Origin: Escherichia phage vB_EcoM_E9
Sequence record: PP886229
Strand: one strand, 5' to 3'
Length of the DNA: 64,000 nt
Shown: piece after piece, positions 1-64,000 of the stretch
Position numbering within the stretch: the first letter of the stretch is position 1
How the letters are laid out: each line of letters starts with the position of its first letter
The notes under the pieces: generated by a model
Told to the model about the DNA's origin: nothing
What the model saw: the letters and a program-made list of their open reading frames with translations, nothing else
The model's database searches: none
Made by a program: the position numbers and the translations under genes

Positions 1-1050
1 GCCCCCTTAACATTCTCTTAACAATTTCTTAACAATCCCTACATAGTTATGCTTGTTAGAGACTTGTTAGCCCCTTGTTAAATCTCTGTTAAGACCACGT
101 AAAAGCCTTGTAAGAGTCTTTAGCATAGCCTTTAAAGCCTCTGTAAAGCCCTATAAAGAGGTGTCTACATAGTTGGGGTGTAATTACTAGGAAGAGACTT
201 AAAAGAGCTTACAAAGAGCTATAGAGAACTTTTAAGAGGTATGTTTAGAGAATCACTAAGAAAGAGAGGGAACTATAGACCAAGAGATAGTGACCATGTT
301 AATAGCTTGTTAAAAAGATTAAACACTTGTTAGGAATTTGTTAATTATCTTAACAAAATAACTCTTAAAAATTAACTTGTTAGCTCTTATTAGTCATCTG
401 TTAAGACTCTGTAAAACCTATGTATCAACTGTTAAGAAACTGTTACACCCTTGTTAGCTCTGTTAAGAATCTGTTAAGACCTCTGAAGAGATGTTAAGAG
501 GTTGTAAGAACTGTTAAGAGATTGTTAAGGATATTTTAAAATTTTGCAAAGGGGATGTTACAGGGATGTTAAGGGCTACCAAGCAGATATACATCTTCTA
601 CAGATATTTTTGAGTTCCTTCAAAGACCCTAAAAAATGACTTGATAACCCTATTTTATAAAAATTTTAAAATTCTGAATAATTACCTAGACAGTCTTTTA
701 AAAATACAGGCATAAACAGGCTTATAAGATACCTTGTTAGTACCGTGTTAGACCTTGTGAGATAAGGTCTGAAAAGATATTCCTGTTAAGTTTGTTAAAA
801 CAGTCTATATAGAGGCTTAGTAATACCTAGTGAACACCTATAGAGGGTAACATAGCTAACCTAGAGATTAAGAGGTGTATAGGGGCTTCTAAGAGGGTGT
901 AGAGGTGTGGTTAAGGTGATTGTATAGGTTGCTAAGAAGGCTTGTTAGAGGGCTATTTAGAAGGTTTATACAGAGGGCTATTAAGACCACTAGATAGTTA
1001 CTAAGATACTATATAGTACTATATAACTATATATAGAGAGTAAGCTTAAG
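1..1050. repeat. Non-coding region saturated with short direct repeats, core TGTTA(A/G) (CTTGTTAG, CTGTTAAG, ATGTTAAG variants), more than 30 copies
   Basis: No ORF in the track before 1055; motif recurs at e.g. 60-100, 300-350, 400-530, 730-800, 1050-1065. Confidence 0.7.
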
Positions 1051-1074
1051 AAGGATGTTAAGAAGGGTAGATAT

Positions 1075-1083
1075 TTATCCACA
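1075..1083 (+). promoter_or_regulatory. Single DnaA-box-like 9-mer TTATCCACA next to an AT-rich stretch (1110-1160)
   Basis: Exact consensus string; a single 9-mer could occur by chance. Confidence 0.2.
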
Positions 1084-1193
1084 TATGATGGTGACCCAGA
1101 GGTTGGGACAACCGATGAAATTTTATAAAAATTATAAATTTCGTAAAATTTACTCAATAAAAAGCCCCCAATTAAGGAGGCTCTTAAGATATT

Positions 1194-1787
1194 TTAAATC
1201 AGTGTTTCCAGAACTGTCTTCAGTGATGACTTGGTTGTCTGATAAAAATGAGTAAATCCATTGTTGTTATCGAATACCTGCATCATGATATCATCTCCCT
1301 TGATTGGGTACACTCGAATATCATAGTGAAACCCATTAAAGACAGCAGAACCATTACAGAATGAACTAAAGTCATCCACTGAGATATACTCTTCATGTCC
1401 TGTGATTTTTATACAGATACCTTTACTCGGTCTCTTAGGATTGATATCTTCCATCACAGACATACTCTGTCCACCAAGAGATACCATAGTGACCACTTTA
1501 CGGTTCTTCTGTCTAAAGTACATCTTAACTTTCTGTAAAGTGTCTTCATAGAACGGATAAGACTTCTCTACAAAGATTCCTTCAAGTGGCTCTTTACCAT
1601 TTTGAACCTCTCTGTAACCCCGTACTGCAAAGATAATTTGTTCTAACCTATTAAGGCTTTCTTCGTAGAGTGCTCCACGAATATCACTCCAATCAAGGAC
1701 TAGGTAGTTACCTTCAACATCTTTTAAGTTATCTTTTTCCATAGCTATCACACCATTATCGTAAAACTTGGTAAGCTGGAACTGCAA
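1194..1787 (-). CDS. hypothetical protein (ORFan block)
   Basis: 197 aa ORF, part of a co-oriented tightly packed minus-strand block. Confidence 0.5.
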   Translation of the reverse strand: MQFQLTKFYDNGVIAMEKDNLKDVEGNYLVLDWSDIRGALYEESLNRLEQIIFAVRGYREVQNGKEPLEGIFVEKSYPFYEDTLQKVKMYFRQKNRKVVTMVSLGGQSMSVMEDINPKRPSKGICIKITGHEEYISVDDFSSFCNGSAVFNGFHYDIRVYPIKGDDIMMQVFDNNNGFTHFYQTTKSSLKTVLETLI

Positions 1788-2220
1788 ACTTGTTGCCGTT
1801 GTTCTTAATGAGGTCTTCTTCTGTTACTAAGAATGTAATCCCACATAAGTGTGTGTAGTGGCTATCATACTCAAATATTTTAAGTAAGTATTTACCATCA
1901 TGGTAAACAGATTCTACTACACCTTTTGCAACAATCTTTCCAGTCTTGAAGTCTTTAAGGTGGTATACGTTACCAACTTTAGGAACTGTTTTCATCTCAG
2001 GTTCTTTTAGTTTCTCACCAACTTCTACATCACCTAGTAAGTGAGAACTTTCAAAAGCTACATGTTGCATATAAGCCTCTGAGCATTCCCAGATAAAACA
2101 ATGCACAAGAACCTTAGCTGCATGTCTTGAACAATTCAACTTATCACAAATCTCTTTGTACATTTCATCTTTAGTTGAATTGGTAAGCATTGCTTTTCGA
2201 ACGACTTCTTTAATTTTCAT
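1756..2220 (-). CDS. hypothetical protein
   Basis: 154 aa ORF in the packed minus-strand block. Confidence 0.5.
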   Translation of the reverse strand: MKIKEVVRKAMLTNSTKDEMYKEICDKLNCSRHAAKVLVHCFIWECSEAYMQHVAFESSHLLGDVEVGEKLKEPEMKTVPKVGNVYHLKDFKTGKIVAKGVVESVYHDGKYLLKIFEYDSHYTHLCGITFLVTEEDLIKNNGNKFAVPAYQVLR

Positions 2221-2638
2221 AAGCTCTCCGAATAACCTTATTAAGCATCTCTAAAGTCAGCTTTCCAGATTCTAAATGTGGCACAATAAGTTTTAAAGCT
2301 TTTTCAACATCATGCACAACATCTATTATACCTTCTGCATAGGCTTCTACAAGGATATCTTTTACATTTTGTGATTTACCTTTTTGTGGTATCACTAGAC
2401 GCATATCAAACTCATTTGCTTGAGGATGGTTCTTACCTTGCCAATAACCGTCTTTGTTAAAGCTGATGTAGTCACCGTGGTAAAAGTGTACACCATGAGC
2501 TTTAAACTTCTCCAGCACAAGGCATTGAATTGGGTATTCAGTATTCCACTCCCTGACTCCTATAACCTTCACTGTTGCGATGTACTCCTGTGTTTTTGTA
2601 TCTATGATGTCAAGTTCTTGACCAGCTATGATTTGCAT
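2210..2638 (-). CDS. hypothetical protein
   Basis: 142 aa ORF, overlaps the downstream gene start. Confidence 0.5.
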   Translation of the reverse strand: MQIIAGQELDIIDTKTQEYIATVKVIGVREWNTEYPIQCLVLEKFKAHGVHFYHGDYISFNKDGYWQGKNHPQANEFDMRLVIPQKGKSQNVKDILVEAYAEGIIDVVHDVEKALKLIVPHLESGKLTLEMLNKVIRRAYEN

Positions 2639-2692
2639 ATTCGCTACCTTATAAGTTCCTACAAAGGGGCTATCAAGTAACCCCTCAAGTTA

Positions 2693-2917
2693 TTACTCAG
2701 ACTTTTCAGTCTTCTTATCGGATTTCTTACTAGTCTTCTTCTCAGCTTTCTGCTCAGGTTCCTTCTCAGAAGTTGCCTTGATAACCATATCAAGAAGCTC
2801 TGATAAGTCACTCTTCAGCAGAGTAACAGGCTGCTCATTGTAGAAGTTTTTGTCAAGATAAACTTTGAACTCTTCAATAGAAGGAAATCCAAAAATTGGT
2901 ACAGGTGTCTTAATCAT
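2693..2917 (-). CDS. hypothetical small protein with Lys/Glu-rich C-terminus
   Basis: 74 aa ORF. Confidence 0.4.
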   Translation of the reverse strand: MIKTPVPIFGFPSIEEFKVYLDKNFYNEQPVTLLKSDLSELLDMVIKATSEKEPEQKAEKKTSKKSDKKTEKSE

Positions 2918-2993
2918 TACTTAGTTTCTCCATAGGCATCTTTTAAGATTGCCTTGTTAATCATTTCAGCGATTGCAAAACGAACACATACAG

Positions 2994-3497
2994 CTATAAT
3001 TGTAGGTTGCATTCTTTACTTACCTCTTCAAGTTTAACCTCAGAGTCCTTAAGTCGTTTCTTATGAACTCTGAATCTCATTAGTGCGATGATGATACCAA
3101 CTAAAGGAACAGCATACAAGTACCAAACATCATACCCCTTTGCAGTAATCTGTGTAATGGTCAAGTCTTGAGCTATGGAACTGATTGCTGATACTGCCAG
3201 TAATGTTGCTAAGAAAAATGCCAGTACCATTACCGTACTTAAACAACCTCTGGCATGGTGTTCATGCTTAATGCACTTATTCTTTTCGTCAACAACCCTG
3301 TTATAGTCGTTTGTAAAGTCTCTGTAGAAAGCTTTCAAGTATTCTTTATTGTAGCCTTCAAAGCAACCTGTACCGTACCAATAATCACCACCAAAATGTG
3401 CTATGATACCAGTGTCACCATTCGGTTTAGTTACTCTCAAAGAGGTGTGATGACGAGTGTCTTGATAATCTATTTTGTATCTTTCTTCGTAAATCAT
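2994..3497 (-). CDS. putative membrane protein
   Basis: 167 aa; two hydrophobic helices near the C-terminus (LSTVMVLAFFLATLLAV, YAVPLVGIIIALM). Confidence 0.5.
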   Translation of the reverse strand: MIYEERYKIDYQDTRHHTSLRVTKPNGDTGIIAHFGGDYWYGTGCFEGYNKEYLKAFYRDFTNDYNRVVDEKNKCIKHEHHARGCLSTVMVLAFFLATLLAVSAISSIAQDLTITQITAKGYDVWYLYAVPLVGIIIALMRFRVHKKRLKDSEVKLEEVSKECNLQL

Positions 3498-3712
3498 TTT
3501 CTAATCCCTCTCAATCGTTTGTTCCACTCAAGGTCAACAAGTCTTTGTAGTACTTTACCTCTAGGTGTTACACCTTTTAAATCTGCATCATAGCAATGGT
3601 AAAAGTCACCTTCAGCGTGTTTACCATAGCATTTTCTGATGTTCTGACTCCTACGATACTGCTCTAATAGGGACAGTTTGTAGTAATCTTCAACTGTAGT
3701 TAGTTTTTTCAT
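3494..3712 (-). CDS. hypothetical protein
   Basis: 72 aa ORF, stop/start overlap with neighbour. Confidence 0.4.
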   Translation of the reverse strand: MKKLTTVEDYYKLSLLEQYRRSQNIRKCYGKHAEGDFYHCYDADLKGVTPRGKVLQRLVDLEWNKRLRGIRK

Positions 3713-3795
3713 TCTTTCACCACGTATCTTCTCAAGAAACTAAAAAGGGAACTACCTCTCGATAGCTCCCATCATAGTTAATGTTGTATATTCGG

Positions 3796-4377
3796 TCAAG
3801 AGTATTTTTTAGGCAGTAATGCACTGCGCTTGTTGCTCTCTTCACTCAATAGTGCGATAAACTCATCACCTTTCCCTTTCCACGGGCTGAATGTAGGTAT
3901 GTGTTCTCTGATAGCCTCAATCACTGTCTTTAGTGCGTTATTCTTTAACCACCAATCAGACACTGCCGAAGCTACAATGTAATAAGCACCATCATCTGTG
4001 AAGATTGGCTCAGAGATACATGGTGAAATCATAGTTGTAATGATAGAGCCATTATTCATGTAGTATGTTCTTTTTTCAACCTTGTCAAGAAGCTTGTGAA
4101 GGTCTGCAAAGAGACTTACCACCTCTTTATGGTCAATATCTTTTTCAAGATTTGCTCTGTACTTTAATAGTGCAGCATCAACCTCTTTATCATTGAATTT
4201 GAAGTACTGGACTTCTTCATTCACACATACACTGATATTGTTAGTGTTTATCGTCAATTTGCACAGTTTGACTGGAGAGTTGATGTTGGTCTGAAAAAGT
4301 GCTACACAGCCTTCTACATTTCCGAAATGTTTTACTAATGTAACTTCTGGTTGGATGTGTTCATGCTCTTCTGACAT
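3796..4377 (-). CDS. hypothetical protein
   Basis: 193 aa ORF. Confidence 0.5.
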   Translation of the reverse strand: MSEEHEHIQPEVTLVKHFGNVEGCVALFQTNINSPVKLCKLTINTNNISVCVNEEVQYFKFNDKEVDAALLKYRANLEKDIDHKEVVSLFADLHKLLDKVEKRTYYMNNGSIITTMISPCISEPIFTDDGAYYIVASAVSDWWLKNNALKTVIEAIREHIPTFSPWKGKGDEFIALLSEESNKRSALLPKKYS

Positions 4378-4721
4378 TATAGTTTCCTCATTAAATACTT
4401 TTTAAGTTGTGTGTTAGGTTTCTCAAAAACTTCTATAGAAGATATCTTGACAGACTCACCACGCATACCTGTATGTTTAAATATATAATACTCTAACATC
4501 CCTATGTACTTTGCTGGTAAGTCATACTTAACGTACACCGTTACAGAATCCTCAAATTCAACAACCTTTGTACCATCTTTGTAGTTAAACTCTTTAGGGT
4601 GGTTGTAATTGTCGATGTCGTACATTAAAAAGAGTCTTTTCCGTTGCATGTCGAGCTTGTTGGTTAAAGACTCTTTGATATCTGAGAAGTTTTTGTACAC
4701 TGTGACATGGAGATTACTCAT
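4377..4721 (-). CDS. hypothetical protein
   Basis: 114 aa ORF. Confidence 0.5.
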   Translation of the reverse strand: MSNLHVTVYKNFSDIKESLTNKLDMQRKRLFLMYDIDNYNHPKEFNYKDGTKVVEFEDSVTVYVKYDLPAKYIGMLEYYIFKHTGMRGESVKISSIEVFEKPNTQLKKYLMRKL

Positions 4722-5007
4722 CGTTAAACTCTCTGACGAAGAAATAGTTGACTTTATTATTACCTACCATAAGGTCAAAGCAGGTATTCTCAAAAGGTTT
4801 GTTGTAGGCATCGTATGAAGTGTACGTATCAGCTACTTGTTTAGTATTGAGCTTTTTACTTGATGGATTTAAGAGGCCACCATACAGTTTCTTGATAGCC
4901 TCTTCTACAACAGACCAGATGATTTCGTCAGTAATTTCTTCGTACAGGTCAAGTTCACGCTCTAGTGAGAAGTCACAAATAGGGAAAATAACCTGTACTT
5001 TACTCAT
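4714..5007 (-). CDS. hypothetical protein
   Basis: 97 aa ORF. Confidence 0.45.
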   Translation of the reverse strand: MSKVQVIFPICDFSLERELDLYEEITDEIIWSVVEEAIKKLYGGLLNPSSKKLNTKQVADTYTSYDAYNKPFENTCFDLMVGNNKVNYFFVREFNDE

Positions 5008-5408
5008 TAACGAATAACCTGTGTGACTTGAATTGCTTCAGTTACGGACAAATCACCTACTTTCTCTTCTTTGATAAAAGTGAAGGTGAGTTCAACAGGT
5101 TCTTCCTCTTCTTCTTCTTGCTCAACTGGAATACCGTTAAGCTCATCAAAGATTGATTGGGTAGTCCAGTCTTCTCCACCATCTGGATAGTGGATGGCAT
5201 AAAGAGGAAACTCTAAATTATACCAAGCAAAAACAGGACAACCGTCTGCATCATCTCGGCATCTGTGGAGGTACGTATTTGTACCTTCAAAATGCAAATG
5301 AAGATTGCCATTCTTCTCAAATAGAAGAGCATCTCGCAGGTCTAGTTCCTTATTTTCGCTGTAACGACTGACATCAACTTTAACGTGGATATGACTGTTA
5401 TTATTCAT
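5007..5408 (-). CDS. hypothetical protein with poly-Glu stretch
   Basis: 133 aa ORF, EQEEEEEEP run. Confidence 0.5.
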   Translation of the reverse strand: MNNNSHIHVKVDVSRYSENKELDLRDALLFEKNGNLHLHFEGTNTYLHRCRDDADGCPVFAWYNLEFPLYAIHYPDGGEDWTTQSIFDELNGIPVEQEEEEEEPVELTFTFIKEEKVGDLSVTEAIQVTQVIR

Positions 5409-5799
5409 AAAAACCTCTCTCTGCTTGTTCGATTTTTGCTCTTAAAGTTTCGCAATGCTGTAAATGGTAGTTAGCTTCTTGTTCATGTGTTGCTAACTGC
5501 CTTTCAAGAACAGTTTTATAGTAACCTGCAAGTTGCTCTTTTGTCAATGGGTGCTCTGAAATAATATCAAGTCCACTTTCACCAAGAGGATTGAATTGTC
5601 CATGCTCATTGACATTGTAAGTCTCAAACTTGAACATACCATTGTTCACAGACTCAATAGGTGACAGTTCAACAAGCTCTACAGTAAACCGTGTATACAC
5701 CTTGTCGCCTCTTGAAACTACATTGTTTCCAATGATGCGTACAAGTGAACCGTTACGAGTGTACTTAAAAGTCCCAAAGTCACTAGCCCAAAGTTTCAT
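5401..5799 (-). CDS. hypothetical protein
   Basis: 132 aa ORF. Confidence 0.5.
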   Translation of the reverse strand: MKLWASDFGTFKYTRNGSLVRIIGNNVVSRGDKVYTRFTVELVELSPIESVNNGMFKFETYNVNEHGQFNPLGESGLDIISEHPLTKEQLAGYYKTVLERQLATHEQEANYHLQHCETLRAKIEQAERGFYE

Positions 5800-5824
5800 A
5801 GTTTTCTCCTTAGAAAATAAAAAA

Positions 5825-5840
5825 GGCTCCCGAAGGAGCC
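5825..5840 (-). terminator. Rho-independent terminator hairpin (GGCTCC-CGAA-GGAGCC) with U-run on the minus strand
   Basis: Perfect 6-bp GC-rich stem; A-run 5813-5824 on plus strand. Confidence 0.6.
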
Positions 5841-5850
5841 TATGAAGATA

Positions 5851-6315
5851 TTACTTTGGATATACACTGTCAAGATAAATGTCAGCTTCCATTCTACGTC
5901 TGTTTTTCAAGCCGTTTGAAGTGACCTTCTCACCTTTGACTGTAATCTTGTTCCACCACTGCATAGCTTCTGCACAACCTACCTTATTACCAGCATTGTG
6001 GCGCTTGATAAATGTAGAATCCTGCATAGCTGTGATACCGATGTTGTATGTTTCACTTACAAGTGCATCGAACTCATTCTGAGAAGTAGGAACCTTGATA
6101 GCTTTGTTCACTGCTGCAACAAACTTTTCAACATCTGCGAGAAGATACTGTTCAGCTTGTTCAGCAGTAATTTTCATACCCATCTTAACAGGTTTTCCGT
6201 CAATACGGATTGTGCCATACCCAATTGTTGGGATTCCGGCAGAGTCTTTGTAAGCCTCTAACTTCAGACCTTCAAAGAACTTAATAGCTTCTAAACCTTT
6301 TCTTGAGAGTTGCAT
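5851..6315 (-). CDS. phage lysozyme (GH24, T4-lysozyme-like endolysin)
   Basis: 154 aa; N-terminal E-x8-D-x5-T catalytic-triad spacing in FEGLKLEAYKDSAGIPTIGYGT. Confidence 0.8.
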   Translation of the reverse strand: MQLSRKGLEAIKFFEGLKLEAYKDSAGIPTIGYGTIRIDGKPVKMGMKITAEQAEQYLLADVEKFVAAVNKAIKVPTSQNEFDALVSETYNIGITAMQDSTFIKRHNAGNKVGCAEAMQWWNKITVKGEKVTSNGLKNRRRMEADIYLDSVYPK

Positions 6316-7448
6316 TATGCCTCCCCTGTTGGGTTAACTGTAACTGTTGCCGCATTAGATGTTACAGAGCCACCTGCACCAGTTACTACACAAGTGTAAG
6401 AACCTGCATCAGCAGCAGTTGCACCTTCTTTGGTGTAAGTTGCAGCAGTTGCGTCTGGGATGACTTCCTCACCTTTCTTCCACTGGTAACCTGTTGCACC
6501 AGTTGCCACAACATTCAGCGTTAAGGTCTCACCTTCAGTGATTTCTTGATTTGCTGGCTGTTGAGTGATTACAGGAAGAGCATTCACAGTAACTGTCGCT
6601 GCATTAGATGTGACTGAACCACCTGCACCAGTTACAACACAAGTGTAAGAACCTGCATCTGCTGGAAGCGCACCAGTCTTGCTATAGGTAGCATTTGTAG
6701 CTGAAGGGATGTTAGAGCCATCTTTCTTCCACTGGTAACCTGTTGCACCTATTGCAGTCACTTCCAAGTTGATGTTTCCACCCTCATTAATGGTCTGACT
6801 AGAAGGTTGCTTGGTAATCACTGGTAGTGCATTAACAGTAACTGTTGCCGCATCTGAAGTAACACTTGTTCCAGCCTCTCCAGACACAACACAAGTGTAT
6901 GAACCAGCATCAGAAGGTGCTACGGATTGTTTTGTGTAAGTTGCAGAGGTAGCACTGGAGATGTCCTCACCACCCTTCTTCCACTGATATCCAGTGGCGT
7001 TAGTTGCAATAACACTTAGGGTAAGTGTTCCACCCTCATTGACCGTTTGGTTTGTTGGTTGTTGAGTAATTGCTGGTGGCTTAATAGCATCCTTCAGCTT
7101 AGCATTCAACATTGAGAAAGGTTTAACTCTTGCCAGCCATTCACAGTAAATTGTGTCAACATCTTTACCGTTGATGATTGCATACTGTAAATCCATGAAG
7201 AAATCAGCAGTCCTCATCTGTGCACCAACACTGTAAAGGAGTTCATCACTAAAAGGGACTTTGTAGTCTGGTTTGTAGTCAAACTTCTCAACCTCTGCGA
7301 TATCAGCTTCAGGCCAATATGAACTATAGGTAAGTGGTAAAATAGCCTCTTGATATGTTCTAAAATCATATCTCTTACCAGCCTTTACATTTGCAATGAA
7401 GCCCTTTACAAATTCTTTGAAGTCTGGATAAGTCTTTGCTTTAATCAT
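6315..7448 (-). CDS. Ig-like domain protein (three tandem Ig-like repeats) with N-terminal domain paralogous to the next gene
   Basis: 377 aa; three ~80 aa repeats each ending ATGYQWKKG...DAGSYTCVV...ATVTV; DNA shows three ~250 bp tandem repeats. Confidence 0.7.
   Translation of the reverse strand: MIKAKTYPDFKEFVKGFIANVKAGKRYDFRTYQEAILPLTYSSYWPEADIAEVEKFDYKPDYKVPFSDELLYSVGAQMRTADFFMDLQYAIINGKDVDTIYCEWLARVKPFSMLNAKLKDAIKPPAITQQPTNQTVNEGGTLTLSVIATNATGYQWKKGGEDISSATSATYTKQSVAPSDAGSYTCVVSGEAGTSVTSDAATVTVNALPVITKQPSSQTINEGGNINLEVTAIGATGYQWKKDGSNIPSATNATYSKTGALPADAGSYTCVVTGAGGSVTSNAATVTVNALPVITQQPANQEITEGETLTLNVVATGATGYQWKKGEEVIPDATAATYTKEGATAADAGSYTCVVTGAGGSVTSNAATVTVNPTGEA
6330..7060. repeat. 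Three tandem ~250 bp coding repeats encoding the Ig-like domains
   Basis: Near-identical stretches such as CCACTGGTAACCTGTTGCACC recur at ~6480, ~6725 and ~6975. Confidence 0.7.
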
Positions 7449-7816
7449 TTCTTTTTAGCCTCTAAACGTGCGTTTAATCTGAAATAGCCTTTATGTTGTG
7501 GAGACACATCACCAACAACAATACCTTCAACTTTATAACCCTTACCGATTACATACTGGATATCCATAAGAAACGTACCAAGCCCAACAATGTGGAACAT
7601 TGGGTATAGTAACTTATCTGAATCTGGAAGTTTGATGTCTGGGTTATAGGTAGGTTGCTCGGCAGTTGGTGTAATATCCTCTTCAGGCCATCTACTCATT
7701 CTCCATGTTAAAGGTGATGAAATAACATCGTTAAGATTGTATTTTTCACCATTCTCCACGGAGCGGATATAGGATTGTAGGAAGCAATAAAAGTCTTTTG
7801 CACTCTTAGCCTTCAT
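7445..7816 (-). CDS. hypothetical protein, paralog of the N-terminal domain of the Ig-like protein
   Basis: 123 aa; shares the WPE(A/E)DI...FMD(L/I)QY(A/V)I motif pattern with the 6315-7448 product. Confidence 0.55.
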   Translation of the reverse strand: MKAKSAKDFYCFLQSYIRSVENGEKYNLNDVISSPLTWRMSRWPEEDITPTAEQPTYNPDIKLPDSDKLLYPMFHIVGLGTFLMDIQYVIGKGYKVEGIVVGDVSPQHKGYFRLNARLEAKKK

Positions 7817-7838
7817 TAAATATCCTTATAAATAGATA

Positions 7839-7854
7839 AAGGGGCGTTAGCCCC
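7839..7854 (-). terminator. Hairpin AGGGGC-GTTA-GCCCCT downstream of the 7864-8454 gene
   Basis: Perfect 6-bp stem; T-rich tract on minus strand. Confidence 0.4.
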
Positions 7855-7863
7855 TGTTTATAC

Positions 7864-8454
7864 TTAAGCTTTGGTCTTAAGTAGGTTCTTAAGCTTTTTG
7901 AGATTCATGCTCTCGTCAAACTTAAAACCAAATCCATTGACATAATCAATGAACTCGGATTTCTTACTAAGTGATAGTGCGTAACTCATATCAAAGTTAT
8001 TACTTGTTTCTGCGTCTGGACTAGAGTTCACATCAAATGAAATTTCTGTAGGTTCTTGTTTGCTGCTTCTCATATTATCAATCAATAGACAGGTATAGTT
8101 TGCTGGATAGAAGTTAACACTCCCGTCAACATACCCATACTTATTATTGTGAATGAGACTGGAAAATACCTTAAGAAATGTTTCTGAGTCGTGGCATACA
8201 AGTTTGAATTGACTACATTCACCAAGAGCCACTAAAGAGTAAGGGCTTTCACTATCAATGTCATAATTCGGATTTGATGTTGTAACCGTCACACGCATCA
8301 GGTTATTGGCAATAGTCTTCTGCTTAAAAGAATTTGGAACATAGTGAAGACCTCTGTCACACTGGTTAACCAACTCTTTCAATAGGTCGTTTGCATATGG
8401 TGAGTTAATTGATACAGAGCCATCACTATTGTAATTAAAACTTACTGTTAACAT
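7864..8454 (-). CDS. hypothetical protein
   Basis: 196 aa ORF. Confidence 0.5.
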   Translation of the reverse strand: MLTVSFNYNSDGSVSINSPYANDLLKELVNQCDRGLHYVPNSFKQKTIANNLMRVTVTTSNPNYDIDSESPYSLVALGECSQFKLVCHDSETFLKVFSSLIHNNKYGYVDGSVNFYPANYTCLLIDNMRSSKQEPTEISFDVNSSPDAETSNNFDMSYALSLSKKSEFIDYVNGFGFKFDESMNLKKLKNLLKTKA

Positions 8455-8681
8455 TTTTCAGTTCTCCTGCGATTTATAATTTTGCTGCAATAGAGAAACG
8501 AAGTAAACTCACTGGAAGAAACCATTAAGTGTTGTTCACTAGATTGAGCCATTGCCCTGAAATACATTCCAGTCAAAGCATCATAGTGACTATTCTTTCC
8601 AATTGAGGTTATATAGCCATGACTCTTTGCAGTTTGATATAAATCTATAATATCTGCGATTTCTAATTGGGAACTACACAT
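8448..8681 (-). CDS. hypothetical protein
   Basis: 77 aa ORF. Confidence 0.4.
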   Translation of the reverse strand: MCSSQLEIADIIDLYQTAKSHGYITSIGKNSHYDALTGMYFRAMAQSSEQHLMVSSSEFTSFLYCSKIINRRRTEKC

Positions 8682-8845
8682 AGATAATCCTCTTGTCTTC
8701 TGTAATTTTGAAAGAACAGGTACAGACCAATTTCAGAGGATGAATAGTAGAGTAACTCTACCCTTTTTGATTCCTTACAGTGATTGGTATTTTTACCTTT
8801 CTTCGGGTTATTTGATTTTCTCATTAAGTCTCCTTTGTAGAACAA
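8663..8845 (-). CDS. hypothetical small basic protein
   Basis: 60 aa ORF, first gene of the minus-strand block. Confidence 0.3.
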   Translation of the reverse strand: MFYKGDLMRKSNNPKKGKNTNHCKESKRVELLYYSSSEIGLYLFFQNYRRQEDYLCVVPN

Positions 8846-8923
8846 GGCAGACCTACAGCTTTAAGTAAGATGGTACAGTAATCCATACAACAAGTCAAGA
8901 ACTATTGCAAGTTAAAAAAGTTG

Positions 8924-8946
8924 TTGACAAAGTACTTGACAAGGTG
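8924..8946 (+). promoter_or_regulatory. Conserved double-TTGACA element TTGACAAAGTACTTGACAAGGTG in a divergent promoter region
   Basis: Near-identical 23-mer recurs at 51031-51053; both sit where gene orientation switches from minus to plus. Confidence 0.5.
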
Positions 8947-9073
8947 TAGGCTTATAAATACTTAGAAGATAACTTAAAAGGTTCCTCTAAAAAGGCTATT
9001 TAAACAGATATCTTTCTGGATATCTATCTTTTATCTTAAAAGCCTTTTAAGAGGTCTTATAAGAGGCATACCA

Positions 9074-9445
9074 ATGAAAAACAGAACAAACAAAGGCCAG
9101 TTTAAAAAAGGCCAGTCTGGAAACCCATCTGGAAGACCAAAAGGCTCTCGTAACAAAAGCTCACTTGTAAAAGCTCAACTGACCATTGATAATTCTGCTG
9201 AGTTTGCTGCAAAGTTGTTTGAAGCAATTGTTACAAGGGACGCTGCTAAGCTTGCAGAGTTCGGTTTAACGACTGACGATGTAAACCTGAAGTCGATGAT
9301 GGAAGCTGGTAAAACTATCATGACTCACTCAGCAGGTGAGATGAAAGCCATTGCAGCAGACACTAAGAAGACTCCTGATAACGGTGGTCAGTCTCAGACA
9401 GATAACAAACCAACGTTCTCTGCTGTAGCGACTCTCAAAAAATAA
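9074..9445 (+). CDS. hypothetical protein with N-terminal Gly/Lys-rich motif (GQFKKGQSGNPSGRPKG)
   Basis: 123 aa ORF. Confidence 0.5.
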   Translation: MKNRTNKGQFKKGQSGNPSGRPKGSRNKSSLVKAQLTIDNSAEFAAKLFEAIVTRDAAKLAEFGLTTDDVNLKSMMEAGKTIMTHSAGEMKAIAADTKKTPDNGGQSQTDNKPTFSAVATLKK

Positions 9446-9458
9446 TTTTAAAAGGTGT

Positions 9459-9493
9459 TGACAGACTCTACAAAGTTGCTCTAAAGTCTGTCA
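9459..9493 (+). promoter_or_regulatory. Putative promoter: TTGACA -35 hexamer embedded in an 8-bp palindrome (GACAGACT ... AGTCTGTC)
   Basis: TTGACA at 9459-9464; inverted repeat arms at 9461-9468 and 9486-9493. Confidence 0.35.
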
Positions 9494-9526
9494 CATCAAA
9501 CAACAAATGAGAGAAGAGAGTAAAAT

Positions 9527-10942
9527 ATGAGCGAATTATTTAAACATGCGCACCTTCATGTAGGTCGAACTGAAAATGGTGCTGTAAACCATACTTCATC
9601 AATGTCTGCTCTTGTGGACTTTTACAAAGCTGCTGGTTCCAGCCGTAGTAATGTAGAAATCTTACCAGACTTGTTCTACAAAGCTTTGCGTGAGGATGTT
9701 GATGTTGCAGTTCGTATTTTACTGCATATGCGAGATGTACGAGAAGGTATGGGTGAGCGTAAAGCTTTCCGAACTGTTTTACTTCAAGCGATTGAAGATA
9801 AAGTTTTAGAGCCTACACAGGTTCTTCGCATTATGGATAAGATTGCAGAACTTGGTCGTTTTGATGACTTCAAAATCTTCGTAGGTACTCGTTTTGAGAC
9901 AGATGCCTTCAAACATTTAGAAGCAGCATTACTAGACCCTGCAACATCAGGTTTAGCGGCTAAGTGGTTACCACGAGTAAAACCACGCCACAAACAGTTT
10001 GTAAAACGTTTCTGTAAGTTTGCAAACTTAAGTGAGAAGGAGTATCGCACACTGTTATCTGCACTGTCTGATACGGTTGAGCAAAAAATCTCTGCTAATG
10101 AGTTTGGTAAGATTGACTACAGCAAGATTCCTTCACTCGCTGCTGCACGTTACCAAAAGCTCTTTAACCGTAAAGATGGGGAACGTTACAAAGCTTACAT
10201 TGAGTCCTTATCAAAAGGTGAGGCTAAGATTAACGCTGGTGCTGTTTACCCATACGATGTGATTAAATCTATCAAGTATGGTAATGCAGATGTTGCTAAT
10301 GAGCAGTGGAAAGCACTACCAAACTGGATGGCAGAAGGTGAGAACATCTTGTGTATGACTGATGTTTCAAGCTCAATGTCTTGGGTGAATATTGGTTCAA
10401 TCACTGCCCTTGATATTGGTGTATCACTTGCTTTGTATGTAGCAGAACGCAACACTGGTTGCTTTAAGAATGAGTTAATGGTTTACTCAACAAACCCTCA
10501 CTTCATCGAACTGAGTGGTGATTTACGAAACCGTCATCGTCAGGTAATGCGTCATGTTGAATATGGTTCAACTAACTTACAAGCAGCTTTTGACCGTATT
10601 CTTGAGGTAGGTAAGCGAAACAACTTGACTCAGAAAGATATGCCAAGTAAGCTTATTATCTTCTCCGATATGGAGTTCAATCAGGTTGATGGAGCTAACG
10701 GTCGTACAAACTTTGAAGCAATTCAGAGTAAGTACAAAAAAGCTGGATACGAAATGCCACAACTAGTATTCTGGTACTTAGCAAACCGTAATGGTACTTG
10801 CGAAGTATCTGTTAAGGATAATGGTGTAGCGATGGTATCAGGGTTCTCTCCAGCCACTTTAAAAGCTCTGCTTGGTGGTGAGAAGTTTGACCCAATCAGC
10901 GTAATGCTCAAAGCAGTAATGATTGACCGTTACATCTGGTAA
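9527..10942 (+). CDS. von Willebrand factor A (vWA) domain protein with large N-terminal domain (TROVE/DUF2828-like suspected)
   Basis: 471 aa; MIDAS-like DxSxS motif (CMTDVSSSMSW) in the C-terminal half. Confidence 0.55.
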   Translation: MSELFKHAHLHVGRTENGAVNHTSSMSALVDFYKAAGSSRSNVEILPDLFYKALREDVDVAVRILLHMRDVREGMGERKAFRTVLLQAIEDKVLEPTQVLRIMDKIAELGRFDDFKIFVGTRFETDAFKHLEAALLDPATSGLAAKWLPRVKPRHKQFVKRFCKFANLSEKEYRTLLSALSDTVEQKISANEFGKIDYSKIPSLAAARYQKLFNRKDGERYKAYIESLSKGEAKINAGAVYPYDVIKSIKYGNADVANEQWKALPNWMAEGENILCMTDVSSSMSWVNIGSITALDIGVSLALYVAERNTGCFKNELMVYSTNPHFIELSGDLRNRHRQVMRHVEYGSTNLQAAFDRILEVGKRNNLTQKDMPSKLIIFSDMEFNQVDGANGRTNFEAIQSKYKKAGYEMPQLVFWYLANRNGTCEVSVKDNGVAMVSGFSPATLKALLGGEKFDPISVMLKAVMIDRYIW

Positions 10943-10961
10943 AAAAGTTTTAAAAAGGGTA

Positions 10962-10990
10962 TTGACAATGTGTTTGATACCCTTTAATAT
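10962..10990 (+). promoter_or_regulatory. Sigma70-like promoter TTGACA-N17-TAATAT upstream of the tRNA array
   Basis: Exact -35 hexamer, 17-nt spacer, -10 TAATAT; -35 sits inside inverted repeat GGGTAT/ATACCC. Confidence 0.5.
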
Positions 10991-11108
10991 GTTCTACATA
11001 GAAACGAAATGAGAGCTTTTCTAAGATACTGAAAAATATTTTAAAAAAGTTCTTGACAACCACTAAAAAATAATGTTAAAGTGGTTACATAGAGTTTGAA
11101 AAGTTTAT

Positions 11109-11185
11109 CTCTGTTTAGCTCAGCTTGGTAGAGCGTTCCGTTTGGGGCGGTAAGGCCGGAGGTTCAAGTCCTCCAACAGAGACCA
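11109..11185 (+). tRNA. tRNA-Pro (anticodon TGG)
   Basis: 7-bp acceptor CTCTGTT/AACAGAG, D-arm GCTC..GAGC, T-arm GGAGG-TTCAAGT-CCTCC, 3' CCA. Confidence 0.7.
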
Positions 11186-11192
11186 AATTAAT

Positions 11193-11270
11193 GTTCCAGT
11201 AGACAAAATGGTAAAGTCACCACTCTTTCAAAGTGGATATTTGAGGGTTCAAATCCCTTCTGGAACGCCA
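11193..11270 (+). tRNA. tRNA-Glu (anticodon TTC)
   Basis: Acceptor GTTCCAG/CTGGAAC, anticodon stem CCACT/AGTGG, T-loop TTCAAAT, CCA. Confidence 0.7.
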
Positions 11271-11277
11271 GTTTTGA

Positions 11278-11350
11278 CAGAAGACCAATTGCAGCAAACT
11301 TAATCTTATTCATCTGACACGAAATCGGACAAAGAAGAGATTTGGTCTGG
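11278..11350 (+). ncRNA. Stem-bounded tRNA-sized element, copy a (CAGAAG-AGACCAA ... TTGGTCT-GG)
   Basis: 7-bp terminal stem 11282-11288/11342-11348; conserved CAGAAG leader and CAGCAA box; no T-loop consensus. Confidence 0.4.
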
Positions 11351-11361
11351 TCATTAAGAAT

Positions 11362-11438
11362 TGCGGGTATAGAGAAAGGGCGTCTCACATGTCTCATTAG
11401 CATGGTATCGGCAGGTTCGACTCCTGCACCCGCCTCCA
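11362..11438 (+). tRNA. tRNA-Met-like (anticodon CAT), mismatched 1:72 pair
   Basis: Anticodon stem CATGT/GCATG, T-arm GCAGG-TTCGACT-CCTGC, CCA. Confidence 0.55.
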
Positions 11439-11444
11439 AATTTA

Positions 11445-11508
11445 CAGAAGACCGTTTACAGCAATATTTATTAAATTTTTAGCGGAAAAATTGAAAGATA
11501 CGGTCTGG
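11445..11508 (+). ncRNA. Stem-bounded element, copy b (CAGAAG-AGACCGT ... ACGGTCT-GG)
   Basis: 7-bp terminal stem with compensatory changes relative to copies a and c. Confidence 0.4.
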
Positions 11509-11521
11509 TAATACTAAACAT

Positions 11522-11598
11522 GGTTAGGAAGCACATAAGGTATGTGCGGTCGCCTGTTAAGCGAATGGCACAGGGTTCGAATCCCTGACTAACCGCCA
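11522..11598 (+). tRNA. tRNA-Asn (anticodon GTT)
   Basis: D-arm GCAC..GTGC, T-arm CAGGG-TTCGAAT-CCCTG, CCA. Confidence 0.65.
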
Positions 11599-11607
11599 AA
11601 TTTAAAT

Positions 11608-11695
11608 GTGTCGTTATCCCGTAGATGGTAGCGGTGGGGACTGTAAATCCCTTGTCATTGAGACTCGGTAGGTTCGACTCCTACACGGCACACCA
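11608..11695 (+). tRNA. tRNA-Tyr (anticodon GTA), long variable arm
   Basis: Acceptor GTGTCGT/ACGGCAC, anticodon stem GGGGA/TCCCT, T-arm GTAGG-TTCGACT-CCTAC, 88 nt. Confidence 0.7.
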
Positions 11696-11701
11696 AATAA
11701 A

Positions 11702-11779
11702 GGTTATGTAGTTTAATCTGGTTAAAATACTCCCCTGTCACGGGAGATGATGTGAGTTCAAGTCTCATCGTAACCGCCA
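11702..11779 (+). tRNA. tRNA-Asp (anticodon GTC)
   Basis: Acceptor GGTTATG/CGTAACC, anticodon stem CTCCC/GGGAG, CCA. Confidence 0.7.
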
Positions 11780-11866
11780 AATTATAATAAGTATTTCAAG
11801 ATGATGTTTTGAGAGGGCTATTTAGCCCCTCCCTTAAAGAGTTCTTACGAGTATTCTTTAAAGGAG

Positions 11867-11940
11867 CAGAAGACCAAATTCAGCAAGTTACTTAAAATTT
11901 CAAGCCAATTTAATTTTGAAAAATTTAAAACTTGGTCTGG
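11867..11940 (+). ncRNA. Stem-bounded element, copy c (CAGAAG-AGACCAA ... TTGGTCT-GG)
   Basis: 7-bp terminal stem 11871-11877/11932-11938. Confidence 0.4.
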
Positions 11941-11953
11941 CTCAAAAATTTTA

Positions 11954-12085
11954 CAGAAGACCGTTTACAGCAAAACTTAAACAATCTATTTCTCCGGTAA
12001 AGAAAAGGCGAAGGTTCGATTCCTTCACTCGGCAGATGTCGAGTTGGTGTAATGGTAGCACTTAAGATGATAAACAACGGTCTGG
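11954..12085 (+). ncRNA. Stem-bounded element, copy d, enclosing tRNA halves in permuted order
   Basis: 8-bp terminal stem AGACCGTT/AACGGTCT (11958-11965/12076-12083); contains a T-arm and a D-arm in reversed order. Confidence 0.4.
11989..12061 (+). tRNA. Candidate circularly permuted tRNA (anticodon GGT, Thr-like): 3' half 11989-12034 precedes 5' half 12038-12061
   Basis: 3' half has anticodon arm TTTCT-CCGGTAA-AGAAA, T-arm GAAGG-TTCGATT-CCTTC, acceptor ACTCGGC; 5' half has acceptor GTCGAGT (7 bp with one G-U) and D-arm GTGT-AATGGTA-GCAC. Confidence 0.35.
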
Positions 12086-12086
12086 T

Positions 12087-12230
12087 AATTATCTTTGTAG
12101 ATAAGTTATTAAGCTTACCTGTGAGTATGCGACCACAAAGGGTGAAAGGGCAAATTCTAGATTTAAACCCAACAAGGCACATCGCTACAGACCTTAAGCA
12201 AGTCTGGGTAGCTTATCTACAAAGATAATT
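12087..12230. repeat. 19-bp perfect inverted repeat AATTATCTTTGTAGATAAG (12087-12105 / 12212-12230) flanking ~106 bp
   Basis: Arms are exact reverse complements. Confidence 0.6.
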
Positions 12231-12234
12231 TAAT

Positions 12235-12310
12235 GGAAGTGTAGCAGAATGGTGATGCGGCAGACTTTTAATCTGACAGGCGATGGGTTCGAATCCCTCC
12301 ACTTCTACCA
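12235..12310 (+). tRNA. tRNA-Lys (anticodon TTT)
   Basis: Acceptor GGAAGTG/CACTTCT, loop CTTTTAA, T-loop TTCGAAT, CCA. Confidence 0.6.
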
Positions 12311-12314
12311 ATAT

Positions 12315-12391
12315 GGTTCAGTCGCAGATAAGGTAATGCAGGGGTCTCATAAGCCCTATGAATGTGGGTTCGATTCCCATCTGAACCTCCA
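12315..12391 (+). tRNA. tRNA-Met or tRNA-Ile2 (anticodon CAT)
   Basis: Perfect acceptor GGTTCAG/CTGAACC, loop CTCATAA, CCA. Confidence 0.7.
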
Positions 12392-12392
12392 A

Positions 12393-12468
12393 GCTGGTAT
12401 AGTTAAGAAGGTTATAACACTCCCCTGATAAGGGAACATCGGTGGTTCGATTCCACCTACCAGTACCA
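12393..12468 (+). tRNA. tRNA-Ile (anticodon GAT)
   Basis: T-arm GGTGG-TTCGATT-CCACC, loop CTGATAA, CCA. Confidence 0.65.
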
Positions 12469-12483
12469 ATTTCAATAAAGTTG

Positions 12484-12512
12484 TTGACATTGAGATGTGA
12501 CTACTTTATAGT
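12484..12512 (+). promoter_or_regulatory. Sigma70-like promoter TTGACA-N17-TATAGT inside the tRNA array
   Basis: Exact -35 at 12484-12489 and -10 TATAGT at 12507-12512 with 17-nt spacer. Confidence 0.55.
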
Positions 12513-12805
12513 AACTGAAAATAATTCAGCATATGTATAATTCAAACACCAATACATGAGCGTTAGACGTAACACAATGTGGGGAAATTTGTTGTACATA
12601 TTCTGAATAGTTTTCGTTGCGTAGCGTCTATTTTGCAAATTTAAAATAAATGCAAACGACAATGTTTTTCTGGCAGTAGCTTGATAGGCTAAACACCAGT
12701 GAGGTCTTCCAATCCCTCATCAAAGAATTTGGCGTACTAGCCCACGGTATGATTAATAAGGTGGGCATCTTTAAGGGCTTTCTAAGAGAGTCTTTAAAGA
12801 TTAAT

Positions 12806-12882
12806 GCACCCTTAGTTCAATTGGATAGAGCAACGGTCTTCTAAATCGTTAGTTACAGGTTCGAATCCTGTAGGGTGTGCCA
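12806..12882 (+). tRNA. tRNA-Arg (anticodon TCT)
   Basis: D-arm AGTTCAATTGGATAGAGC, loop CTTCTAA, T-loop TTCGAAT, CCA. Confidence 0.7.
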
Positions 12883-13024
12883 AATAGTTAGCAGATTGCT
12901 TAGACGACCTTATCGGGTCTCCGTGTAAGGAGGTGGTCTGTATCTCATGTTTTCCAGAACATGTAAATAATCTGAGAAGGGGCTTTACAGTGTTGCGAAA
13001 ATACGGTAAGCTTCGAATTACAGT

Positions 13025-13107
13025 ATGGGACGATGTTAAGACTCTAAGGCATGAGCAACGGCCTCCAAAACCGTTTCAAAGGGGTTCAACTCCTCCGTCC
13101 CATGCCA
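13025..13107 (+). tRNA. Atypical tRNA-like sequence, anticodon unassigned
   Basis: Acceptor ATGGGAC/GTCCCAT plus T-loop-like GGGGTTCAACTCC and CCA, but no clean D-arm or 7-nt anticodon loop. Confidence 0.3.
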
Positions 13108-13120
13108 AAGTCTTATTAGG

Positions 13121-13208
13121 GGTAGGTAGCGGCTAATGGCAGCCAAACAGTCTTGAAAACTGTTGCCACTGTAGAGATACGGTGAGGGTTCGACTCCTTT
13201 ACTTACCG
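13121..13208 (+). tRNA. tRNA-Ser (anticodon TGA), long variable arm
   Basis: Anticodon stem ACAGT/ACTGT, loop CTTGAAA, long variable arm, T-loop TTCGACT; no encoded CCA. Confidence 0.6.
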
Positions 13209-13364
13209 CCTAATAAGATTTACACCGTCCATGCTTGCTCGCATTTTCGGTTTATCCCTCGTGTATTGTCGTACACTGATAAAGCACCTAGCAGGTGTCA
13301 CGGAGAAGAGATAATATCAAGCTCTCCAAAGGTTCTAGTCACCGGATTAAACAAGACTATGCAA

Positions 13365-13384
13365 AGACCTATTTAGGTCTTTTT
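13365..13384 (+). terminator. Rho-independent terminator AAGACCT-ATTT-AGGTCTT followed by TTTTT
   Basis: 7-bp stem plus T-run, inside the tRNA array. Confidence 0.6.
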
Positions 13385-13463
13385 AGAGGGCTTCTAAGGT
13401 TATTACAGCTTGTTGTGGAACCTTGTTGCTTAGGTTCTTAGAAGTTCTCTAAAAAGATTTAAT

Positions 13464-13541
13464 GGGAGATTGACGGTAATTGGTAAACCTACCATCCTTA
13501 GAAGTTGGTGTTTGAGGGTTCGAATCCCTTGTCTCCTACCA
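13464..13541 (+). tRNA. tRNA with apparent anticodon TAG (Leu-type) but short variable arm; identity uncertain
   Basis: Acceptor GGGAGAT/GTCTCCT, T-arm GAGGG-TTCGAAT-CCCTT, CCA; 78 nt. Confidence 0.5.
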
Positions 13542-13548
13542 AATTAAT

Positions 13549-13624
13549 GCAGGTGTAGCAAAATGGTTATGCGGCTGACTCTTAATCAGTAAGACGATGG
13601 GTTCAATTCCCTCCACCTGTACCA
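13549..13624 (+). tRNA. tRNA-Lys (anticodon CTT)
   Basis: Anticodon stem GCTGA/TCAGT, loop CTCTTAA, CCA. Confidence 0.65.
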
Positions 13625-13630
13625 AACAAT

Positions 13631-13706
13631 GGGGTCATAGTTTATATGGTTAAAATTCTAGTTTTGCAAACTTGGGAACTGAGTTCAATTCTCAGTGACT
13701 CCACCA
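13631..13706 (+). tRNA. tRNA-Ala (anticodon TGC)
   Basis: Acceptor GGGGTCA/TGACTCC with the G3:U70 wobble typical of tRNA-Ala; CCA. Confidence 0.75.
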
Positions 13707-13712
13707 ATTAGT

Positions 13713-13787
13713 GCATCCATAGTTTAAACGGGAAAATTACAGTCTTCCAAACTGAGGTTGAGGGTTCGATTCCCTCTGGATGCTCCA
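13713..13787 (+). tRNA. tRNA-Gly (anticodon TCC)
   Basis: Perfect acceptor GCATCCA/TGGATGC, loop CTTCCAA, CCA. Confidence 0.7.
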
Positions 13788-13794
13788 AATTAAT

Positions 13795-13870
13795 GCTCCT
13801 ATCGTATAATTGGCTATTACGGTTGCCTTGTAAGCAACTTATCAGGGTTCGAATCCTTGTGGGAGCACCA
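13795..13870 (+). tRNA. tRNA-Thr (anticodon TGT)
   Basis: Anticodon stem GTTGC/GCAAC, loop CTTGTAA, T-loop TTCGAAT, CCA. Confidence 0.7.
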
Positions 13871-13874
13871 ATTT

Positions 13875-13961
13875 AGAGGTCAAGTGAAAGACCGCTTTGA
13901 GTCAACTGAAGACCGTAACAAATTCCACGGAGTTGAGTTAGCGGCACAACTTCAGACCTCT
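13875..13961 (+). ncRNA. Stem-bounded ~87 nt non-tRNA element (AGAGGTC ... GACCTCT) containing GAAGACC motifs
   Basis: 7-bp terminal inverted repeat 13875-13881/13955-13961; no T-loop consensus. Confidence 0.3.
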
Positions 13962-13966
13962 TTAAT

Positions 13967-14041
13967 ACTCGCTTAGTTTATATGGTAAAACACCACCCTT
14001 ACAAGATGAAGAAAAAGGTTCAAGTCCTTTAGTGAGTACCA
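13967..14041 (+). tRNA. tRNA-Val (anticodon TAC), weak anticodon stem
   Basis: Acceptor ACTCGCT/AGTGAGT, D-arm GTTT..AAAC, T-arm AAAGG-TTCAAGT-CCTTT, CCA. Confidence 0.5.
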
Positions 14042-14042
14042 T

Positions 14043-14120
14043 GTTCCAGTATCCCAATTGGTAGAGGATGCAAGCTCAAACCTTGCACTAGTGACGGTTC
14101 GAATCCGTCTTGGAACACCA
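14043..14120 (+). tRNA. tRNA with anticodon CAA (Leu-type) but class I architecture; identity uncertain
   Basis: Perfect anticodon stem GCAAG/CTTGC, loop CTCAAAC, T-arm GACGG-TTCGAAT-CCGTC, CCA. Confidence 0.55.
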
Positions 14121-14125
14121 ATTTT

Positions 14126-14201
14126 GCAGGATTAGTTCAAATGGATAGAGCAACAGTCTACGAAGCTGTTAATAGGGGTTCGAATCCCTTATCCTGCACC
14201 A
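14126..14201 (+). tRNA. tRNA-Arg (anticodon ACG)
   Basis: Perfect acceptor GCAGGAT/ATCCTGC, loop CTACGAA, CCA. Confidence 0.7.
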
Positions 14202-14219
14202 ATTAAGTAAGAGGGATTT

Positions 14220-14462
14220 ATGCAAACATTAATAGTCGTTGAACATGAAAATTCCAATAGCATTGAGTTTGTAAGGGTTCCCACTATAGATACCCACATT
14301 TTCTTGAAAGTCGGCTGGGGATGCGACCCAATAAGAGTAGAAAAATTTATTGGTCATTGCTTTGGTGGAAGACAACTTAAAAGTGTCAATTTTGAGACAA
14401 TGCTACCAGAAAACTCAGAAACAAATAATAATGCTTACCTCCTTACGAGGATTAGACAATGA
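14220..14462 (+). CDS. hypothetical protein embedded in the tRNA array
   Basis: 80 aa ORF in a tRNA-free gap, stop overlaps the next ORF start. Confidence 0.4.
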   Translation: MQTLIVVEHENSNSIEFVRVPTIDTHIFLKVGWGCDPIRVEKFIGHCFGGRQLKSVNFETMLPENSETNNNAYLLTRIRQ

Positions 14463-15016
14463 GATACTTAAAATATGTTTCATGGATTTTCTTAGCTTTG
14501 TTAGAGCCATTTGCAGCAATCTTAGCAGTTATCTTAGCACCTTTTGTAGTTCCATTTTACAGTGAGAAGAAAGGACACTTACCTTTCGGATTTAGATGGA
14601 TGGAAACTTATGACAACCCGATTGATGGTGATGAAGGTCATGTCAAACGATGGGCTAAGATTAGAAAGATTGGTAAGCTTGGTGTCTATTTACAGAGAGT
14701 TGGATGGCTCTGGAGAAACAAAGCTTATAACTTCTCTTACCATGTGTTAGGAAGAGATGTAAAAGATGTTACTAAGTGGAAAGGTAATATCAACGTAAGC
14801 TCTGACCCTGAAGATAATCAGACAGGTTATCTCCTAATGTGGAACAGTAATGCTTGGGGATTATTCGCTTTTATCCCATCAATTAAAGTCTTTGGTAAAC
14901 AATTCTACTGGAGAATTTATGTTGGATGGAAACTTAAAAGTGTTGTCCCAGAAGAAAGAGCATTCTCAAGGGAAAGAGTTATGTTGGCATTCTTTATTCA
15001 TCCACTAAGAAAGTAA
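14459..15016 (+). CDS. putative membrane protein embedded in the tRNA array
   Basis: 185 aa; N-terminal hydrophobic helix (WIFLALLEPFAAILAVILAPFVVPF). Confidence 0.5.
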   Translation: MRYLKYVSWIFLALLEPFAAILAVILAPFVVPFYSEKKGHLPFGFRWMETYDNPIDGDEGHVKRWAKIRKIGKLGVYLQRVGWLWRNKAYNFSYHVLGRDVKDVTKWKGNINVSSDPEDNQTGYLLMWNSNAWGLFAFIPSIKVFGKQFYWRIYVGWKLKSVVPEERAFSRERVMLAFFIHPLRK

Positions 15017-15024
15017 AGATTTAA

Positions 15025-15100
15025 AGGGGATTAGTTTACAAGGTTAAAACCTCGGTCTTTGAAATCGAAGAAGTTGGTTCAATTCCAACATCCCCCGCCA
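15025..15100 (+). tRNA. tRNA-Gln (anticodon TTG)
   Basis: Anticodon stem TCGGT/ATCGA, loop CTTTGAA, T-arm GTTGG-TTCAATT-CCAAC, mismatched 1:72 pair. Confidence 0.6.
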
Positions 15101-15102
15101 AT

Positions 15103-15181
15103 GCTCCATTACTCCAATTGGCAGAGAGGCCAGACTTAAAATCTGTGTTATGTATCGGTTCGAATCCGATATGGAGTACCA
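15103..15181 (+). tRNA. tRNA with anticodon TAA (Leu-type) but no long variable arm; identity uncertain
   Basis: Acceptor GCTCCAT/ATGGAGT, loop CTTAAAA, T-arm ATCGG-TTCGAAT-CCGAT, CCA. Confidence 0.5.
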
Positions 15182-15186
15182 AATTT

Positions 15187-15262
15187 AGCGGTATAGCATA
15201 ACTGGCAATGCAGCAGTCTCTGAAGCTGTCTTATTAAGGTTCAAATCCTTATGCCGCTGCCA
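15187..15262 (+). tRNA. tRNA-Gln (anticodon CTG)
   Basis: Anticodon stem GCAGT/GCTGT, loop CTCTGAA, T-arm TAAGG-TTCAAAT-CCTTA, CCA. Confidence 0.6.
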
Positions 15263-15293
15263 CTTCTAAGGGTTCTTACGAGAGTCCTTAAAT

Positions 15294-15369
15294 GTGGCCT
15301 TATCATAAATGGTAATGACCCATGCTGTGAACATGGTCTATACGGGTTCAAATCCCGTAGGTCACCCCA
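15294..15369 (+). tRNA. tRNA-His (anticodon GTG)
   Basis: Perfect anticodon stem CCATG/CATGG, loop CTGTGAA, CCA. Confidence 0.65.
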
Positions 15370-15375
15370 ATTTAT

Positions 15376-15451
15376 AGTCCAAGTAGCTTATATGGTTAAA
15401 GCGCGTGTCTGAAAAACATGAGAAGAGGGTTCAAATCCCACTGGACTACCA
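15376..15451 (+). tRNA. tRNA-Phe (anticodon GAA)
   Basis: Loop CTGAAAA, T-loop TTCAAAT, acceptor 3' strand CTGGACT, CCA; overlaps the GTG start proposed by the ORF track. Confidence 0.55.
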
Positions 15452-15467
15452 ATTTCAAAGGTGCTTA

Positions 15468-16202
15468 ATGAAAGAGATGACAGAACAAGGTAAGGAGATT
15501 TTTAATCTCTTAAAAACCGGTAGAGGGTTTTCTAACCCCCTTATTACTGGTGCAGCAGTTCTCGGTGGAACCGTAGCTGCCTCTACATCACTTGTAAGCT
15601 CTATTAGCTCTGTAACAGACCCTACAATAAAGGATAAGCTTGTTGCTGCTGGGCTTACAACAGTTCTGCTTAATAGCTTTACAACGAGTCTGACAAGCAC
15701 TACATCAACTACTAAGACACTGACAGATTACGGTCAAAAGTCCATTGATGAGTTTTCATCACGTATGCAGGTAGCAAAAGGATATTCCAATGTTATGGGT
15801 GCAGCAGGAGAGCAAGTCGGTTGTACGCCATTTAGTGGTATTATGGGTGTTGCTACAGAATATGGTCAAAAAGCTATTGACACGATTAACAACACGTTAG
15901 ACAGTGTTAATGATGTATTAAGTGACTTACAAGATGCTATTGATAAAGGTCTTGATACTGTTTCTGATTTAGCTAACCAAGCTGTTAGCAAGATTAATGA
16001 AGGTATCTCGAAGATTACAGCTTATGCAGATGAAGTTGTGCAGATGATTGAAGAAGAAGCTGCCCTTATTGCAGAGTACCTTAAAACGAATATCAATGGG
16101 TTCTTAGCAGGTATCTTACCAGACTGGTTTGACGATGCTTGTAAAACTGGTGTGATTGACACTATTGCAACACAAGAAATGAAGAACGCATTACAGAAAT
16201 AA
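15468..16202 (+). CDS. hypothetical Ser/Thr-rich protein with N-terminal hydrophobic segment
   Basis: ORF track 15405..16202 starts at a GTG inside tRNA-Phe; in-frame ATG at 15468 (MKEMTEQ) clears the tRNA. Confidence 0.5.
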   Translation: MKEMTEQGKEIFNLLKTGRGFSNPLITGAAVLGGTVAASTSLVSSISSVTDPTIKDKLVAAGLTTVLLNSFTTSLTSTTSTTKTLTDYGQKSIDEFSSRMQVAKGYSNVMGAAGEQVGCTPFSGIMGVATEYGQKAIDTINNTLDSVNDVLSDLQDAIDKGLDTVSDLANQAVSKINEGISKITAYADEVVQMIEEEAALIAEYLKTNINGFLAGILPDWFDDACKTGVIDTIATQEMKNALQK

Positions 16203-16203
16203 T

Positions 16204-16296
16204 GGAAGATTAACCCTAAAAGGTAAGGGAGCAGTTTGCTAAACTGCCAGTAGCTGAGAAATCGGTGTACCAGTTCAAGTCTGGTATCTTCCTCCA
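16204..16296 (+). tRNA. tRNA-Ser (anticodon GCT), long variable arm
   Basis: Perfect anticodon stem GCAGT/ACTGC, loop TTGCTAA, T-arm ACCAG-TTCAAGT-CTGGT, CCA; 93 nt. Confidence 0.65.
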
Positions 16297-16300
16297 ATTT

Positions 16301-16376
16301 GAATCCGTGACAGAAATGGCTATGTGCCTGTCTGCAAAACAGGTTTATAAGGGTTCGAGTCCCTTCGGATTCTCCA
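16301..16376 (+). tRNA. tRNA-Cys (anticodon GCA)
   Basis: Perfect acceptor GAATCCG/CGGATTC, anticodon stem CCTGT/ACAGG, loop CTGCAAA, CCA. Confidence 0.7.
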
Positions 16377-16413
16377 AGTTATTTTACTCTCTCTCAATTA
16401 AAATAATAATAAT

Positions 16414-16473
16414 GCCCTGCTATAAGTATTCTTCCTTTCGCTACCGAAGAGTATTTTTAGACAGGGCTTTTTT
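16414..16473 (+). terminator. Rho-independent terminator closing the tRNA array (GCCCTG ... CAGGGC + TTTTTT)
   Basis: Stem arms 16414-16419 and 16462-16467 followed by T6. Confidence 0.5.
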
Positions 16474-16538
16474 ACAGAGTTATACTTTATAAGAAGCCTT
16501 ATACAGTATGTCTCTGACGTACATTGTGGTTTCTCCTT

Positions 16539-16562
16539 GACGGTCTCTGTACCGTCTTTTTT
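16539..16562 (+). terminator. Rho-independent terminator GACGGT-CTCTGT-ACCGTC + TTTTTT
   Basis: Perfect 6-bp stem plus T-run. Confidence 0.6.
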
Positions 16563-16598
16563 AAGGGGAAACATGATTAATTATTTGGAGAAAACATA

Positions 16599-16799
16599 AT
16601 GAGCGAGACCGTTTATAAAGAACTTTATGAAGCTAACAAAAAGCTAGAATTTATGCAGAACACTATCATGGCGATTGCAGACAGATTGTCTGTAGCAACA
16701 GGTATTGATATCAAAGAAGCCTCTATGGATGCACTTCTTGATGCTGTTGATGCAAAGTTCGAAGTTAAGAAAGAAGAGACTGCTACAGACTCTGAATAA
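16599..16799 (+). CDS. hypothetical small protein immediately upstream of terminase
   Basis: 66 aa ORF preceded by GGAG. Confidence 0.45.
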   Translation: MSETVYKELYEANKKLEFMQNTIMAIADRLSVATGIDIKEASMDALLDAVDAKFEVKKEETATDSE

Positions 16800-16820
16800 T
16801 TCTATTTGCGGAGGTGCTTA

Positions 16821-18422
16821 ATGGACTTAAATGCTGTTAAGCAGAAGCGAGTGGAAGATGTTAGGAAAGTCCTAGCTGGAGAGTTGGGGCTTTCTGATGA
16901 AGTAAAAGAAATTATCAAATCATTCGGTAAAGACCCCTCTAAATTCCTTCCAACTCAAATTCTGACTTTATTAAGATATACACCAGACCAAGTTAGACTT
17001 ATCTTCAAATTGATGACTGATAAGAACTATGTAGCCCCTCAGCCGGGTTCTCAAGAGGTCTTTTTAAATACTAATGCTGACTTGGTTTTATATGGTGGTG
17101 CTGCTGGTGCTGGTAAAACTGCTGCATTGTTAATGGACTCTTTAAGGTTTATTGAAGACCCTAACTATAATGCTGTATATTTCCGTCGAAATACAACACA
17201 GTTACAAGGTGGTTTATGGCCTGCTGCAAAGAAACTATTTGGTAAGTTTGGTGGGGTTCCTCACGAGCAGAAGATGACTATCACGTTCCCTTCTGGGGCA
17301 ACTATTAAGTTCACCTACCTAGAACTTGAAAAGCACGCTGAAGGTCATCAGGGTATTGAATACTCAGCTATCTACTTTGACGAAGGTACACACTTCTCTG
17401 CTTCACAGATTTCATACCTACAGACCCGTCTACGTTCTGGCGCTGAAGGTGACTCATACATGAAGATTTCTATGAACCCAGATAGAGACCACTTCATTTA
17501 TGATTGGGTAGAACCCTTCTTAGATGAAGAAGGTTACCCAGACCCTGAGAAGTGCGGTCGTATTCGTTGGTATGTTATGAATGATGGTGTGATGGTTTCT
17601 GATTGGGAGAGAGACAAGATTCTTGAAATGTTCCCTCTTGAGATTCCTCAGACATACACCTTCATCTCTGGTACGATTGATGATAACCCAATTCTTGACT
17701 TCTTAGAACCTAAATATCGTGGTAAGTTGGAAAACAACACACCTGTAAACGTTGCAAGACTTCGTTTCGGTAACTGGAAGGCTCGTGCAGAAGGTTCAAA
17801 CTATTGGCAAAGACAGTGGTGTGAGATTGTTGATTCACTCCCAGAAGATGTGTTTGATGTCAGAGCATGGGACTTAGCAGCGACTTTACCATCTGAAATT
17901 AACCCTAACCCAGACTGGACAGCGGGTGTTAAGATGGGTAAATCTAAAAAAGACGGTTGCTATTATATCATTGATGTAGTAAGATTTAGAGATAGACCCT
18001 CTGGAGTCGAAACACAAATTAATTTGACTGCTGAAAGTGACGGTAAGCGAACTGGTATTTTTATCCCTCAAGACCCAGGCGCTGCTGGTAAATCCTATGC
18101 AACATCCCTCATCAGGAAACTTGCCGAGAAAGGTTATCGCGCAAGAGCTAAACCAACAAATAAAGATAAAGTTACCCGCTTTGCGGGATTTTCTGCTGCT
18201 TCTGAAGCTGGACTTGTAAAAGTCTTGAGAGGTAGTTGGAACGAAGCTTACTTTCAAGAACTTGAAGGTTTTTGTGGTGATGGCAAAACTAAAGATGACC
18301 AAGTGGATGCTACCAGTGATGCTTTCAACAGTCTTAATGAAGTTAAATTATTCAAGCCACCATCAATGGGTGCTCACACAGACTTAGTGAGAGGAAACCC
18401 ATATGAGGGGCTTAGACGTTGA
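16821..18422 (+). CDS. terminase large subunit
   Basis: Walker A-like LYGGAAGAGKTAALL; ~530 aa; ORF track starts at TTG 16806, ATG 16821 follows a GGAGG RBS. Confidence 0.85.
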   Translation: MDLNAVKQKRVEDVRKVLAGELGLSDEVKEIIKSFGKDPSKFLPTQILTLLRYTPDQVRLIFKLMTDKNYVAPQPGSQEVFLNTNADLVLYGGAAGAGKTAALLMDSLRFIEDPNYNAVYFRRNTTQLQGGLWPAAKKLFGKFGGVPHEQKMTITFPSGATIKFTYLELEKHAEGHQGIEYSAIYFDEGTHFSASQISYLQTRLRSGAEGDSYMKISMNPDRDHFIYDWVEPFLDEEGYPDPEKCGRIRWYVMNDGVMVSDWERDKILEMFPLEIPQTYTFISGTIDDNPILDFLEPKYRGKLENNTPVNVARLRFGNWKARAEGSNYWQRQWCEIVDSLPEDVFDVRAWDLAATLPSEINPNPDWTAGVKMGKSKKDGCYYIIDVVRFRDRPSGVETQINLTAESDGKRTGIFIPQDPGAAGKSYATSLIRKLAEKGYRARAKPTNKDKVTRFAGFSAASEAGLVKVLRGSWNEAYFQELEGFCGDGKTKDDQVDATSDAFNSLNEVKLFKPPSMGAHTDLVRGNPYEGLRR

Positions 18423-18438
18423 TAGCTAGGTGAGAAGA

Positions 18439-19905
18439 ATGGCAGATATTACAGAAACACAAGAAAGCTTACCACCATTTAGAATGGGTGAAGTAGGTTC
18501 TTTGGGTCTGAAGGTTAAGAATGGAAGAATCTATGAAGAACCTCGTCAGGCACTAAGGTTCCCTGAAAGTATTAAAACTTTCCAATTAATGATGCGTGAC
18601 CCTGCTGTAGCAGCATCTGTAAATATTATTAAGATGTTTGTCAGAAAAGTCAACTGGAGATTCGTACCTCCAAAGGGAAAAGAGCAAGACCCTAAAATGC
18701 TTGAAAGAGCAGACTTCTTTAATTCTTTAATGGATGACATGGAGCATGATTGGGCAGATTTTATTAACTCTGTAATGTCATTCTGCACTTATGGGTTCTG
18801 TGTTAACGAAAAGGTTTATAAGAAACGTCAGGGTAAAAAAGGAAAGTACCAGTCAAAATTTGATGATGGTCTAATTGGGTGGGCTAAATTACCAATCAGA
18901 AACCAGTCAACACTTGATAAGTGGTATTTTGACGAAGACTTTAGAAAAGTTACTGGTGTTAGACAAAATCTAAGAAATGTTTCACATATTGCTGGAGCAA
19001 TTAATCTTGGAGAAAGACCACTAACAAGAAAACTTCCACGAGCTAAATTCATGCTGTTTAAGTATGATGATGAGTATGGTAACCCAGAAGGTCGTTCACC
19101 ATTACTTAATGCTTATGTACCGTGGAAGTATAAAGTACAGATTGAAGAGTATGAAGCTGTTGGTGTTTCAAGAGACTTAGTAGGTATGCCAAAGATTGGT
19201 TTACCACCAGATTATCTTGATGAAAATGCAGAACCTGAAAAGAAAGCTTTCGTACAATACTGCAAAACTGTTGTTAATGATATGATTGCTAACGACAGAG
19301 CAGGTTTAATCTGGCCTAGATATATCGACCCAGATACTAAAGAGGATATTTTTGAGTTCTCATTAGTTTCTAGACAGGGTGCTAAAGCATACGATACAGG
19401 TTCTATTATTGACAGATATTCCAAGCAAATCATGATGGCATTTATGTCAGATGTTCTTGCTATGGGTCAGTCAAAATACGGTTCATTCTCTCTTGCAGAT
19501 TCTAAGACAAGCTTATTAGCAATGTCAGTAGATATTCTGCTGAAGCAAATTAAGAACGTAATTAACCGTGACTTAGTTGCACAGACTTATGCTCTTAATA
19601 TGTGGGATGATGAAGAACATGTGCAAATCACATATGATGATATCGAAACTCCAGACCTTGAGGCAATTGGTTCTTATATTCAGAAGACTGTTGCAGTAGG
19701 TGCTTTGGAAGTTGACAAAGAGCTATCTAACAAACTTAGAGAGCATATTGGTCTTCCTCCTGCTGATGAGTCTCAGCCAGTATCTGAAAAGCTTTCTCCG
19801 AATAGTCAAAGCCGTTCAGGAGACGGTTATAAGACCGCTGGAGAAGGTACTGCAAAGACACCTTCAGCGAAAGACCCAAGCACAGCAAATAAGGCAAATA
19901 AATAA
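18439..19905 (+). CDS. portal protein (putative)
   Basis: ~490 aa ORF directly after terminase; ORF track starts at GTG 18430, ATG at 18439. Confidence 0.6.
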   Translation: MADITETQESLPPFRMGEVGSLGLKVKNGRIYEEPRQALRFPESIKTFQLMMRDPAVAASVNIIKMFVRKVNWRFVPPKGKEQDPKMLERADFFNSLMDDMEHDWADFINSVMSFCTYGFCVNEKVYKKRQGKKGKYQSKFDDGLIGWAKLPIRNQSTLDKWYFDEDFRKVTGVRQNLRNVSHIAGAINLGERPLTRKLPRAKFMLFKYDDEYGNPEGRSPLLNAYVPWKYKVQIEEYEAVGVSRDLVGMPKIGLPPDYLDENAEPEKKAFVQYCKTVVNDMIANDRAGLIWPRYIDPDTKEDIFEFSLVSRQGAKAYDTGSIIDRYSKQIMMAFMSDVLAMGQSKYGSFSLADSKTSLLAMSVDILLKQIKNVINRDLVAQTYALNMWDDEEHVQITYDDIETPDLEAIGSYIQKTVAVGALEVDKELSNKLREHIGLPPADESQPVSEKLSPNSQSRSGDGYKTAGEGTAKTPSAKDPSTANKANK

Positions 19906-20405
19906 TGGCTGAAGTTATCTCTATTTCAAATGCTACACGAGTGCATTCGTATAGAGGTGTCCTTATCATTACTGATAAGTTATCTGTAGAGGCTGGCTCA
20001 AGGGTCAGCCTTTCAGGTTATGTTAGTGATGGTGGAATCTCTGACGTTTTCACTATTTGTAGGTTACTTGATGCACCAATGAGTGGAAAACCGTTTATTT
20101 CAGGAAATTGTAGTGAAATTGTTAAAATTCCATTTGACAGTTCATGCCTTTTGGGTGTAAAGTTATATAACTGCGAGAATAAACGTATCAATGTTAATAG
20201 CATTGAAGCCGCTTTCATTACCCTCGACACTGCATTTCAATCTCCAATGACAGTTAATAAAGAAACAAACAGACTTGAATACATTTTTTCACAAAATGAT
20301 TACAAAGTACTTGTCAAAGGTAAAGTATATGATATGATTGTAAATGTGGTAGATGAATCTGGTAACCATTCAACAGTCCTTAAACAAAAAGTAAGGTTTA
20401 ATTAA
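19905..20405 (+). CDS. hypothetical head-module protein
   Basis: 166 aa ORF between portal and protease. Confidence 0.5.
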   Translation: MAEVISISNATRVHSYRGVLIITDKLSVEAGSRVSLSGYVSDGGISDVFTICRLLDAPMSGKPFISGNCSEIVKIPFDSSCLLGVKLYNCENKRINVNSIEAAFITLDTAFQSPMTVNKETNRLEYIFSQNDYKVLVKGKVYDMIVNVVDESGNHSTVLKQKVRFN

Positions 20406-20737
20406 TGGGAACATTAACTATTGATGGTAAGAATAAAATCCTCGCCACGCTAACCCCAACGACTATTATTTTACACAATGTAGACCCAACGGCAGACCCT
20501 ACAGCAAATAAGGTTACTCAGCCAGTGGCTATTTATTTTTCTGAACCGGATAATGGCTTAATTGCCTCAGAAGACACAGTTAATATTACTGTCCCAGCTT
20601 CTGCAACGGTCTCACACTATAGCTTGTGGGATGCTAACGATAAATGCGTGGCAACTGGTGCTCTTAGCAAACCTCAATTCTTTGCTGAAGAAGGTATCTA
20701 TGTTATCTCTTCAGTCTCTGTAGATTTAAACAAATAG
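20405..20737 (+). CDS. hypothetical head-module protein
   Basis: 110 aa ORF, stop/start overlap. Confidence 0.5.
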   Translation: MGTLTIDGKNKILATLTPTTIILHNVDPTADPTANKVTQPVAIYFSEPDNGLIASEDTVNITVPASATVSHYSLWDANDKCVATGALSKPQFFAEEGIYVISSVSVDLNK

Positions 20738-20748
20738 GGTGAGTAAAA

Positions 20749-22095
20749 ATGAGTTCGAATATCTTCAGACTTGCTGATAGATTATTCAACCAACCTTTAC
20801 TAGCCACTGAATCATTAGCTCACTCAGCAGCAACTTATGTGAATAACAGATTGCTGGGTGATGTCCAAGCAGCAGTAAACTTTGATAAACCCAAAGGTGA
20901 AGCAAGAAGTCTTTTAAAAGTAAGAGATGACATTGCTATTATCCCTATTATGGGTGGTTTAACTCATCGTATGACATTCATTGATGCAATGTGTACAGGT
21001 GGTTTAAGCTCTTATGAAGGTTTACGTAGAGGCTTTGACGAAGCTCTAGCAGATGAGTCAATCAAGACTATTGTTCTGCACATTGATTCTGGTGGCGGTG
21101 AAGCTTCAGGTTGCTTTGAATTAGCACGTCACATCATGGCTTCAAGAGGCCAAAAGAAAATTATTGCTTATGTAGATGAGTTCGCTTGTTCCGCTGCATA
21201 TGCTCTTGCATCTTCTGCTGAAGAAATTATTGCATCACCAGATGCAGATGTTGGTTCTATTGGTGTAATCATGGTTCATCAGGAATTAACTAAGGCATTT
21301 GAAAAGAATGGCGTAACAATTAACGTCATCAAAGCTGGTGAGTTTAAAGGTATGGGTTCACCATTCCAAGCACTTTCAGAAGAAAGCAAAGAAAGACTTC
21401 AAAAGAGAATTAATGATACCTACGCAACCTTTACAGGTTTTGTAGCTGAATCTCGTAATCTCTCTGAAGAAGCTGTAAAGAATACTGAGGCAAATGTTTA
21501 TTCTGCTCAGGAAGCTCTTGAACTTGGTTTAATTAACTCAATCATGTCTCAAGATGATTTCTTAAATTACTTACAAGGTTCTGAAGAGGCTCCTGTAAGT
21601 TTAAACGTTAACAATTCAGGTGAAGAAATGACTGAACAAGAAAAGCAAGAACTAGAAGCTTTGCGTCTTCAGGTTGCTCAAATGAAAGCTAAAGAACAGG
21701 AAGCTGCTTTGTCAGATTTGACTAATAAGATTTCTGCTTCTGCTGAAGCTTTTGGATTTGATGCAAAAGAAGCTGCAACGACTATTTTAGGTGCTGGTCT
21801 TGATAACCCTCTGAGCGTTCTGTTTATGAATGCTATGGAAGGTGCTAACCAGAAACTTAATGAAACTATCGCGTCCCATGCTTCTGCAATGGAAGAAAAA
21901 GAATCAGAAATTACCAAGCTGAAAGAAACTGCTGGTGCTGTTCTTGAACATTCCAACGCTATGGAAGAAGTGGGTAATGACGGCGAAGCTGATTTGGTTG
22001 AAGAAGAAAAAGAACCAGCTAAGAATGCTTCCGAAGACACCGCTGAACAACGCAAACTGGCTCTCCAGAATGCTCTAAAATCTCTTATCAAATAA
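20749..22095 (+). CDS. prohead protease (S49/ClpP-like) fused to a scaffold-like acidic coiled-coil C-terminus
   Basis: 448 aa; VLHIDSGGGEASG motif; C-terminal Ala/Glu-rich region. Confidence 0.65.
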   Translation: MSSNIFRLADRLFNQPLLATESLAHSAATYVNNRLLGDVQAAVNFDKPKGEARSLLKVRDDIAIIPIMGGLTHRMTFIDAMCTGGLSSYEGLRRGFDEALADESIKTIVLHIDSGGGEASGCFELARHIMASRGQKKIIAYVDEFACSAAYALASSAEEIIASPDADVGSIGVIMVHQELTKAFEKNGVTINVIKAGEFKGMGSPFQALSEESKERLQKRINDTYATFTGFVAESRNLSEEAVKNTEANVYSAQEALELGLINSIMSQDDFLNYLQGSEEAPVSLNVNNSGEEMTEQEKQELEALRLQVAQMKAKEQEAALSDLTNKISASAEAFGFDAKEAATTILGAGLDNPLSVLFMNAMEGANQKLNETIASHASAMEEKESEITKLKETAGAVLEHSNAMEEVGNDGEADLVEEEKEPAKNASEDTAEQRKLALQNALKSLIK

Positions 22096-22106
22096 GGAAC
22101 ACAACA

Positions 22107-22484
22107 ATGGCATATCAAGGTTTTACTAAGTTAGGTAAAAGAGAACCTCTGAATGATATCATTCTTTGGGAACAGGTTACCCCAACAGGCCACTCTCGTA
22201 AAGAGTACACTCCACAGGCATCTACAGAATACCGTGTAGGTGAAGTTCTGAAAGCAGATGGTACTAAGGTACAAGCTGGAGAAGAAGCCCAAGCAGACTC
22301 TGTATGTATCGTTAATTTCTACGCAGACCTGCAACTGTCTTATCATGGTCAGTTGAAAGTTGTTGGTATTTACCGTGACGCAGAACTGAAAGACATGTTG
22401 ACTCTTGAATCAAGCGTTGACGCTACTGAAGTCAAGAAAGCTCTGGCTGCTAAAGGTATTGATTTCGTACCAACTGGCCTGTAA
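22107..22484 (+). CDS. hypothetical head protein (possible decoration protein)
   Basis: 125 aa ORF between protease and capsid gene. Confidence 0.45.
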   Translation: MAYQGFTKLGKREPLNDIILWEQVTPTGHSRKEYTPQASTEYRVGEVLKADGTKVQAGEEAQADSVCIVNFYADLQLSYHGQLKVVGIYRDAELKDMLTLESSVDATEVKKALAAKGIDFVPTGL

Positions 22485-22517
22485 TAACAATAATAAGACA
22501 TTCTGGAGAATTTTACA

Positions 22518-23627
22518 ATGTTGACTAATTCTGAAAAAAGCAGATTTTTCCTTGCTGACCTGACTGGTGAAGTCCAGTCTATCCCAAATACTTATGGGTA
22601 TATTTCCAACTTAGGTCTGTTCCGTTCAGCACCAATCACCCAAACTACTTTCCTTATGGACTTGACTGATTGGGATGTTAGCTTGCTTGATGCGGTAGAC
22701 CGCGATAGCCGTAAAGCAGAGACTAGCGCACCTGAGCGTGTTCGTCAAATCAGCTTCCCAATGATGTACTTCAAAGAAGTTGAAAGCATCACTCCTGATG
22801 AAATTCAGGGTGTACGTCAGCCAGGCACTGCAAACGAGCTTACTACTGAAGCTGTAGTACGTGCTAAGAAGCTGATGAAGATTCGTACCAAGTTTGATAT
22901 TACTCGTGAGTTCCTGTTTATGCAAGCTCTGAAGGGTAAAGTTGTCGATGCTCGTGGTACTCTGTACGCTGACCTGTACAAGCAGTTCGACGTTGAGAAG
23001 AAGACTATCCACTTCGACCTTGACAATCCTAATGCTGACATCGACGCTGCTATTGAAGAACTGCGTATGCACATGGAAGACGAAGCTAAGACTGGCACTG
23101 TAATCAACGGTGAAGAAATTCACGTAGTTGTTGACCGTGTATTCTTCAGCAAACTGGTTAAGCATCCTAAGATTCGTGACGCTTATCTTGCACAGCAGAC
23201 TCCACTGGCTTGGCAACAGATTACTGGTTCTCTGAGAACTGGTGGTACTGACGGCGTTCAGGCTCACATGAACACCTTCTACTACGGTGGTGTTAAGTTT
23301 GTCCAGTACAACGGTAAGTTCAAAGACAAGCGTGGTAAGGTTCATACTCTGGTGAGCATTGATGGTGTTACTCAGGATGGAACTGTAGGTGTAGGTCATG
23401 CTTTCCCTAACGTTTCTATGCTTGGTGAAGCAAACAACATCTTCGAAGTGGCATATGGTCCATGTCCTAAGATGGGTTATGCAAATACACTTGGTCAGGA
23501 ACTGTATGTATTCGAATACGAAAAAGACCGTGACGAAGGTATCGACTTTGAAGCTCACTCTTACATGCTGCCATACTGTACTCGTCCTCAGTTGCTGGTA
23601 GACGTTCGTTCTGACGCTAAAGGCTAA
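22518..23627 (+). CDS. major capsid protein (putative)
   Basis: 369 aa ORF after protease/scaffold; codon usage consistent with high expression; position-based. Confidence 0.65.
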   Translation: MLTNSEKSRFFLADLTGEVQSIPNTYGYISNLGLFRSAPITQTTFLMDLTDWDVSLLDAVDRDSRKAETSAPERVRQISFPMMYFKEVESITPDEIQGVRQPGTANELTTEAVVRAKKLMKIRTKFDITREFLFMQALKGKVVDARGTLYADLYKQFDVEKKTIHFDLDNPNADIDAAIEELRMHMEDEAKTGTVINGEEIHVVVDRVFFSKLVKHPKIRDAYLAQQTPLAWQQITGSLRTGGTDGVQAHMNTFYYGGVKFVQYNGKFKDKRGKVHTLVSIDGVTQDGTVGVGHAFPNVSMLGEANNIFEVAYGPCPKMGYANTLGQELYVFEYEKDRDEGIDFEAHSYMLPYCTRPQLLVDVRSDAKG

Positions 23628-23648
23628 TATTCTTAAGGAGGGTTATTA

Positions 23649-24098
23649 ATGTGTTATACAGGCGACCCAGCCAATAACCCTCTTGATAGAGTAAGAATCC
23701 TCTGCACAGACACCAATAATGATGAAATTCTTATTGAGCAGTCTGTGCTAGAGTGGTTCTATCTAGAATCTGGAAAGGATGAAAAGAAAGCAGCCATCAA
23801 AGCTCTTAAATATTTACTCTTTCAAGTAGCCAAGATGGGAGATGAGAAGGTTGGTGGTGTTTATTTACGTAACTCTTCCAGATTCAAATCTCTGAAAGCT
23901 GTTTATGACGACCTTGTTAAAAGCTCTGTTTCAGGACTACCCTATGCAGGTGGTATTAATCAGTGCGACATTGACATGCGTCGTCAAAATCCTTGCTCTG
24001 TCAAGAAATACACAGAATATGGTGATGCTGCCAGATACGAAGGCAGAGATTACTGCAACCGTGTTAATGGCGTATTTATTATCGAGCGAGATGAATAA
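23649..24098 (+). CDS. hypothetical head-tail joining protein
   Basis: 149 aa ORF after capsid gene. Confidence 0.45.
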   Translation: MCYTGDPANNPLDRVRILCTDTNNDEILIEQSVLEWFYLESGKDEKKAAIKALKYLLFQVAKMGDEKVGGVYLRNSSRFKSLKAVYDDLVKSSVSGLPYAGGINQCDIDMRRQNPCSVKKYTEYGDAARYEGRDYCNRVNGVFIIERDE

Positions 24099-24580
24099 TG
24101 GTTAAAAGGGTTATTCACCCCGCTAGAGCAAAATTAGTCGGGGCTATGAAGAACTTGCAAACGGCTAATGCTCAAGTTGGGTATTTTCAAGAACAAGGTC
24201 AACATAGCTCTGGTTTTTCTTATCCTGCTTTAATGTATTTACAAGAAGTTATTGGGGTTCCTTCAGCTTCTGGTAAAGTATATCGTAGGTTGTTTGAAAT
24301 CACTATGATGCTAAACAGACAGACCTTGTTAGAGCAGACTAAGAAGAATCTATATAAGCAACTTAGCAGTCTCAACACAGACCCTTCAAATACCTTAGAA
24401 GCATTTGCAAAGAATGCTCAGAAGGCAATTAAAAGAGGTTTTGGTAATTCTGCTATCCTCCCCCCTAACGCACCTTCCACAGTCAAGAAAAAAGGCTTTA
24501 ATGCACCTCTTGTTGAGACAGGTGACTTAAGGGAGAACCTTGCTTATAAAATTTCTACTAAGAAGGGTATTAAAAAATGA
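24098..24580 (+). CDS. hypothetical head-tail joining protein
   Basis: 160 aa ORF, stop/start overlap. Confidence 0.45.
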   Translation: MVKRVIHPARAKLVGAMKNLQTANAQVGYFQEQGQHSSGFSYPALMYLQEVIGVPSASGKVYRRLFEITMMLNRQTLLEQTKKNLYKQLSSLNTDPSNTLEAFAKNAQKAIKRGFGNSAILPPNAPSTVKKKGFNAPLVETGDLRENLAYKISTKKGIKK

Positions 24581-24978
24581 GACTCTTAAACAGACACAGC
24601 TTTGTAGTAAAGCGTAAAGTCTCTGAAGACGGTTATTATAATGATGATGGTGATTGGGTAGCTTCACAAGATATTGTAGAGGTTAACTGTAAAGGTAATA
24701 TCCAGCCATACATCAAAGGTTCTGTAAAGAACGGTACACAGATTGCTTTACCAGAAGGTATTAGACTCACTGATACGAGAATCTTGTATACCACATATAA
24801 ACTTAGAACTTCAGATGATGTAGAGTGGAATGAGTCTGACATTGTTATGATTGATGGTCATGAGTATGAAGTATTTATGACTATGGATTGGTCACAACAA
24901 TTAGCCCATACGTCCCATTATGAATATATCATTATTAGAAGGGATAAAATGAATGCAGTTAGAAACAGCAGAACTTGA
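24577..24978 (+). CDS. hypothetical head-tail joining protein
   Basis: 133 aa ORF. Confidence 0.45.
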   Translation: MRLLNRHSFVVKRKVSEDGYYNDDGDWVASQDIVEVNCKGNIQPYIKGSVKNGTQIALPEGIRLTDTRILYTTYKLRTSDDVEWNESDIVMIDGHEYEVFMTMDWSQQLAHTSHYEYIIIRRDKMNAVRNSRT

Positions 24979-25552
24979 AAAAGGTCTAGTTAGAACCTTA
25001 GTGGATGTTATTGGTCACAGACTAGCTCGTGATAAAAATAATAGACCAAATGTAATTAGAGCTTACCCTTCTGATAACTCAAATGACAAAGGTTTAAAAC
25101 CTGACCAACCATTTATTACCGTATATTGTCAAGATGCTGCAACACCTTATGGTTGGGTTCTTGATAAGTTTGTTGAGGATGATGTAGTTTGCTACAGAAT
25201 TGCTTTTCAGATTCCTGTACTGATTACGGTAAATGGTAAAGGTGCTCACAGTATTATGCTGGAGCTTAAACAACGATTAGAGATGAGTTCAGTCAGAGAT
25301 TTAATTCTTGAAGAGACAGGAGCTACAGTTTTAGACACTGGAGCTATCCCAAATGACTATACTTATCTTAATACAGATTTCGAAAATTCTGCACCTCTTG
25401 TTGTAACTCTTGTAAAAAATTCAGTCCTGAAAGATGAACGTGGAGGTATTATTGAACGTGTCATCATTGATGGTGGATTAGTTTACGAAGAAGGACAAGA
25501 GCCACCAGAATATACTATCCATCTAGATGTAGACTCCAAAGGGGTAAAATAA
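24953..25552 (+). CDS. hypothetical tail-completion protein
   Basis: 199 aa ORF. Confidence 0.45.
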   Translation: MQLETAELEKGLVRTLVDVIGHRLARDKNNRPNVIRAYPSDNSNDKGLKPDQPFITVYCQDAATPYGWVLDKFVEDDVVCYRIAFQIPVLITVNGKGAHSIMLELKQRLEMSSVRDLILEETGATVLDTGAIPNDYTYLNTDFENSAPLVVTLVKNSVLKDERGGIIERVIIDGGLVYEEGQEPPEYTIHLDVDSKGVK

Positions 25553-26905
25553 ATGTGGAATCCAATTGTTAATGTAGATATTACATTGAACACCGCAGGA
25601 ACTACAAGAGAAGGTTTTGGGCTACCACTATTTTTAGCTTCAACAGATAACTTTGAAGAAAGAGTCCGTGGTTACACTTCCTTAACTGAAGTTGCTGAAG
25701 ATTTCGATGAAAATTCTGCTGCATATAAGGCTGCTAAACAACTTTGGAGTCAGACTCCTAAAGTAACCCAGCTTTATATTGGTAGACGTGCTATGCAGTA
25801 CACTGTATCAATTCCTGACTCTGTTACTGAAAGTACAGATTACTCTTTAACTGTAGCTGTGAGCGGTGGAATCTCTCAGCCATTCCAGTACACTTCACAG
25901 GCATCAGATACCGCTGAGAAGGTGCTACAGCAGCTTAAAACACAGATTGAAGCAGAACCTTCTGTAAAAGACCTTGTTACTGTCAATGTAACTGGTGCTG
26001 GCGGTTCAGCAACAATGGTAATCACCAAAGCTGGCGACAATGACTTCGTGAAGGTTACTACTACAGCACAAACAGTGTCAATTGCAAGCACAACTGCTGA
26101 CACAGCATCGACTGCTCTGGCAGCTATTGAAGCTTATTCAACTGACTGGTATTTCATTGCAGCAGAAGACAGAACTCAACAGTTTGTCTTAGCAATGGCT
26201 TCTGAGATTCAAGCTCGTAAGAAGATTTTCTTTACAGCTAACTCTGATGTAGCAGCACTGCAAGGTACAGAATTAGCCAGTGCAAATGACGTTCCAGCAC
26301 AACTTGCTAAGAATAAGTACACTCGTACAGTTTGCTTGTGGCATCACACAGCAGCAGAAGATTATCCAGAAATGGCATACATCGCTTATGGTGCTCCATA
26401 TGATGCAGGTTCAATTGCTTGGGGTAACGCACAGTTAACTGGTGTAGCTGCTTCTCTACAGCCATCTAATCAGAGACCTCTGACAAGTATTCAGAAGTCA
26501 GCTTTAGATGCACGTCACTGTAACTTTATTGACCTTGATGGTGGTGTTCCAGTGGTTCGTAGAGGGATTACTTCTGGTGGGGAATGGATTGATATCATCC
26601 GTGGTGTTGACTGGTTAGAATCAGACCTGAAAACTTCTCTGAGAGACTTGCTAATTAACCAGAAGGGTGGTAAGATTACTTATGATGATACTGGTATTAC
26701 CCGTATTCGTCAAGTCATTGAAACCTCTCTGCAAAGAGCAGTCAACAGAAACTTCCTGTCATCTTACACAGTTAATGTTCCTAAAGCCTCTCAAGTTGCT
26801 TTGGCAGACAAGAAAGCTCGCATCCTGAAAGATGTTACCTTCGCAGGTATCTTAGCAGGGGCTATCTTGGATGTTGACTTGAAAGGTACAGTGGCTTACG
26901 AATAA
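25553..26905 (+). CDS. tail sheath protein (putative)
   Basis: 450 aa ORF directly upstream of a ~150 aa tube-sized ORF, chaperones and tape measure. Confidence 0.5.
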   Translation: MWNPIVNVDITLNTAGTTREGFGLPLFLASTDNFEERVRGYTSLTEVAEDFDENSAAYKAAKQLWSQTPKVTQLYIGRRAMQYTVSIPDSVTESTDYSLTVAVSGGISQPFQYTSQASDTAEKVLQQLKTQIEAEPSVKDLVTVNVTGAGGSATMVITKAGDNDFVKVTTTAQTVSIASTTADTASTALAAIEAYSTDWYFIAAEDRTQQFVLAMASEIQARKKIFFTANSDVAALQGTELASANDVPAQLAKNKYTRTVCLWHHTAAEDYPEMAYIAYGAPYDAGSIAWGNAQLTGVAASLQPSNQRPLTSIQKSALDARHCNFIDLDGGVPVVRRGITSGGEWIDIIRGVDWLESDLKTSLRDLLINQKGGKITYDDTGITRIRQVIETSLQRAVNRNFLSSYTVNVPKASQVALADKKARILKDVTFAGILAGAILDVDLKGTVAYE

Positions 26906-26920
26906 TAGAGGTAAATTGGA

Positions 26921-27367
26921 ATGGCTATGTATCAGCAATATTCCCCTAAAGACGTTGTGTGTAGCTGGAATGGTATTGCCATTGAAGGCTTTGCCCCAGA
27001 CTCATTCTTACGTCTACAGAGAACATCACCACTTGTGACACCAGTTGTAGGTGCAGGTGGTCAAGTTGCTCTGACAAGAAATGCAGACAAGACAGGTACT
27101 ATTGAGATTGAGTTAATGCAGACTTCTCTCTCTAATCAGATGCTTTCTGCAATTCAAGCTAAACAAGACAATATGGAACTTGAAGAAGATATCTCTTCTA
27201 ACTTCGTAATCTACGACCCATCAGGCTCTGTTCTGGCAACCGGTATTAATGCTTGGTTGCAGGAATTACCACAGATTGAACTTGGTCGTGACCAGAACTC
27301 TAAAACTTGGATTTTTGGTTGTGAGAAGCTAGACTACACTTCTACAATTCCAGCGTCAAGTGTTTAA
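26921..27367 (+). CDS. tail tube protein (putative)
   Basis: 148 aa ORF between sheath candidate and chaperones. Confidence 0.45.
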   Translation: MAMYQQYSPKDVVCSWNGIAIEGFAPDSFLRLQRTSPLVTPVVGAGGQVALTRNADKTGTIEIELMQTSLSNQMLSAIQAKQDNMELEEDISSNFVIYDPSGSVLATGINAWLQELPQIELGRDQNSKTWIFGCEKLDYTSTIPASSV

Positions 27368-27378
27368 TAAATCCTATA

Positions 27379-27411
27379 AGGGGGAGACTTTAAAAGGTCT
27401 TCCCCTTTTTT
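27379..27411 (+). terminator. Hairpin GGGGGAGAC...GTCTTCCCC followed by T-run
   Basis: Imperfect GC-rich stem followed by TTTTTTGTTTCTTTT. Confidence 0.5.
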
Positions 27412-27440
27412 GTTTCTTTTAAAAGTATTAAGGAATCACA

Positions 27441-27839
27441 ATGAAAACAGAATCTAGAGTAATTAATGGTAAGAAAGTAAATATCGTTCTGCTTGGGGCA
27501 AGAGATGGTATTAAGATGTCTATGAAGTTGGGTAAAATTGTTGTTCCAACATTTGCACAGATGCTGTCAAGCCTGACTGATAAAGATAAGAAAGAAGCTC
27601 CGATGGTTCCGTTTAAAGAACTTGTTGAAGCTTGTTTTGACAGAATTGAAGAAATTAACCTTGAAGAAATGGCTACCCTGTTATTTCAAGGGGCAACTGT
27701 TGATGACTTCCCACTTAATATTGATACATACTTCCAAGCAAACTATGGTGAATTTATTGATTACTTAGCATTTGCGCTGGAGGCAAACTTCGGAAGTTTT
27801 TTCGAAGCAAGCATTTTCAAAAGCCTAACTTCTCAGTAA
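27441..27839 (+). CDS. tail assembly chaperone (putative)
   Basis: 132 aa acidic ORF immediately upstream of tape measure. Confidence 0.45.
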   Translation: MKTESRVINGKKVNIVLLGARDGIKMSMKLGKIVVPTFAQMLSSLTDKDKKEAPMVPFKELVEACFDRIEEINLEEMATLLFQGATVDDFPLNIDTYFQANYGEFIDYLAFALEANFGSFFEASIFKSLTSQ

Positions 27840-27841
27840 AC

Positions 27842-28080
27842 ATGGGTAATACTCTACAGACACCACTGACTGATGCTGCTGTAGAGGCAACCTATGAAGA
27901 AGCAGACGAGATGAAATTTGTGCTTGCTATTTATGGTATGGAAGGGTGTAAAGAAACACTTGACCAACTCTTTGCTATGACATTCTCTGATTTATTATCA
28001 TTGAGACAATTTCTTGAAATTCAGAGGTCGTATAAAGAGGAAATTGCTTACAACGAACTTAGAAGAGCAGGAAAAATGTA

Positions 28081-28081
<1 letters not shown>
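27842..28081 (+). CDS. tail assembly chaperone, second small ORF (putative)
   Basis: 79 aa ORF between chaperone and tape measure. Confidence 0.4.
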
Positions 28082-33465
<5,384 letters not shown>

Positions 33466-33466
<1 letters not shown>

Positions 33467-34935
33467 TGGCAGGACTAACTACAACAGGATTACAAACTCT
33501 AAGATATCAGGAGATTTTTGATAATATCAAATCAAGACTTCTTAGAGATATTTCACCAAACCTTGACGTTTCTGAAGATAGTCAATTAGGACTCTTCCTA
33601 GCTTCAATTGCAAGGTCTTTAGCAGATACTCATGAGATTCTATCAGAAGTCTACGATGGGGGTACAATTGATAAGGCTGAAGGCTTTAACCTTGATGATA
33701 TTACAGCTTTAAATGCGGTATACAGATATGTTGCTCAGGCAACAAGAGGTCAAGTTGAGTTTACTGGAACGACTGGTGCTACCATTCCTTCAACAACAAG
33801 ATTAAGAAGTACTGCCGGAAACATCTTTTATCCAGTTAATAATATTACCCTTACTCCATCATATTGTGTTGAAGCTGTCCTTGAAGTTAACTCTTTACGA
33901 ACTGATGCAGATTATGTTATTATTATTGATAACGTCATTTTCTCATATAAACCAACCTCATCAGACACAATCACCACACTTCTAACAAAATTAGCAGAAG
34001 CTATTAATGGTGGTATTGTAGCAAAAGCAGAAGTTATTAATGATGGAGCCGCACTAAGAGTCTATAAAGACGAGGGTGATATCATTGCAAGAACAAACCC
34101 TATGGTTGTCACTGCAACAACATTTCTGACCTTTACAAAAATTACAACTATTTCAGATGTAGTAGCTGAAGAGGTTGGTGCTACCCCTGCTTTGGCTGGT
34201 ACGCTTATTGAGATTGAGACAACTGTTGATGGTCTTGACAGTATTTATAACAGGTATGACTTAACAACTGGTAGAAACGAAGAAACTGACACAGAACTTA
34301 GACAGAGATATTTAGAGTCTTTAGCAGTTACTGGTGTAGGGACTTTGGATGCAATTGTAGCTGCTGTTAAAAGAGTTCAAGGTGTCTCAGATGCTTCAGG
34401 TGTTGAGAATGATACTGAAGAGACAAGCTCAGAAGGTCTTCCACCAAAATCTTTTAAGATTGTTGTAGTTGGTGGTCAAAATGATAATGTTGCTCAAGCA
34501 ATCTGGGATACAAAACCTGCTGGTATTAGGGCTTATGGCTCAATTTTTGGTACAGCCCATGATTTAGGTGGTTTGGCACATAATATTTATTTTAGCAGAC
34601 CAACACCAAAATACGCATTTGTTAAAGTCTCTTACTCTTTATATGATGAAGAAAGCTTGACAATCCCTGAAGAGGATATCAGAGACAGCATTGTACAAGG
34701 TATTAATGCCTACGGAAGAACTCTTAAGGTTGGTAATGATGTTATCCCTAACAGAATCTATGGACATATCTATGACGTAATTAAAGGTATTGAGATTAAT
34801 GAAGTTAAAGTAGCATTATCAAATAGCCAATCAGTTCCACCTAGTGACGGGCAGTATACTACAGCAAGAATTACTGTTGACGGTGACCAATATACTGTTT
34901 GGGAAAGCAGTCAGTATACCATCACTAAGGAGTAA
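33466..34935 (+). CDS. baseplate J-like protein (putative)
   Basis: 489 aa ORF in baseplate position. Confidence 0.5.
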
Positions 34936-34937
34936 TA

Positions 34938-35792
34938 ATGTTTGAAAAGATTGATAGTGTTTATTACAAAACACTTGATGAAAGGACTGTAACACAGTTT
35001 AAAGATAAATTTATCTATACAAGTATCTTGAAAGCAATCACTGATGAGTTACAAACTCTAGAGGATGTTTGCTGGCAGATGCACACAGAGAGAAATATCA
35101 GGACGTCAGTAGGCCAACAACTGGATAATATTGGCTCACTGATTAAAGTTCCTAGACCTTTAGGTGCAGATGATGAAACATATAGAGCTATGCTTTATAT
35201 CCAAATCTTCCTAAGACGCTCTGACACCACCCCAACATTCTTGCAAAAAGCAATTATGACACTATATGGTGCAACTTTCTCTCAGATTTTTGAGCATATT
35301 ACTCCTAAGACTGGTGGTATCGTTATCCGTATCAACACTAGGAAAAGCGTTCTAGATGCTGCATATACACTGTCAAAGATTTCTGCAACAACTACTGGCT
35401 CCGCTGTTATCTTAAGAGATGTTACTTTAAAAGGAACTGCTTGGACTCCTGTAGAGGTTGCTGATTCATCACTTGCTATTGTTGATGATAAAGAGAACTG
35501 GTTTGTAACTGACGCTAACAGAGGTCTTGTCACAAATAACACTGGTGGCTCTCTGGAGTCCAACCTAGTAGGGAGCCTTGCAGATGCTGGTGTTATTGAT
35601 GGTTACTTTAAGGTTGACAGAACAGCAAACTCACAGAGTGATGATTATATGACTGTAGATAGGTCTAATAACAGTGGATATTTCATCGTTGGTAAAGAAG
35701 CTATCGCAGGTGGTGCATACGGAATCATGGCTGAGGTTGCACAAATTGTCAAAGGCAGAAAAGATAAATCACAACAAGAAGGAAATTCTTAA
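34938..35792 (+). CDS. baseplate/tail-fibre attachment protein (putative)
   Basis: 284 aa ORF. Confidence 0.4.
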
Positions 35793-36094
35793 TGGCAGTT
35801 TTAAATTGGTCTACAAATGAAGTAGATACTGATGGTAACCAGTTAAAAGTTTTACCACCACCGGAAGTTCAAGAGACAGGTCTTTTAAAGGGTGAGCCTA
35901 TGGGTAGACAGTGGTTCAACTATATTATCAACTACCTGCTTAATAAAGTAAACGGCACTGTTGGTGAAGTTCGCTCATATGCAACTGAGCAACCAGATTT
36001 AGTGGCTAATGGCTGGAATCTGATTAAGTCTGAGACAGGGACTGCATCAACAAGTACAAGAAACCTTTACACATATGAATATGTAGGAGCTTAA
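35792..36094 (+). CDS. hypothetical tail protein
   Basis: 100 aa ORF. Confidence 0.4.
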
Positions 36095-36096
36095 TA

Positions 36097-37272
36097 ATGG
36101 CAGTAGGTGAAATTCAAATCAGTGCCTTGCCACAAGCGGCCTTACCAGTTGATTTAAGTGATATCTTCCATCTTAAGCAAGGTGTTGAGGATAAAAGATG
36201 TACGCTTGAACAGTTGTTAGCACCTCACGCATCTCTGAGGAATAACCCTCATGGTGTAACCAAATCACAAGTGGGTCTTGATAATGTTATTAACTCTCTT
36301 CAATTAGTTGCAGCTAATAACTTATCAGATATTGTGAATGTTGCTGAGGCAAGAGCAAATCTACAAATTATGTCGTCAGAGGAAGTGAATAACTTAATTC
36401 AGCAACATATTGACGATAAAAGTAACCCACACAATACAACGAAAGCACAAGTTGGATTAAGTAATGTTCAGAACTGGACAACATCTAATCTGTACAATGA
36501 AGATGCTGATAAGTATGCTACCGCGAAAGCAGTTAATAATTTATACAAAGCTATCCAAGCGTCATATCCAGTAGGGACTATTCATCTATCTGTTAACTCT
36601 GCTAACCCATCCACTTACTTGCTTTGTGGAGGTACTTGGGAGTTAGTTTCTAAAGGTAGAGCACTAGTTGGTTATGATACAGATTCTAGACCTGTTGGTT
36701 CAACGTTTGGTTCTCAGACTGTAGCATTAACAAATAATAATTTACCAGCACATACCCACTCTATCTATCTAACAGGTGGTGGTCATACACACTCTGCAAG
36801 TGTATCTATCTCTAGTTTTGATTATGGTTCAAAAAGTACATCAACTTTTGATTACGGTACAAAAACGACTAATAGTGCTGGTGCTCACACTCACACGTTT
36901 AGTGGCACAACAAGTAATGCTGGTAACCACAACCATAGAGTCCCTATGAGGGGTAATGATAGGGGTGGCACAAACGCTATTACTGCATCTGCTGATGCTG
37001 GTGTTGGTAATGCTATGTATACTGATTTAGCTGGTGCTCACACCCATAGCTTCTCAGGTACAACTGCATCATCTGGTGCTCATAGCCATACTGTCGCAAT
37101 TGGTGCTCACAGCCACACTGTTAATATTGGTTCGCACAGTCATACAGGAACTGTTACTGTTTCTAGCTCTGAGCATACACACTCAGGGACATCTGGTTCT
37201 GTTGGTGGTGGTCAAGCTTTCAGTGTTGAGCAGCCATCTTTTGTAGTGTATGTGTGGCAGAGAACAGCTTAA
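36097..37272 (+). CDS. tail fibre protein with C-terminal His-x-His repeat region
   Basis: 391 aa; C-terminal HTHSIYLTGGGHTHSAS ... GAHSHTVAIGAHSHTVNIGSHSHTG. Confidence 0.65.
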   Translation: MAVGEIQISALPQAALPVDLSDIFHLKQGVEDKRCTLEQLLAPHASLRNNPHGVTKSQVGLDNVINSLQLVAANNLSDIVNVAEARANLQIMSSEEVNNLIQQHIDDKSNPHNTTKAQVGLSNVQNWTTSNLYNEDADKYATAKAVNNLYKAIQASYPVGTIHLSVNSANPSTYLLCGGTWELVSKGRALVGYDTDSRPVGSTFGSQTVALTNNNLPAHTHSIYLTGGGHTHSASVSISSFDYGSKSTSTFDYGTKTTNSAGAHTHTFSGTTSNAGNHNHRVPMRGNDRGGTNAITASADAGVGNAMYTDLAGAHTHSFSGTTASSGAHSHTVAIGAHSHTVNIGSHSHTGTVTVSSSEHTHSGTSGSVGGGQAFSVEQPSFVVYVWQRTA

Positions 37273-37318
37273 TTTCTTTACAGGGGCTATAAAGCCCCTT
37301 TTAAGAGGAAAATTTATA

Positions 37319-39868
37319 ATGGCAGATTACAAATTGAGTCAATTAAACTCAATCGACACAATTCGTTCAGAAGACCTATTGCACATCAGAGTTAAGAAAA
37401 GACCTGAAATGTTGGGTGACGAAGACCGTAGAATGACCTATCAAGACTTCTTAGCTTCTTTCAAACTTGAAAGATTTGTTCAGATTGCTGGTAGTACTAT
37501 GACAGGTGACTTAGGTATTGTTAAGTTACTTTATGGTGGTAAGGCAGTATTTGACCCAACAGGCTCTTCTGAGGTTACTATTGGGGATGTTTTAAAGACT
37601 TTTAAAATTAACGCAAATGGTCTTAAACTAGCTATTGCAGATGCTTCAAGGTCAGCAACTGTTTATCATACTCTGAATAAACCAAGTCCTAATGAGCTTG
37701 GGATGAGAACTAATGAAGAGAATGATGAAAGATATGCAAGGCTTGCTATCACAAATAACTTCAGCATTAGGCAAGCAATCGTAACTGATGGTGAGCAGTT
37801 AACTCTTAAGAAGGCAACCAATGCAGGTGCTTCATATATTCAAGGTAGAGATGCTAATAACCAGCAAACTTGGTATGTTGGACAGGGAAATGCAAACAGC
37901 AATAATGTTTATTTGTACAATCATACTACTGGTGCAATGTTAACCCTTGATGCAACAGCAGCATTTAATAAGTCACTTAGAATTGCTGGTCAAGTTCAAC
38001 CTTCGGATTTCTCTAACTTAGATGCCAGATACTTTACTCAGACAGTTGCTAATCAGAGATTTGCACAGTTAGCTGGTAATAACACTTTTACAGGTGCTAA
38101 TACATTTAGGACTATGAGTATTATCTCAAATGCTGCTGCTATCACACTACAATGTGCATCAGCAAACGAATCCCTGTATCTACTTGCAAAAGATTATCAA
38201 GGTGGTAACTTATGGTATGTTGGTAAAGGTAGCTCAGGTGATGGTGTAACTATCTACAACTATACCACTAACACCTCTTTGGTCTTAGATGCTGCTGGAG
38301 TATCAGCAAATAAAAATGTCAGAATCACTGGACAAGTTCAACCTTCAGATTGGGCTAACATTGACTCTAGATATATTCCGGCAGCAACATTAAGTACAAT
38401 TGCAAGAACTAATGCAAGGAATACTTTTAATGGTGTACAGACAGTTGTTACGGATAATGAAGGTCTGATTGTTAAAAACTCTACTCAGAATAGACCATTA
38501 TATATTCGTGGTGTGGACACTACTAATGTATCAAGATGGTGGATTGGTGTTGGTGGTGCTGATACGAATGATGTTACCCTAAATAACAGTTATTCTGGAA
38601 CCCAATTGGTTCTCGGGAATACAACATCATACATTAACAAAACATTGACTATTGCTGGACAAGTTCAACCTTCAGATTTCTCTAACTTAGATGCTAGATA
38701 CTTTACGCAAAGTGCTAGTGATAGCAGATACCTAAGAATCAGAAGCACTAGCTTCAATGTGGGAAACACTGATAAGTGGGCTAAAATTGCCACTGTTGTT
38801 ATGCCACAATCAGCATCCACTGCTGTTATTGAGGTATTTGGTGGGTCAGGTTTTAATATTAATACACCAAACCAAGCAGGTAAATGTGAAATTGTTCTGC
38901 GAACTTCAAATAACAACCCAAAGGGCTTAAATGTTGTTGCTTGGAGAACATCAGATAACACCATTGTCAGGGATATTGGTTATGTGAATACTTCTGGAGA
39001 CACCTATGATATTTACTATCTTGCTGGTACGTATCAAAACGGCACAACGACAAGGGTTCAGTCTTCTAGTAATGCAAGTGTACAGTTGTTTGAAGTCCCA
39101 CAGACATTTGATGATGCTCCACAAGGTATTGTGAAGGGTACAATTGCAAAATACTACACAAGTTTGCAAAAACCAACCCCTTCAGATATTGGTGCATACA
39201 CTAAAGCAGAGACTGACCAGAAAATTGCAGATGCAATTAGTGACTCTACAGACCTGAATAAAATCTACCCAGTAGGTATTGTAACGTGGTTTAACAGCAA
39301 TGTTAACCCTAATACAGCACTTCCTGGGTTAACTTGGACGTACCTGAACAATGGTGTGGGTAGAACTATTAGAATTGCAGCAGCAAATGGTTCAGATGTT
39401 GCTACAACTGGTGGTTCAGACTCTGTAACGTTATCTGTTGGTAACTTACCTTCACACACGCATAGCTTCTCTGCTACCACTTCATCATTTGATTATGGTA
39501 CTAAGACTTCTAGCACAACTGGTAACCATAACCACAACAGGGGGACTATGGAGATTACTGGTACAGTAGGTTACTTCAGAAGTGATTCTAGCAGCTTCTA
39601 CACAGCAAGTGGTGCATTCACACTTGGTAGTTCAACTGCTTCTAAAGGTTTTACTGGTTCTAACTTCACTTATGGTATCCCTGCTAACTTCAATGCGTCA
39701 AGAACTTGGTCTGGTGTAACGAATACAACAGGTAACCACAGCCACACTGTTGGTATTGGTGCTCACAGCCACACAGTTAGCGGTAACACAGGTGGTACTG
39801 GTTCTGGTTCAGCATTTAGTGTTACTAACCAGTTCTACAAGTTAATGGCTTGGGTAAGAACTGCTTAA
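37319..39868 (+). CDS. long tail fibre protein with three internal repeats and C-terminal His-x-His repeat region
   Basis: ~850 aa; repeat (R/T)I(A/T)GQVQPSD(F/W)(S/A)N(L/I)D(A/S)RY at three positions; C-terminal GNHSHTVGIGAHSHTV; ATG 37319 after AAGAGG RBS. Confidence 0.7.
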   Translation: MADYKLSQLNSIDTIRSEDLLHIRVKKRPEMLGDEDRRMTYQDFLASFKLERFVQIAGSTMTGDLGIVKLLYGGKAVFDPTGSSEVTIGDVLKTFKINANGLKLAIADASRSATVYHTLNKPSPNELGMRTNEENDERYARLAITNNFSIRQAIVTDGEQLTLKKATNAGASYIQGRDANNQQTWYVGQGNANSNNVYLYNHTTGAMLTLDATAAFNKSLRIAGQVQPSDFSNLDARYFTQTVANQRFAQLAGNNTFTGANTFRTMSIISNAAAITLQCASANESLYLLAKDYQGGNLWYVGKGSSGDGVTIYNYTTNTSLVLDAAGVSANKNVRITGQVQPSDWANIDSRYIPAATLSTIARTNARNTFNGVQTVVTDNEGLIVKNSTQNRPLYIRGVDTTNVSRWWIGVGGADTNDVTLNNSYSGTQLVLGNTTSYINKTLTIAGQVQPSDFSNLDARYFTQSASDSRYLRIRSTSFNVGNTDKWAKIATVVMPQSASTAVIEVFGGSGFNINTPNQAGKCEIVLRTSNNNPKGLNVVAWRTSDNTIVRDIGYVNTSGDTYDIYYLAGTYQNGTTTRVQSSSNASVQLFEVPQTFDDAPQGIVKGTIAKYYTSLQKPTPSDIGAYTKAETDQKIADAISDSTDLNKIYPVGIVTWFNSNVNPNTALPGLTWTYLNNGVGRTIRIAAANGSDVATTGGSDSVTLSVGNLPSHTHSFSATTSSFDYGTKTSSTTGNHNHNRGTMEITGTVGYFRSDSSSFYTASGAFTLGSSTASKGFTGSNFTYGIPANFNASRTWSGVTNTTGNHSHTVGIGAHSHTVSGNTGGTGSGSAFSVTNQFYKLMAWVRTA

Positions 39869-39947
39869 TCACTTGTTGACTGATTGTTAAGATGGTGTTA
39901 ATATTCTTTATGGGTATTCTCACCATCTTGGCTGATGAGGTGATTAA

Positions 39948-40145
39948 ATGCCTACAATCCTAGCAATTCTTCTAAAAAATCTAGGTAGCTTCTTCTGGAA
40001 ACTCATTTTATCCCTTCTAAGTGAATACATGATTGAGAAAGTGTTCTTTAGGCTTGCAAGATACCTTGCGAGTAAAACAGACACACCTATTGATGATGAG
40101 TTCGTAGATAACTTAGAAAAAGCTTTTAAGGGGGAAAATAAATGA
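39948..40145 (+). CDS. small hydrophobic protein (holin-like candidate)
   Basis: 65 aa with N-terminal hydrophobic helix. Confidence 0.35.
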   Translation: MPTILAILLKNLGSFFWKLILSLLSEYMIEKVFFRLARYLASKTDTPIDDEFVDNLEKAFKGENK

Positions 40146-40513
40146 AGTGGCTAGAGGAAGCTTTTAAAAATAATATTGGTGCAATTGTAGTTGGTATTTT
40201 TAGTGTTATTGGGATGTATACCACCATGCAAGTTTCAAGTGGTAAACAAGAAGTGTCTGTCACAACAAAGTTACAGCAGCTAGATAACTATTCCAAAAGT
40301 AATTATTCAGCTATTCGTGATTTACAGTCTGACATGAGATTGATTCAGCTAGGGATGGAGAACCAGAAAGTTCAGTTAGAGAATGTTAAGGGTGAGAATG
40401 CAAAACTTACCAAAACTCTTGATAAGTTCTCTGATAGTGTGAACAATCTGGCTCAGTCAGTATCAGCCTTGCAAGCTATTACTGAAAAGAACACAAAGAA
40501 TACTGAAAAATAA
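40142..40513 (+). CDS. membrane-anchored coiled-coil protein (spanin-like candidate)
   Basis: 123 aa; N-terminal TM helix IGAIVVGIFSVIGMY then coiled-coil-like region. Confidence 0.4.
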   Translation: MKWLEEAFKNNIGAIVVGIFSVIGMYTTMQVSSGKQEVSVTTKLQQLDNYSKSNYSAIRDLQSDMRLIQLGMENQKVQLENVKGENAKLTKTLDKFSDSVNNLAQSVSALQAITEKNTKNTEK

Positions 40514-40520
40514 AATTTTA

Positions 40521-40547
40521 AGGCTCCTTTTTACGGGAGCCTTTTTT
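40521..40547. terminator. Bidirectional Rho-independent terminator between convergent gene blocks
   Basis: GGCTCCTTTTTACGGGAGCC hairpin flanked by A-run and T-run. Confidence 0.65.
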
Positions 40548-40550
40548 GTT

Positions 40551-41450
40551 TTATTTACCTACTGACAGAGGTGCTTCAATCTTTCCTGCATGTTGGTAGT
40601 TGTTAATGCCACCAACAAAGTCACTTGCAGTGAGATGTTTTAAGTCACTTAAAGTGTTAAGTGGGATACCAATCTCAAAAGTAGGTGCATGGAACTCTTC
40701 ATTGTTCAGTAGTTCATAAACCTGTTTCATGTGGTTCTGATAAATCTGGGTATCTCCAAAGACACCTATCAAGTACCGTGGAGTGTATCCAGTCATCTTA
40801 CAAAGAACTTCCAGAATAAAGCCATAAGATGCAATATTAAACGGAAGTCCTAAAAAGGTGTCTACAGAACGCTGATACCATTGTAAGTCAACTTCACCCT
40901 CGTTAGTGATATAAATCTGAAACAGAACATGACAAGGTGCTAAAGCCATTGAGTTTGCTGCAATATCTGCTGCATTCCAAGCATTAACAAGCATGTAACG
41001 GTCTGTGATATCACCCTTCATCTTTGTTACTAAGGTCTCTAACTGGTCTACAACACAACCATTATGACCTTCAAAGTTTCTCCACTGAACCCCGTAGATT
41101 CTTCCACCTGCATCTTCTAACCAATCTTGTTCAGAAGAGTAATTAGAGCTTAACCAGCGTTTAAAATCATCTGACCAGATTGTCCAACGTTCTCCATCAT
41201 TTTCACCCCAAGTGCGGTAACGGAGTTCACCCAGCTTATTCTCACCATTCAGGAACCATAAAGCTTCCCCAATAACTTGCCGTGTAAACACCTGTTTAGA
41301 TGTTAAGAGTGGGAAACCAGTTCGCATATCAAAACGAAACTTAGGTGGAGCAAATGCAGAGATAACATCTCCAGTTCGTGTAGTACGCAGTTCACCAACG
41401 GATAAAACATGGTTCAGGATATTTTTGTAACTTGAGTCTGCTTGTGACAT
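40551..41450 (-). CDS. thyA: thymidylate synthase (ThyA family; dUMP hydroxymethylase not excluded)
   Basis: ALAPCH active-site Cys and YQRSVDTFLGLPFNIASY motifs. Confidence 0.75.
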   Translation of the reverse strand: MSQADSSYKNILNHVLSVGELRTTRTGDVISAFAPPKFRFDMRTGFPLLTSKQVFTRQVIGEALWFLNGENKLGELRYRTWGENDGERWTIWSDDFKRWLSSNYSSEQDWLEDAGGRIYGVQWRNFEGHNGCVVDQLETLVTKMKGDITDRYMLVNAWNAADIAANSMALAPCHVLFQIYITNEGEVDLQWYQRSVDTFLGLPFNIASYGFILEVLCKMTGYTPRYLIGVFGDTQIYQNHMKQVYELLNNEEFHAPTFEIGIPLNTLSDLKHLTASDFVGGINNYQHAGKIEAPLSVGK

Positions 41451-41451
41451 A

Positions 41452-41997
41452 TCAAAAGTGTCCTTTTACTTGTGGTGTATAGATATCAAAAGTTGCTTTT
41501 CCATCTGCTGATGGTCTTGACTGAATCTTAGCAAAAATTTTACGGTCATGCAACTTGTCAAAGAAGTTCTCAAAAGGTAGATACACAGTTGCCTCTTCAG
41601 TCACTTCATGGAAAACTGTATGAAACACTACATCAGCATACGGTAAAGCACTGACAAGAATACCTGCACCACCAATTACGAAAACATCTTCTTCAATATT
41701 ACTGTCAAGATACTTTAAAAATGCTCCAAAAGAGTCTTGATGAGCTTTAGCAAACATAACATCATCTTTACTAAAATCTATACCATAATAAGGCACAGAG
41801 TTTGTTAAGATAAGGTTTTCACGTTCAGGTAAAGGATTACTTCCCAGAGTCTTGAAAGTCTCGTTACCCATTACTACTAAGTTATCTTTAGTGAGTCTCT
41901 TAAACTCTTGCATGTCCTCTTTATGTCGAGGCCACGGCATACCAGTTGGAGTACCAAACTCCCCATTTTCACCACTTGCAAAGATTAACTTAATCAT
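41452..41997 (-). CDS. dihydrofolate reductase
   Basis: GMPW, VVMGNETFKTL and VIGGAGI motifs; adjacent to thyA. Confidence 0.7.
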   Translation of the reverse strand: MIKLIFASGENGEFGTPTGMPWPRHKEDMQEFKRLTKDNLVVMGNETFKTLGSNPLPERENLILTNSVPYYGIDFSKDDVMFAKAHQDSFGAFLKYLDSNIEEDVFVIGGAGILVSALPYADVVFHTVFHEVTEEATVYLPFENFFDKLHDRKIFAKIQSRPSADGKATFDIYTPQVKGHF

Positions 41998-42254
41998 TTT
42001 GTAAATCCTCTCTTAATGAACCAGTTGATAACATTCTTCACAGCTTTATTGCTATGGTAGATTAAGTGTGGGGTAGGTTGGTATGAACCATAAGCCCAGA
42101 AAGCAATAATTTCACTACACCCTGTACACCTTGTACTCTCTTCGGCAATATGACCGTTGACTATTTCACTCACCTCACCTTGTAAGTCTGTACACCCACA
42201 ATGTGGACAACGGATAGGTGTTCCATCAGACTCATAGCAGTGTTCAATTTTCAT
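41994..42254 (-). CDS. zinc-ribbon protein
   Basis: 86 aa with CPHCGC ... CTGCSE cysteine pairs. Confidence 0.45.
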   Translation of the reverse strand: MKIEHCYESDGTPIRCPHCGCTDLQGEVSEIVNGHIAEESTRCTGCSEIIAFWAYGSYQPTPHLIYHSNKAVKNVINWFIKRGFTK

Positions 42255-42770
42255 TTATTTAACCTCAAAAACTGGCTCAAGAACCAATATAAAGTCTACA
42301 CAGTCATCTTCTTCATCCAGAATACCATCAAAGTTCTTAGGAACGAAGTCGAAGAGGCTCATAACAAAACAGTCAGAAGTAACCCTAATAGTGCCTCCCA
42401 TATTCTCTACAGTCAACACTGTACGACTTTCTTTTACCTCTCGCAGAAGATTGTTCACAAAGTCATCTAAGAAGTGCTTCATCAGTGACTTAAAGCCTTT
42501 AGGGTAATCTGTACCAGAGTATGTTTCAATCTGGGGCACAAGCTTAACATTTATACTAGTCTTTGTTAAGAACGTGCTAGAGAACATACTATCAGGTAAC
42601 TTACAAACAATCTTTCCAGTACCTTCATGTTCAATCTCAACAAAACCAGCTTCATCGCCACATGTAACTATTTTAAAAGATGCTTCATTCTCATACTGTG
42701 AAGCCATAAACTTTTTAAGCATTTCTTTAAGGAAATCTGCATGAGCATCTTGTAAGTAGATATCAATCAT
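42255..42770 (-). CDS. hypothetical protein
   Basis: 171 aa ORF. Confidence 0.5.
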   Translation of the reverse strand: MIDIYLQDAHADFLKEMLKKFMASQYENEASFKIVTCGDEAGFVEIEHEGTGKIVCKLPDSMFSSTFLTKTSINVKLVPQIETYSGTDYPKGFKSLMKHFLDDFVNNLLREVKESRTVLTVENMGGTIRVTSDCFVMSLFDFVPKNFDGILDEEDDCVDFILVLEPVFEVK

Positions 42771-42783
42771 AATTCATCACCTA

Positions 42784-43143
42784 TTATGGGAACAGACACT
42801 TAATGTCATCGTTTTTGAAAACGAAGCTTGTGTAGTTGTGACCGTCAACATCCAGCCAAACAGCCTGAACATCTACACCATCAAGATTGTGGTAAAGCTC
42901 TTTGATGAAGTGGTCTTTCACAATCTGGCTGCTAGTTGTTTCCAGCTTAATGTTTGAGATTGCTGAACCTACAGCCATATAACCCATTACACGTTTCTTC
43001 TCAGTATGCTTAATCTTACCATCTTTGTAAGCCATAATGAGATTGGAAAGAATCTTCACACCATAATACTTTTCAAGGTGAGTAGGTACACCATAAAAGC
43101 CTAATGCGAAGTTTTCAGAGTGGATAATGTTTTCACGTTTCAT
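42784..43143 (-). CDS. hypothetical protein
   Basis: 119 aa ORF. Confidence 0.5.
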   Translation of the reverse strand: MKRENIIHSENFALGFYGVPTHLEKYYGVKILSNLIMAYKDGKIKHTEKKRVMGYMAVGSAISNIKLETTSSQIVKDHFIKELYHNLDGVDVQAVWLDVDGHNYTSFVFKNDDIKCLFP

Positions 43144-43144
43144 A

Positions 43145-43474
43145 TTAATCTGCCAGCCTTAAATTAAAGTTAACACCAAATTTTTCACATACTTCCAACA
43201 TAAACTCAAGGGAGACATTACCAGTGAGATTGATTATGTTGGATACACGAGCCTGAGAGATACCACAAATTTTAGCAACTTGCTCTTGAGAAAGACCTCT
43301 GGATTTAATCTCTCTCTTAAAACGATGTGCAACGAAGTCTCTCATTTCGTCTACATCCATTGGACAAATATAACTCTCCATTTCAGCTTCTCTGTCAGCC
43401 TCCCAATCATCTTGTGGAGCATAAGGGTCAAAAACCTCATTCATCTTTCTTCTTCCGTTTGCGTGAAGTGTCAA
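43145..43474 (-). CDS. helix-turn-helix (XRE/Cro-type) DNA-binding protein
   Basis: C-terminal LSQEQVAKICGISQARVSNI HTH signature; acidic N-terminus. Confidence 0.6.
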   Translation of the reverse strand: MTLHANGRRKMNEVFDPYAPQDDWEADREAEMESYICPMDVDEMRDFVAHRFKREIKSRGLSQEQVAKICGISQARVSNIINLTGNVSLEFMLEVCEKFGVNFNLRLAD

Positions 43475-43649
43475 TCAATGAATCTATGTTTGTAGCCCTA
43501 ACCTTTTCACGTTCATCGTTAAGATAATCATCGAGAATCTTTTCAATCTGTGAATCATCTTGACAGATGACTGTAAAGACTGTAAAGCCGTCTGTATCAT
43601 CAATTATCTTACCATAACCGCTTCTGGGATGTAACTTTTTAAGAGCCAT
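43437..43649 (-). CDS. hypothetical protein with basic C-terminus
   Basis: 70 aa ORF. Confidence 0.4.
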   Translation of the reverse strand: MALKKLHPRSGYGKIIDDTDGFTVFTVICQDDSQIEKILDDYLNDEREKVRATNIDSLIDTSRKRKKKDE

Positions 43650-43650
43650 A

Positions 43651-44034
43651 TCAAATACCTGTGCAGCTTCTGTTTTCTAAGAAATACTCAACACCATACA
43701 TAGCTTTTTGCATCAAATCTTCTTTAAACTGAATACGATGATTAAGCATAACCTGTACATCAATATCATCATGGTGCTTCTCTTTAATATTTGCAGATTG
43801 CAGGAAATACTCTGCAAGAACACGATACTGATAGTCAGTTACCTTATCCGTCATCTCTGTCAAAGACTCTTCAGAGATTGGTTTAAGCAACTCACCATTA
43901 GATAGAGCAACACCTTTAACAATCTGACAAGTGTCTTCTGGAACACCTGATAAGTCCACATTTGGAAGTTCTGTTGCATTGACTGGTAAATTTATTGCCA
44001 TAACCATTGCAGCAGCTAATAAAATCTTTTTCAT
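43651..44034 (-). CDS. secreted/periplasmic protein (signal peptide)
   Basis: 127 aa; N-terminal MKKILLAAAMVMAINLPVNA. Confidence 0.5.
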   Translation of the reverse strand: MKKILLAAAMVMAINLPVNATELPNVDLSGVPEDTCQIVKGVALSNGELLKPISEESLTEMTDKVTDYQYRVLAEYFLQSANIKEKHHDDIDVQVMLNHRIQFKEDLMQKAMYGVEYFLENRSCTGI

Positions 44035-44139
44035 AATGACCTCAAAGTTATATTAAATTTTGTATTACGTTGAGTATAAAAATAAGCTATAACACCTGAC
44101 TTGTCAACAGATTTTATAGCTTATTTGGCAGATTTTTTA

Positions 44140-44372
44140 TAAGGCTACTGCCATCCTTCCATACATTACCTCACCTGACCTGACCTGACCCTACCTAACA
44201 TTACCGTGCCACACCTCACTTAAAAACCCTCTTAAAAGACTCTTAAGTGATGTAATCGAATTTTTATGTAGCTCCGATTAACTACCCATACCTCACCTCA
44301 TCCAACCATACCATGCCTTACCAGACCGCACCTTACCTTACTAAAAGACCCTGTTTAAAGACCTTTTAAAAA
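44140..44372. repeat. Composite C-rich, G-poor repeat block 1: two sub-units of head motif, (Y)ACC-rich core and conserved tails
   Basis: Tails CACTTAAAAACCCTCTTAAAAGACTCTTAAGTGATG (44217-44251) and AAAAGACCCTGTTTAAAGACCTTTTAAAAAG (44342-44372) recur in block 2. Confidence 0.7.
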
Positions 44373-44373
44373 G

Positions 44374-44390
44374 GAGCCTCCGAAGAGGCT
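44374..44390 (-). terminator. Hairpin GAGCCTC-CGAA-GAGGCT directly downstream of the 44402-44842 gene
   Basis: GC-rich stem with T-run on minus strand. Confidence 0.5.
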
Positions 44391-44401
44391 ACCTAGTCAA
44401 C

Positions 44402-44842
44402 TTAGAAAGGTTTTCTACGTTGCTTGTTAATGTTAGCTTTCATAGCAGCTAAATGGTTTTGCTGTTCAATCAGTCGTGAACGTTCTTGATGACTAAGTGC
44501 CATAGTGTTCACATTCTCAATCGCTTGAGTGGCTTGCTTTAAAGCTCGACCAATCTTGCCAGACATTTTACGTTTTGCAATAGTTGCTTGATGCTTAGGT
44601 TCAACCACACGATAACCAACACCCATTGAAGCAACCAGATAAATCTTCTCTTCTTTAAGAAGCTTCTCAATAAACTTCTCAAGTCGGTTTAGACGTGTAA
44701 GCGCATAAGCCTTCATTTCATCTTCGTACTTAACAATGTCACCTTGATAAGTTGGCTTCACAATACCTAAGAAGGTATCCATCTCAGAATGTGATACAGT
44801 GTCACCGTAACTAAACTTTGCTGCTAATGCTTTTGTATTCAT
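44402..44842 (-). CDS. hypothetical protein (cassette gene 2)
   Basis: 146 aa ORF, basic C-terminus. Confidence 0.5.
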   Translation of the reverse strand: MNTKALAAKFSYGDTVSHSEMDTFLGIVKPTYQGDIVKYEDEMKAYALTRLNRLEKFIEKLLKEEKIYLVASMGVGYRVVEPKHQATIAKRKMSGKIGRALKQATQAIENVNTMALSHQERSRLIEQQNHLAAMKANINKQRRKPF

Positions 44843-44844
44843 AA

Positions 44845-45450
<606 letters not shown>

Positions 45451-45519
45451 TTAGTTGATTGTTAAGTTGTTTGTAAAGAACCCTCAACAGAAGACTCTTT
45501 AGAAACTTGGTAGATTTTT

Positions 45520-45792
45520 AATGTGGCTACTACCATCCACCCATACCTCACAACACCATGCCATACCCGACCGGACAAGACCAGACCCTACCGCGCCAGA
45601 CCTCATTAAAAGACCCTCTTTAAAGACCTTTTAAAAAGGTAAGTCTCATTTTAATGTAGCTGAGACTAACTACCCATACCCTACTTTACCTTACCGTACC
45701 GTACTTTACCCGACCGTACCGGACAATACTTAACCCTACCTCACCCGACCGGACATCACTTAAAAACCCTCTTAAAAGACTCTTAAGTGATG
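45520..45792. repeat. Composite C-rich repeat block 2, paralogous to block 1 with sub-units in swapped order
   Basis: Shares GGCTACT(G/A)CCATCC, TGTAGCT...TAACTACCCATACC and both tail motifs with block 1. Confidence 0.7.
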
Positions 45793-45856
45793 CTGGTGAG
45801 TACCCGTTGGTTTATGCTGCTCAGTATACTCACCAAATTTTCTATGTCAACAACTT

Positions 45857-46996
45857 TTATTCATAATCTCGTATAACCAGCCCAACAGGGAACTGTAAAG
45901 ACCCCTTACGAGTCATCTTCTGGAACTGAACCGTTAAAGGCTTCCCGATAAACTCTTCAGGATGCTCAGCAAGATACTGTTTCTTCTCATGAGTAGTCTT
46001 CCATGAGACATCTACAAAGACGTTAGGAAGAGTCTCTACAACGAACTTGCCATGACCACGTTTATCGGTCTTTACACCAGTCACTTTAAACTCTTCAGTG
46101 TGCATCTTCTTGTGTTTAATCAAGAAGTATGAACGGTGACAACACTCGTAGAAGGAGTCTTCAGAGATTGAACGGTACATTGCACCTTCAAACTTAGCTT
46201 CAACCCACTTATCATGAGCTTCATCGAACTCTTCCCAAGAATTTACACGACGAGACTTAACAGGGACAACTTTACAGCCATCTCTAAAGTCATTCAATGG
46301 TGAAGTCTCAATAATATCTCTACGCTCAGGCCACGTCTTAGTACTGTCACAGATATCGTACCAGTAAAACTTGAGCAAGTGTCTGTCAGGATTGTCTTCA
46401 TTTTTAATCATAGAGACAATATCTTCTAAGTCCCACCCATGAGCATAAATCTCTCCATCAAATTCATCAACATCTTTGTGGAGCCTTAACATTGCCATAA
46501 TGTCAGGTATTAGTTCAGTAGGGATTTTGTAAACAGTATTTTCACGAGAATATGCTGTGAATACACTGCCAATACTTAAGTGCCTTGAAATCCTACAACG
46601 GACACCATCAAGTTTCGGTTGAGCATCAGCAGGGAACTTCAGATACTTCGCATGACTAACCTTTGCAGCATCATGAGCAAGCTGTACACCTACCTTCTCA
46701 GTATTCTGTGCAGACTCTTTTGTGTAAGCATAACCTTTGCGGTCAACTTGTTTTTTATACTTAGCAGCAACTTCAAAGAGAGCTTGCTGTTCAGCGTTAC
46801 GCTCGTTCTTTTTACCGATGTTTTTAGGTTCTGCTGTATACTCTTCAAACATCATCTTGCCATTTTCTTTACCGTAGGTTGTAATAACTTTGTCACCTAC
46901 AGCGACACATGACCAGACGTTAAAAGAGCCATCTTTATTTTGTTTGTATAGAGTTGTCATTTTATTCCTCTGAGTGATACCAAGTGTTGCAAGCAT
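45857..46996 (-). CDS. ATP-dependent DNA ligase
   Basis: KxDG adenylation motif (PKLDGVR), EGAMYR and FLIKHKK motifs. Confidence 0.7.
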   Translation of the reverse strand: MLATLGITQRNKMTTLYKQNKDGSFNVWSCVAVGDKVITTYGKENGKMMFEEYTAEPKNIGKKNERNAEQQALFEVAAKYKKQVDRKGYAYTKESAQNTEKVGVQLAHDAAKVSHAKYLKFPADAQPKLDGVRCRISRHLSIGSVFTAYSRENTVYKIPTELIPDIMAMLRLHKDVDEFDGEIYAHGWDLEDIVSMIKNEDNPDRHLLKFYWYDICDSTKTWPERRDIIETSPLNDFRDGCKVVPVKSRRVNSWEEFDEAHDKWVEAKFEGAMYRSISEDSFYECCHRSYFLIKHKKMHTEEFKVTGVKTDKRGHGKFVVETLPNVFVDVSWKTTHEKKQYLAEHPEEFIGKPLTVQFQKMTRKGSLQFPVGLVIRDYE

Positions 46997-47153
46997 TACA
47001 TGCGTAAAGCTCTAAGTCATTTTTATCTGGTTTATGAAAACAGTTTGCTCCGCAGTGGCAACGAAACGGCTTTCCACCAACTGTCAGGATGAAAGATTGA
47101 ACCTTTCCATCAGGAGTTCGTACAGCATTTTTATGCTTATCTTCTTTGTTCAT
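46962..47153 (-). CDS. small zinc-finger protein
   Basis: 63 aa with CHC ... C ... CNAC cysteines. Confidence 0.45.
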   Translation of the reverse strand: MNKEDKHKNAVRTPDGKVQSFILTVGGKPFRCHCGANCFHKPDKNDLELYACNACNTWYHSEE

Positions 47154-47356
47154 TTTCTCTTACCACCAATCTCTACGTCAATAACCTGAACATCACCAGC
47201 AACATCAAACTTGTGAATGATGCTTTCCACAGTGTAAGTCCAACCATCGATGCGAACCAATTCACCTTCTCGTGGGACTATTGGGTTACGTTGAGCTACG
47301 GTTGTAGTGGAGTGAACAACATCATAACAATAGGTATAGTTTACTAGGACTTCCAT
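47150..47356 (-). CDS. hypothetical protein
   Basis: ORF track 47150..47455 overlaps the lipoprotein gene; internal ATG at 47356 (MEVLVNY) follows a GAGG RBS and removes the overlap. Confidence 0.4.
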   Translation of the reverse strand: MEVLVNYTYCYDVVHSTTTVAQRNPIVPREGELVRIDGWTYTVESIIHKFDVAGDVQVIDVEIGGKRK

Positions 47357-47366
47357 CGTGAAAACC

Positions 47367-47603
47367 TCACTCAATAACCGTAGTATGTGATTGACCATTT
47401 TTGCCATAGCTATAAGATGTTGTTGTTTGAGAGTTTGGACATCTGACAACAACAATATCTCTGCTTATGGCATCGCCATGTAACTTGTAGACTTTGCAAT
47501 CTTGCATCTCTGGTGGGAGGCTATAAGAAGCATTTTTATCCTCGTAAGAGGGATTGCAGCCAGCTAGAAAAATAACACCAAGCACAATTACTGCTTTCCA
47601 CAT
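47367..47603 (-). CDS. small lipoprotein (superinfection-exclusion candidate)
   Basis: 78 aa; signal peptide with lipobox LAGC (MWKAVIVLGVIFLAGCNPSY). Confidence 0.6.
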   Translation of the reverse strand: MWKAVIVLGVIFLAGCNPSYEDKNASYSLPPEMQDCKVYKLHGDAISRDIVVVRCPNSQTTTSYSYGKNGQSHTTVIE

Positions 47604-47617
47604 AGCACTTCTCCTAT

Positions 47618-47773
47618 TTACTGTTCACGATGTTCTACTTCTCTATATGTACGCCGGTAGTATATGATGAGCTGTGCTAATTCGCTACTTTTAACATCTG
47701 AGCGTAACAGTTGCCAATCAAAACCTTTACCGACCCTTCCATATAAACTAAAGAATTTTACTTTGCGTTTCAT
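47618..47773 (-). CDS. possible small ORF (~51 aa)
   Basis: ATG on minus strand at 47773; below the ORF-track size cut-off, coordinates approximate. Confidence 0.2.
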   Translation of the reverse strand: MKRKVKFFSLYGRVGKGFDWQLLRSDVKSSELAQLIIYYRRTYREVEHREQ

Positions 47774-47790
47774 TTTGGTGTTCCCAATAC

Positions 47791-48018
47791 TCAGAGGTCA
47801 ATGCTAATACGTTCACCCTTAAGGACTCCTGTACGGTCTCTTGCAATCTTACCGTCAACAATAAGGATATGCGCAGACTTTAAAGATTCACTATTAAAAC
47901 CTTTTACGAACTTACTAGGCATCACCACAATAAGCATCTCTTGAATCAACTCTGGAGTGTAGCAATTATCGTGAAGTTGCTGAATAACGTCTGAAAGTGT
48001 CATTTTTGATGTCTCCAA
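47791..48018 (-). CDS. hypothetical protein
   Basis: 75 aa ORF. Confidence 0.45.
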   Translation of the reverse strand: METSKMTLSDVIQQLHDNCYTPELIQEMLIVVMPSKFVKGFNSESLKSAHILIVDGKIARDRTGVLKGERISIDL

Positions 48019-48209
48019 TACTCAATATCAATAAGTTCTTGTGCAATACTTTTCATATTACCTTTCAAGAAAACCTTCTCAGAACCTGAAAGAGATGAAT
48101 TGTCAATCAACCTGTTTATTCTCTCAAACAACTTCTGCTTACGATTCTTGATAGTTTCCTTTGAAGCACCTTTCATCATTGCTGCATGGGTTCTTCCACG
48201 GTGGCTCAT
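48000..48209 (-). CDS. hypothetical basic protein
   Basis: 69 aa ORF. Confidence 0.45.
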   Translation of the reverse strand: MSHRGRTHAAMMKGASKETIKNRKQKLFERINRLIDNSSLSGSEKVFLKGNMKSIAQELIDIEYWRHQK

Positions 48210-48270
48210 AATCGCTCCTATATAAGATATTGTATAAGGTACTCTTCCATGAGCACCTTGTCAATACTAA

Positions 48271-50970
48271 TTAGTGAACCTCAAGCCAGCTTTTACCAAC
48301 CTTACCAGTACCTGTAACAAGTGTTTCTTTCTTAAGACCTAAGTTCTTAGAAGCTTGTCCATAATACCAGTCAGTAACTGCTTTCACTTCTGCCGTCATA
48401 CTTTCTGGACATTCCCAGCTTGTTTCATCGTGATATGCGCAGAGCAAACGAGCACCAATAGCTGGTTGACGACCATTCAACTTCATCAAACCTTCGTCAA
48501 TCATACGACGACAAGCAAGGTTAATTGCCTCGTTTTGAATCTGAGCCTCCGAACCCATAAGCAAATAATTCAATAGCTTATGTGGAGATTTACACCATAA
48601 CCAAGCTCCAGCAACCTTTACAAAACCCCCTTTAGAGATTGCAGCAGTCTTACCAAAAACCTCTTCAAGTGCCTTTTTAGTCGCTTTGTAGTCAGCTTCT
48701 AAGTCATCCAGCAGCTTCTTAATTTTAGGCAAACGAATAAAGTAAGTCTGTTTGGTCAGTGCACCTTCCTGAGTAGTTGCAGCTTTAATCGTCTTAGCAA
48801 ACTTCTCATCACCTGCACCGAACAGCAGTGCATAGATACCATTCTTAGCTTTCTTACGACCCTTACTAATCTCATGAAGAAGATTCTCATCCTGAGTAGC
48901 TCGGCAAGTCAAGATATCCTGCTCATCATTCAAGCTAAAGTAAATACTGTTCAGTGTGTGTGCATCAGTCCCTGAATAGACAACGTAAAGGTCATTCTCA
49001 GAGTCATAGCGTAGGTACTTATCAATCTCTGGATTGAGGTACTCATCAAAGTGTTTGCAGTAATAGCATCCATCTTCTTGACGAATAAACTCAATCTCTT
49101 CTTTACCTTGCGTTACCGCTTTGGTGAAGTCTTTGTCACCCATAAAGTTACAAAGAAGAACTAGCTGGGCTGAGTTCATGTCTACAGAGACAACGTTAGT
49201 ACCTTCTTCACAAATCCACACTGCCCTCATTGGTTCCCCATAGACAGCAGCACCAGACGGTACGTTTACAATACCATACTGTGTCATACGTCCAGTTGAA
49301 GTACCAAATACCATTGCACCAGCACTAAGGCGACCATCAGGACGAATCTGGTTCAGCCAACCTTTTTCATCATCCTTTGAGTTCTCAATAGTTCTGCGTC
49401 GGTGCATCAAAGTATAGTACTTAGCAATCTTCTGTCCAAGCTCACCTTCAATCGTATCATAAGATGATTCAGTAAGTTTTGGTGAAGTACGGATTAAGCA
49501 AGGCTCAAGCAAATCTGTGTACTTCTTCACAGACCAGTTATGTTCAATGTACTGGACACCTTCATGTTCAACATAACTCAAACCACACCGTTCCACCATC
49601 TCATCCCACTTAGGATGTTTTGTAATCATCTTTTTGTTGTCTTTGAAGCGACAAACCTTAACAGGACGACCATCAGAGTCTTTCTTATAGTTCCAGTCAT
49701 CTGGAATCCAACCAACTGATTTCAAGTAGTCTTTAACAACTGCTACCTGAGTCATACGAGAAACTTCGAACTCAATTGGTGTATATGGTGCATCAATCAA
49801 ACCTGTGTAGCGACTTGACTCAAGCTTAAAGTGGTTAACAACATGACTGTTATAGTACTTCACAGTTTTAACTGTTTTTACTGGCTTCCAGTCTTTGCAC
49901 TTCTTACCAATCTTTGCATTCAACTCATTGCAAATTGCACGAGCATCCTTCATTGCTACAAAGCCTTCCTTGTGCTCTTCGCCAGTTACAGAGTTGGTTG
50001 GTGTATAGCAATTCCGCTTTTCAATGTTAAAAATCTTTGTAGTTGGCTTACCAAATGGCTTGATTTCATATGTCTGCATCTCACCGTTACGTACCTGCTG
50101 ACGATACTTTGTCTTAGGGTACTTGGTAATTCTCTTCAGTCCATCTGCATGACCTAATGCTTCAACATACTCATTCCAAGCTTTTGCAAATTCTTCTCCA
50201 GTGACTTTACCTTTGGTCTTAATAGTTGGAGGAAGATGTGGTTCAACTTCTGAAGCAAGCTCATTAGTCAACTTGTCAAGTTCCTTTACATGGAACTCCA
50301 TAAGTTCTTTATCAGCTTTCCAACCATTGATAGCTTGTTGACTCATCCAGAAAGATGTTTCTTTAGCTCGCATGTAGGTTTCATAAGTATCTACGCCACA
50401 CTTCTTCAGCTTGAGATATTCATTATCCAGTGCGCGTTTAGTTTTGGCGTTAATACGGATATCTTCCACAACACGAGTGAAGATTTCTGCATTCCACACA
50501 CCCCAATGTTCAATCTCTGGTTTACGTACACCAACACGAGCACCCCATGCAGCCAAGCCATGAGCACCTTTATAACCTTTTGGAGTTGGTCTATCCATCC
50601 ACTGAACACGGGACTGGATAAGAGAATCCTGAAAGAAATTACTCCACGGCTTACACTTTGGATTATCAAAGTTCCACAAATCAGGTGCAATGTGATTGAA
50701 AACCCACCAGTCATACCCTAGACCATTATGGATGCAAAGCCGTTTTGCCTTTAACGCAAACTCAACACCTTCACGCAAACCACCCTTAATGTACTTGGTA
50801 TACTTGTGACCGAGGATAGGCTCATCTGTAAAGACCCATACAGGTGGCTCTTCATCGTCAGATTTATAGTCTGCGAAAGCCATTACGTGTACTTTAGTGA
50901 ACTCAAGGAGTAAACCATCAGTTTCTGTATCACCAACTAAATGTAAGTTTTTAAAATCTACGTTTTCCAT
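48271..50970 (-). CDS. DNA polymerase, family A, with 3'-5' exonuclease domain
   Basis: Exo motif VGDTETDG near the N-terminus; YHDE motif C near the C-terminus; ATG at 50970 follows a GAGGGAG RBS. Confidence 0.8.
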   Translation of the reverse strand: MENVDFKNLHLVGDTETDGLLLEFTKVHVMAFADYKSDDEEPPVWVFTDEPILGHKYTKYIKGGLREGVEFALKAKRLCIHNGLGYDWWVFNHIAPDLWNFDNPKCKPWSNFFQDSLIQSRVQWMDRPTPKGYKGAHGLAAWGARVGVRKPEIEHWGVWNAEIFTRVVEDIRINAKTKRALDNEYLKLKKCGVDTYETYMRAKETSFWMSQQAINGWKADKELMEFHVKELDKLTNELASEVEPHLPPTIKTKGKVTGEEFAKAWNEYVEALGHADGLKRITKYPKTKYRQQVRNGEMQTYEIKPFGKPTTKIFNIEKRNCYTPTNSVTGEEHKEGFVAMKDARAICNELNAKIGKKCKDWKPVKTVKTVKYYNSHVVNHFKLESSRYTGLIDAPYTPIEFEVSRMTQVAVVKDYLKSVGWIPDDWNYKKDSDGRPVKVCRFKDNKKMITKHPKWDEMVERCGLSYVEHEGVQYIEHNWSVKKYTDLLEPCLIRTSPKLTESSYDTIEGELGQKIAKYYTLMHRRRTIENSKDDEKGWLNQIRPDGRLSAGAMVFGTSTGRMTQYGIVNVPSGAAVYGEPMRAVWICEEGTNVVSVDMNSAQLVLLCNFMGDKDFTKAVTQGKEEIEFIRQEDGCYYCKHFDEYLNPEIDKYLRYDSENDLYVVYSGTDAHTLNSIYFSLNDEQDILTCRATQDENLLHEISKGRKKAKNGIYALLFGAGDEKFAKTIKAATTQEGALTKQTYFIRLPKIKKLLDDLEADYKATKKALEEVFGKTAAISKGGFVKVAGAWLWCKSPHKLLNYLLMGSEAQIQNEAINLACRRMIDEGLMKLNGRQPAIGARLLCAYHDETSWECPESMTAEVKAVTDWYYGQASKNLGLKKETLVTGTGKVGKSWLEVH

Positions 50971-51030
50971 TTTTACTCCCTCTAAAATCATTAACCTCAT
51001 ACATTACTGCAAAAAATTATAAAAAGCAAG

Positions 51031-51053
51031 TTGACAATGTACTTGACAAGGTG
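51031..51053 (+). promoter_or_regulatory. Second copy of conserved double-TTGACA element TTGACAATGTACTTGACAAGGTG
   Basis: 22 of 23 nt identical to 8924-8946; in the divergent region between polymerase and the plus-strand block. Confidence 0.5.
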
Positions 51054-51227
51054 TTAATCTTTGCGAAGTGGGTTTTTACTTAAAAGGTTACTTAACAGTT
51101 TAACTATACAGATACTTTAAAACTCTTAAAAGATTATTTAATAGCTTTTAAAAAGCTTTAAAGTATAACGTATAGAATACGTTAAGATAAAAGATTAAAA
51201 CTTAATAGTTACTTAAAAGAGGCTTAC

Positions 51228-51650
51228 ATGCAGAAAATGTTTGTTCACCCAGACATAGCTGACTTTGTTAGGGCTTTGCAGAAGTTGGAAGAACTTGACA
51301 TTGCTGCTCAACGGGAATATGCTCACCATCACAGGAGAATGGTTGATATACAACATGAAATAGAGTTGTCTGAAAACTATGAAGATGACTTAAAATGCTC
51401 TGTATTTGAGCATATGAAAGATGTTGCTACAGCGAGACGTAAAGCTAAAGATACAGTTGCTTTACTAGATTCTCTTAAAAAGAGGTTGCAAAGTGGTACA
51501 GACCTGTGTAATCTAGCGTCACTGATTAACGATGTTGAAACTTCTTGGGATAGACATTACTATCCACGTTCTGAAAAGACACTTGACTTTTCTTCATCAG
51601 AAAACTTAAAATATTCTAGAAAGAAACTTAACCAACTGAGAGAGAAATAA
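51228..51650 (+). CDS. hypothetical protein
   Basis: 140 aa ORF. Confidence 0.5.
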   Translation: MQKMFVHPDIADFVRALQKLEELDIAAQREYAHHHRRMVDIQHEIELSENYEDDLKCSVFEHMKDVATARRKAKDTVALLDSLKKRLQSGTDLCNLASLINDVETSWDRHYYPRSEKTLDFSSSENLKYSRKKLNQLREK

Positions 51651-51651
51651 T

Positions 51652-52464
51652 ATGAATACTACTGTAGACCAGATGCTTGAAGAAAAAGGTATTGACGAAG
51701 CATTCTTAATCAATGCCGTAGAAAGCATGGCTATGATTCTTCGTGGAAACAACTACACAGAACAGTTTATGCCTGCAAGCTATAACTTGCCTAAAGACAA
51801 GTCTGATAACGGTGCTTTTGCAGAACAGGTTAATATGATGCTGTGTGACAAAACGCTTGCTTTAGCATCTATCGTTGTAGGTGTTGATGCTCTTGCAGAG
51901 TTAATTTTTTATGAGATGCAGAAAAATGACTATATTGCCATGACCTCTGAAGAAAAAGACTCGCTACTGCTCTTAGATAATAATGAGCTAGTTGACCTGT
52001 TAATTTCGTCAACGAGTGCTGTTATGGCTGCTCTTGAGAAGCGCATGGAAGAGAAGCTGTCACGATATGAAAAACTTGATTGGGGTGTAGAAGAGTTAAA
52101 CCCACGAATCAAAGAGATTATCCAGCAAACTAAAGACTCTTTAGCAGAAGCTGTGAAAGATGATTCTGTAGCTGATGTAGAACCACTACAGGTGAAGGTC
52201 GCTCTGATGATTCCAGCTATTTCTACAATGATGAATATCGTTGCACTAATCCAACTTTCTCAGATGTTGGGTGTCACCATTGAGTTCGTTGAGGAGATGA
52301 CTGGTGGTGTAAGTATGCAAGCAATCAATGATGTTTTGGTAAACATTGGTGCTTCAATCATTGAAGAGAAGCTGCGTATTAACTTCGGTGATGATTTTGT
52401 GAAGCAAATCTCAGCTATGGCTGAAAAAGAACACTCACAGATTAATACTGACCGACTGCACTAA
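51652..52464 (+). CDS. hypothetical protein
   Basis: 270 aa ORF. Confidence 0.5.
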   Translation: MNTTVDQMLEEKGIDEAFLINAVESMAMILRGNNYTEQFMPASYNLPKDKSDNGAFAEQVNMMLCDKTLALASIVVGVDALAELIFYEMQKNDYIAMTSEEKDSLLLLDNNELVDLLISSTSAVMAALEKRMEEKLSRYEKLDWGVEELNPRIKEIIQQTKDSLAEAVKDDSVADVEPLQVKVALMIPAISTMMNIVALIQLSQMLGVTIEFVEEMTGGVSMQAINDVLVNIGASIIEEKLRINFGDDFVKQISAMAEKEHSQINTDRLH

Positions 52465-52482
52465 GTCTTTATAAACCTTACA

Positions 52483-52506
52483 AGCCTCCTTAGTTGGGGG
52501 CTTTTT
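52483..52506 (+). terminator. Hairpin AGCCTCC...GGGGGCT + TTTTT
   Basis: GC-rich imperfect stem followed by T-run. Confidence 0.4.
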
Positions 52507-52525
52507 AGTAATTAAGGGAGACAAA

Positions 52526-53269
52526 ATGAGTAATATTATTGCATTTACTGGAAAGGCACGTTCTGGAAAAGACACCTCATGTTCTATTGTTAAGAATATC
52601 TTAGAAGATGAGTATGGCTACAATGTTGCAGTAATGGCATATGCAGACAACCTTAAGCTATCTGCATCAAAGATATTTGACCTGACTTGGAATGACCTAT
52701 ACGGTGAAACTAAAGAGACTCCACAGGTTTTTGATTTATCATACTCTGAACTAATGTTCAAAGTTACAGAAGCTATGGAGTTCACCTTCAGAGATGAACG
52801 TTACCATATGGACTTTAAGCTTATGTCGGAGTTAACCGGACGATTAATCATGGAACTTAAGAAGGTCGCTAAACCGACTCTATTGACACGTCTGGGGTTT
52901 AGTAAAAAGTATAAATTCTCATCAAGGCAAATTCAACAGATTTGGGGCACTGAAGTTATCCGTAAAGTTATGGGTGACAAATTCTGGGCTAAAGACCTCG
53001 AAACACGGATGGTTCGCTTCTTTGAATCTTGTTCACTAAGGAATCAAGAGGGTGTTGTTTTAATCAGTGACTTAAGGTTTGACTCTGAAGCTGAGTGGCT
53101 GAGTAGATTTGCACACCAAACTATTGAAGTAAAAAGAGACAATGTGGATAAGGTTTCATCACATGTTTCAGAAAATGGGATTTCTACCAAATATGCGCGT
53201 GACATTATCCATAATAATGGTACTCTTGAAGACCTTGAAAGCAAGCTAAGAGCTATCCTGAAAATTTAA
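52526..53269 (+). CDS. deoxynucleoside monophosphate kinase (T4 gp1-like)
   Basis: N-terminus MSNIIAFTGKARSGKDT resembles T4 dNMP kinase MKLIFLSGVKRSGKDT. Confidence 0.65.
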   Translation: MSNIIAFTGKARSGKDTSCSIVKNILEDEYGYNVAVMAYADNLKLSASKIFDLTWNDLYGETKETPQVFDLSYSELMFKVTEAMEFTFRDERYHMDFKLMSELTGRLIMELKKVAKPTLLTRLGFSKKYKFSSRQIQQIWGTEVIRKVMGDKFWAKDLETRMVRFFESCSLRNQEGVVLISDLRFDSEAEWLSRFAHQTIEVKRDNVDKVSSHVSENGISTKYARDIIHNNGTLEDLESKLRAILKI

Positions 53270-53277
53270 AATGGAGA

Positions 53278-53478
53278 ATGAAGATGAGAGTAAAAGATAA
53301 TTTTAAGGTTATTGACCATCGTTTAGTGGAACTCTCATCTCTTTCCAATGAGGTAATGATTGAACGTCTTAAGAGAGTTGAATCACGAAGGAAAGAGATT
53401 GCAGATGAGATTCATGAACTGGACAAGATTGAAAATGGATTGAAGGCAGAACTACAACGAAGAGGTGCTAATGTCTAA
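53278..53478 (+). CDS. hypothetical small coiled-coil protein
   Basis: 66 aa ORF. Confidence 0.4.
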   Translation: MKMRVKDNFKVIDHRLVELSSLSNEVMIERLKRVESRRKEIADEIHELDKIENGLKAELQRRGANV

Positions 53479-55456
53479 AGGTCGTAAATTGAAAGAGGCT
53501 GGTCAGTTTATTGGTCATTGTGCATGTCCACGTTGTGGTTCATCAGATGCTGGTTCAATCTACCATCATGACGATGATTCTTATTCGATGACTTGCTTTA
53601 GTTGTAACAAAGGTTTCCCAGAGTGGGATTTTGATAAAGGACAAATCGTGAGCACTTATTCTACCGGTTCAGATAATAAAAACCGTACTTTCCGTGGAAT
53701 GGATTTAGATGACGTAAAAGAAAACCTAGAAGCAATGGACTTGAAAGACAGGAAGATTCCTGCAAAAGTCCTTGAACGTTTGGGTATCAAGGTTGACATT
53801 GACAGTGATGGTGAAATTGACGCACATTTCTACCCAACTTACAAACGTAATGAAGATGGCAAGCTAGAACATGTTGGCTACCGTGTTCGTCACCGTTACC
53901 CAGAAGACCACCCAAAAGAACACCTACGTGGTAAGCTAAAAGACTTTTCAGGTGGTGTTGGAGATATTAAAGGCGAACTGGCAATGTTCGGTTCATGGAT
54001 TGCTCCAGAAGGTGGGAACAGACTGTTCATCTGGGAAGGTGAGATGGAATGTGCGACAGCTATCTACATGACTTCTTTGGCGATTAAAGATAAGTCTCGT
54101 CGTAAGAATTACTGTCACGTATCTGTTCCATCAGGTGCAAACATTAAGTCTATTAAGGACAACTATCAGTACATCACATCATTTGATGAGATTTACTTGT
54201 GCTTTGATAACGATGAAGCAGGTGCTAAAGCTACCAAAGAGGCTGCTGGTATCCTACCTATTGAGAAGGTTCGTTTGTTCCAGTATCCAGAAGGTGTAAA
54301 AGACCTTAACGAATGGTGGACAAAGTTCTATAAAGAGAAAGACACAGTTCTGGAAGGATTTAAACAGCGTATCTACAACGCACCTCGTTACTGCCCTGCT
54401 GGTATCAAGAACTTCGCAGATGGTTTTGAGGCAATGAAGAATCGTGGTCAGATTCCATTGATTCCTTTCCCAGAATCTTTCGGGGATTTGAATAGGTTGA
54501 CTTATGGTGGTTACGGTTTAGGTGAGATTACAACTCTGGCAGCACCATCTTCAGTAGGTAAATCAGCATACACCCGTGAAATGATTTACACTGCTTGGAA
54601 GGAAACCGATTACAATATTGGTGTAATTCCAGTTGAAGATACCTATGAAGAGTTGATGGAGATGCTATGTGCAATCCACCTGAGCAAGCAGATTTCTGAG
54701 ATTCCTTATGACGAACGTGATTGGGATGAATTAAAGGAAGCACACGCAGAACTATCTAAAGGTCGTCGTATCCACATCGTAGACCATCAAGGGGCAATTG
54801 ACCAAGATAACCTGCTGGAATTTGTTGACTATCTTGTTAACAGTTTAGACTGTAAGATTATTATTCTTGACCCTATTACGTTGGCTCTGTCACGTTCAGA
54901 TACGGATGAAGAGGAAGTTTTGTCTGAACTATTGCGTCGTTGCAAACGCTATCAGTATGCACAGGTTAACGTCTGTCACGTTCGTAAGAGTGCAGGTGGT
55001 CAGAAAGCCAACTCTGAAGGTGGAGATATCTCTGAAGAGGATATTAAGGGTTCTGGTGCATACTTCCAGATTTCCATGAACAACATTCTGTTAATGCGTA
55101 ACAAGGTTGACCCAGACCCTGTTAAGAAAAACTTGACAAAAATCAAGTTAACTAAGTGTCGTCGTCATGGTAAGTCAACAGGTATTGCTGGTCATACTTG
55201 GTACAATCCAGACACAGGACGTCTTATCAAAGCTTCTGGGTGTGGTGTTGACATTGATGGTGCAGCAGAAAATATTCGTCAACAGTTTGGTATTGGTGAA
55301 GCTGAAGACCATTATGATGACTCTTTACCTCATTATGAGGATGAAGTGTTTGACCGTGAGGCTGGTGAAGTTTATACTGAAGAACAGCGTCAAAGCTCAA
55401 CGATTCCACCTGTATTAAGTGAGGATGCAGATGACTGCCCGTTTGAAACTGAGTGA
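53465..55456 (+). CDS. bifunctional DNA primase-helicase (T7 gp4-like)
   Basis: N-terminal zinc ribbon CACPRCGS...CFSCNKG, TOPRIM-like region, Walker A LAAPSSVGKS, helicase motifs. Confidence 0.8.
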   Translation: MLMSKGRKLKEAGQFIGHCACPRCGSSDAGSIYHHDDDSYSMTCFSCNKGFPEWDFDKGQIVSTYSTGSDNKNRTFRGMDLDDVKENLEAMDLKDRKIPAKVLERLGIKVDIDSDGEIDAHFYPTYKRNEDGKLEHVGYRVRHRYPEDHPKEHLRGKLKDFSGGVGDIKGELAMFGSWIAPEGGNRLFIWEGEMECATAIYMTSLAIKDKSRRKNYCHVSVPSGANIKSIKDNYQYITSFDEIYLCFDNDEAGAKATKEAAGILPIEKVRLFQYPEGVKDLNEWWTKFYKEKDTVLEGFKQRIYNAPRYCPAGIKNFADGFEAMKNRGQIPLIPFPESFGDLNRLTYGGYGLGEITTLAAPSSVGKSAYTREMIYTAWKETDYNIGVIPVEDTYEELMEMLCAIHLSKQISEIPYDERDWDELKEAHAELSKGRRIHIVDHQGAIDQDNLLEFVDYLVNSLDCKIIILDPITLALSRSDTDEEEVLSELLRRCKRYQYAQVNVCHVRKSAGGQKANSEGGDISEEDIKGSGAYFQISMNNILLMRNKVDPDPVKKNLTKIKLTKCRRHGKSTGIAGHTWYNPDTGRLIKASGCGVDIDGAAENIRQQFGIGEAEDHYDDSLPHYEDEVFDREAGEVYTEEQRQSSTIPPVLSEDADDCPFETE

Positions 55457-55712
55457 TAGTTATAAAAGAGAGGGGTTCATACCCTTCTTTGAAGAAAAAA
55501 GTTTAAATAAATTTCAGGAAGAGTGTTTGACAAAGATTGATAGGTTCTATAGAATGCTCTACATGAAATGTGATGGAGGCGTTGAGGTAGAAGAAAAGTT
55601 CCATCACAGTATGATAACAGTCACTATTACTATACCTCGACATAATATTGGTTGGTTGTTTATAATTAAAGAAAATGTGTTTGAATATCAAGTATATCGG
55701 AGAATATCATGA
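55419..55712 (+). CDS. hypothetical protein
   Basis: 97 aa ORF overlapping the helicase 3' end; ATGA overlap with the next small ORF. Confidence 0.35.
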   Translation: MRMQMTARLKLSDSYKREGFIPFFEEKSLNKFQEECLTKIDRFYRMLYMKCDGGVEVEEKFHHSMITVTITIPRHNIGWLFIIKENVFEYQVYRRIS

Positions 55713-55858
55713 AACACTCTAAAGCATTTGAAAAAGTTTTTGGGGATTCCTTAAAAGCCACTGCTGGCAAACCAGCAAAATACTATGAAGAGAAGCGTGT
55801 AAGAACTGGAAAAACTGCACGTAAAGCAGCTTCTAAAGATAAGCACAACTTCCAGTAA
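55709..55858 (+). CDS. small basic protein (~49 aa)
   Basis: ATG at 55709 overlaps the upstream stop; below ORF-track cut-off. Confidence 0.3.
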   Translation: MKHSKAFEKVFGDSLKATAGKPAKYYEEKRVRTGKTARKAASKDKHNFQ

Positions 55859-55930
55859 TTAATGTTTGACAATAGAGTATCAACAAATTAGAATTGGTAC
55901 TCTTCATAAATTGAGATAGAGGTTTAAATA

Positions 55931-56788
55931 ATGTCTAAAGTTGTTAAAATGAAAGCTCCGGTAGAGAAGTACAATGGTACTGAACGTCAAACTCTGCGTT
56001 ACCTGCTGAAAGATGTCTGGTTTTATTACCTGAACACTTCACCACGTCCGGGAAAAGGTAAATCAATTGATAAGAAATTCCCAGGAAAAGACTGCAACTA
56101 CAGTGTTTCAATTCTGGCAGAAGATGGTAACAAGCTGTTTAAAGAGTTCACTAAGTCTAAGAAAAACCCAGAAGGTTGGGATAAAGTTACTACTGAAGCA
56201 GTTGATGCAGATGACTTCGAAGAGAAGTTTGGTTGCAAACCACCATTTGAAGCAGATACTTACTACATCTTGAAAGTAAGTCGCGCAGCAGCTTATAAGG
56301 ATGGTGCTGTGTGGACAGCTAAACAGTCATTCCCTGTAATGCTGATTGAAGAAGTAAATGGTAAACGTGTAGCTGTTAAACAGCCGATGAAGAAAATCAA
56401 AGCTCAAGCATCTGACAAACACGAAGATGACAAGAACTATGATGTAATCCATCCAGATATTGCAGTCGGTAACGGTTCTTTTGGTAGTGTGATTCTTTCT
56501 ACTCACTTCTACACTTTTGAAAACAATGTTCTGACAAAACCTATTCAGGAACAGTTTATCATTGATACTCTTGTACCTTACACTGGTGGTAACGGTGCTA
56601 ATGGCGAACCTGAACTGGATGAAGACGAACTGGCTATGCTTGGTCTTGACGGTGTCGAAGATAACGGTGAAATCACTGAAGAAGACGCAAAAGACCACAA
56701 ACCTTCGAATGATTCTGATGATGGTGACGATGAAGACTTGCCAGACCCAGATGACGAAGGAGATGAAGACTTCGATACAGAAGACTAA
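55931..56788 (+). CDS. single-stranded DNA-binding protein (T7 gp2.5-like) with acidic C-terminal tail
   Basis: 285 aa; C-terminus DDGDDEDLPDPDDEGDEDFDTED; located in the replisome cluster. Confidence 0.6.
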   Translation: MSKVVKMKAPVEKYNGTERQTLRYLLKDVWFYYLNTSPRPGKGKSIDKKFPGKDCNYSVSILAEDGNKLFKEFTKSKKNPEGWDKVTTEAVDADDFEEKFGCKPPFEADTYYILKVSRAAAYKDGAVWTAKQSFPVMLIEEVNGKRVAVKQPMKKIKAQASDKHEDDKNYDVIHPDIAVGNGSFGSVILSTHFYTFENNVLTKPIQEQFIIDTLVPYTGGNGANGEPELDEDELAMLGLDGVEDNGEITEEDAKDHKPSNDSDDGDDEDLPDPDDEGDEDFDTED

Positions 56789-56805
56789 TCTCTAAAAGTT
56801 ACTTT

Positions 56806-56835
56806 AAAGCCCTGTACTTAGTATGGGGCTTTTTC
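56806..56835 (+). terminator. Hairpin AAAGCCC...GGGGCTTT + TTTT after the SSB gene
   Basis: GC-rich stem followed by T-run. Confidence 0.5.
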
Positions 56836-56850
56836 ATATGGAGAGTCACA

Positions 56851-57891
56851 ATGGAGAAGTATACGCTAACAAAACTTCCCGATTCAGTTACACATGTCTT
56901 TATTGACTCTGATAGTATTGCCTATAAAGGTGCTTGTGTAGTTGAGAAAGCAAAATATAAATATGTCAATAAACTCACAGCAGAAGAATCTGAACCATTT
57001 GATAATGCAAAAGACGCTGCAAGATGGTTAGCAGACCAGAGAATCTTTGTGGAAGAACTTGGCCTGACATTTGATGAAGATGAATGGGAAAGACAGACTT
57101 GGAAAGAAGCTAAGAGTGAAAAAGAAGCTATCATGGCTACTCAGCAGGTTCTTCAGGAATGGCTTAAGGTTGTTGGTAAAGAAAGAACTTGGGTAGGTTA
57201 TCTAACAGAGAAGGGTGTACATAAACATAAAGACATTAAAGGTCTTGAGCACCAATATCAAGGTAACCGTAAAGAGGCTGTCACACCAACACACTTAGTC
57301 GCTTGTCGTGAATATCTTTTATCCAGACCAGAGTTCAAACTCTTAAAGGGTGGCTTCGAAGCAGACTCAATCGTAATTGCTAAAGCTGAAAAGATGGGTA
57401 AGAAGGCTGCTCTTATGAGTATTGACAAAGACCTTCGACAAGCTGAAGGGACTTATTGTATTGATATGACTTATGAAAAGTCACCACTAATTTTTATTGC
57501 TGACAATAATGTTGGTAATATCTGGGATTGTCCTATCAAATCAAAACCAAAAGCTGCAAAAACAGTTGGTGTAGGTTTTAAATTTTTGTGCTATCAGGCT
57601 GTTGCTGGAGACAATGCAGACAACTACTTCGGACTTAAAGGTGCTGGCAAAGTAGCTGTGATGAATGCTTTAGATGGTAAAGAGACATACAAAGAGTGTC
57701 TTGATGCTATCTATGAACTCTATGCTAAAAAAGACTCTTATACCTATGTGTCATGGGATGGACAGACCGTTACAAAGACACCGTTAGAGTTAATGGAACA
57801 GCATTTCTGGATAGCATATCAAGAGAGAAATCCAAAAGATAATTTCTCTTTTAAGAAATATAATTGGGAGCCGTGTATGAATGAAGATTAA
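56851..57891 (+). CDS. 5'-3' exonuclease / flap endonuclease (RNase H-like)
   Basis: 346 aa in the replisome cluster; N-terminal acidic VFIDSDSIAYKG. Confidence 0.55.
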   Translation: MEKYTLTKLPDSVTHVFIDSDSIAYKGACVVEKAKYKYVNKLTAEESEPFDNAKDAARWLADQRIFVEELGLTFDEDEWERQTWKEAKSEKEAIMATQQVLQEWLKVVGKERTWVGYLTEKGVHKHKDIKGLEHQYQGNRKEAVTPTHLVACREYLLSRPEFKLLKGGFEADSIVIAKAEKMGKKAALMSIDKDLRQAEGTYCIDMTYEKSPLIFIADNNVGNIWDCPIKSKPKAAKTVGVGFKFLCYQAVAGDNADNYFGLKGAGKVAVMNALDGKETYKECLDAIYELYAKKDSYTYVSWDGQTVTKTPLELMEQHFWIAYQERNPKDNFSFKKYNWEPCMNED

Positions 57892-58378
57892 AGGATTTGG
57901 CAATTGTCCTACCTATGGTCATTGGGTATCTTTATGTGGGGAAGTTGACCCCACTAAACATTTTGGTTTTGTCTATTTAGTACACTGTAAGAAAACCGGA
58001 CAATATTATATTGGAAAGAAACAGCTTAATAGCGTGACCAAAAGAAAAGTTGCTGGCAAGACTCGGAAGAAGGTAGTCACTAAGGAGAGTGATTGGATGA
58101 CTTATGAGACTTCTTCTGAGTATATTAAAAAAGATATTGAGAGCTTTGGAAAAGAATTTTTTGACTTTTACATTATCCAAACCTACTACACGAAAGGTGG
58201 TCTAGTTTATGGTGAAGCAAACCTCCAACATAAATTCGATGTAATGACAAAAAGGATTGACTCTAAGCTCAGACTCTTCTACAATGCCAATATTGCAGCA
58301 ATTAAGTTTATCACTAAAGAAACTTATGAAGATGCTGAAAAAAGAATCCATAAGGTAATGAAAGCAAATTGTGCTTGA
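57881..58378 (+). CDS. GIY-YIG domain nuclease (homing-endonuclease-like)
   Basis: N-terminal GFVYLVHCKKTGQYYIGKK matches the GIY-(x10)-YIG pattern. Confidence 0.6.
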   Translation: MKIKGFGNCPTYGHWVSLCGEVDPTKHFGFVYLVHCKKTGQYYIGKKQLNSVTKRKVAGKTRKKVVTKESDWMTYETSSEYIKKDIESFGKEFFDFYIIQTYYTKGGLVYGEANLQHKFDVMTKRIDSKLRLFYNANIAAIKFITKETYEDAEKRIHKVMKANCA

Positions 58379-58384
58379 TAACTA

Positions 58385-58630
58385 TTGAGAGAGAATAAAA
58401 TGTTTAACAAAAGTAAAGCTGTGAGTCATGTAGCAAAGGTTGACAGCAAGATTGAAGAACTTGAGCGCATTCTTGCAAATGCCAGAGAGTCAATAATTAA
58501 AGAAGTTGAAGCTGTTGAATCTCAAATGCAGCACCTAATGCTTAAACGTCAAGAGTTACGTGAGCATCTGGAATATATTGAAACACGAGAGCTAAAAGTT
58601 AACAGATTTTTAAGGAGTCCGAATGTTTAA
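58385..58630 (+). CDS. hypothetical coiled-coil protein
   Basis: 81 aa ORF. Confidence 0.45.
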   Translation: MRENKMFNKSKAVSHVAKVDSKIEELERILANARESIIKEVEAVESQMQHLMLKRQELREHLEYIETRELKVNRFLRSPNV

Positions 58631-59378
58631 CTCAAGAGAATCAGTAAAAAACTGGAATCTTCGTTGCGGAAACACCCAAAAGCAACCTTACAGTGATGAG
58701 TATTGGGAATCTTTGAAATCCCAGTCTCTGTGTATGCTTGAAGAAGCAAAAGAGCTTGTAAAAGCAATTGAAGAGAAAGACCCCATTGAGACACTGGATG
58801 CTCAGGCAGATTTGCAATATGTTCTTGACGGTCTAATTTATCTGTCACAACATGACCACAATGGCGCTATGGAAGCTGTTTGCCATAATAATGACCTGAA
58901 GTATACAGACGACTATGAAGAAGCTTTAAAGCGTCTTGCAGATGTTGAGAAGCGTACTGGTCAAGAGTGTATTATCAGAATGTCAGTGGTTGATGGTAAA
59001 GAGTGGTATGCGATTGTCCGTGCAGCCGATGGGAAGATTATGAAGCAATCAAATCTCCCTAAAGTTCAACTTGGTGAATACATTGTAGAACTTGAAAGCC
59101 AAGAACTTTTTGTGGTAGTATCTGAGACATGCGTTATCTGCAAAGGTATTGTAGGTAGCTTAAAGGATTTGGGTGTAGATGGTTTTGTAGAAGTTAATCC
59201 AATTACCTCTAAAGCAGATAAAGATTTCTGTAAAGAGAATGGACTATGGATTGCAGATATTGTCTACTACGATGGTGAGCAGTTCCATGTAACCTCATAC
59301 CCGAAACTGAATTATGATGCTAATAACCTGAAGTGCTGGTTAAAAGGGGTTGGTTATAATGGATTCACAGAACATTAA
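58623..59378 (+). CDS. hypothetical protein, possible MazG-like NTP pyrophosphohydrolase N-terminal domain
   Basis: Spaced acidic residues in EEAKELVKAIEEKDPIETLDAQADLQYVLDGL. Confidence 0.35.
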   Translation: MFNSRESVKNWNLRCGNTQKQPYSDEYWESLKSQSLCMLEEAKELVKAIEEKDPIETLDAQADLQYVLDGLIYLSQHDHNGAMEAVCHNNDLKYTDDYEEALKRLADVEKRTGQECIIRMSVVDGKEWYAIVRAADGKIMKQSNLPKVQLGEYIVELESQELFVVVSETCVICKGIVGSLKDLGVDGFVEVNPITSKADKDFCKENGLWIADIVYYDGEQFHVTSYPKLNYDANNLKCWLKGVGYNGFTEH

Positions 59379-59682
59379 TAAAGAAGGTGTGGCTCAGAAG
59401 AGCCACTTCTCAAACTACAATATTTCTATGACGGTGTTTATGAATGACCCGTTACTTGAGAAGTATGGTGAGACTCCAGATACACTTCTGGATAATGAAC
59501 AAGTTTTAAAAGCAGTCCTGTACAAATATGGGATTGATATTGAGAAAGAGTATTCCTTTGAAATCTGCCAACACAGAAATACTTTTGGTAAAGTTGTGAT
59601 GGCTCCACTCTTCATGGGTGTAGAAAGAACCGACTATGGTTGGTTATATCTAAAAAGAAACTTGGAGAAATACCGTGTCTAA
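59350..59682 (+). CDS. hypothetical protein
   Basis: 110 aa ORF. Confidence 0.45.
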   Translation: MVIMDSQNINKEGVAQKSHFSNYNISMTVFMNDPLLEKYGETPDTLLDNEQVLKAVLYKYGIDIEKEYSFEICQHRNTFGKVVMAPLFMGVERTDYGWLYLKRNLEKYRV

Positions 59683-60010
59683 AGCAAAAAAGTTATCTTA
59701 TGATGACATTATCTCAGGTACTAAGTTAGGTGTTGACAGTATCGGACAAGACGTTAAGCACGGTGACACAGTTATGTACTGTGACGACCGAAGAGGCAGA
59801 AGTGCAATCTTGTTTGGAAGAATTGTTTGCAAAATGCGAGGCAATTACGTTGTTGCAGACATGGATGTGAACGTTACACAAAAACTTGAAACAATTATGG
59901 ATACTAGTACACCATCATGGTTCCTGAATTGTATGCACACTTCTTCAGTCACAAAAGTAAGTGATAAGTTTTACGATATGTGGCAGAATGAGCAAATTTT
60001 CAAGATTTAA
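59675..60010 (+). CDS. hypothetical protein
   Basis: 111 aa ORF. Confidence 0.45.
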   Translation: MSKAKKLSYDDIISGTKLGVDSIGQDVKHGDTVMYCDDRRGRSAILFGRIVCKMRGNYVVADMDVNVTQKLETIMDTSTPSWFLNCMHTSSVTKVSDKFYDMWQNEQIFKI

Positions 60011-60015
60011 ACTAG

Positions 60016-60038
60016 GGAGCCTCTTCGGAGGCTCTTTT
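60016..60038 (+). terminator. Rho-independent terminator GGAGCCTC-TTCG-GAGGCTC + TTTT
   Basis: Perfect 8-bp stem with tetraloop and T-run. Confidence 0.65.
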
Positions 60039-60056
60039 CATCTGTAGGATTTAAAA

Positions 60057-62291
60057 ATGATTAAGACAATTAAAAAATCAAACGGTACAGTAGTAAACTT
60101 TGACCCAGAAAGACTGAATAAGTGGGCATCATGGGCAGACAAGCGTGGAATTATCTGGTCAGAAGTCACTATGGAAGCCATGAAGCGTGTCTATGAGGGT
60201 TGCACTACAAAAGAGATGCACCAAGCCATGATTGATGTTTGTGTTGATAAACAAACTCAAGAGTACTCAGATATGGCTGGACGGCTACTTCTAGGAATTA
60301 TCTACAAAGAAGCCTTTGGAGGCTTTACTAAGGTTCCTACGCTGGTTACCTTCGTTAAAAATATGGAGAGAGCAGGACTTTGGGAGAAGATGGACTATTC
60401 TCAGGAAGAGCTTGAATACCTGCAAGGGTACATTGTGCACTCAAAAGATATCTCTTACGGTTATGCAGTCCTGAAACAGTTTAGAGACAAGTATGGTATC
60501 CGTGATATTAAAACGGGAAGACTTTTTGAGTCACCGCAGTTTATGTTTATGGGTATGGCTATGAAAGCCTTCGAGAAGCAACCAAAGCACCGTAGACTGC
60601 AAGATGTTATCAAGCTGTACACTTACCTATCTGACCTGAAGATTAATGCTCCTACGCCTTATCTGAATGGTTTAAGAGCTACTAAATCAGGTTATGCGTC
60701 ATGCTGTTTGATTAAGGCAAATGATACTGCTGAATCACTTGGTATTGCTGCAAAGGTTGCTTATGATATGACTACAAAGCAAGCTGGTATTGGGATGCTG
60801 ATGGAGACTCGTACTATTGGTGATGGTATCCGTCAAAATACTATTGAGCACATGGGTAAACTACCTTATTACAAGCTTGTACGTTCATCTGTAGAGGCAA
60901 ACAAACAGAAGAGTCGTGGTGGTTCAGCTAACAACTTCTACACCGCTCTAGACCCGCAGATTGAAGATTTACTGCGTTTGAAGCACCCTACAACGGTTCC
61001 TTCGAAACGTATTAACGAGATGGACTACTCATTTGGTACAAATGATTATTTCTGGCAGTGTGTTCAATATGATACAGACTGGTTGCTATTCTCTTACAAG
61101 GATGCGCCAAAACTCTATGACATGTTCTACACAGCATCTGCTGATGAGTTTGCTATGGCAGTTGGTCACGCAGTACATTCAGGTGTTAAGCACAGACGAG
61201 TAAAGGCTCGTGAAATTGCTAAACTGTTTATCCAGCAGCGTTATGCAACAGGTCGTGTGTATCCATTCTTCACAAATAATGCAAACACACATACACCATT
61301 TAAAGAGCCTTTGAAGATGTCAAATCTTTGTATGGAAATTGTGTTGCCAGTGTACGGCTTTGAGAAAGAGACAGACCTTTACAGAGATGATGCTGTGAAA
61401 GAGGATGGTGAGGTAGCTCTTTGCTTCCTAGCTAGTTTGGTTGCAGGGAGAATTTCAGAAGATGAATACGCTGACGTTGCTTATTATGCTCTTGCAATGG
61501 TTGACTCCGTTATTGACCTTATGGATTATCCGTATCCGTCGATGCGTAACCATGTTCAGAAGCGTCGTTCTGTTGGTATTGGCCTTACAAATGTGGCTCA
61601 TTACCTTGCAAAAAATTACGTGAACTACTCTTCAAGAGCAGGTAAGACGAAGCTTCATGAGCTTGCTGAAATGCACTCTTACTACTTACACGAAGCTTCT
61701 TTAAGACTTGCTAAAGAACGTGGTGTACCTGAGTATATGCAGTTCACTAAGTATCCTGAAGGTTGGGTTCCTCCGAAGACAGCTAACAGGAAGATTGATG
61801 AGAAGCATGATGCAAAACTTCGTTATGATTGGGATGACTTAGCACAACGTATTAAAGAAAATGGTGGAATCCGTAACTCTGTATTAGAAGCTTACATGCC
61901 TAATGAGAGTTCTTCACTGGCAACTAATACGACAAACGGCTTGTACCCAATTCGTGACTTTATTTTAACTAAAAAGTCTGCAACTGGTAACGTACTGTTT
62001 ATTGTTCCAGATTACGAAGAGTTGAAGTATGTCTATGAAATTGCTTGGGATATTGATACCTTTGACCTGATTGATTGTTATGCAATTGTTCAAAAGTTCA
62101 CTGGTCAAGCTATCTCTTCAGATTTCTATGTTGACTACGCAAAAGCTAAGAAGGTATCATTGTCTCAAGCTTTGAAGTACATGATTTATGCCAACTCAGT
62201 AGGTATGAAAACCATGTATTACCTTAACAGTCGCATTGGTGTAGGTAAATCTGCACTGCAAGATGCTTATTGCGAGGGTTGTGGTGTTTAG
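60057..62291 (+). CDS. nrdA: ribonucleoside-diphosphate reductase, large (alpha) subunit, class Ia
   Basis: 744 aa; N-terminal ATP-cone-like region; active-site SNLCMEIVLP motif. Confidence 0.85.
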   Translation: MIKTIKKSNGTVVNFDPERLNKWASWADKRGIIWSEVTMEAMKRVYEGCTTKEMHQAMIDVCVDKQTQEYSDMAGRLLLGIIYKEAFGGFTKVPTLVTFVKNMERAGLWEKMDYSQEELEYLQGYIVHSKDISYGYAVLKQFRDKYGIRDIKTGRLFESPQFMFMGMAMKAFEKQPKHRRLQDVIKLYTYLSDLKINAPTPYLNGLRATKSGYASCCLIKANDTAESLGIAAKVAYDMTTKQAGIGMLMETRTIGDGIRQNTIEHMGKLPYYKLVRSSVEANKQKSRGGSANNFYTALDPQIEDLLRLKHPTTVPSKRINEMDYSFGTNDYFWQCVQYDTDWLLFSYKDAPKLYDMFYTASADEFAMAVGHAVHSGVKHRRVKAREIAKLFIQQRYATGRVYPFFTNNANTHTPFKEPLKMSNLCMEIVLPVYGFEKETDLYRDDAVKEDGEVALCFLASLVAGRISEDEYADVAYYALAMVDSVIDLMDYPYPSMRNHVQKRRSVGIGLTNVAHYLAKNYVNYSSRAGKTKLHELAEMHSYYLHEASLRLAKERGVPEYMQFTKYPEGWVPPKTANRKIDEKHDAKLRYDWDDLAQRIKENGGIRNSVLEAYMPNESSSLATNTTNGLYPIRDFILTKKSATGNVLFIVPDYEELKYVYEIAWDIDTFDLIDCYAIVQKFTGQAISSDFYVDYAKAKKVSLSQALKYMIYANSVGMKTMYYLNSRIGVGKSALQDAYCEGCGV

Positions 62292-62346
62292 TTTTAATAA
62301 CTATGAGGGTCGTAAAAGACCCTCTAAAATTAACTTTGGAGGGTCT

Positions 62347-62616
62347 ATGAAAGATTTAATCAGAGAAGCAAGAAAGCAATTTGACAGCCCTTTGTACTTA
62401 CTATATAAACCACGCAACACCCTGTACTACATTAACAACTCACCAATAATGGTTAAACAGCCAGATGGTTCTTGGTCTGAAGGACTTCATTATATTGATG
62501 TGAGAGATGGTAAAAATTATGTAAGGCCATTTGACCTGTTTAAAAAAGAAAAATGGGAAGTGCTTGGTAAGCCACAAGCCTTAGAGATGATAAAGAAAGG
62601 AGAAATCACACTATGA
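62347..62616 (+). CDS. small protein encoded between nrdA and nrdB
   Basis: ORF track 62263..62616 overlaps the nrdA 3' end; ATG at 62347 follows a GGAGGG RBS and a perfect hairpin. Confidence 0.4.
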   Translation: MKDLIREARKQFDSPLYLLYKPRNTLYYINNSPIMVKQPDGSWSEGLHYIDVRDGKNYVRPFDLFKKEKWEVLGKPQALEMIKKGEITL

Positions 62617-63686
62617 TTAACCAACACCCAATCTTTTTAGGTGGTGAGAGAAAGACGTTTGACTCACTTAATAAACACTACCCAAAAATCTTTGAACTAT
62701 ATAAACAACAAAAAGCACAAGACTGGTCAGAAGATGAGTTCCCTTTTGAACAATCACGTCTTGATTTTGAGAGTGTACCAGCATCAATGTCAGGTGTAAT
62801 GCTTGAGATTCTTAAGTGGCAGTGGGAAGCAGATACCCAAGTTGCTAAGAGTTTAGCATTTTCCTTTGCACCATTCATCTCTGATGACATTTATGCAACT
62901 GCAATTGTGAAGCAGACTGAGATTGAAAACCTACACGCTCTCACTTACTCGGAGATTGTAAGGCAATGTATTAAAAATCCTGAAACAATCTTAGATGAGA
63001 TTAACCAGAACATTGCTGTACAAGACCGATTAAAAACTGTGAACCGTGTTCTTGAAGAATTGCTGGACGAAGGTATAAACTATCGGCTGAGTTATGTCCG
63101 TGACTCACTTCTGGATAAAGACCCTTTACACTTCCATAAAGTAATTCTAAAAGGTCTATTTGCAGTTACTGCACTTGAAGGTATTTCTTTTATGGCATCC
63201 TTTGCATGTACTTTTGCACTTGATGCTCAAGATAAATTTCAAGGTATTGCTCAAGCTGTCCAGAAAATTATGCTTGATGAAATCCTTCACACTAAAATTG
63301 ATATTGAAGTTTTAAAAGAAACTTTAAGAGATGATGGGTGGCAAAAAGCTTTCCAACAAATTCTTCCAGAGATTAAAGTAATCTTAGATGAAGTAGTTGA
63401 AAGTGAAGAGAAATGGTCGTATTATATCTTCTCCGAAGGACGTGCTGTAGTTGGGTTAAATACAAAGCTTCTTCATGAGTGGGTTTACTATAATGCTGCC
63501 CCACTGTATGATATGTTTGGCATTCCCAGAGATTTTGTAGCTCCTAAAGAACCACCTTTGAAGTATATGATTAAGAAGATGGAAATTGATAAAGAGCAGA
63601 ATGCTAATCAGGAGCAACAGAACGGTGCGTATTTATTGAATACTGTTGTAGATGATTTGAATAGTGGATTTTTAGAGGTTCATTAA
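62613..63686 (+). CDS. nrdB: ribonucleoside-diphosphate reductase, small (beta) subunit
   Basis: 357 aa directly downstream of nrdA; size and position typical of NrdB. Confidence 0.75.
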   Translation: MINQHPIFLGGERKTFDSLNKHYPKIFELYKQQKAQDWSEDEFPFEQSRLDFESVPASMSGVMLEILKWQWEADTQVAKSLAFSFAPFISDDIYATAIVKQTEIENLHALTYSEIVRQCIKNPETILDEINQNIAVQDRLKTVNRVLEELLDEGINYRLSYVRDSLLDKDPLHFHKVILKGLFAVTALEGISFMASFACTFALDAQDKFQGIAQAVQKIMLDEILHTKIDIEVLKETLRDDGWQKAFQQILPEIKVILDEVVESEEKWSYYIFSEGRAVVGLNTKLLHEWVYYNAAPLYDMFGIPRDFVAPKEPPLKYMIKKMEIDKEQNANQEQQNGAYLLNTVVDDLNSGFLEVH

Positions 63687-63928
63687 TGACTTATGTAATT
63701 TACTCCAAAACTGGATGCCCTCAGTGTGAGACTGCAAAGAATTTTGCGAAAGCTCGTGGTATTGACCATGTTGTGAGAATGTTAGGGCAGGATTATGAAC
63801 TGTCAGACCTGATGGATATTGCACAGATGCCAGTTCGTCAGATGCCATTCATCATGAAAACTGACGGTCAAAACCTAAAACCTGTTGGAACGCTACAGAA
63901 TTTTATGGCAGAGGTGAACAATGCTTAA
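63686..63928 (+). CDS. glutaredoxin / NrdH-like redoxin
   Basis: 80 aa; CPQC redox motif near the N-terminus; adjacent to nrdAB. Confidence 0.7.
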   Translation: MTYVIYSKTGCPQCETAKNFAKARGIDHVVRMLGQDYELSDLMDIAQMPVRQMPFIMKTDGQNLKPVGTLQNFMAEVNNA

Positions 63929-64000
63929 ACGCCTTTGGGAAGGTTTGGTTGTTGATGCACCAGCTATTGTGATTGGTATGCTTGTTGTTAACCTATTTAC
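63920..64000 (+). CDS. partial ORF running off the window end (hydrophobic N-terminus)
   Basis: ATG at 63920 overlapping the upstream stop; truncated by window. Confidence 0.3.

Follow-up and report, generated by a model that had tools for sequence, protein, structure and literature searches.

A diverged Ro60-like protein and candidate Y-like RNAs beside the tRNA array of Escherichia phage vB_EcoM_E9

In the 64,000 nucleotides of Escherichia phage vB_EcoM_E9 that were analysed here (PP886229; the window), a gene that encodes a protein with a vWA domain stands beside a large tRNA array, which raises the question of what this protein is, which RNAs it might bind and why it is encoded there. A preliminary description had likened the protein to Ro60/Rsr and had suggested a role in RNA quality control or tRNA handling. 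Based on the fold, the conserved MIDAS site, an RNA structure that is conserved and covaries, and the linkage in the genome, each of which was observed in this analysis, we consider it most likely, at a probability of roughly 60%, that a diverged protein of the Ro60/Rsr class forms a ribonucleoprotein with the neighbouring small RNAs, which would serve in counter-defence and RNA handling.

The gene and the fold of its product

The gene spans positions 9527-10942 of the plus strand, as indicated by the ORF, Pfam, PHROG, synteny and the fold. The 471-aa product that had been described is present in the ORF list; the span given for it, 9074-10942, has to be corrected, as positions 9074-9445 of the same strand belong to a separate 123-aa ORF (Pfam DUF5681, phrog_4114). 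On sequence grounds, the 471-aa ORF is a real gene, because it has more than 3200 homologs and 709 phage records contain one. The DUF5681 ORF is kept upstream of it solely in Felix O1-like phages, and the clustering of neighbours did not find it beside the gene in other lineages. The 81-nt spacer between the two ORFs contains a sigma-70-like promoter candidate for the Ro60-like gene (9458-9487, plus strand; TTGACA-18-TAAAGT). As was described previously, the gene lies directly upstream of the tRNA array, which begins 166 nt downstream, and most of the spacer between the gene stop and the first tRNA is occupied by two tandem sigma-70-like candidates (10962-10990 and 11053-11082, plus strand; direct repeat D18 in an AAAAA..TTGACAA context). 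All three came from a consensus scan and are consensus matches only, in a region where promoter-like sites are not enriched over shuffles. Because the tandem candidates lie in the spacer, its sequence suggests that the gene and the tRNA array are neighbouring yet separate transcription units. The spacer was also considered as a Y-RNA site and was rejected, as the two promoter-like repeats fill it.

Pfam matches of the 471-aa protein were limited to DUF2828 and DUF7788, with none to TROVE, and its PHROG is 850 ('RNA-binding protein'). The C-terminal part (approximately residues 272-471; 10340-10939, plus strand) is a vWA domain, as had been recognised from its MIDAS-like DVSSSMS motif: DUF7788 matches residues 275-455 at 1e-43, and among the family members VWA_2 matches 38 of 60 and vWA_Ro60 12 of 60 (best E 1.7e-4). 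The protein has the motif C-M-T-D-V-S-S-S-M-S, and the complete MIDAS set, D279, S281 and S283 (D279-x-S281-x-S283, 10361-10375), T349 (10571-10573) and D381 (10667-10669; all plus strand), is invariant across 60 homologs of 40-88% identity. The N-terminal domain (approximately residues 1-270; 9527-10336, plus strand) is all-helical and contains 11 Arg/Lys residues with complete or almost complete conservation across the homolog alignment. No family member (0/60) matched Pfam TROVE (PF05731) at E<=1. Sequence searches of the PDB by phmmer and by profile returned nothing significant; Ro60 appeared at E 0.3 over the MIDAS stretch only, where DVSSSM (DVSgSM in the profile) stood opposite DVSASM of Ro60, an alignment that is not significant alone. 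Because these searches were not significant, a fold comparison was needed. It matched Ro60 over the full length and not over the vWA domain alone, with 2i91 and 9nep among the matches, and revealed a helical-repeat ring domain followed by a vWA domain that is packed against the ring. The proposed TROVE plus vWA architecture therefore stands as a ring-like fold joined to a vWA domain and falls as a Pfam TROVE match, and the suggested check of the N-terminal domain against TROVE/Ro60 found it TROVE/HEAT-ring-like by fold.

The reading of the protein as a highly diverged phage member of the Ro60/Rsr class is thus supported, with the fold match, the MIDAS site and the candidate Y RNAs beside the gene all pointing the same way. 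The divergence is considerable: compared with Rsr/Ro60, the DUF2828/DUF7788 family of the window has approximately 12-17% identity, a ring domain of about 270 rather than about 360 aa and no Pfam TROVE, and compared with metazoan Ro60 its ring domain has no detectable sequence homology. We disfavour a generic vWA/MIDAS adaptor that has no nucleic-acid role, such as a co-chaperone in MoxR-type ATPase assembly, and give it hardly any credence, as the match to Ro60 extends beyond the vWA domain, the gene is located among early/accessory rather than morphogenesis genes, and neither an AAA+ partner nor a protein family common across lineages was found when the neighbours within +/-5 kb at 76 loci were clustered at the BLAST level.

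Candidate Y-like RNAs between the tRNA genes

Near the tRNAs, where odd small-RNA-like elements had been remarked upon, long and short Y-like RNA candidates were found at 11277-12088, 338-1014 nt downstream of the Ro60-like gene. The long, YrlA-like candidate (136 nt; 11953-12088, plus strand), which was delimited using the MFE fold, covariation and covariance models, occupies the unannotated gap from tRNA-Asp to tRNA-Lys and starts 1014 nt past the gene stop on the same strand. Its closing stem, AGACCGU/ACGGUCU, is followed by the single-stranded UUUACAGCAAA and then by a V hairpin, a T arm (loop UUCGAUU), a closed 7-bp acceptor-like hairpin, U8-G9 and a D arm (loop AAUGGUA), and covariance models scored it at 144 and 117.5 bits. 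The short candidates, which have no tRNA-like module, comprise copy 1 (11277-11353, plus strand; closing stem and CAGCAA; 32.7 and 36.9 bits) and copy 2 (11444-11511, plus strand; covariance models, 43.8 and 36 bits), and the closing stem of copy 1, AGACCAA/UUGGUCU, is compensatory relative to that of copy 2. A probable third short copy, CAGAAGACCAAAUUCAGCAA ... UUGGUCUGG (11865-11945, plus strand), was seen by repeat search (family D12) and by folding (MFE fold with a closing stem, z -1.9) and is absent from the covariance-model hits. Folding of single sequences gave z-scores between -0.7 and -1.9, which are unremarkable. Common to both forms are the 5'/3' closing stem and, after it, a single-stranded CAGCA(A), which is presumed to be the protein-binding module. 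Judged from these sequences, the long and short elements look like candidate Y RNA partners of the Ro60-like protein. An annotated tRNA was also considered for this role; none stands out, and the candidates sit between the tRNA genes.

The MFE folds of eight Ounavirinae sequences agree and have the arm order V - T - closed acceptor - D that is published for YrlA, together with its conserved nucleotides in the T and D loops (PMC4201824), and covariation was found in all helices, both in the Ounavirinae and in distant phages. The closing stem of 7 bp was 97.7% paired and had both sides changed at 6/7 pairs. Two of the alignments (A4 and A5) had been fitted to the covariance model, and the E-values of the model are rough. 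At the position equivalent to the Y-RNA motif, 66 of 72 hits had UU-W-CAGCA-A, and the other six had CCGCAA (4), CTGCAA (1) or CAGCC (1). This CAGCA(A) replaces the GNCGAA of YrlA; the GNCGAAN0-1G/CGAA motif, by which the known Y RNAs of bacteria and phages are defined and which is the presumed contact with Ro60, is absent near the 5' end of the window element, and the GGCGAAG of this element sits in the T stem. When 241 nt were searched with Rfam YrlA (RF02553; gathering score 69 bits), the window RNA gave no match up to E 10. In a control, a canonical phage YrlA locus scored just 36.1 bits with the same Rfam model, and the relative in phage Snenia matched it over the full length with 39.3 bits (E 2.5e-7). 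With the present model, the tRNA-like module also aligns with the canonical YrlA that phage Khaleesi encodes.

Chen et al. (2014) caution against exactly the artefact that would arise here if covariance models that look for a T arm and then a D arm had caught decayed tandem tRNA genes or their junctions; the elements are located in tRNA arrays, and 22 of the 94 model hits overlap ARAGORN tRNAs. We regard this origin as very improbable. The junction hits were all at or below 48.4 bits, whereas the clean hits reached 50-117 bits, and the strands that follow the T arm and precede the D arm form a 7-bp hairpin with covariation at 7/7 pairs, as would not be expected of unrelated neighbouring tRNAs. 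Moreover, tRNAs have nothing that corresponds to the closing stem or the CAGCA motif, the short forms are without any tRNA part, and elements also occur at tRNA-free loci. The known stable RNAs of T4 (rnaC, rnaD) and T5 (RNA1, RNA2, RNA3, RNAI, RNAIII, RNAIV) were considered as members of the family and were rejected, as they scored at best <=31 bits with the filters off, at tRNA junctions.

Counter-defence and the linkage of gene and RNA

By its sequence, the window protein is the ortholog of Bas63 gp130 (bas63_0130), with 459 of 471 residues identical (97%) and a syntenic locus; Bas63 (Escherichia phage JohannRWettstein, MZ501086) has the same 123-aa ORF upstream and tRNA-Pro, Glu, Met, Asn, Tyr and Asp downstream. 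PhageMaP, a 2024 preprint, already notes the structural similarity of gp130 to Ro60, its adjacency to tRNA genes and a possible Y-RNA link (PMC11482910). In the same work, deletion of gp130 made Bas63 sensitive to the Ppl defence, gp130 alone, either plasmid-borne or inserted in T7, countered Ppl, and gp130 improved the plating of T7 even when no defence system was present (PMC11482910). Through the 97%-identical gp130, the window protein may be regarded as an anti-Ppl counter-defence protein. The Bas63 authors surmised that Y RNAs could be among the annotated tRNA genes, whereas the candidates found here are unannotated and lie between tRNA genes; their paper is without a cross-phage analysis of tRNA proximity or of an RNA partner, both of which are given here (PMC11482910).

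Since gp130 alone counters Ppl, that phenotype does not need phage RNAs, and the protein could be a stand-alone inhibitor of Ppl that works by protein-protein contact (e.g. of the MIDAS face) or caps DNA 3'-OH ends, in which case the RNAs, as processing signals, stable RNAs derived from tRNAs or similar features of the tRNA array, would be merely co-located. Xu et al. (Mol Cell 2026, as cited in PMC13434339) are said to have found that Ppl is a DNA exonuclease. Such an inhibitor would be consistent with the protection of T7, which has no such RNAs (PMC11482910), with the description of Ppl as an ssDNA 3'-5' exonuclease that senses 3'-OH ends and is not RNA-directed (PMC12904381), with the gene having a promoter-like site of its own and with the unrelated stable RNAs of unknown function that T4 and T5 records carry in tRNA arrays. 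A reciprocal test that started from an RNA-only DNA pattern points in the same direction: it found a homolog in just 4 of 19 loci as against 0 of 61 controls, using a loose pattern and short flanks, which shows enrichment, not exclusivity.

The genomic linkage argues against mere co-location. In 28 of 47 loci, compared with 3.5 expected, the distance between the gene and a short or long Y-like element is at most 350 nt, with all of these elements on the same strand and some of them at tRNA-free loci; T4 and T5, which do not have the gene, do not have the RNA family either; and the RNA from a locus without a homolog in its flanks matches only cultured phages of gene-encoding lineages. In addition, there is a known particle that has a Ro60 fold as one half and a YrlA-like RNA as the other. 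Among the 85 homolog loci, 38 were without a clean RNA hit, and within +/-6 kb of the homolog no hit was obtained in KVP40 or in Campylobacter F358. We consider it unlikely that the protein is solely a stand-alone inhibitor, and this activity would be compatible with the ribonucleoprotein reading, because Ro60 proteins also have Y-RNA-free activities (PMC4201824).

In the proposed ribonucleoprotein, a vWA domain whose metal-binding MIDAS site is intact would close a helical-repeat ring, and the partners of this protein would be the one RNA of 136 nt at 11953-12088 and approximately three shorter RNAs (70-80 nt), for which bacterial Rsr with YrlA/YrlB and the Ro60 of Thermus phage phiLo with Yrl1/Yrl2 would be the precedents. 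Ro60 binds misfolded small RNAs through its cavity, which holds single-stranded 3' ends; by analogy, a Y RNA on the surface of the ring and single-stranded 3' ends in the cavity are a candidate mode of binding here, for which the 11 conserved Arg/Lys residues of the N-terminal domain are the one indirect indication. The long RNA would add a tRNA-like module in which the V, T, closed acceptor and D arms follow each other in circularly permuted order and which could engage tRNA-recognising enzymes or serve as a tRNA mimic, and the particle would be active during infection in counter-defence and RNA handling. The binding of the RNAs by the protein, the target of the particle and the mode of the Ppl block are what we infer from these data; one option is that a Ro60-type cavity caps the 3'-OH ends that are sensed by Ppl and that the Y-like RNA serves as a gate or tether.

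The tRNA array and known Ro60 systems

The Y-like RNAs are embedded in an array of 26 tRNA genes (11109-16376, plus strand; ARAGORN, Rfam). The earlier count of 27 was too high, as ARAGORN finds 26 and Rfam 24 at the gathering score, at which all Rfam hits of the window, and likewise those of 10 related loci, were tRNAs; the 27th may be a sub-threshold tRNA-like stretch at approximately 13027-13109. Whether homologs would lie away from tRNA clusters had been named as a check on the proposed link with tRNAs, and the outcome was divided: a same-strand tRNA is present within 3.5 kb of the homolog in 10/10 cultured lineages, whereas 41 of 75 metagenomic loci are without a tRNA in the flanks examined. 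A first proximity test in metagenomic loci gave only about 2-fold enrichment with half of the loci tRNA-free, so the tRNA link is conditional on the phage having tRNAs.

These observations bear on a role as a tRNA chaperone or quality-control factor, in which the protein would itself bind phage or host tRNAs that are misfolded or damaged and pass them to repair or decay enzymes, with the Y-like elements being secondary. The tRNA proximity in the cultured lineages would fit this role, as would the cavity binding of misfolded small RNAs by Ro60, of which 2i91 and 9nep are among the fold matches, and Listeria phage AG20, in which RtcB (6e-60) and an RNA ligase lie 1.2 kb and 4.1 kb downstream of the homolog; in the 64-kb window no such enzyme is encoded near the gene. 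It is, however, improbable, considering that seven of the tRNA-free metagenomic loci keep a Y-like element beside the gene, that the Y-like RNA is nearer to the gene than the tRNAs are, and that no RNA-repair neighbour recurs across lineages (76 loci). Furthermore, most of the Bas63 tRNAs are non-essential, and tRNAs are not involved in the gp130 phenotype that is known (PMC11482910). Under the ribonucleoprotein reading, tRNA-derived partner RNAs in or beside tRNA arrays would account for the closeness of the gene to the array, and these RNAs probably have transcription and processing in common with it. This suggests that the place of such genes beside tRNA arrays is partly due to the tRNA ancestry of the partner RNAs and to shared processing.

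The candidate system has much in common with bacterial Rsr and YrlA/YrlB, as known from Salmonella and M. smegmatis (RF02553): a protein that combines a ring with vWA/MIDAS, a partner RNA (here a candidate) whose gene is on the same strand and no more than 4 kb away, a stem formed by the 5' and 3' ends, a conserved motif in a large internal loop, a tRNA-like module V-T-AS-D and the occurrence of a long form with one or more shorter forms (PMC4201824). The M. smegmatis YrlA also shares the 7-bp acceptor-like stem with the long candidate (PMC4201824), and in one phage lineage RtcB is encoded close to the gene. Unlike YrlA, the window RNA is present in several copies that are embedded in a phage tRNA array. 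The Ro60 of Thermus phage phiLo with Yrl1/Yrl2 (9l5y, 9kop) is a recognisable TROVE protein, unlike the window protein, and its Yrl RNAs have the CGAA motif and no described tRNA-like module (PMC12135203). It was shown to bind the Yrl RNAs and host PNPase in vitro (PMC12135203), whereas RNA binding by the window protein is predicted. Metazoan Y RNAs are also without a tRNA-like module, and their biology differs (nuclear RNA surveillance, autoantigen).

True homologs of the window protein, with about 34% identity over the full length and annotated as Ro-like, were found in the Lclasvirinae mycobacteriophages Snenia, Crossroads and Gabriela, and in Snenia a YrlA-like RNA lies 122 nt downstream of the homolog. 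The label 'Ro-like RNA binding protein' is also carried by the canonical TROVE Ro60, unrelated in sequence, that is encoded by Bixzunavirus, Streptomyces and other phages (357 records), and the two types occur in different sets of phages. The partner RNA candidates suggest that two sequence-unrelated 'Ro-like' protein families use related tRNA-mimicking RNAs.

The mechanism of bacterial and phage Ro60 proteins is poorly understood, and the only functional handle on the window protein is the escape from Ppl, which comes without a mechanism. The Ro60-like nature of the protein is already in print for Bas63 gp130; what is added here is a conserved and covarying RNA partner candidate with defined coordinates and a defined motif in a tractable E. 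coli phage, which gives a precise experimental form to the published guess that Y RNAs may be found among the tRNAs. It is conceivable, although we put this forward tentatively, that DUF2828-type Ro60-like proteins and CAGCA-motif, tRNA-mimicking Y RNAs constitute a widespread and so far unrecognised phage ribonucleoprotein, the RNA of which is active in counter-defence. If true, this would concern at least 700 cultured phage genomes (enterobacterial, Listeria, Bacillus, Enterococcus and mycobacterial phages) and thousands of metagenomic relatives, and it would account for the module accompanying phage tRNA arrays. Faced with host nucleases that target tRNAs, the RNA could then serve, for example, as a tRNA decoy or a sensor; alternatively, it could, as a gate or tether, bring the ring protein to nucleic-acid 3' ends that are attacked or sensed by defences such as Ppl.

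PhageMaP reported nothing for genes 137 and 138 of Bas63 (PMC11482910). In the Bas63 record, the small opposite-strand ORFs 0137 and 0138 overlap Y-like elements, and our results suggest that Y-like RNAs are present without annotation in many phage genomes, where small ORFs are sometimes called in their place.

The Ro60-like protein and its counterpart in Bas63

The 471-aa product that the preliminary description had named is encoded at 9527-10942 (+), while the start then assigned to it, 9074, proved to be that of a separate 123-aa ORF (9074-9445, +; Pfam DUF5681, phrog_4114; basic GNPSGRPKG N-terminus), which lies directly upstream of the Ro60-like gene and is kept there in Felix O1-like phages only. 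The 471-aa protein matched Pfam DUF2828 (3e-29) and DUF7788 (1e-43) as well as PHROG 850 'RNA-binding protein' (1e-183). Its MIDAS-like motif, DVSSSMS, was found as described earlier, and among 60 aligned homologs (40-88% identity) the MIDAS set was complete and invariant (D279, S281, S283, T349, D381), while the N-terminal half contributed 11 Arg/Lys residues that were invariant or nearly so. The protein might also be taken for a generic vWA adaptor, which we regard as extremely improbable. The source of the window is a Felix O1-like myovirus (Felixounavirus), the same stretch occurs in 252 phage records, and the protein itself is spread over many host genera, in 709 records of cultured phages. 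Plant proteins also carry Pfam DUF2828 (mentioned in potato, wheat, poplar and Casuarina papers), and thus the family reaches eukaryotes.

Bas63 (MZ501086) has a fully syntenic counterpart, gp130, which shares 459/471 residues (97%) with the protein. The PhageMaP preprint reported structural similarity of gp130 to Ro60 and placed it directly upstream of tRNA genes, 'some of which are possibly Y RNAs' (PMC11482910). The earlier proposal of a Ro60-like vWA protein beside tRNAs was correct in substance, yet already in print for gp130; mycobacteriophage homologs are also already annotated 'Ro-like RNA binding protein'. Bas63 became sensitive to the Ppl defence system when gp130 was deleted; supplied by itself, plasmid-borne or inserted into T7, gp130 restored plating on Ppl-carrying cells (PMC11482910). 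Ppl is described as a ssDNA 3'-5' exonuclease that is switched on by 3'-OH overhangs and NTP depletion (review PMC12904381; the primary reference is Xu et al. 2026, as cited in PMC13434339). Protection against Ppl is the single known phenotype and the protein alone suffices for it, as would be expected if it inhibited Ppl on its own and the RNAs next to its gene were unrelated to it; we consider this reading unlikely, if worth keeping in mind. The Y RNA of Ro60 systems serves both as a tether between Ro60 and other enzymes and as a gate of the Ro60 cavity, and Ro60 has Y-RNA-free activities as well (PMC4201824), so that an RNA partner is compatible with RNA-independent protection against Ppl. 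By analogy, a Ro60-type cavity, which holds single-stranded 3' ends, may shield the 3'-OH ends that Ppl senses.

Comparison of the neighbours of the Ro60-like gene revealed no protein family that recurs across lineages. In Listeria AG20, the tRNA array stands on one side of the gene, and RtcB (6e-60) and an RNA ligase on the other. The genes of an NAD+ salvage pair, ribose-phosphate pyrophosphokinase and nicotinamide phosphoribosyltransferase, are present in Bas63 (2747-5455 of the stretch L001) and in Klebsiella phage FBKp34 (579-3658 of L088), in the latter directly upstream of the Ro60-like gene. The window also encodes a 377-aa protein (6315-7448, -) with three tandem near-identical ~85-aa repeats (NQTVNEGGTLTL...GYQWKK...AGSYTCVV) that resemble Ig-like domains; in Bas63 the corresponding protein bears the annotation 'immunoglobulin-like domain protein'.

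Proximity to tRNA genes

ARAGORN called 26 tRNA genes in the window (11109-16376, all +), 24 of which were confirmed by Rfam at gathering score, instead of the 27 counted previously. The gene does stand directly upstream of the array, as had been stated, with the first tRNA beginning 166 nt past the stop codon. This spacer is occupied by two promoter-like repeats and the Ro60-like gene is preceded by its own promoter-like site; judged from these motifs, gene and array look like separate transcription units. A sub-threshold tRNA-like stretch at ~13027-13109 (+; Rfam tRNA-Sec model, 23 bits; 71% similar to the neighbouring tRNA-Arg), with a T-arm and CCA-like end at 13082-13109, may be a degenerate 27th tRNA and a possible source of the earlier count. 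The region's best sigma-70-like promoter match (TTGACA-17-TATAGT, 11/12) belongs to 12484-12805 (+) and is followed by ~300 nt whose predicted fold is unusually stable (z -3.3 and -4.5), with a long perfect hairpin just 5' of tRNA-Arg; Rfam gave weak matches to tmRNA_permuted and tmRNA, and this may be another small RNA.

Homologs were not consistently encoded away from tRNA clusters, an arrangement that the preliminary description had considered: a same-strand tRNA lay within 3.5 kb of the Ro60-like gene in 10/10 cultured lineages inspected. Besides the window, a 12-tRNA array follows the gene after a 480-nt gap in Klebsiella FBKp34, the gene lies within the array in Enterococcus VRE9_2, and arrays of ~20 and 17 tRNAs end ~600 and ~620 nt upstream of it in Bacillus Chewbecca and Listeria AG20, respectively. 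The distance to a tRNA was 243 nt in Campylobacter F358, 1.2 kb in Mycobacterium Snenia, ~2 kb in Sinorhizobium phiM7, 2.3 kb in Staphylococcus S-CoN_Ph6 and 3.4 kb in KVP40. Of 75 metagenomic loci, whose proteins share 39-47% identity with that of the window, 34 had tRNAs, all on the strand of the Ro60-like gene, and in 16 a tRNA lay within 1 kb of it vs 7.6 by random placement within the same locus (P ~5e-4; 7.1 vs 3.1 with one representative per 60% cluster). The association, for which this cross-family evidence is new, is therefore genuine, but conditional on the phage having any tRNAs. It could also be read as the mark of a direct tRNA quality-control factor, which seems to us improbable.

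Y-like RNA elements beside the gene

Four related elements in the array start with CAGAAGACC...CAGCAA and end with ...GGUCUGG. Three of these Y-like elements are short (~70-80 nt; 11277-11353, 11444-11511 and ~11865-11945, all +), and the fourth (11953-12088, +) occupies an unannotated gap between tRNA-Asp and tRNA-Lys. Its predicted fold consists of a closing stem, then single-stranded UUUACAGCAAA, then a four-arm module (V hairpin, T arm with loop UUCGAUU, closed 7-bp acceptor-like hairpin, U8-G9, D arm with loop AAUGGUA). As modelled, a stem encloses a tRNA with circularly permuted arms, which is the architecture published for bacterial YrlA (PMC4201824). Two short elements bracket a 'tRNA-Met(CAT)' (11362-11438, +) that was called by ARAGORN and is annotated in Bas63, Sf13 and Sf18, is without annotation in Moogle, ESh21 and SUSP2, and had no match to the Rfam tRNA model even at E<=10. 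In Bas63 (bas63_0137 and 0138, L001 32749-33023; window 11925-12182, -) and several other records, the elements are overlapped by short ORFs of the opposite strand, annotated 'hypothetical protein', that are probably mis-annotated RNA genes.

Single-sequence folding z-scores of the elements were ordinary (-0.7 to -1.9). The T and D arms do not vary among three Ounavirinae genera, and the acceptor-like hairpin stays at 7 bp in three different sequences (ACUCGGC/GUCGAGU, ACACGUU/GGCGUGU, ACCCUUC/GAAGGGU); 97.9% of cells in this alignment were paired vs 41-54% in slid controls. With the covariance model built from it, distant phages gave full-length matches, in every case on the strand of the homolog. 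In 19 of these, aligned by fitting to the model, whose E-values are rough, 95% of cells were paired vs 37-44% slid, and 201 cells changed on both sides vs 24-44 slid and 63 +/- 6.5 shuffled (0/500 shuffles reached 201), with covariation in all six helices. A second-generation model gave 94 matches among 85 homolog-centred loci. The elements might be decayed tRNA junctions, and 22 matches did overlap tRNAs; however, every one of these scored <=48.4 bits, a known tandem-tRNA artefact, and we hold this explanation to be very improbable. The remaining 72 clean matches were spread over 47 loci; the other 38 gave none, among them KVP40 and Campylobacter F358 within +/-6 kb. CAGCA stood at a fixed position in 66/72 clean matches (otherwise CCGCAA in four, CTGCAA in one and CAGCC in one) vs just 2/22 of the artefacts. 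An element lay within 350 nt of the gene in 28/47 loci vs 3.5 +/- 1.8 expected (maximum 10 over 3000 permutations), and seven of the 28 had no tRNA at all. Such covarying, gene-linked YrlA-like RNA candidates with defined coordinates are apparently undescribed for DUF2828-type proteins in the searchable literature. In FBKp34, a 'tRNA-Asp' annotated at 7003-7116 has 114 nt, many more than tRNAs normally have, and a 48-bit model match (7031-7151) overlaps it; either an insertion in a tRNA or the misreading of a tRNA-like RNA could account for this.

A search that began with a DNA pattern of the RNA only yielded 19 loci above 50 bits, four of which had a homolog in the flanking DNA examined (same strand, 0.3-4.6 kb) vs 0/61 control loci; the other 15 lay inside large tRNA arrays that filled all of the DNA examined. 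This points to enrichment of the RNA-protein pairing rather than to exclusivity. Among cultured phages, the RNA of one of these 15 loci had matches only in Enterococcus and Vibrio phages of lineages that encode the Ro60-like protein, with the RNA up to 6.7 kb from the gene. In the tRNA-rich T4 and T5, which lack the protein, nothing exceeded 31 bits with filters off. Their tRNA clusters hold 'stable RNAs with unknown functions', eight in T5 (L218 2285-5950, 12849-13567) and two in T4 (L097 1409-1672), some called tRNA-like in the records; these were rejected as family members (best scores <=31 bits), and phage tRNA arrays therefore house several unrelated, unexplained small RNAs.

Relation to YrlA and canonical Ro60

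In bacteria, YrlA RNAs come from the strand that encodes Ro60, at a distance of less than 4 kb from it (PMC4201824). Rfam YrlA (RF02553) did not match the window element. In Khaleesi, a phage with canonical TROVE Ro60, it matched ~190 nt upstream of the Ro gene (36.1 bits), where our model also matched, through the tRNA-like module only. The Snenia element, 122 nt downstream of the DUF2828-type gene, gave a full-length YrlA match (39.3 bits, E 2.5e-7) and 77.8 bits with our model. On these sequence matches, the new RNAs would form a diverged offshoot within the YrlA type of Y RNAs. Both have the tRNA-like module, but the presumed protein-binding motif is CAGCA in the new RNAs and GNCGAA/CGAA in known bacterial and phage Y RNAs (PMC4201824; PMC12135203). 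Among the long forms of the new RNAs, pairwise identity has a median of 60%.

We favour, with a probability of about 0.6, a divergent Ro60/Y-RNA-type particle in which the ring-plus-vWA protein would bind the adjacent CAGCA-motif candidate RNAs, the long form of which would display a tRNA mimic. If so, the tRNA proximity noticed initially would largely follow from partner RNAs that descend from tRNAs and are expressed together with them.

Canonical TROVE Ro60 was found in 357 phage records, a different set from the 709 of the DUF2828/DUF7788 family (matches validated via record annotation). It is a new observation that two 'Ro-like' protein families without relationship in sequence appear to use related RNAs that mimic tRNAs. 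Both families are named 'Ro-like RNA binding protein' in actinobacteriophage records.

What the first reader, a model, noticed from the sequence alone, without database searches (positions are those of the whole stretch)
11109..16376. About 27 tRNA genes in 5.3 kb, interrupted by protein genes, promoters and a terminator
The array is not one uniform operon. It contains internal sigma70-like promoters (10962, 12484), an internal terminator (13365-13384), and three protein-coding genes (14220-14462, 14459-15016, 15468-16202), two of them membrane-type. A membrane protein inside a tRNA array is unexpected.
Basis: partly seen in the sequence, partly recalled or inferred. Interest (0 to 1): 0.5.

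Follow-up and report, generated by a model that had tools for sequence, protein, structure and literature searches.

The report
Felix O1-type phage tRNA island
This is the well-known tRNA gene cluster of a Felix O1-like phage and is ordinary in itself, but its "gaps" hold conserved, mostly unannotated RNA genes: a tRNA-mimicking Y RNA next to a phage Ro60 gene, and a tmRNA-like tag-coding RNA for which I found no tRNA-like half.

Summary
ARAGORN finds 26 tRNA genes at 11109-16376, all on the + strand, and I found one more atypical tRNA-Trp(CCA)-like gene at 13025-13107. The three embedded ORFs are genuine conserved genes: phrog_14202, Pfam DUF7338 and Pfam DUF7217. The window is a Felixounavirus, about 97% identical to published phages. 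The same array with the same ORFs was described for Felix O1 in 2010, so the finding as stated is already known. The proposed terminator at 13365-13384 is not supported; it is the 5' arm of a long conserved hairpin. Only DUF7338 is clearly membrane-anchored. Its high-confidence model matches no solved fold.

The tRNA-free gaps are more interesting than the ORFs:
- **Ro60 homologue.** The upstream gene (9527-10942) is a structural Ro60 homologue.
- **Y-RNA-like modules.** Four modules follow it, one of them a YrlA-type permuted tRNA mimic (11954-12085).
- **Tag-coding RNA.** A promoter-driven tmRNA-like RNA (12592-12766) encodes the tag ANDNVFLAVA**. It has a covarying stem and pseudoknot and is shared with Ackermannviridae and a group of ~46-kb phages. 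I could find no alanine-type tRNA-like domain for it.

The parts
9527..10942 (+). Phage Ro60 (TROVE + vWA) homologue, Pfam DUF2828/DUF7788, directly upstream of the array
   Evidence: Pfam and PHROG 'RNA-binding protein' matches. AlphaFold model pLDDT 84.4. The ten best Foldseek PDB matches are all Ro60/Rsr/TROVE: 2i91_A E 8e-8, TMq 0.65; 9l5y, Thermus phage phiLo Ro60; 2nvo. 34% identical to mycobacteriophage Samty 'Ro-like RNA binding protein' (E 4e-72).
10962..11082 (+). Two tandem sigma70-like promoter candidates (10962-10990, 11053-11082) in front of the first tRNA. The first lies inside a hairpin at 10954-10985.
   Evidence: 10/12 matches each. Direct repeat D19 of an A/T-rich stretch plus TTGACA. 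These are consensus matches only.
11109..11779 (+). tRNA block 1: Pro(UGG), Glu(UUC), atypical Met(CAU) at 11362-11438, Asn(GUU), Tyr(GUA), Asp(GUC)
   Evidence: ARAGORN and Rfam. The Met gene is not hit by Rfam, and tRNAscan gave its Felix O1 counterpart a Cove score of only 28.9.
11278..11350 (+). Y-like module 1: CAGAAGACC..GCAGCAA..GGUCUGG hairpin
   Evidence: Motif search gives 4 exact copies in this region against 0.03 expected by chance. Stem partners covary between copies (ACCAA/UUGGU against ACCGU/ACGGU), as read from the sequence.
11445..11508 (+). Y-like module 2
11867..11940 (+). Y-like module 3
   Evidence: Conserved in Suspvirus and Mooglevirus.
11954..12085 (+). Y-like module 4: a YrlA-type permuted tRNA mimic. 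Order: closing stem AGACCGUU/AACGGUCU, V hairpin, T arm GAAGGUUCGAUUCCUUC, acceptor-like hairpin, D arm GUGUAAUGGUAGCAC.
   Evidence: The fold gives a four-way cloverleaf. In alignment A1, 91.6% of cells are paired and the acceptor-like helix has 3 of 6 pairs with compensatory changes in three versions. Weak Rfam tRNA hit at 11977-12027.
12087..12230 (+). Long hairpin (22-nt arms, 95% complementary, 100 nt enclosed) directly 5' of tRNA-Lys
   Evidence: Inverted repeat I2. The arms are conserved while the interior is replaced in Moogle and Susp viruses.
12235..12468 (+). tRNA block 2: Lys(UUU), Met/Ile2(CAU), Ile(GAU)
12484..12512 (+). Internal sigma70-like promoter TTGACA-17-TATAGT in front of the tag RNA
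   Evidence: Best site in the scan, 11/12 matches. TTGACA is conserved in all Ounavirinae examined, including Erwinia phage M7.
12592..12766 (+). tmRNA-like tag-coding RNA module. Parts: closing helix (12592-12597 with 12734-12740), AGUUUUCG motif (12609-12616), tag frame GCA..GCU at 12652-12681 = ANDNVFLAVA, stops at 12682-12687 in a hairpin loop, stem plus pseudoknot, and hairpin 12741-12766 with the conserved loop GGUAUGAUUAAUAAG (relatives: GGUGUGAUUAAUAAU).
   Evidence: Tag found in all relatives. Weak Rfam tmRNA and tmRNA_permuted hits. ARAGORN makes a permuted-tmRNA call in Moogle. Family found in 73 IMG/VR stretches and 744 phage records. In alignment A4, 98.2% of cells are paired, with 5 compensatory pairs including the pseudoknot. 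Closing helix.
12767..12801 (+). Hairpin spacer directly 5' of tRNA-Arg(UCU). Similar ...GUUCUUACGAG..UCUUUAAAG... hairpins precede other tRNAs.
   Evidence: Inverted repeat I18. A similar motif is seen at 11829-11858 and in Erwinia phage L007, around 5405-5435.
12806..12882 (+). tRNA-Arg(UCU)
13025..13107 (+). Atypical tRNA-Trp(CCA)-like gene with 9 nt instead of 2 between the acceptor and D stems, and an encoded CCA end
   Evidence: T-arm repeat family D3 and similarity D17 to tRNA-Arg. Weak Rfam tRNA-Sec hit. Anticodon loop CUCCAAA is invariant, and there are compensatory changes in the anticodon, T and D stems across three genera. Erwinia phage M7 carries a standard tRNA-Trp instead.
13121..13210 (+). 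tRNA-Ser(UGA)
13368..13466 (+). Long conserved hairpin directly 5' of tRNA-Leu(UAG).
   Evidence: Inverted repeat I1. Fold z-score -5.1, with no shuffle folding as well. One compensatory pair between the window and SUSP2/Sf18.
13464..14201 (+). tRNA block 3: Leu(UAG), Lys(CUU), Ala(UGC), Gly(UCC), Thr(UGU), Val(UAC), Leu(CAA), Arg(ACG)
14220..14462 (+). 80-aa accessory ORF (phrog_14202), with no hydrophobic segment
   Evidence: Present full-length in only 69 phage records, at 48-97% identity.
14459..15016 (+). DUF7338 protein (185 aa): N-terminal transmembrane helix plus a conserved ~150-aa domain
15025..15451 (+). tRNA block 4: Gln(UUG), Leu(UAA), Gln(CUG), His(GUG), Phe(GAA)
15468..16202 (+). 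DUF7217 protein (244 aa), helical, with a borderline hydrophobic segment
   Evidence: Pfam E 5e-88; weak PHROG similarity to tape-measure C-terminal regions. Conserved in all four Ounavirinae genera examined (45% identity in Erwinia phages) and at ~27% identity in Ackermannviridae, where some records call it a structural protein. Equals Felix O1 ORF49.
16204..16376 (+). tRNA block 5: Ser(GCU), Cys(GCA)

Best explanation
The stretch is the tRNA island of a Felix O1-like myovirus (genus Felixounavirus). It holds 26 standard tRNA genes plus one atypical tRNA-Trp-like gene. All lie on one strand, between a phage Ro60 homologue gene and the terminase gene.

Shown here:
- The identity of the phage and the synteny of the island.
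- That the tRNAs and the three ORFs are real.
- That the ORFs are conserved.
- That the large gaps contain conserved, structured RNA elements.

Inferred:
- The island is transcribed early from several host sigma70-type promoters (about 10962/11053 and 12484) as long precursors.
- Host RNase P and 3'-end processing enzymes release the tRNAs from these precursors.
- The protein genes (the 80-aa ORF, DUF7338, DUF7217) ride on the same transcripts as accessory early genes.
- The 27 anticodons form a nearly complete decoder set: all 20 amino acids and 45 of 61 sense codons under standard wobble. The set would top up or replace host tRNAs for an A/T-rich genome.
- The four CAGAAGACC..GGUCUGG modules, one of which encloses a YrlA-type tRNA mimic, are Y-RNA-like partners of the neighbouring Ro60 homologue.
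- The RNA at 12592-12766 is a tmRNA-like coding module whose tag (ANDNVFLAVA) is read by ribosomes. How it is delivered to ribosomes is unknown, because no alanine-accepting tRNA-like domain was found.
For: Identity:
- 96.8% identity over 5.8 kb to Salmonella phage UAB_69 and other Felixounavirus genomes. 403 records match, and 224 of them cover at least 80% of the query.
- Same gene order in annotated relatives and in Felix O1 itself.

tRNAs. The Trp-like gene rests.

ORFs:
- Family matches in Pfam and PHROG.
- Homologues.
- Felix O1 ORFs 45, 46, 48 and 49 were reported as maximally expressed 5 min after infection (PMC3185647).

Decoder set: it covers 76% of the codons used in this window. 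The uncovered codons are almost all NNU/NNC codons of four-codon boxes, for which the phage has a U34 tRNA.

Ro60 homologue.

YrlA-like RNA:
-.
- The V-T-AS-D architecture follows Chen et al. 2014 (PMC4201824).
- Phage Ro60 with adjacent Y-like RNAs is documented (PMC12135203).
- The full modules are present in the three genera that carry the Ro60 gene next to the array. They are absent in Erwinia phage M7, which lacks the gene there.

Tag RNA.
Against: - There are no expression or processing data for this phage. Promoter-like sites are no more frequent than chance.
- Standard wobble leaves 24% of codons unread, including the commonest Gly, Ala, Val and Thr codons. The set therefore cannot replace host tRNAs completely unless U34 superwobble is assumed.
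- The YrlA-like RNA lacks the GNCGAA(N0-1)G motif that Chen et al. link to Ro60 binding. It matches no Rfam family, and its covariation rests on only three lineages.
- The tag RNA has no recognisable acceptor stem with G3:U70, no T arm and no CCA end nearby. ARAGORN and Rfam do not call it.
- An expert survey listed no enterobacterial phage with ssrA (PMC4131195).
- My pattern scan fixed several tag codons, so the evidence for coding constraint is only partly unbiased.
Confidence: 0.85

Rival explanations
1. The embedded protein genes are functionally tied to the tRNAs. Under this view the array is a purpose-built composite unit, for example with a membrane protein acting in tRNA use, import or defence evasion. 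This is the spirit of the first reader's interpretation.
For: - DUF7338 lies between tRNA genes in Felixounavirus and Suspvirus.
- Its relatives in four T4-like genera lie 0.3-1.8 kb downstream of tRNA genes on the same strand.
- DUF7217 lies between tRNA-Phe and tRNA-Ser in all four Ounavirinae genera examined.
Against: - DUF7338 is absent from Moogle with no other change to the array.
- Its relative in an Aeromonas phage lies next to tail-fibre and baseplate genes instead.
- In Klebsiella phage Menlow, DUF7217 lies 40 kb from that phage's tag RNA.
- Neither protein has an RNA-related domain, and the DUF7338 model matches no solved fold.
- In T4-like phages the tRNA region is a general hot spot for accessory early genes (my own knowledge).
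Confidence: 0.12
2. The interruptions are passengers with no relation to tRNA function. They are accessory genes and homing-endonuclease-type insertions that accumulate between tRNA genes, because those intergenic slots tolerate insertions and are well transcribed.
For: - Presence/absence polymorphism. The 80-aa ORF is in only 69 records and DUF7338 is missing in Moogle.
- HNH endonuclease genes sit at different slots in Felix O1 (ORF44, 45, 47), SLAM_phiST56 and EcSzw-2.
- An 85-nt insertion in front of the tag RNA is present in only some Felixounaviruses.
Against: - DUF7217 and the RNA modules are conserved in position over long divergence, as far as Erwinia phages for DUF7217 and the tag RNA.
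- This view explains the protein genes but not the structured RNAs.
- It is compatible with the best explanation for the ORFs rather than a true alternative to it.
Confidence: 0.5
3. The tag-coding module and the YrlA-like element are decaying remnants with no present function: a captured, circularly permuted tmRNA gene that was split by tRNA insertions.
For: - In Moogle the acceptor-like hairpin loop reads GCCA. ARAGORN joins that element to the tag 560 nt downstream as one permuted tmRNA.
- The element has the same topology as the tRNA-like domain of a two-piece tmRNA precursor (read from the sequence).
- No chargeable end is conserved.
Against: - The tag module is conserved, with compensatory changes in a stem and a pseudoknot, across Ounavirinae, Ackermannviridae and a group of ~46-kb phages.
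- In the part of the tag that my search pattern did not constrain, all changes are synonymous or stop-to-stop.
- The T and D arms of the YrlA-like element are invariant, while its acceptor-like stem covaries.
- Relics would not keep this pattern.
Confidence: 0.12

Closest known systems
tRNA gene cluster of Salmonella phage Felix O1 and other Ounavirinae (Whichard et al. 2010, PMC3185647; Sf14 study PMC12482277)
   Same: Same genus-level locus, with the same order of tRNAs and of ORF42 (Ro-like), ORF48 (DUF7338), ORF49 (DUF7217), ORF51 and the terminase. Grouping into sub-clusters and a mismatch to host codon usage were already described.
   Different: Minor differences only. This window has the 80-aa ORF and no HNH endonuclease insertions. 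Published descriptions list 22-26 tRNAs and do not describe the Trp-like gene, the Y-like modules or the structure of the tag RNA.
tRNA regions of phages T4 and T5 (my own knowledge: T4 tRNA cluster with ORFs tRNA.1-4, the homing endonuclease segB and stable RNAs C and D; T5 tRNA region interspersed with small ORFs)
   Same: Tandem tRNA genes transcribed from host-type promoters, processed by host RNases, and interspersed with small ORFs, homing endonucleases and non-tRNA stable RNAs.
   Different: Unrelated phage families. The non-tRNA RNAs here (YrlA-like, tag RNA) have no described counterpart in T4 or T5.
Ro60-Y RNA modules of bacteria and phages (YrlA: Chen et al. 2014, PMC4201824; Thermus phage phiLo Ro60 with Yrl1/Yrl2, PMC12135203)
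   Same: A Ro60-fold protein gene with small structured RNAs encoded beside it. One RNA has the YrlA order of elements: V stem-loop, T arm, closed acceptor-like stem, D arm, with tRNA-invariant T and D loops.
   Different: The protein belongs to the DUF2828 branch and is only about 13% identical to solved Ro60 proteins. The RNAs lack the (GN)CGAA motif and instead share CAGAAGACC...CAGCAA...GGUCUGG. The RNAs lie downstream of the gene and inside a tRNA array. Binding has not been tested. According to PMC12135203, the phage examples known to its authors were mycobacteriophages, CcrColossus and phage G; Felix O1-like phages are not mentioned.
tmRNA (ssrA), including two-piece tmRNAs from permuted genes and the tRNA-like-domain-only tmRNA of mycobacteriophage DS6A (PMC4131195; PMC9004378)
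   Same: A reading frame that resumes on GCA (Ala) after an A-rich UAAAU context. A ten-residue tag A-N-D-x-x-F-L-A-V-A resembling ANDENYALAA. Stop codons in the loop of a helix-5-like hairpin. A downstream H-type pseudoknot.
   Different: No acceptor stem with G3:U70, no T arm and no CCA end belonging to the module. The module is closed by its own helix and in Ounavirinae has its own promoter. It falls below the Rfam and ARAGORN thresholds. In this sense it is the converse of DS6A, which has only the tRNA-like domain.

Membership tests
Phage tRNA gene cluster (Felixounavirus type) | Tandem same-strand genes that fold as tRNA cloverleaves with anticodons | tested here: met
   ARAGORN genes. 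Rfam, with bit scores of 29.6-62.8.
Phage tRNA gene cluster (Felixounavirus type) | Synteny with the Felix O1 cluster, between the DUF2828 gene and the large terminase gene | tested here: met
Ro60 / TROVE proteins | HEAT-repeat ring plus a C-terminal vWA domain with a MIDAS motif | tested here: met
   Full-length Foldseek matches to Ro60 structures (TMq up to 0.65, E 8e-8). The DxSxS motif DVSSSMS aligns with the Ro60 MIDAS region. The sequence-only profile match is weak (E 0.6).
Ro60 / TROVE proteins | Binds Y RNA or misfolded RNA | not testable with these tools
   Needs EMSA or RIP.
YrlA-type Y RNA | V, T, acceptor-like and D stem-loops in that order, with tRNA-like T and D loops | tested here: met
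   T loop UUCGAUU and D loop UAAUGGUA are invariant.
YrlA-type Y RNA | Acceptor-like stem not conserved in sequence but conserved in pairing | tested here: met
   Three versions; 3 of 6 pairs are compensatory; 98.6% of cells are paired.
YrlA-type Y RNA | GNCGAA(N0-1)G motif near the 5' end (proposed Ro60 contact) | tested here: not met
   Motif absent from 11954-12085 (sequence). A different motif, CAGAAGACC..CAGCAA, is conserved.
YrlA-type Y RNA | Encoded next to a Ro60 gene | tested here: met
   About 1 kb downstream on the same strand.
YrlA-type Y RNA | Match to a curated covariance model | tested here: not met
   No Rfam family other than a weak tRNA hit at E up to 10.
tmRNA | Tag reading frame that resumes on an Ala codon and ends with a hydrophobic C-terminus and stop codon(s) in helix 5 | tested here: met
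   GCA...GCU UGA UAG = ANDNVFLAVA** at 12652-12687. Helix-5-like pairing holds in all 20 aligned sequences.
tmRNA | Pseudoknot(s) flanking the frame | tested here: met
   The downstream pseudoknot pairs in 100% of cells, with 2 of 4 pairs compensatory. An upstream PK1 equivalent was not established.
tmRNA | tRNA-like domain: acceptor stem with G3:U70, T arm and 3' CCA, formed by the ends of the molecule or by a second piece | tested here: not met
   No such domain in the window. The only uncalled T arms are in the YrlA-like and Trp-like elements. The YrlA-like stem is closed and lacks G3:U70. ARAGORN finds nothing in the window or in five other family members.
tmRNA | Reaches the Rfam gathering score or is called by ARAGORN | tested here: not met
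   RF00023 scores 15.2 bits against a threshold of 47, and RF04321 scores 23.6 against 47. ARAGORN calls it only in Moogle, and places the 5' domain wrongly inside tRNA-Lys.
Intrinsic terminator (at 13365-13384) | G+C-rich hairpin followed by a U run, not engaged in a competing structure | tested here: not met
   Not called. Its 3' arm and U run pair within a longer hairpin.
Holin (the label some records give to DUF7338) | Small membrane protein of the lysis cassette; similar to a known holin family | tested here: not met
   No holin family in Pfam or PHROG. It has a single transmembrane helix plus a 150-aa conserved domain with no solved-fold match. It is not adjacent to the endolysin gene. 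Reported as maximally expressed at 5 min in Felix O1. T4-like phages that carry it have their own T holin (my own knowledge).

The most novel reading that the evidence does not exclude
The RNA at 12592-12766 may represent an undescribed, widespread class of phage RNA. It would be a self-contained tmRNA-like coding domain without its own tRNA-like domain. Its features are the tag A-N-D-x-x-F-L-A-V-A, a helix-5-like hairpin, a pseudoknot and a closing helix. It is present in hundreds of virulent enterobacterial phage genomes: Ounavirinae, Ackermannviridae and a ~46-kb group that includes Bas77. It would either team up in trans with a tRNA-like partner or interfere with host trans-translation. 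In Felix O1-like phages it sits in the tRNA array beside a Ro60/YrlA-like ribonucleoprotein module.
Probability: 0.4. Interest if true: 0.75.

Novelty: already known. Interest (0 to 1): 0.4.

Why it matters
As stated, the finding adds nothing new. The Felix O1 tRNA cluster and its embedded ORFs have been in the literature since 2010.

The value lies in what the gaps contain.
- **Ro60/Y-RNA module.** Felix O1-like phages grow on E. coli and Salmonella and are in standard collections such as BASEL. A Ro60 homologue with YrlA-like RNAs there would make the still unclear role of phage Ro60-Y RNA particles testable in a tractable system.
- **Tag RNA.** A tag-coding tmRNA-like RNA without a tRNA-like domain, shared by at least three phage lineages, raises a direct question. 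Do phages tag proteins, or do they block the host's ribosome-rescue system?
- **Decoder set.** Together with a near-complete set of decoders, the island looks like a compact toolkit for translation and RNA quality control.

Tried and rejected
- **Partner search by RNA-RNA duplex scan.** I scanned the tag RNA against the rest of the array in three phages. It gave only long, non-homologous spurious duplexes and I dropped it.
- **ARAGORN tmRNA mode.** Run on the window and on all fetched loci, it returned nothing except the Moogle call, whose 5' tRNA domain lies inside tRNA-Lys.
- **Rfam at permissive thresholds.** Run on the gap and on the Erwinia locus, it gave no Y RNA family and only sub-threshold tmRNA hits. 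A weak resemblance of the Y-like modules to Dictyostelium Class I RNA (E 6.6) was treated as chance.
- **One-piece tmRNA idea for the ~46-kb group.** I considered a 5' GGGGGCA strand pairing with a downstream UGCUCUC. The flanks are not conserved among members, so I rejected it.
- **Conventional ORF covering the tag.** Erwinia has an in-frame ATG, but Felix-type phages have an in-frame TAG and no start codon (sequence). Rejected.
- **Sequence-only evidence for Ro60.** This was weak (E 0.6), so I used structure prediction instead.
- **DUF7217 homologue search.** It returned mostly close relatives (58-98% identity). I did not model its structure.
- **Felix O1 report of gp49 as a 51-kDa virion protein.** This does not fit the ~26 kDa predicted for ORF49, and the protein is absent from the shotgun proteome list. 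I did not rely on it.

Full report
**Observation**

ARAGORN finds 26 tRNA genes between 11109 and 16376, all on the + strand. Rfam supports 25 of them. The exception is the tRNA-Met(CAU) at 11362-11438. It has three nucleotides between the acceptor and D stems and a U at position 37, and tRNAscan gave its Felix O1 counterpart a Cove score of only 28.9.

No tRNA-Trp is called. However, a T arm plus acceptor end with CCA lies at 13082-13107 (repeat family D3). By eye it extends to an 83-nt tRNA-Trp(CCA)-like gene at 13025-13107, with nine instead of two nucleotides between the acceptor and D stems. Its anticodon loop CUCCAAA is invariant across Felixouna-, Susp- and Moogleviruses. Its stems change in a compensatory way:
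- anticodon stem: ACGG/CCGU against UAAG/CUUA
- T stem: G-C against U-A
- D stem: CUC/GAG against CAC/GUG

The three ORFs exist and match curated families: phrog_14202, Pfam DUF7338 (E 5e-62) and Pfam DUF7217 (E 5e-88).

**What the window is**

The 5.8-kb region is 96.8% identical to Salmonella phage UAB_69 and Escherichia phage pEP20. It matches 403 phage records, mostly Felixounavirus. Annotated relatives, and Felix O1 itself, show the same order:
- DUF5681 gene
- DUF2828 'RNA-binding protein' gene
- tRNAs interrupted by the same ORFs (Felix O1 ORF48 = DUF7338, ORF49 = DUF7217)
- a 66-aa ORF
- large terminase gene

The Felix O1 genome paper already described the cluster, its sub-groups, the pseudo-tRNAs and the codon-usage argument. 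It also reported ORFs 45, 46, 48 and 49 as maximally expressed 5 min after infection (PMC3185647). The finding as written is therefore already known.

**Promoters and terminator**

Sites close to the sigma70 consensus lie at 10962, 11053 and 12484. Such sites are no more frequent than in shuffled sequence (14 against 14.2), so each is only a candidate. The 12484 site (TTGACA-17-TATAGT) keeps its TTGACA and its position in Moogle, Susp and Erwinia phages.

The proposed terminator at 13365-13384 is not called. Its 3' arm and U run pair with 13437-13462 in a hairpin of about 95 nt (inverted repeat I1; z -5.1). That hairpin sits directly 5' of tRNA-Leu and shows one compensatory change between genera. 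I read it as a spacer or processing hairpin rather than a terminator.

**The embedded proteins**

*DUF7338 (185 aa).*
- It has a strong N-terminal transmembrane helix.
- It has invariant motifs TYDNxxDGDxGH, WLWRNxAYN and GWKLK.
- The 'holin' label in some records has no support.
- It is missing from Moogle.
- Relatives at about 57-62% identity occur in T4-like phages. In four of five examined they lie 0.3-1.8 kb downstream of tRNA genes on the same strand (MX01, Matisse, Miller, Melville). In an Aeromonas phage the relative lies beside tail-fibre and baseplate genes.

*DUF7217 (244 aa).*
- It is conserved in all four Ounavirinae genera examined (45% identity in Erwinia phages) and at about 27% identity in Ackermannviridae, where some records call it structural.
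- Its hydrophobic segment is borderline.
- The Felix O1 claim that gp49 is a 51-kDa virion protein does not fit a predicted 26 kDa, and gp49 is absent from that paper's shotgun list.

*The 80-aa ORF.* It occurs in only 69 records but stays open at 48% identity.

In relatives, HNH endonuclease genes occupy other intergenic slots. The simplest reading is that these are accessory early genes using well-transcribed, insertion-tolerant slots. A functional tie to tRNAs is not excluded but is unsupported.

**The decoder set**

The 27 anticodons cover all 20 amino acids and, under standard wobble, 45 of 61 sense codons. That is 76% of the codons used in 63 long ORFs of this window, where 68% of codons end in A or T. 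The unread codons are almost all NNU/NNC codons of four-codon boxes, where the phage carries a U34 tRNA. This fits the published ideas that phage tRNAs match an A/T-rich genome or replace host tRNAs lost during infection (my own knowledge). It does not amount to a self-sufficient set.

**The gaps: a Ro60 homologue and Y-RNA-like modules**

The DUF2828 protein upstream of the array gave a good model (pLDDT 84.4). Its ten best PDB matches are all Ro60, Rsr or TROVE structures over the full length. They include Ro60 of Thermus phage phiLo. It is also homologous to mycobacteriophage 'Ro-like RNA binding proteins'.

Downstream, a motif CAGAAGACC(N4-5)CAGCAA occurs four times (0.03 expected). Each copy is followed 50-115 nt later by GGUCUGG, and the pairing nucleotides covary between copies.

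The fourth module (11954-12085) encloses a cloverleaf in permuted order: V hairpin, T arm, closed acceptor-like hairpin, D arm. This is exactly the architecture described for YrlA Y RNAs (PMC4201824). In 12 distinct sequences the T and D arms are invariant. The acceptor-like stem exists in three fully compensated versions, and 91.6% of all cells are paired.

Erwinia phage M7 has no Ro60 gene beside its array, and it lacks the full modules.

Against membership: the GNCGAA motif is absent and Rfam has no match. I therefore call it YrlA-like, probably a new member of the known phage Ro60/Y-RNA kind. That kind is documented for mycobacteriophages, CcrColossus, phage G and phiLo. Binding is untested.

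**The gaps: a tmRNA-like tag RNA**

ARAGORN called a permuted tmRNA in Citrobacter phage Moogle with the tag ANDNVFLAVA**. Genome announcements mention this in one sentence (PMC4319497, PMC4392139). The same frame is in the window at 12652-12687, just downstream of the 12484 promoter.

The ARAGORN model is wrong in detail. Its 5' tRNA domain lies inside tRNA-Lys, and its 3' domain is the YrlA-like element 560 nt upstream.

The coding part itself is real:
- The tag is identical in Felixouna-, Susp- and Moogleviruses and reads ANDAQFLAVA** in Erwinia phage M7.
- A pattern scan and blastn found the module in 73 IMG/VR stretches and 744 phage records. These include Ackermannviridae (ANDNTFLAVA) and a ~46-kb phage group that includes Bas77 (ANDEQ/ANDDQ/ANDQTFLAVA).
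- In 20 diverse sequences, 98.2% of cells are paired. The structure comprises a helix-5-like hairpin holding the stop codons, a stem with three compensatory pairs and a pseudoknot with two.
- A further hairpin has a free-varying stem and a conserved loop: GGUAUGAUUAAUAAG in the window, GGUGUGAUUAAUAAU in relatives.
- A closing helix joins a segment 8-13 nt upstream of (A/G)GUUUUCG to the segment after the pseudoknot.
- In the part of the tag that my pattern did not fix (codons 8-10 and the stops), all changes are synonymous or stop-to-stop.

What is missing is the defining tRNA-like domain. There is no G3:U70 acceptor stem, no T arm and no CCA end belonging to the module, either in the window or consistently in relatives. 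An exhaustive expert survey listed only mycobacteriophages, phage G and DS6A as phages with ssrA (PMC4131195). I therefore do not file it as a tmRNA. It works like the coding half of one, and its partner or mode of action is unknown.

**Other conserved elements**

The remaining gap sequence also holds:
- a 144-nt hairpin at 12087-12230
- a perfect Shine-Dalgarno-like UAAGGAGGUG followed by a covarying hairpin at 12926-12964, conserved as far as Erwinia phages
- short hairpins directly 5' of several tRNAs

Relatives carry 'long tRNA-like' RNAs (acceptor stem, T arm and CCA with 50-100 nt inserted) near the tag module. I could not explain these.

**Verdict**

The thing described is the known Felix O1-type tRNA island. 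The embedded membrane protein is a conserved accessory gene of unknown function and novel fold, not an anomaly of this window. The most interesting content is the unannotated RNA genes in the gaps. Interest is 0.4 overall. It would be higher if the tag RNA proves to be an undescribed class.

Noticed in passing
window 12592-12766 (tag frame 12652-12687): tmRNA-like tag-coding RNA (ANDNVFLAVA**) with a covarying stem and pseudoknot. It is shared with Ackermannviridae and a ~46-kb phage group, is unannotated in most records, and has no tRNA-like domain that I could find.
   Followed up: yes
window 11278-11350, 11445-11508, 11867-11940, 11954-12085: Four modules sharing CAGAAGACC..CAGCAA..GGUCUGG. 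The last encloses a YrlA-type permuted tRNA mimic. The first two flank the atypical tRNA-Met.
   Followed up: yes
window 9527-10942: The DUF2828/DUF7788 protein is a full-length structural homologue of Ro60 (TROVE + vWA).
   Followed up: yes
window 13025-13107: Atypical tRNA-Trp(CCA)-like gene with a 7-nt insertion between the acceptor and D stems. It is missed by ARAGORN but conserved with compensatory changes. Erwinia phage M7 has a standard tRNA-Trp instead.
   Followed up: partly
window 11362-11438: tRNA-Met(CAU) with a U1:C72 mismatch, three nucleotides between the acceptor and D stems and U37. It is not detected by Rfam.
   Followed up: partly
window 12926-12964; L007 about 5562-5600: A perfect Shine-Dalgarno-like UAAGGAGGUG, then GUCUGUAUCUC and a covarying hairpin (CAUGUU..AACAUG against CCUGAC..GUCAGG). 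It is conserved from Felixounavirus to Erwinia phages. In the window it precedes a 7-codon ORF that is not conserved.
   Followed up: no
window 12087-12230: A 144-nt hairpin with 22-nt arms between the YrlA-like RNA and tRNA-Lys. The arms are conserved, while the interior is replaced in Moogle and Susp viruses.
   Followed up: partly
window 13871-13966: The 96-nt spacer between tRNA-Thr and tRNA-Val is conserved in Moogle. It contains GAAGACCG-type motifs and a CUGAAG/CUUCAG stem.
   Followed up: no
L007:5029-5194; L003 about 6517-6650; L063 downstream of the tag: 'Long tRNA-like' RNAs (7-bp acceptor stem, T arm, encoded CCA, with 50-100 nt inserted) lie near the tag module in Erwinia, Moogle/Susp and Ackermann phages. 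The Erwinia one starts GGGUGAUUCUG, like a tmRNA 5' end, but has G2:U71 rather than G3:U70.
   Followed up: partly
L039-L087 (~46-kb IMG/VR contigs): In the ~46-kb phage group the tag module always starts after CAGUGCUCUUUCC. The same motif starts further downstream modules, which suggests an array of small RNA modules.
   Followed up: no
L012 (Felix O1), L001, L010: HNH homing endonuclease genes occupy different inter-tRNA slots in different relatives. An 85-nt insertion in front of the tag RNA is present in only some Felixounaviruses.
   Followed up: partly
GenBank GU169904.1 'Staphylococcus phage SA1' (hits): This 147-kb Staphylococcus phage record contains stretches about 97% identical to the Felix O1-type array. 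It is probably a chimeric or contaminated record.
   Followed up: no
Felix O1 ORF49 (homologue of window 15468-16202): The Felix O1 paper assigns a 51-kDa virion band to gp49. ORF49 predicts about 26 kDa and is absent from the same paper's shotgun proteome list.
   Followed up: partly

Follow-up and report, generated by a model that had tools for sequence, protein, structure and literature searches.

Candidate Y-RNA-like non-coding RNAs in the tRNA array of Escherichia phage vB_EcoM_E9, near a Ro60-like protein gene

In Salmonella, M. smegmatis and mycobacteriophages, Y RNAs of the YrlA and YrlB types are ligands of bacterial Ro60 (Rsr) (Chen et al. 2014, PMC4201824). The order of parts in YrlA is motif-V-T-AS-D; it is encoded at most 4 kb from Ro60 and in the same orientation, a species has several Y RNAs, and M. 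smegmatis YrlA is cleaved by RNase P and carries CCA (PMC4201824). The Ro60 of Thermus phage phiLo has two adjacent Yrl RNAs as well as host PNPase as binding partners (PMC12135203). The product gp130 of phage Bas63 has a Ro60-like fold and counters the Ppl defence system (2024 preprint, PMC11482910). Its authors surmised that Y RNAs might be hidden among the annotated tRNAs but located none (PMC11482910).

The window is a stretch of 64,000 nt from Escherichia phage vB_EcoM_E9 (PP886229), which is of the Felix O1 type. Four elements, copies a to d, are embedded in its tRNA array, all on the + strand. They are real structured RNAs. They are read here as Y-RNA-like (Yrl) non-coding RNAs partnering a phage Ro60-like protein, with a probability of about 0.78; they would accordingly be expressed and bound by that protein. 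The features are as follows.

9527..10942, + strand: gene for a Ro60-like protein, 471 aa, TROVE-type helical ring and vWA domain (ORF, AF2 model and Foldseek).
10962-10990 and 11053-11082, + strand: two sigma-70-like promoters upstream of tRNA-Pro, 10/12 matches each.
11275..11353, + strand: copy a, candidate short Y-like RNA; P1 UGAC/GUCA; AGA versus G; P2 AGACCAA/UUGGUCU; box UUGCAGCAA.
11313-11329, + strand: internal hairpin of copy a, 5 bp, 7-nt loop, UCUGA-CACGAAA-UCGGA.
11442..11511, + strand: copy b, candidate short Y-like RNA; P1 UUAC/GUAA; AGA versus G; P2 AGACCGU/ACGGUCU; box UUACAGCAA.
11864..11943, + strand: copy c, candidate short Y-like RNA; P1 GAGC/GCUC; AGA versus G; P2 AGACCAA/UUGGUCU; box AUUCAGCAA.
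11951..12088, + strand: copy d, candidate YrlA-like RNA; P1 11951-54/12085-88; AGA 11955-57 versus G 12084; P2 11958-64/12077-83.
11968-73, + strand: CAGCAA box of copy d.
11989-12005, + strand: V hairpin of copy d.
12010-26, + strand: T arm of copy d, GAAGG-UUCGAUU-CCUUC.
12027-44, + strand: acceptor-like (AS) hairpin of copy d.
12047-61, + strand: D arm of copy d, GUGU-AAUGGUA-GCAC.

The design common to a-d consists of an outer 4-bp helix (P1), an AGA/G internal loop, a 7-bp helix (P2, AGACCNN/NNGGUCU) and a UNNCAGCAA box. The terminal module of each copy is built from its own 5' and 3' ends; the UNNCAGCAA box beyond P2 is single-stranded. P1, seen on folding, covaries between copies (UGAC/GUCA, UUAC/GUAA, GAGC/GCUC). 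Exact AGAAGACC is present on the + strand at 11279, 11446, 11868 and 11955, with five further matches on both strands of the 64 kb. GGTCTGG at 11344, 11502, 11934 and 12079 of the + strand provides the right-hand partners at the correct spacing; 15 matches to it occur in the window against 4.15 expected by chance. The four copies are located where the earlier note had placed them, with fuller extents once P1 is added, and the CAGCAA box and compensatory AA:TT and GT:AC positions are as it described. It had also compared copies a and c (about 73 nt, 7-bp closing stem) with a tRNA. The likeness is superficial: the closing stem is a Y-RNA-type bulged terminal helix and not an acceptor stem. The interiors of b and c hold an A/U hairpin with a GCGGA loop and a hairpin UUUCAA...UUGAAA, respectively. 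In relatives, the stem of the copy a hairpin reads AUUUC/GAAAU or UUUUC/GAAAA, and P1 of copy b reads UUGC/GCAA.

Copy d carries a tRNA-like module that is absent from copies a-c. The module runs V hairpin, T arm, acceptor-like hairpin, D arm, which is the architecture of the bacterial YrlA Y RNA. Features of tRNA type are found in d only (UUCGAUU T loop, AAUGGUA D loop, U8-like U), with pairs backed by covariation. The lack of any T- or D-loop consensus, noted earlier for a and c, is true of a, b and c but does not extend to d, whose T arm (12010-12026) and D arm (12047-12061) are canonical. The description of all copies as tRNA-sized non-tRNAs is not supported for d with its full module, and neither is that of a family unlike anything known, given the V-T-AS-D order and the adjoining Ro60-like gene, which the earlier note did not take into account. 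The AS stem is ACUCGGC/GUCGAGU in the window, ACCCUUC/GAAGGGU in Moogle and ACACGU-UACG-GCGUGU in SUSP1. It comprises 7 bp followed by N-CCA in the relatives Moogle, L090, L042, L079, L025 and L091; d of the window is without CCA. Copy d is not a standard-order cloverleaf passing tRNA detectors. ARAGORN finds no gene in 11271-11361, 11439-11521 or 11780-12234. Rfam scans at permissive thresholds reveal no ribozyme or Y-RNA family on the elements and a partial tRNA match in d only, of 22 bits (gathering score 29), spanning the V and T arms. By-eye motif comparison with self-cleaving ribozymes (hairpin, hammerhead, twister, others), the K-turn and the BHB motif gives no fit. A reading of d as tRNA-Ile(GAU), permuted and with a break in its anticodon loop, was rejected: the UUAAG/CUUAA pairing is not kept in SUSP1 or Moogle, and a V hairpin is present.

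Single-sequence fold energies of the copies are modestly below those of shuffles; since z is only -1.3 to -2.4, support for the structure comes from covariation, not energy. In the terminal helices (12 distinct variants) 99.2% of cells pair, a value inflated by a pairing requirement at extraction; the change is double-sided in 7 of 11 pairs, and slid controls reach 18-45%. This bears out the proposal of a conserved RNA secondary structure in place of a drifting DNA repeat. The d-type alignment (9 sequences) is 99.2% paired, with double changes in 11 of 27 pairs, including 6 of 7 in the acceptor-like stem; it is matched by 0 of 500 shuffles, and slid controls give 37-49%. The wider family alignment (33 sequences) is 95.2% paired, a percentage inflated by fitting to the covariance model, and 23 of its 27 pairs change on both sides. 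Many sequences in these alignments share ancestry. Both helices are maintained by compensatory changes, copy versus copy and phage versus phage.

Copy a begins 333 nt past the stop of ORF 9527-10942, and a-d are on the same strand as this ORF. For its product, Pfam gives DUF2828 and DUF7788 only, and PHROG 850 reads 'RNA-binding protein'. The Pfam TROVE model does not match the protein, and a sequence-profile search of PDB returns nothing; fold search alone succeeded. The AF2 model (pLDDT 87.7, pTM 0.88) has the HEAT-repeat ring and C-terminal vWA domain of Ro60/TROVE proteins. The top 10 PDB matches obtained with it in Foldseek are all Ro60/TROVE (E 7e-9 to 6e-7, TM up to 0.67) and include Thermus phage phiLo Ro60, the best structural match, and X. 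laevis Ro60; vWA domains come next. The protein is 31-34% identical to the mycobacteriophage 'Ro-like RNA binding protein'. The ORF is the orthologue of bas63_0130 (gp130), in synteny with Bas63. The DUF2828 family is present in Vibrio, Aeromonas, Campylobacter, Listeria, Staphylococcus, Enterococcus, Bacillus and Mycobacterium phages.

With covariance models built from copy d and its relatives, a search of other phages, as suggested in the earlier note, detects related RNAs next to the DUF2828 genes of widely differing phages, mycobacteriophages included. Model R1, built from copy d, gives 44 matches at E<=1 in 70 sources, every one on the strand of the DUF2828/Ro-like gene (d of the window, 166 bits). 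Examples are found 140 nt downstream of the gene (L070), as four copies upstream of it (L025) and in the gap immediately after the Ro-like gene (phages LeBron and Crossroads). At E<=0.01, model R2 gives 49 matches. Each is on the + (gene's) strand, most are less than 300 nt from the gene, and 17 loci outside the model's building set are included. In the 64-kb window R2 matches exactly a (39.3 bits, E 2.7e-5), b (44 bits, E 2.4e-6), c (42.1 bits, E 6.3e-6) and d (114.9 bits). The AGA/G loop is simply A-rich (A-N-A) in the wider family. About half of the distant DUF2828 loci have no match to R1 or R2. The R2 match at 1586-1725 of L095, a Campylobacter phage, overlaps a pair of neighbouring tRNA genes and probably represents a false positive due to this tRNA dimer. 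A crude scan of distant loci with the pattern 'N4-AGA-stem...stem-G-N4' was discarded; its conserved matches in L036-L040 fall within coding sequence.

The promoters at 10962-11082 are, as judged from sequence, the likely start of a transcript bearing the tRNAs and copies a-d. Beyond them, the + strand has its next strong promoter at 12484-12512. Of 22 related Ounavirinae loci, all but four keep the order a-b-c-d: PMBT20 is without b and c, L013 is without d, one record ends after copy a, and no d-type RNA is found in L088. In PMBT20, the identical left ends of b and d recombined, with loss of b through c. The region has been mis-annotated as a minus-strand 'hypothetical protein', a 129-nt 'tRNA-Thr' (or pseudogene; tRNAscan-based) or a 749-nt 'permuted tmRNA'.

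The elements sit between tRNAs of one predicted transcription unit, and their ends lie 4-10 nt from tRNA ends, as would be expected if they served the tRNA precursor in cis only, as spacer or processing hairpins (e.g. sites at which an RNase enters or stops), without a function in trans or a link to the upstream protein. However, most tRNA junctions of this array have no such element, and neither a conserved tRNA mimic nor a single-stranded CAGCAA box is necessary for a spacer. The RNAs of LeBron and Crossroads are beside Ro-like genes with no adjacent tRNA annotated, and in many loci related RNAs directly adjoin the Ro-like gene. A pure spacer role is considered unlikely. Very unlikely are MITE-like mobile or recombinogenic DNA repeats bounded by inverted repeats, or decayed, duplicated tRNA pseudogenes. 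Inverted-repeat ends, variable interiors, the recombination in PMBT20 and the tRNAscan-based annotation would agree with such an origin, but positions are fixed and syntenic with the order conserved as above, no copies occur elsewhere in the window or on the - strand, and no target-site duplications or duplicated flanks are seen. The combination of inverted repeats and target duplication at varied sites, typical of MITEs, is thus not found. Changes are compensatory, the Moogle elements contain G.U wobbles that can pair on the + strand only, and the T, D and AS stems are kept across 40%-identity protein distances.

For copy d a further explanation exists, namely the tRNA-like domain of a circularly permuted (two-piece) tmRNA, with the tag ANDNVFLAVA and two stops at 12652-12687 and a-c as degenerate copies. 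In its favour, ARAGORN predicts a permuted tmRNA in Moogle (L003 2141-2889) joining d to the ANDNVFLAVA tag; 'ssrA' is repeated in the genome announcements of Moogle and Felix O1 (PMC4319497, PMC4392139). Moogle d encodes G-CCA after the 7-bp acceptor stem. The tag region is conserved with synonymous changes and resembles tmRNA (Rfam tmRNA 15.2 bits, tmRNA_permuted 23.6 bits), but both scores are below gathering and neither match covers d. The alanine identity pair G3.U70 is replaced by C3-G70 in the window and A3-U70 in Moogle, the window's d has no CCA, and d has a true 4-bp D stem, unlike tmRNA. In SUSP1 a UACG tetraloop closes the stem of d, and free ends are therefore impossible there. 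The tag is located about 560 nt downstream of d, past three tRNA genes, and has its own promoter (11/12 matches). L088 keeps the tag, with no d-type RNA found; conversely, d-type RNAs occur beside Ro-like genes in at least 20 phage loci, and no tmRNA gene is listed beside them in the four phage records with a gene table. With G3.U70, CCA end, tag frame and matches to tmRNA models not found for d, this explanation is very unlikely.

Under the preferred reading as Y-RNA-like partners of the Ro60-like protein, copies a-d would be co-transcribed with the tRNA array from the promoters at 10962-11082. Release by tRNA-processing enzymes would follow, RNase P cutting at the 5' end of the next tRNA and RNase E with 3' exonucleases trimming to P1. 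The Ro60-like ring would bind the bulged terminal helix and the CAGCAA region. The variable interior of each RNA may have an effector or gating function, in the manner of RYPER complexes, where Ro60 is held to PNPase by a Y RNA tether. In copy d, the tRNA-like module may stabilise the RNA, or recruit or decoy tRNA-binding factors. The net role would be control of host RNA decay or of RNA-targeting defence in infection, which fits the report of the Bas63 orthologue gp130 countering Ppl. The Ro60/Y-RNA type of system is already known; it was not previously located in Felix O1-type phages. These phages are diagnostic and therapeutic workhorses, and Bas63 is a genetic model. The coordinates of four candidate Y RNAs make the gp130/Ppl mechanism directly testable. 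The covariance models tie a conserved RNA to a protein family annotated just as DUF2828 or 'RNA-binding protein', and three recurring mis-annotations ('hypothetical protein', 'tRNA-Thr', 'permuted tmRNA') are corrected.

A wider proposal is speculative and on balance doubtful. Phage Ro60 of the DUF2828 type and 'CAGCAA-box' Y-like RNAs might form a widespread, undescribed RNP class of phages with Gram-negative, Gram-positive and mycobacterial hosts. Its tRNA-mimic members might be true circularly permuted tRNA-like genes (7-bp acceptor stem, N-CCA, spacer), cut by RNase P to two-piece, CCA-ended, possibly aminoacylatable RNAs, and the RNP might act on the tRNA/translation surveillance axis; d of the window would be a derived uncut form with the CCA lost. 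If so, the RNP could, for example, counter defence nucleases that target tRNAs, as their decoy or sensor, and the neighbouring tmRNA-like tag RNA might take part.

Among known systems, circularly permuted tRNA genes (Cyanidioschyzon merolae type) and two-piece tmRNA share with copy d an order in which the 3' acceptor strand with the T arm comes first and the 5' acceptor strand with the D arm second, with CCA between the two acceptor strands in some relatives of d. Unlike permuted tRNA genes, d has neither a bulge-helix-bulge nor a restorable anticodon loop; at its termini, a 4-bp and a 7-bp helix flank an internal loop of 3 nt against 1 nt. Unlike two-piece tmRNA, it has no G3.U70 and no contiguous tag frame, and the SUSP1 'acceptor' is a closed tetraloop hairpin. 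The T4 tRNA cluster yields stable non-tRNA RNAs (species 1 and 2), co-transcribed and co-processed with the phage tRNAs. They are likewise small non-tRNA RNAs among phage tRNAs; no Ro60-like partner gene is known for them. Thermus phage phiLo Ro60 with Yrl1/Yrl2 (PMC12135203; PDB 9KOP, 9L5Y) is similar in the phage-encoded Ro60 and the adjacent short stem-bulge-stem RNAs. It differs in the CGAA motif of its Yrls, which have no reported tRNA-like module, and in protein identity of only about 16%. From YrlA/YrlB, copies a-d differ in the AGA/G (A-N-A/G) loop between covarying helices, in the UNNCAGCAA box, in the predicted partner of the DUF2828/DUF7788 clade and in their location inside a tRNA array. 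Their 5' strands lack the classical Ro60-binding motif GNCGAAN0-1G (CGAA) and read (G/U)(A/G)C-AGAAG, that is, CGAA with an extra A inserted. As in YrlA/YrlB, several RNAs per locus lie near (<4 kb) a Ro60-like gene on its strand, each with a stem formed by the 5' and 3' ends that contains an internal loop and has a large internal loop beside it. Copy d shares the V-T-AS-D module with YrlA, and the 7-bp AS stem of its CCA-bearing relatives resembles that of M. smegmatis YrlA.

Copies a, b, c and d, four stem-bounded elements of the tRNA array, are, at a probability of roughly 0.78, Y-RNA-like partners of a neighbouring Ro60-like protein; the specific downstream function of the ribonucleoprotein is much less certain. 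The phage is a Felixounavirus (Felix O1-like myovirus). Window 11000–12500 is 99% identical to Escherichia phage ECOH1, with about 300 phage records matching. The array comprises 26 tRNA genes on the plus strand, 11109–16376 (ARAGORN), none of the 26 overlapping copies a–d, which lie where the earlier note placed them. Main features:

9527–10942, plus strand, ORF of 471 aa, ending 333 nt ahead of copy a
10962–10990, plus strand, promoter-like site 5' of tRNA-Pro
11053–11082, plus strand, promoter-like site 5' of tRNA-Pro
11275–11353, plus strand, copy a with P1 (by folding)
11442–11511, plus strand, copy b with P1 (by folding)
11864–11943, plus strand, copy c with P1 (by folding)
11951–12088, plus strand, copy d with P1 (by folding)

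The next strong plus-strand promoter after 11053–11082 is at 12484, so the copies belong to the first tRNA transcription unit. A 12-bp hairpin, AAAGGGUAU...AUACCCUUU (10954–10985, plus strand), immediately 3' of the Ro60-like gene, overlaps the −35/−10 region of the first promoter and may serve in termination or regulation. A 149-nt element (12086–12234, plus strand), situated between copy d and tRNA-Lys, has a closing helix of about 24 bp, AUUAUCUUUGUAGAUAAG.../...CUUAUCUACAAAGAUAAU; MFE −46.9 kcal/mol, z = −6.28. It has no Rfam match, is kept with compensatory changes in the related phages Moogle and SUSP1 and in locus L088, and probably represents a further structured ncRNA in the array.

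Exact AGAAGACC occurs four times on the plus strand of 11279–12085, as does GGTCTGG, correctly paired and spaced with it; both are rare elsewhere in the window. Folding of each copy revealed an additional outer helix, giving a common design of four parts: 4-bp P1, with strands UGAC/GUCA (a), UUAC/GUAA (b and d) or GAGC/GCUC (c); an asymmetric internal loop, the same in all four, with AGA on the 5' side and G on the 3' side; 7-bp P2 (AGACCAA/UUGGUCU or AGACCGU/ACGGUCU); and a single-stranded box, UNNCAGCAA. Taken by themselves, the fold energies of the copies do not stand out (z −1.3 to −2.4). In b and d the 5' strand AGAAGACCGU (11446–11455, 11955–11964) is exactly reverse-complementary to the anticodon arm ACGGUCUUCU of the phage tRNA-Arg(UCU) (12833–12842); equivalently, their 3' strand ACGGUCU repeats the 5' side of that anticodon stem. 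The match may be coincidence.

The structure is conserved and covaries. Order a-b-c-d is retained in all but four of 22 related Ounavirinae loci, which hold 47 distinct sequence variants; PMBT20 is without b through c, L013 is without d, the L022 record stops after copy a, and the models find no d-type RNA in L088. P1 of b changes from UUAC/GUAA to UUGC/GCAA, and Moogle has AGGCCAA/UUGGUCU and AGACUGU/ACGGUCU, whose G·U pairs suit only a plus-strand RNA. Over 12 distinct variants, P1 and P2 are paired in 99.2% of cells, a percentage inflated by the pairing filter used in extraction, with both-side changes in 7 of 11 pairs; the filter does not inflate the number of pair types. The conserved secondary structure proposed in the earlier note was thus right, and its stem stands with more homologues aligned. 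In Salmonella phage PMBT20 (L004, 1006–1309) copy a and tRNA-Met are joined directly to copy d. Copies b and d have identical left ends, and recombination between these deleted b, c and tRNA-Asn, Tyr and Asp, so the repeats are a source of rearrangement in the array.

Copy d carries a tRNA mimic of the type known from YrlA, a bacterial Y RNA. Its modules, in order:

11989–12005, plus strand, V hairpin, 5 bp with 7-nt loop, UUUCU-CCGGUAA-AGAAA
12010–12026, plus strand, canonical T arm, GAAGG-UUCGAUU-CCUUC
12027–12044, plus strand, acceptor-like (AS) hairpin, 7 bp, ACUCGGC-AGAU-GUCGAGU
12047–12061, plus strand, after U-G, canonical D arm, GUGU-AAUGGUA-GCAC

The lack of T-loop or D-loop consensus claimed earlier does not extend to copy d. 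At the gene level d is a tRNA with its 3' part ahead of its 5' part; at the RNA level it forms a tRNA 'elbow' with a loop-closed acceptor stem and the P2/P1 terminal helix as remaining arm. The Rfam tRNA model aligns V hairpin and T arm only (22 bits; gathering score 29). The layout exactly matches the published YrlA architecture, in which stem-loops V, T, AS and D follow a Ro-binding region at the 5' end (PMC4201824). The AS stem is ACUCGGC/GUCGAGU in Felix-type phages, ACCCUUC/GAAGGGU followed by G-CCA in Moogle, and a closed tetraloop hairpin, ACACGU-UACG-GCGUGU, in SUSP1. In at least seven family members the AS region consists, in order, of a 7-nt 3' strand, N, CCA, a short spacer and a 7-nt 5' strand, as in Mycobacterium smegmatis YrlA, which is cleaved by RNase P and carries CCA in vivo (PMC4201824); d of the window has lost CCA. 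A nine-sequence alignment of d is 99.2% paired, with both-side changes in 11 of 27 pairs (6 of 7 in AS); none of 500 shuffles was as good, and slid controls gave 37–49%. Public records annotate over c and d minus-strand hypothetical proteins (AYO145A_047; bas63_0137/0138) or an intron-containing tRNA-Thr ('tRNA-Thr-GGT', 129 nt, in ASO1B). Since d measures 129, 130, 133, 134, 137 or 138 nt depending on the phage, the minus-strand ORF 11925–12182 ('hypothetical protein' in some records) cannot be conserved; length variation not in multiples of three, together with RNA covariation, argues that ORF and tRNA-Thr are mis-annotations.

For the protein of 9527–10942, Pfam finds DUF2828 and DUF7788 only, PHROGs gives 'RNA-binding protein', and sequence searches of PDB gave no match. 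An AlphaFold2 model from 37 homologues (pLDDT 87.7, pTM 0.88) predicts a Ro60 fold: the ten best Foldseek matches are all Ro60/TROVE (E 7e-9 to 6e-7, TM up to 0.67), among them Thermus phage phiLo, Xenopus laevis and human Ro60, followed by vWA domains. The family is present in 692 phage records (tblastn), including mycobacteriophage 'Ro-like RNA binding protein' (31–34% identity, full length).

RNA and Ro-like gene are linked closely, strand-specifically and over diverse phages. Loci L088–L091 (including Yersinia phage P778), with Ro-like protein 53–63% identical, keep the RNA design with other helix sequences, for example UUGU-AUA-AGACUCUG...CAGCAA...V...T...AS...D...CAGAGUCU-G-GCAA and UGC-ACA-GGACUGU...CAGCAA...ACAGUCC-A-GCA. 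Covariance model R1, from the d alignment, was run on 70 sources, 65 of them loci picked solely for the DUF2828 gene (about 40–46% identity). It gave 44 matches at E≤1, all 44 on the strand of the gene and most adjoining it (L070, 140 nt downstream, 70 bits; L025, four copies upstream; L085, L029, L026 and L043, within 60 nt). R1 also matches in the unannotated gap directly 3' of 'Ro-like RNA binding protein' in both LeBron and Crossroads, which are mycobacteriophages. Listeria and Staphylococcus phages have short a-type candidates (helix and ACAGCAA). Model R2, built from 33 matches, gave 49 at E≤0.01, all plus strand, 17 loci lying outside model building; in the window it returned exactly a, b, c and d, and its L095 match is probably a tRNA-dimer artefact. 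Pairing in the alignment of 33 sequences reaches 95.2%, with both-side changes in 23 of 27 pairs, figures that lean towards the model to which the alignment was fitted. The search of other phages suggested earlier thus yielded related RNAs beside DUF2828 genes. The array of P778 (L089, 6600–6900) includes further non-tRNA segments with a T arm (GGGTTCGATTCCC at 6628 and 6868). Listeria phage LP-125 (L096, 4816–5461) has an RtcB-like RNA ligase about 1.3 kb downstream of its DUF2828 gene, an arrangement reminiscent of the rsr-yrl-rtcBA operon of bacteria.

A separate RNA (12484–12805, plus strand), with its own promoter (12484–12512, 11/12 match), carries a tmRNA-like message module:

12652–12687, plus strand, tag frame AAAAUAAAU-GCAAACGAC..., encoding ANDNVFLAVA, then two stops

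The tag of Escherichia coli tmRNA is ANDENYALAA. Rfam scores are below gathering (tmRNA 15.2, tmRNA_permuted 23.6 bits). Moogle, SUSP1 (V to A) and L088 retain the tag through synonymous changes. It has no tRNA-like domain beside it. The RNA could be a decoy or orphan message module.

ARAGORN combines this tag with copy d in a 749-nt 'permuted tmRNA', a reading shared by genome announcements. It is rejected: the window has no G3·U70 and no CCA, a tetraloop closes the AS of SUSP1, the tag frame belongs to a unit of its own with its own promoter beyond three tRNAs, and L088 has the tag but, by the models, no d-type RNA. That the copies are pure processing spacers is unlikely, because they track the Ro-like gene into phages without annotated adjacent tRNA. 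Mobile repeats or pseudogenes are contradicted by fixed synteny, by covariation tolerating G·U on the plus strand only, and by the absence of other copies.

If the copies are Y-RNA-like, Ro60–Y RNA systems suggest that nucleases acting in tRNA processing would free them from the tRNA precursor and that the Ro60-like ring would bind them at the CAGCAA region and the bulged terminal helix. Variable interiors might gate the ring or tether partners, e.g. PNPase; the ribonucleoprotein might reshape RNA decay or block RNA-linked defence.

In phage Bas63 (JohannRWettstein) the orthologue is bas63_0130, whose product gp130 is structurally Ro60-like and counters Ppl defence (PhageMaP preprint, PMC11482910). 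The authors of that preprint guessed that Y RNAs might be among the annotated tRNAs. Annotated tRNAs of Bas63 are ordinary; its Y-RNA candidates lie within unannotated gaps and beneath two minus-strand 'hypothetical' CDSs. Through these RNAs the open question on this defence-countering protein becomes directly testable. No published description of them was found, the lists of Chen et al. (2014) lying outside the comparison. For 254 bacteria and 22 phages that work reported YrlA RNAs adjoining a TROVE-annotated Ro60 (PMC4201824); DUF2828 proteins are without TROVE annotation. Ro60 of phiLo binds two adjacent Yrl RNAs via a stem-bulge with CGAA; together with these RNAs it also binds host PNPase and attenuates it (PMC12135203). 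A family distinct from known RNAs, as first proposed, thus gives way to a probable Y-RNA-like system. It is a variant, because the CGAA Ro-binding motif of YrlA and CGAA-type Yrl RNAs is replaced by an AGA/G loop and CAGCAA box, and the partner is of the DUF2828 clade instead of a known TROVE-annotated Ro60.
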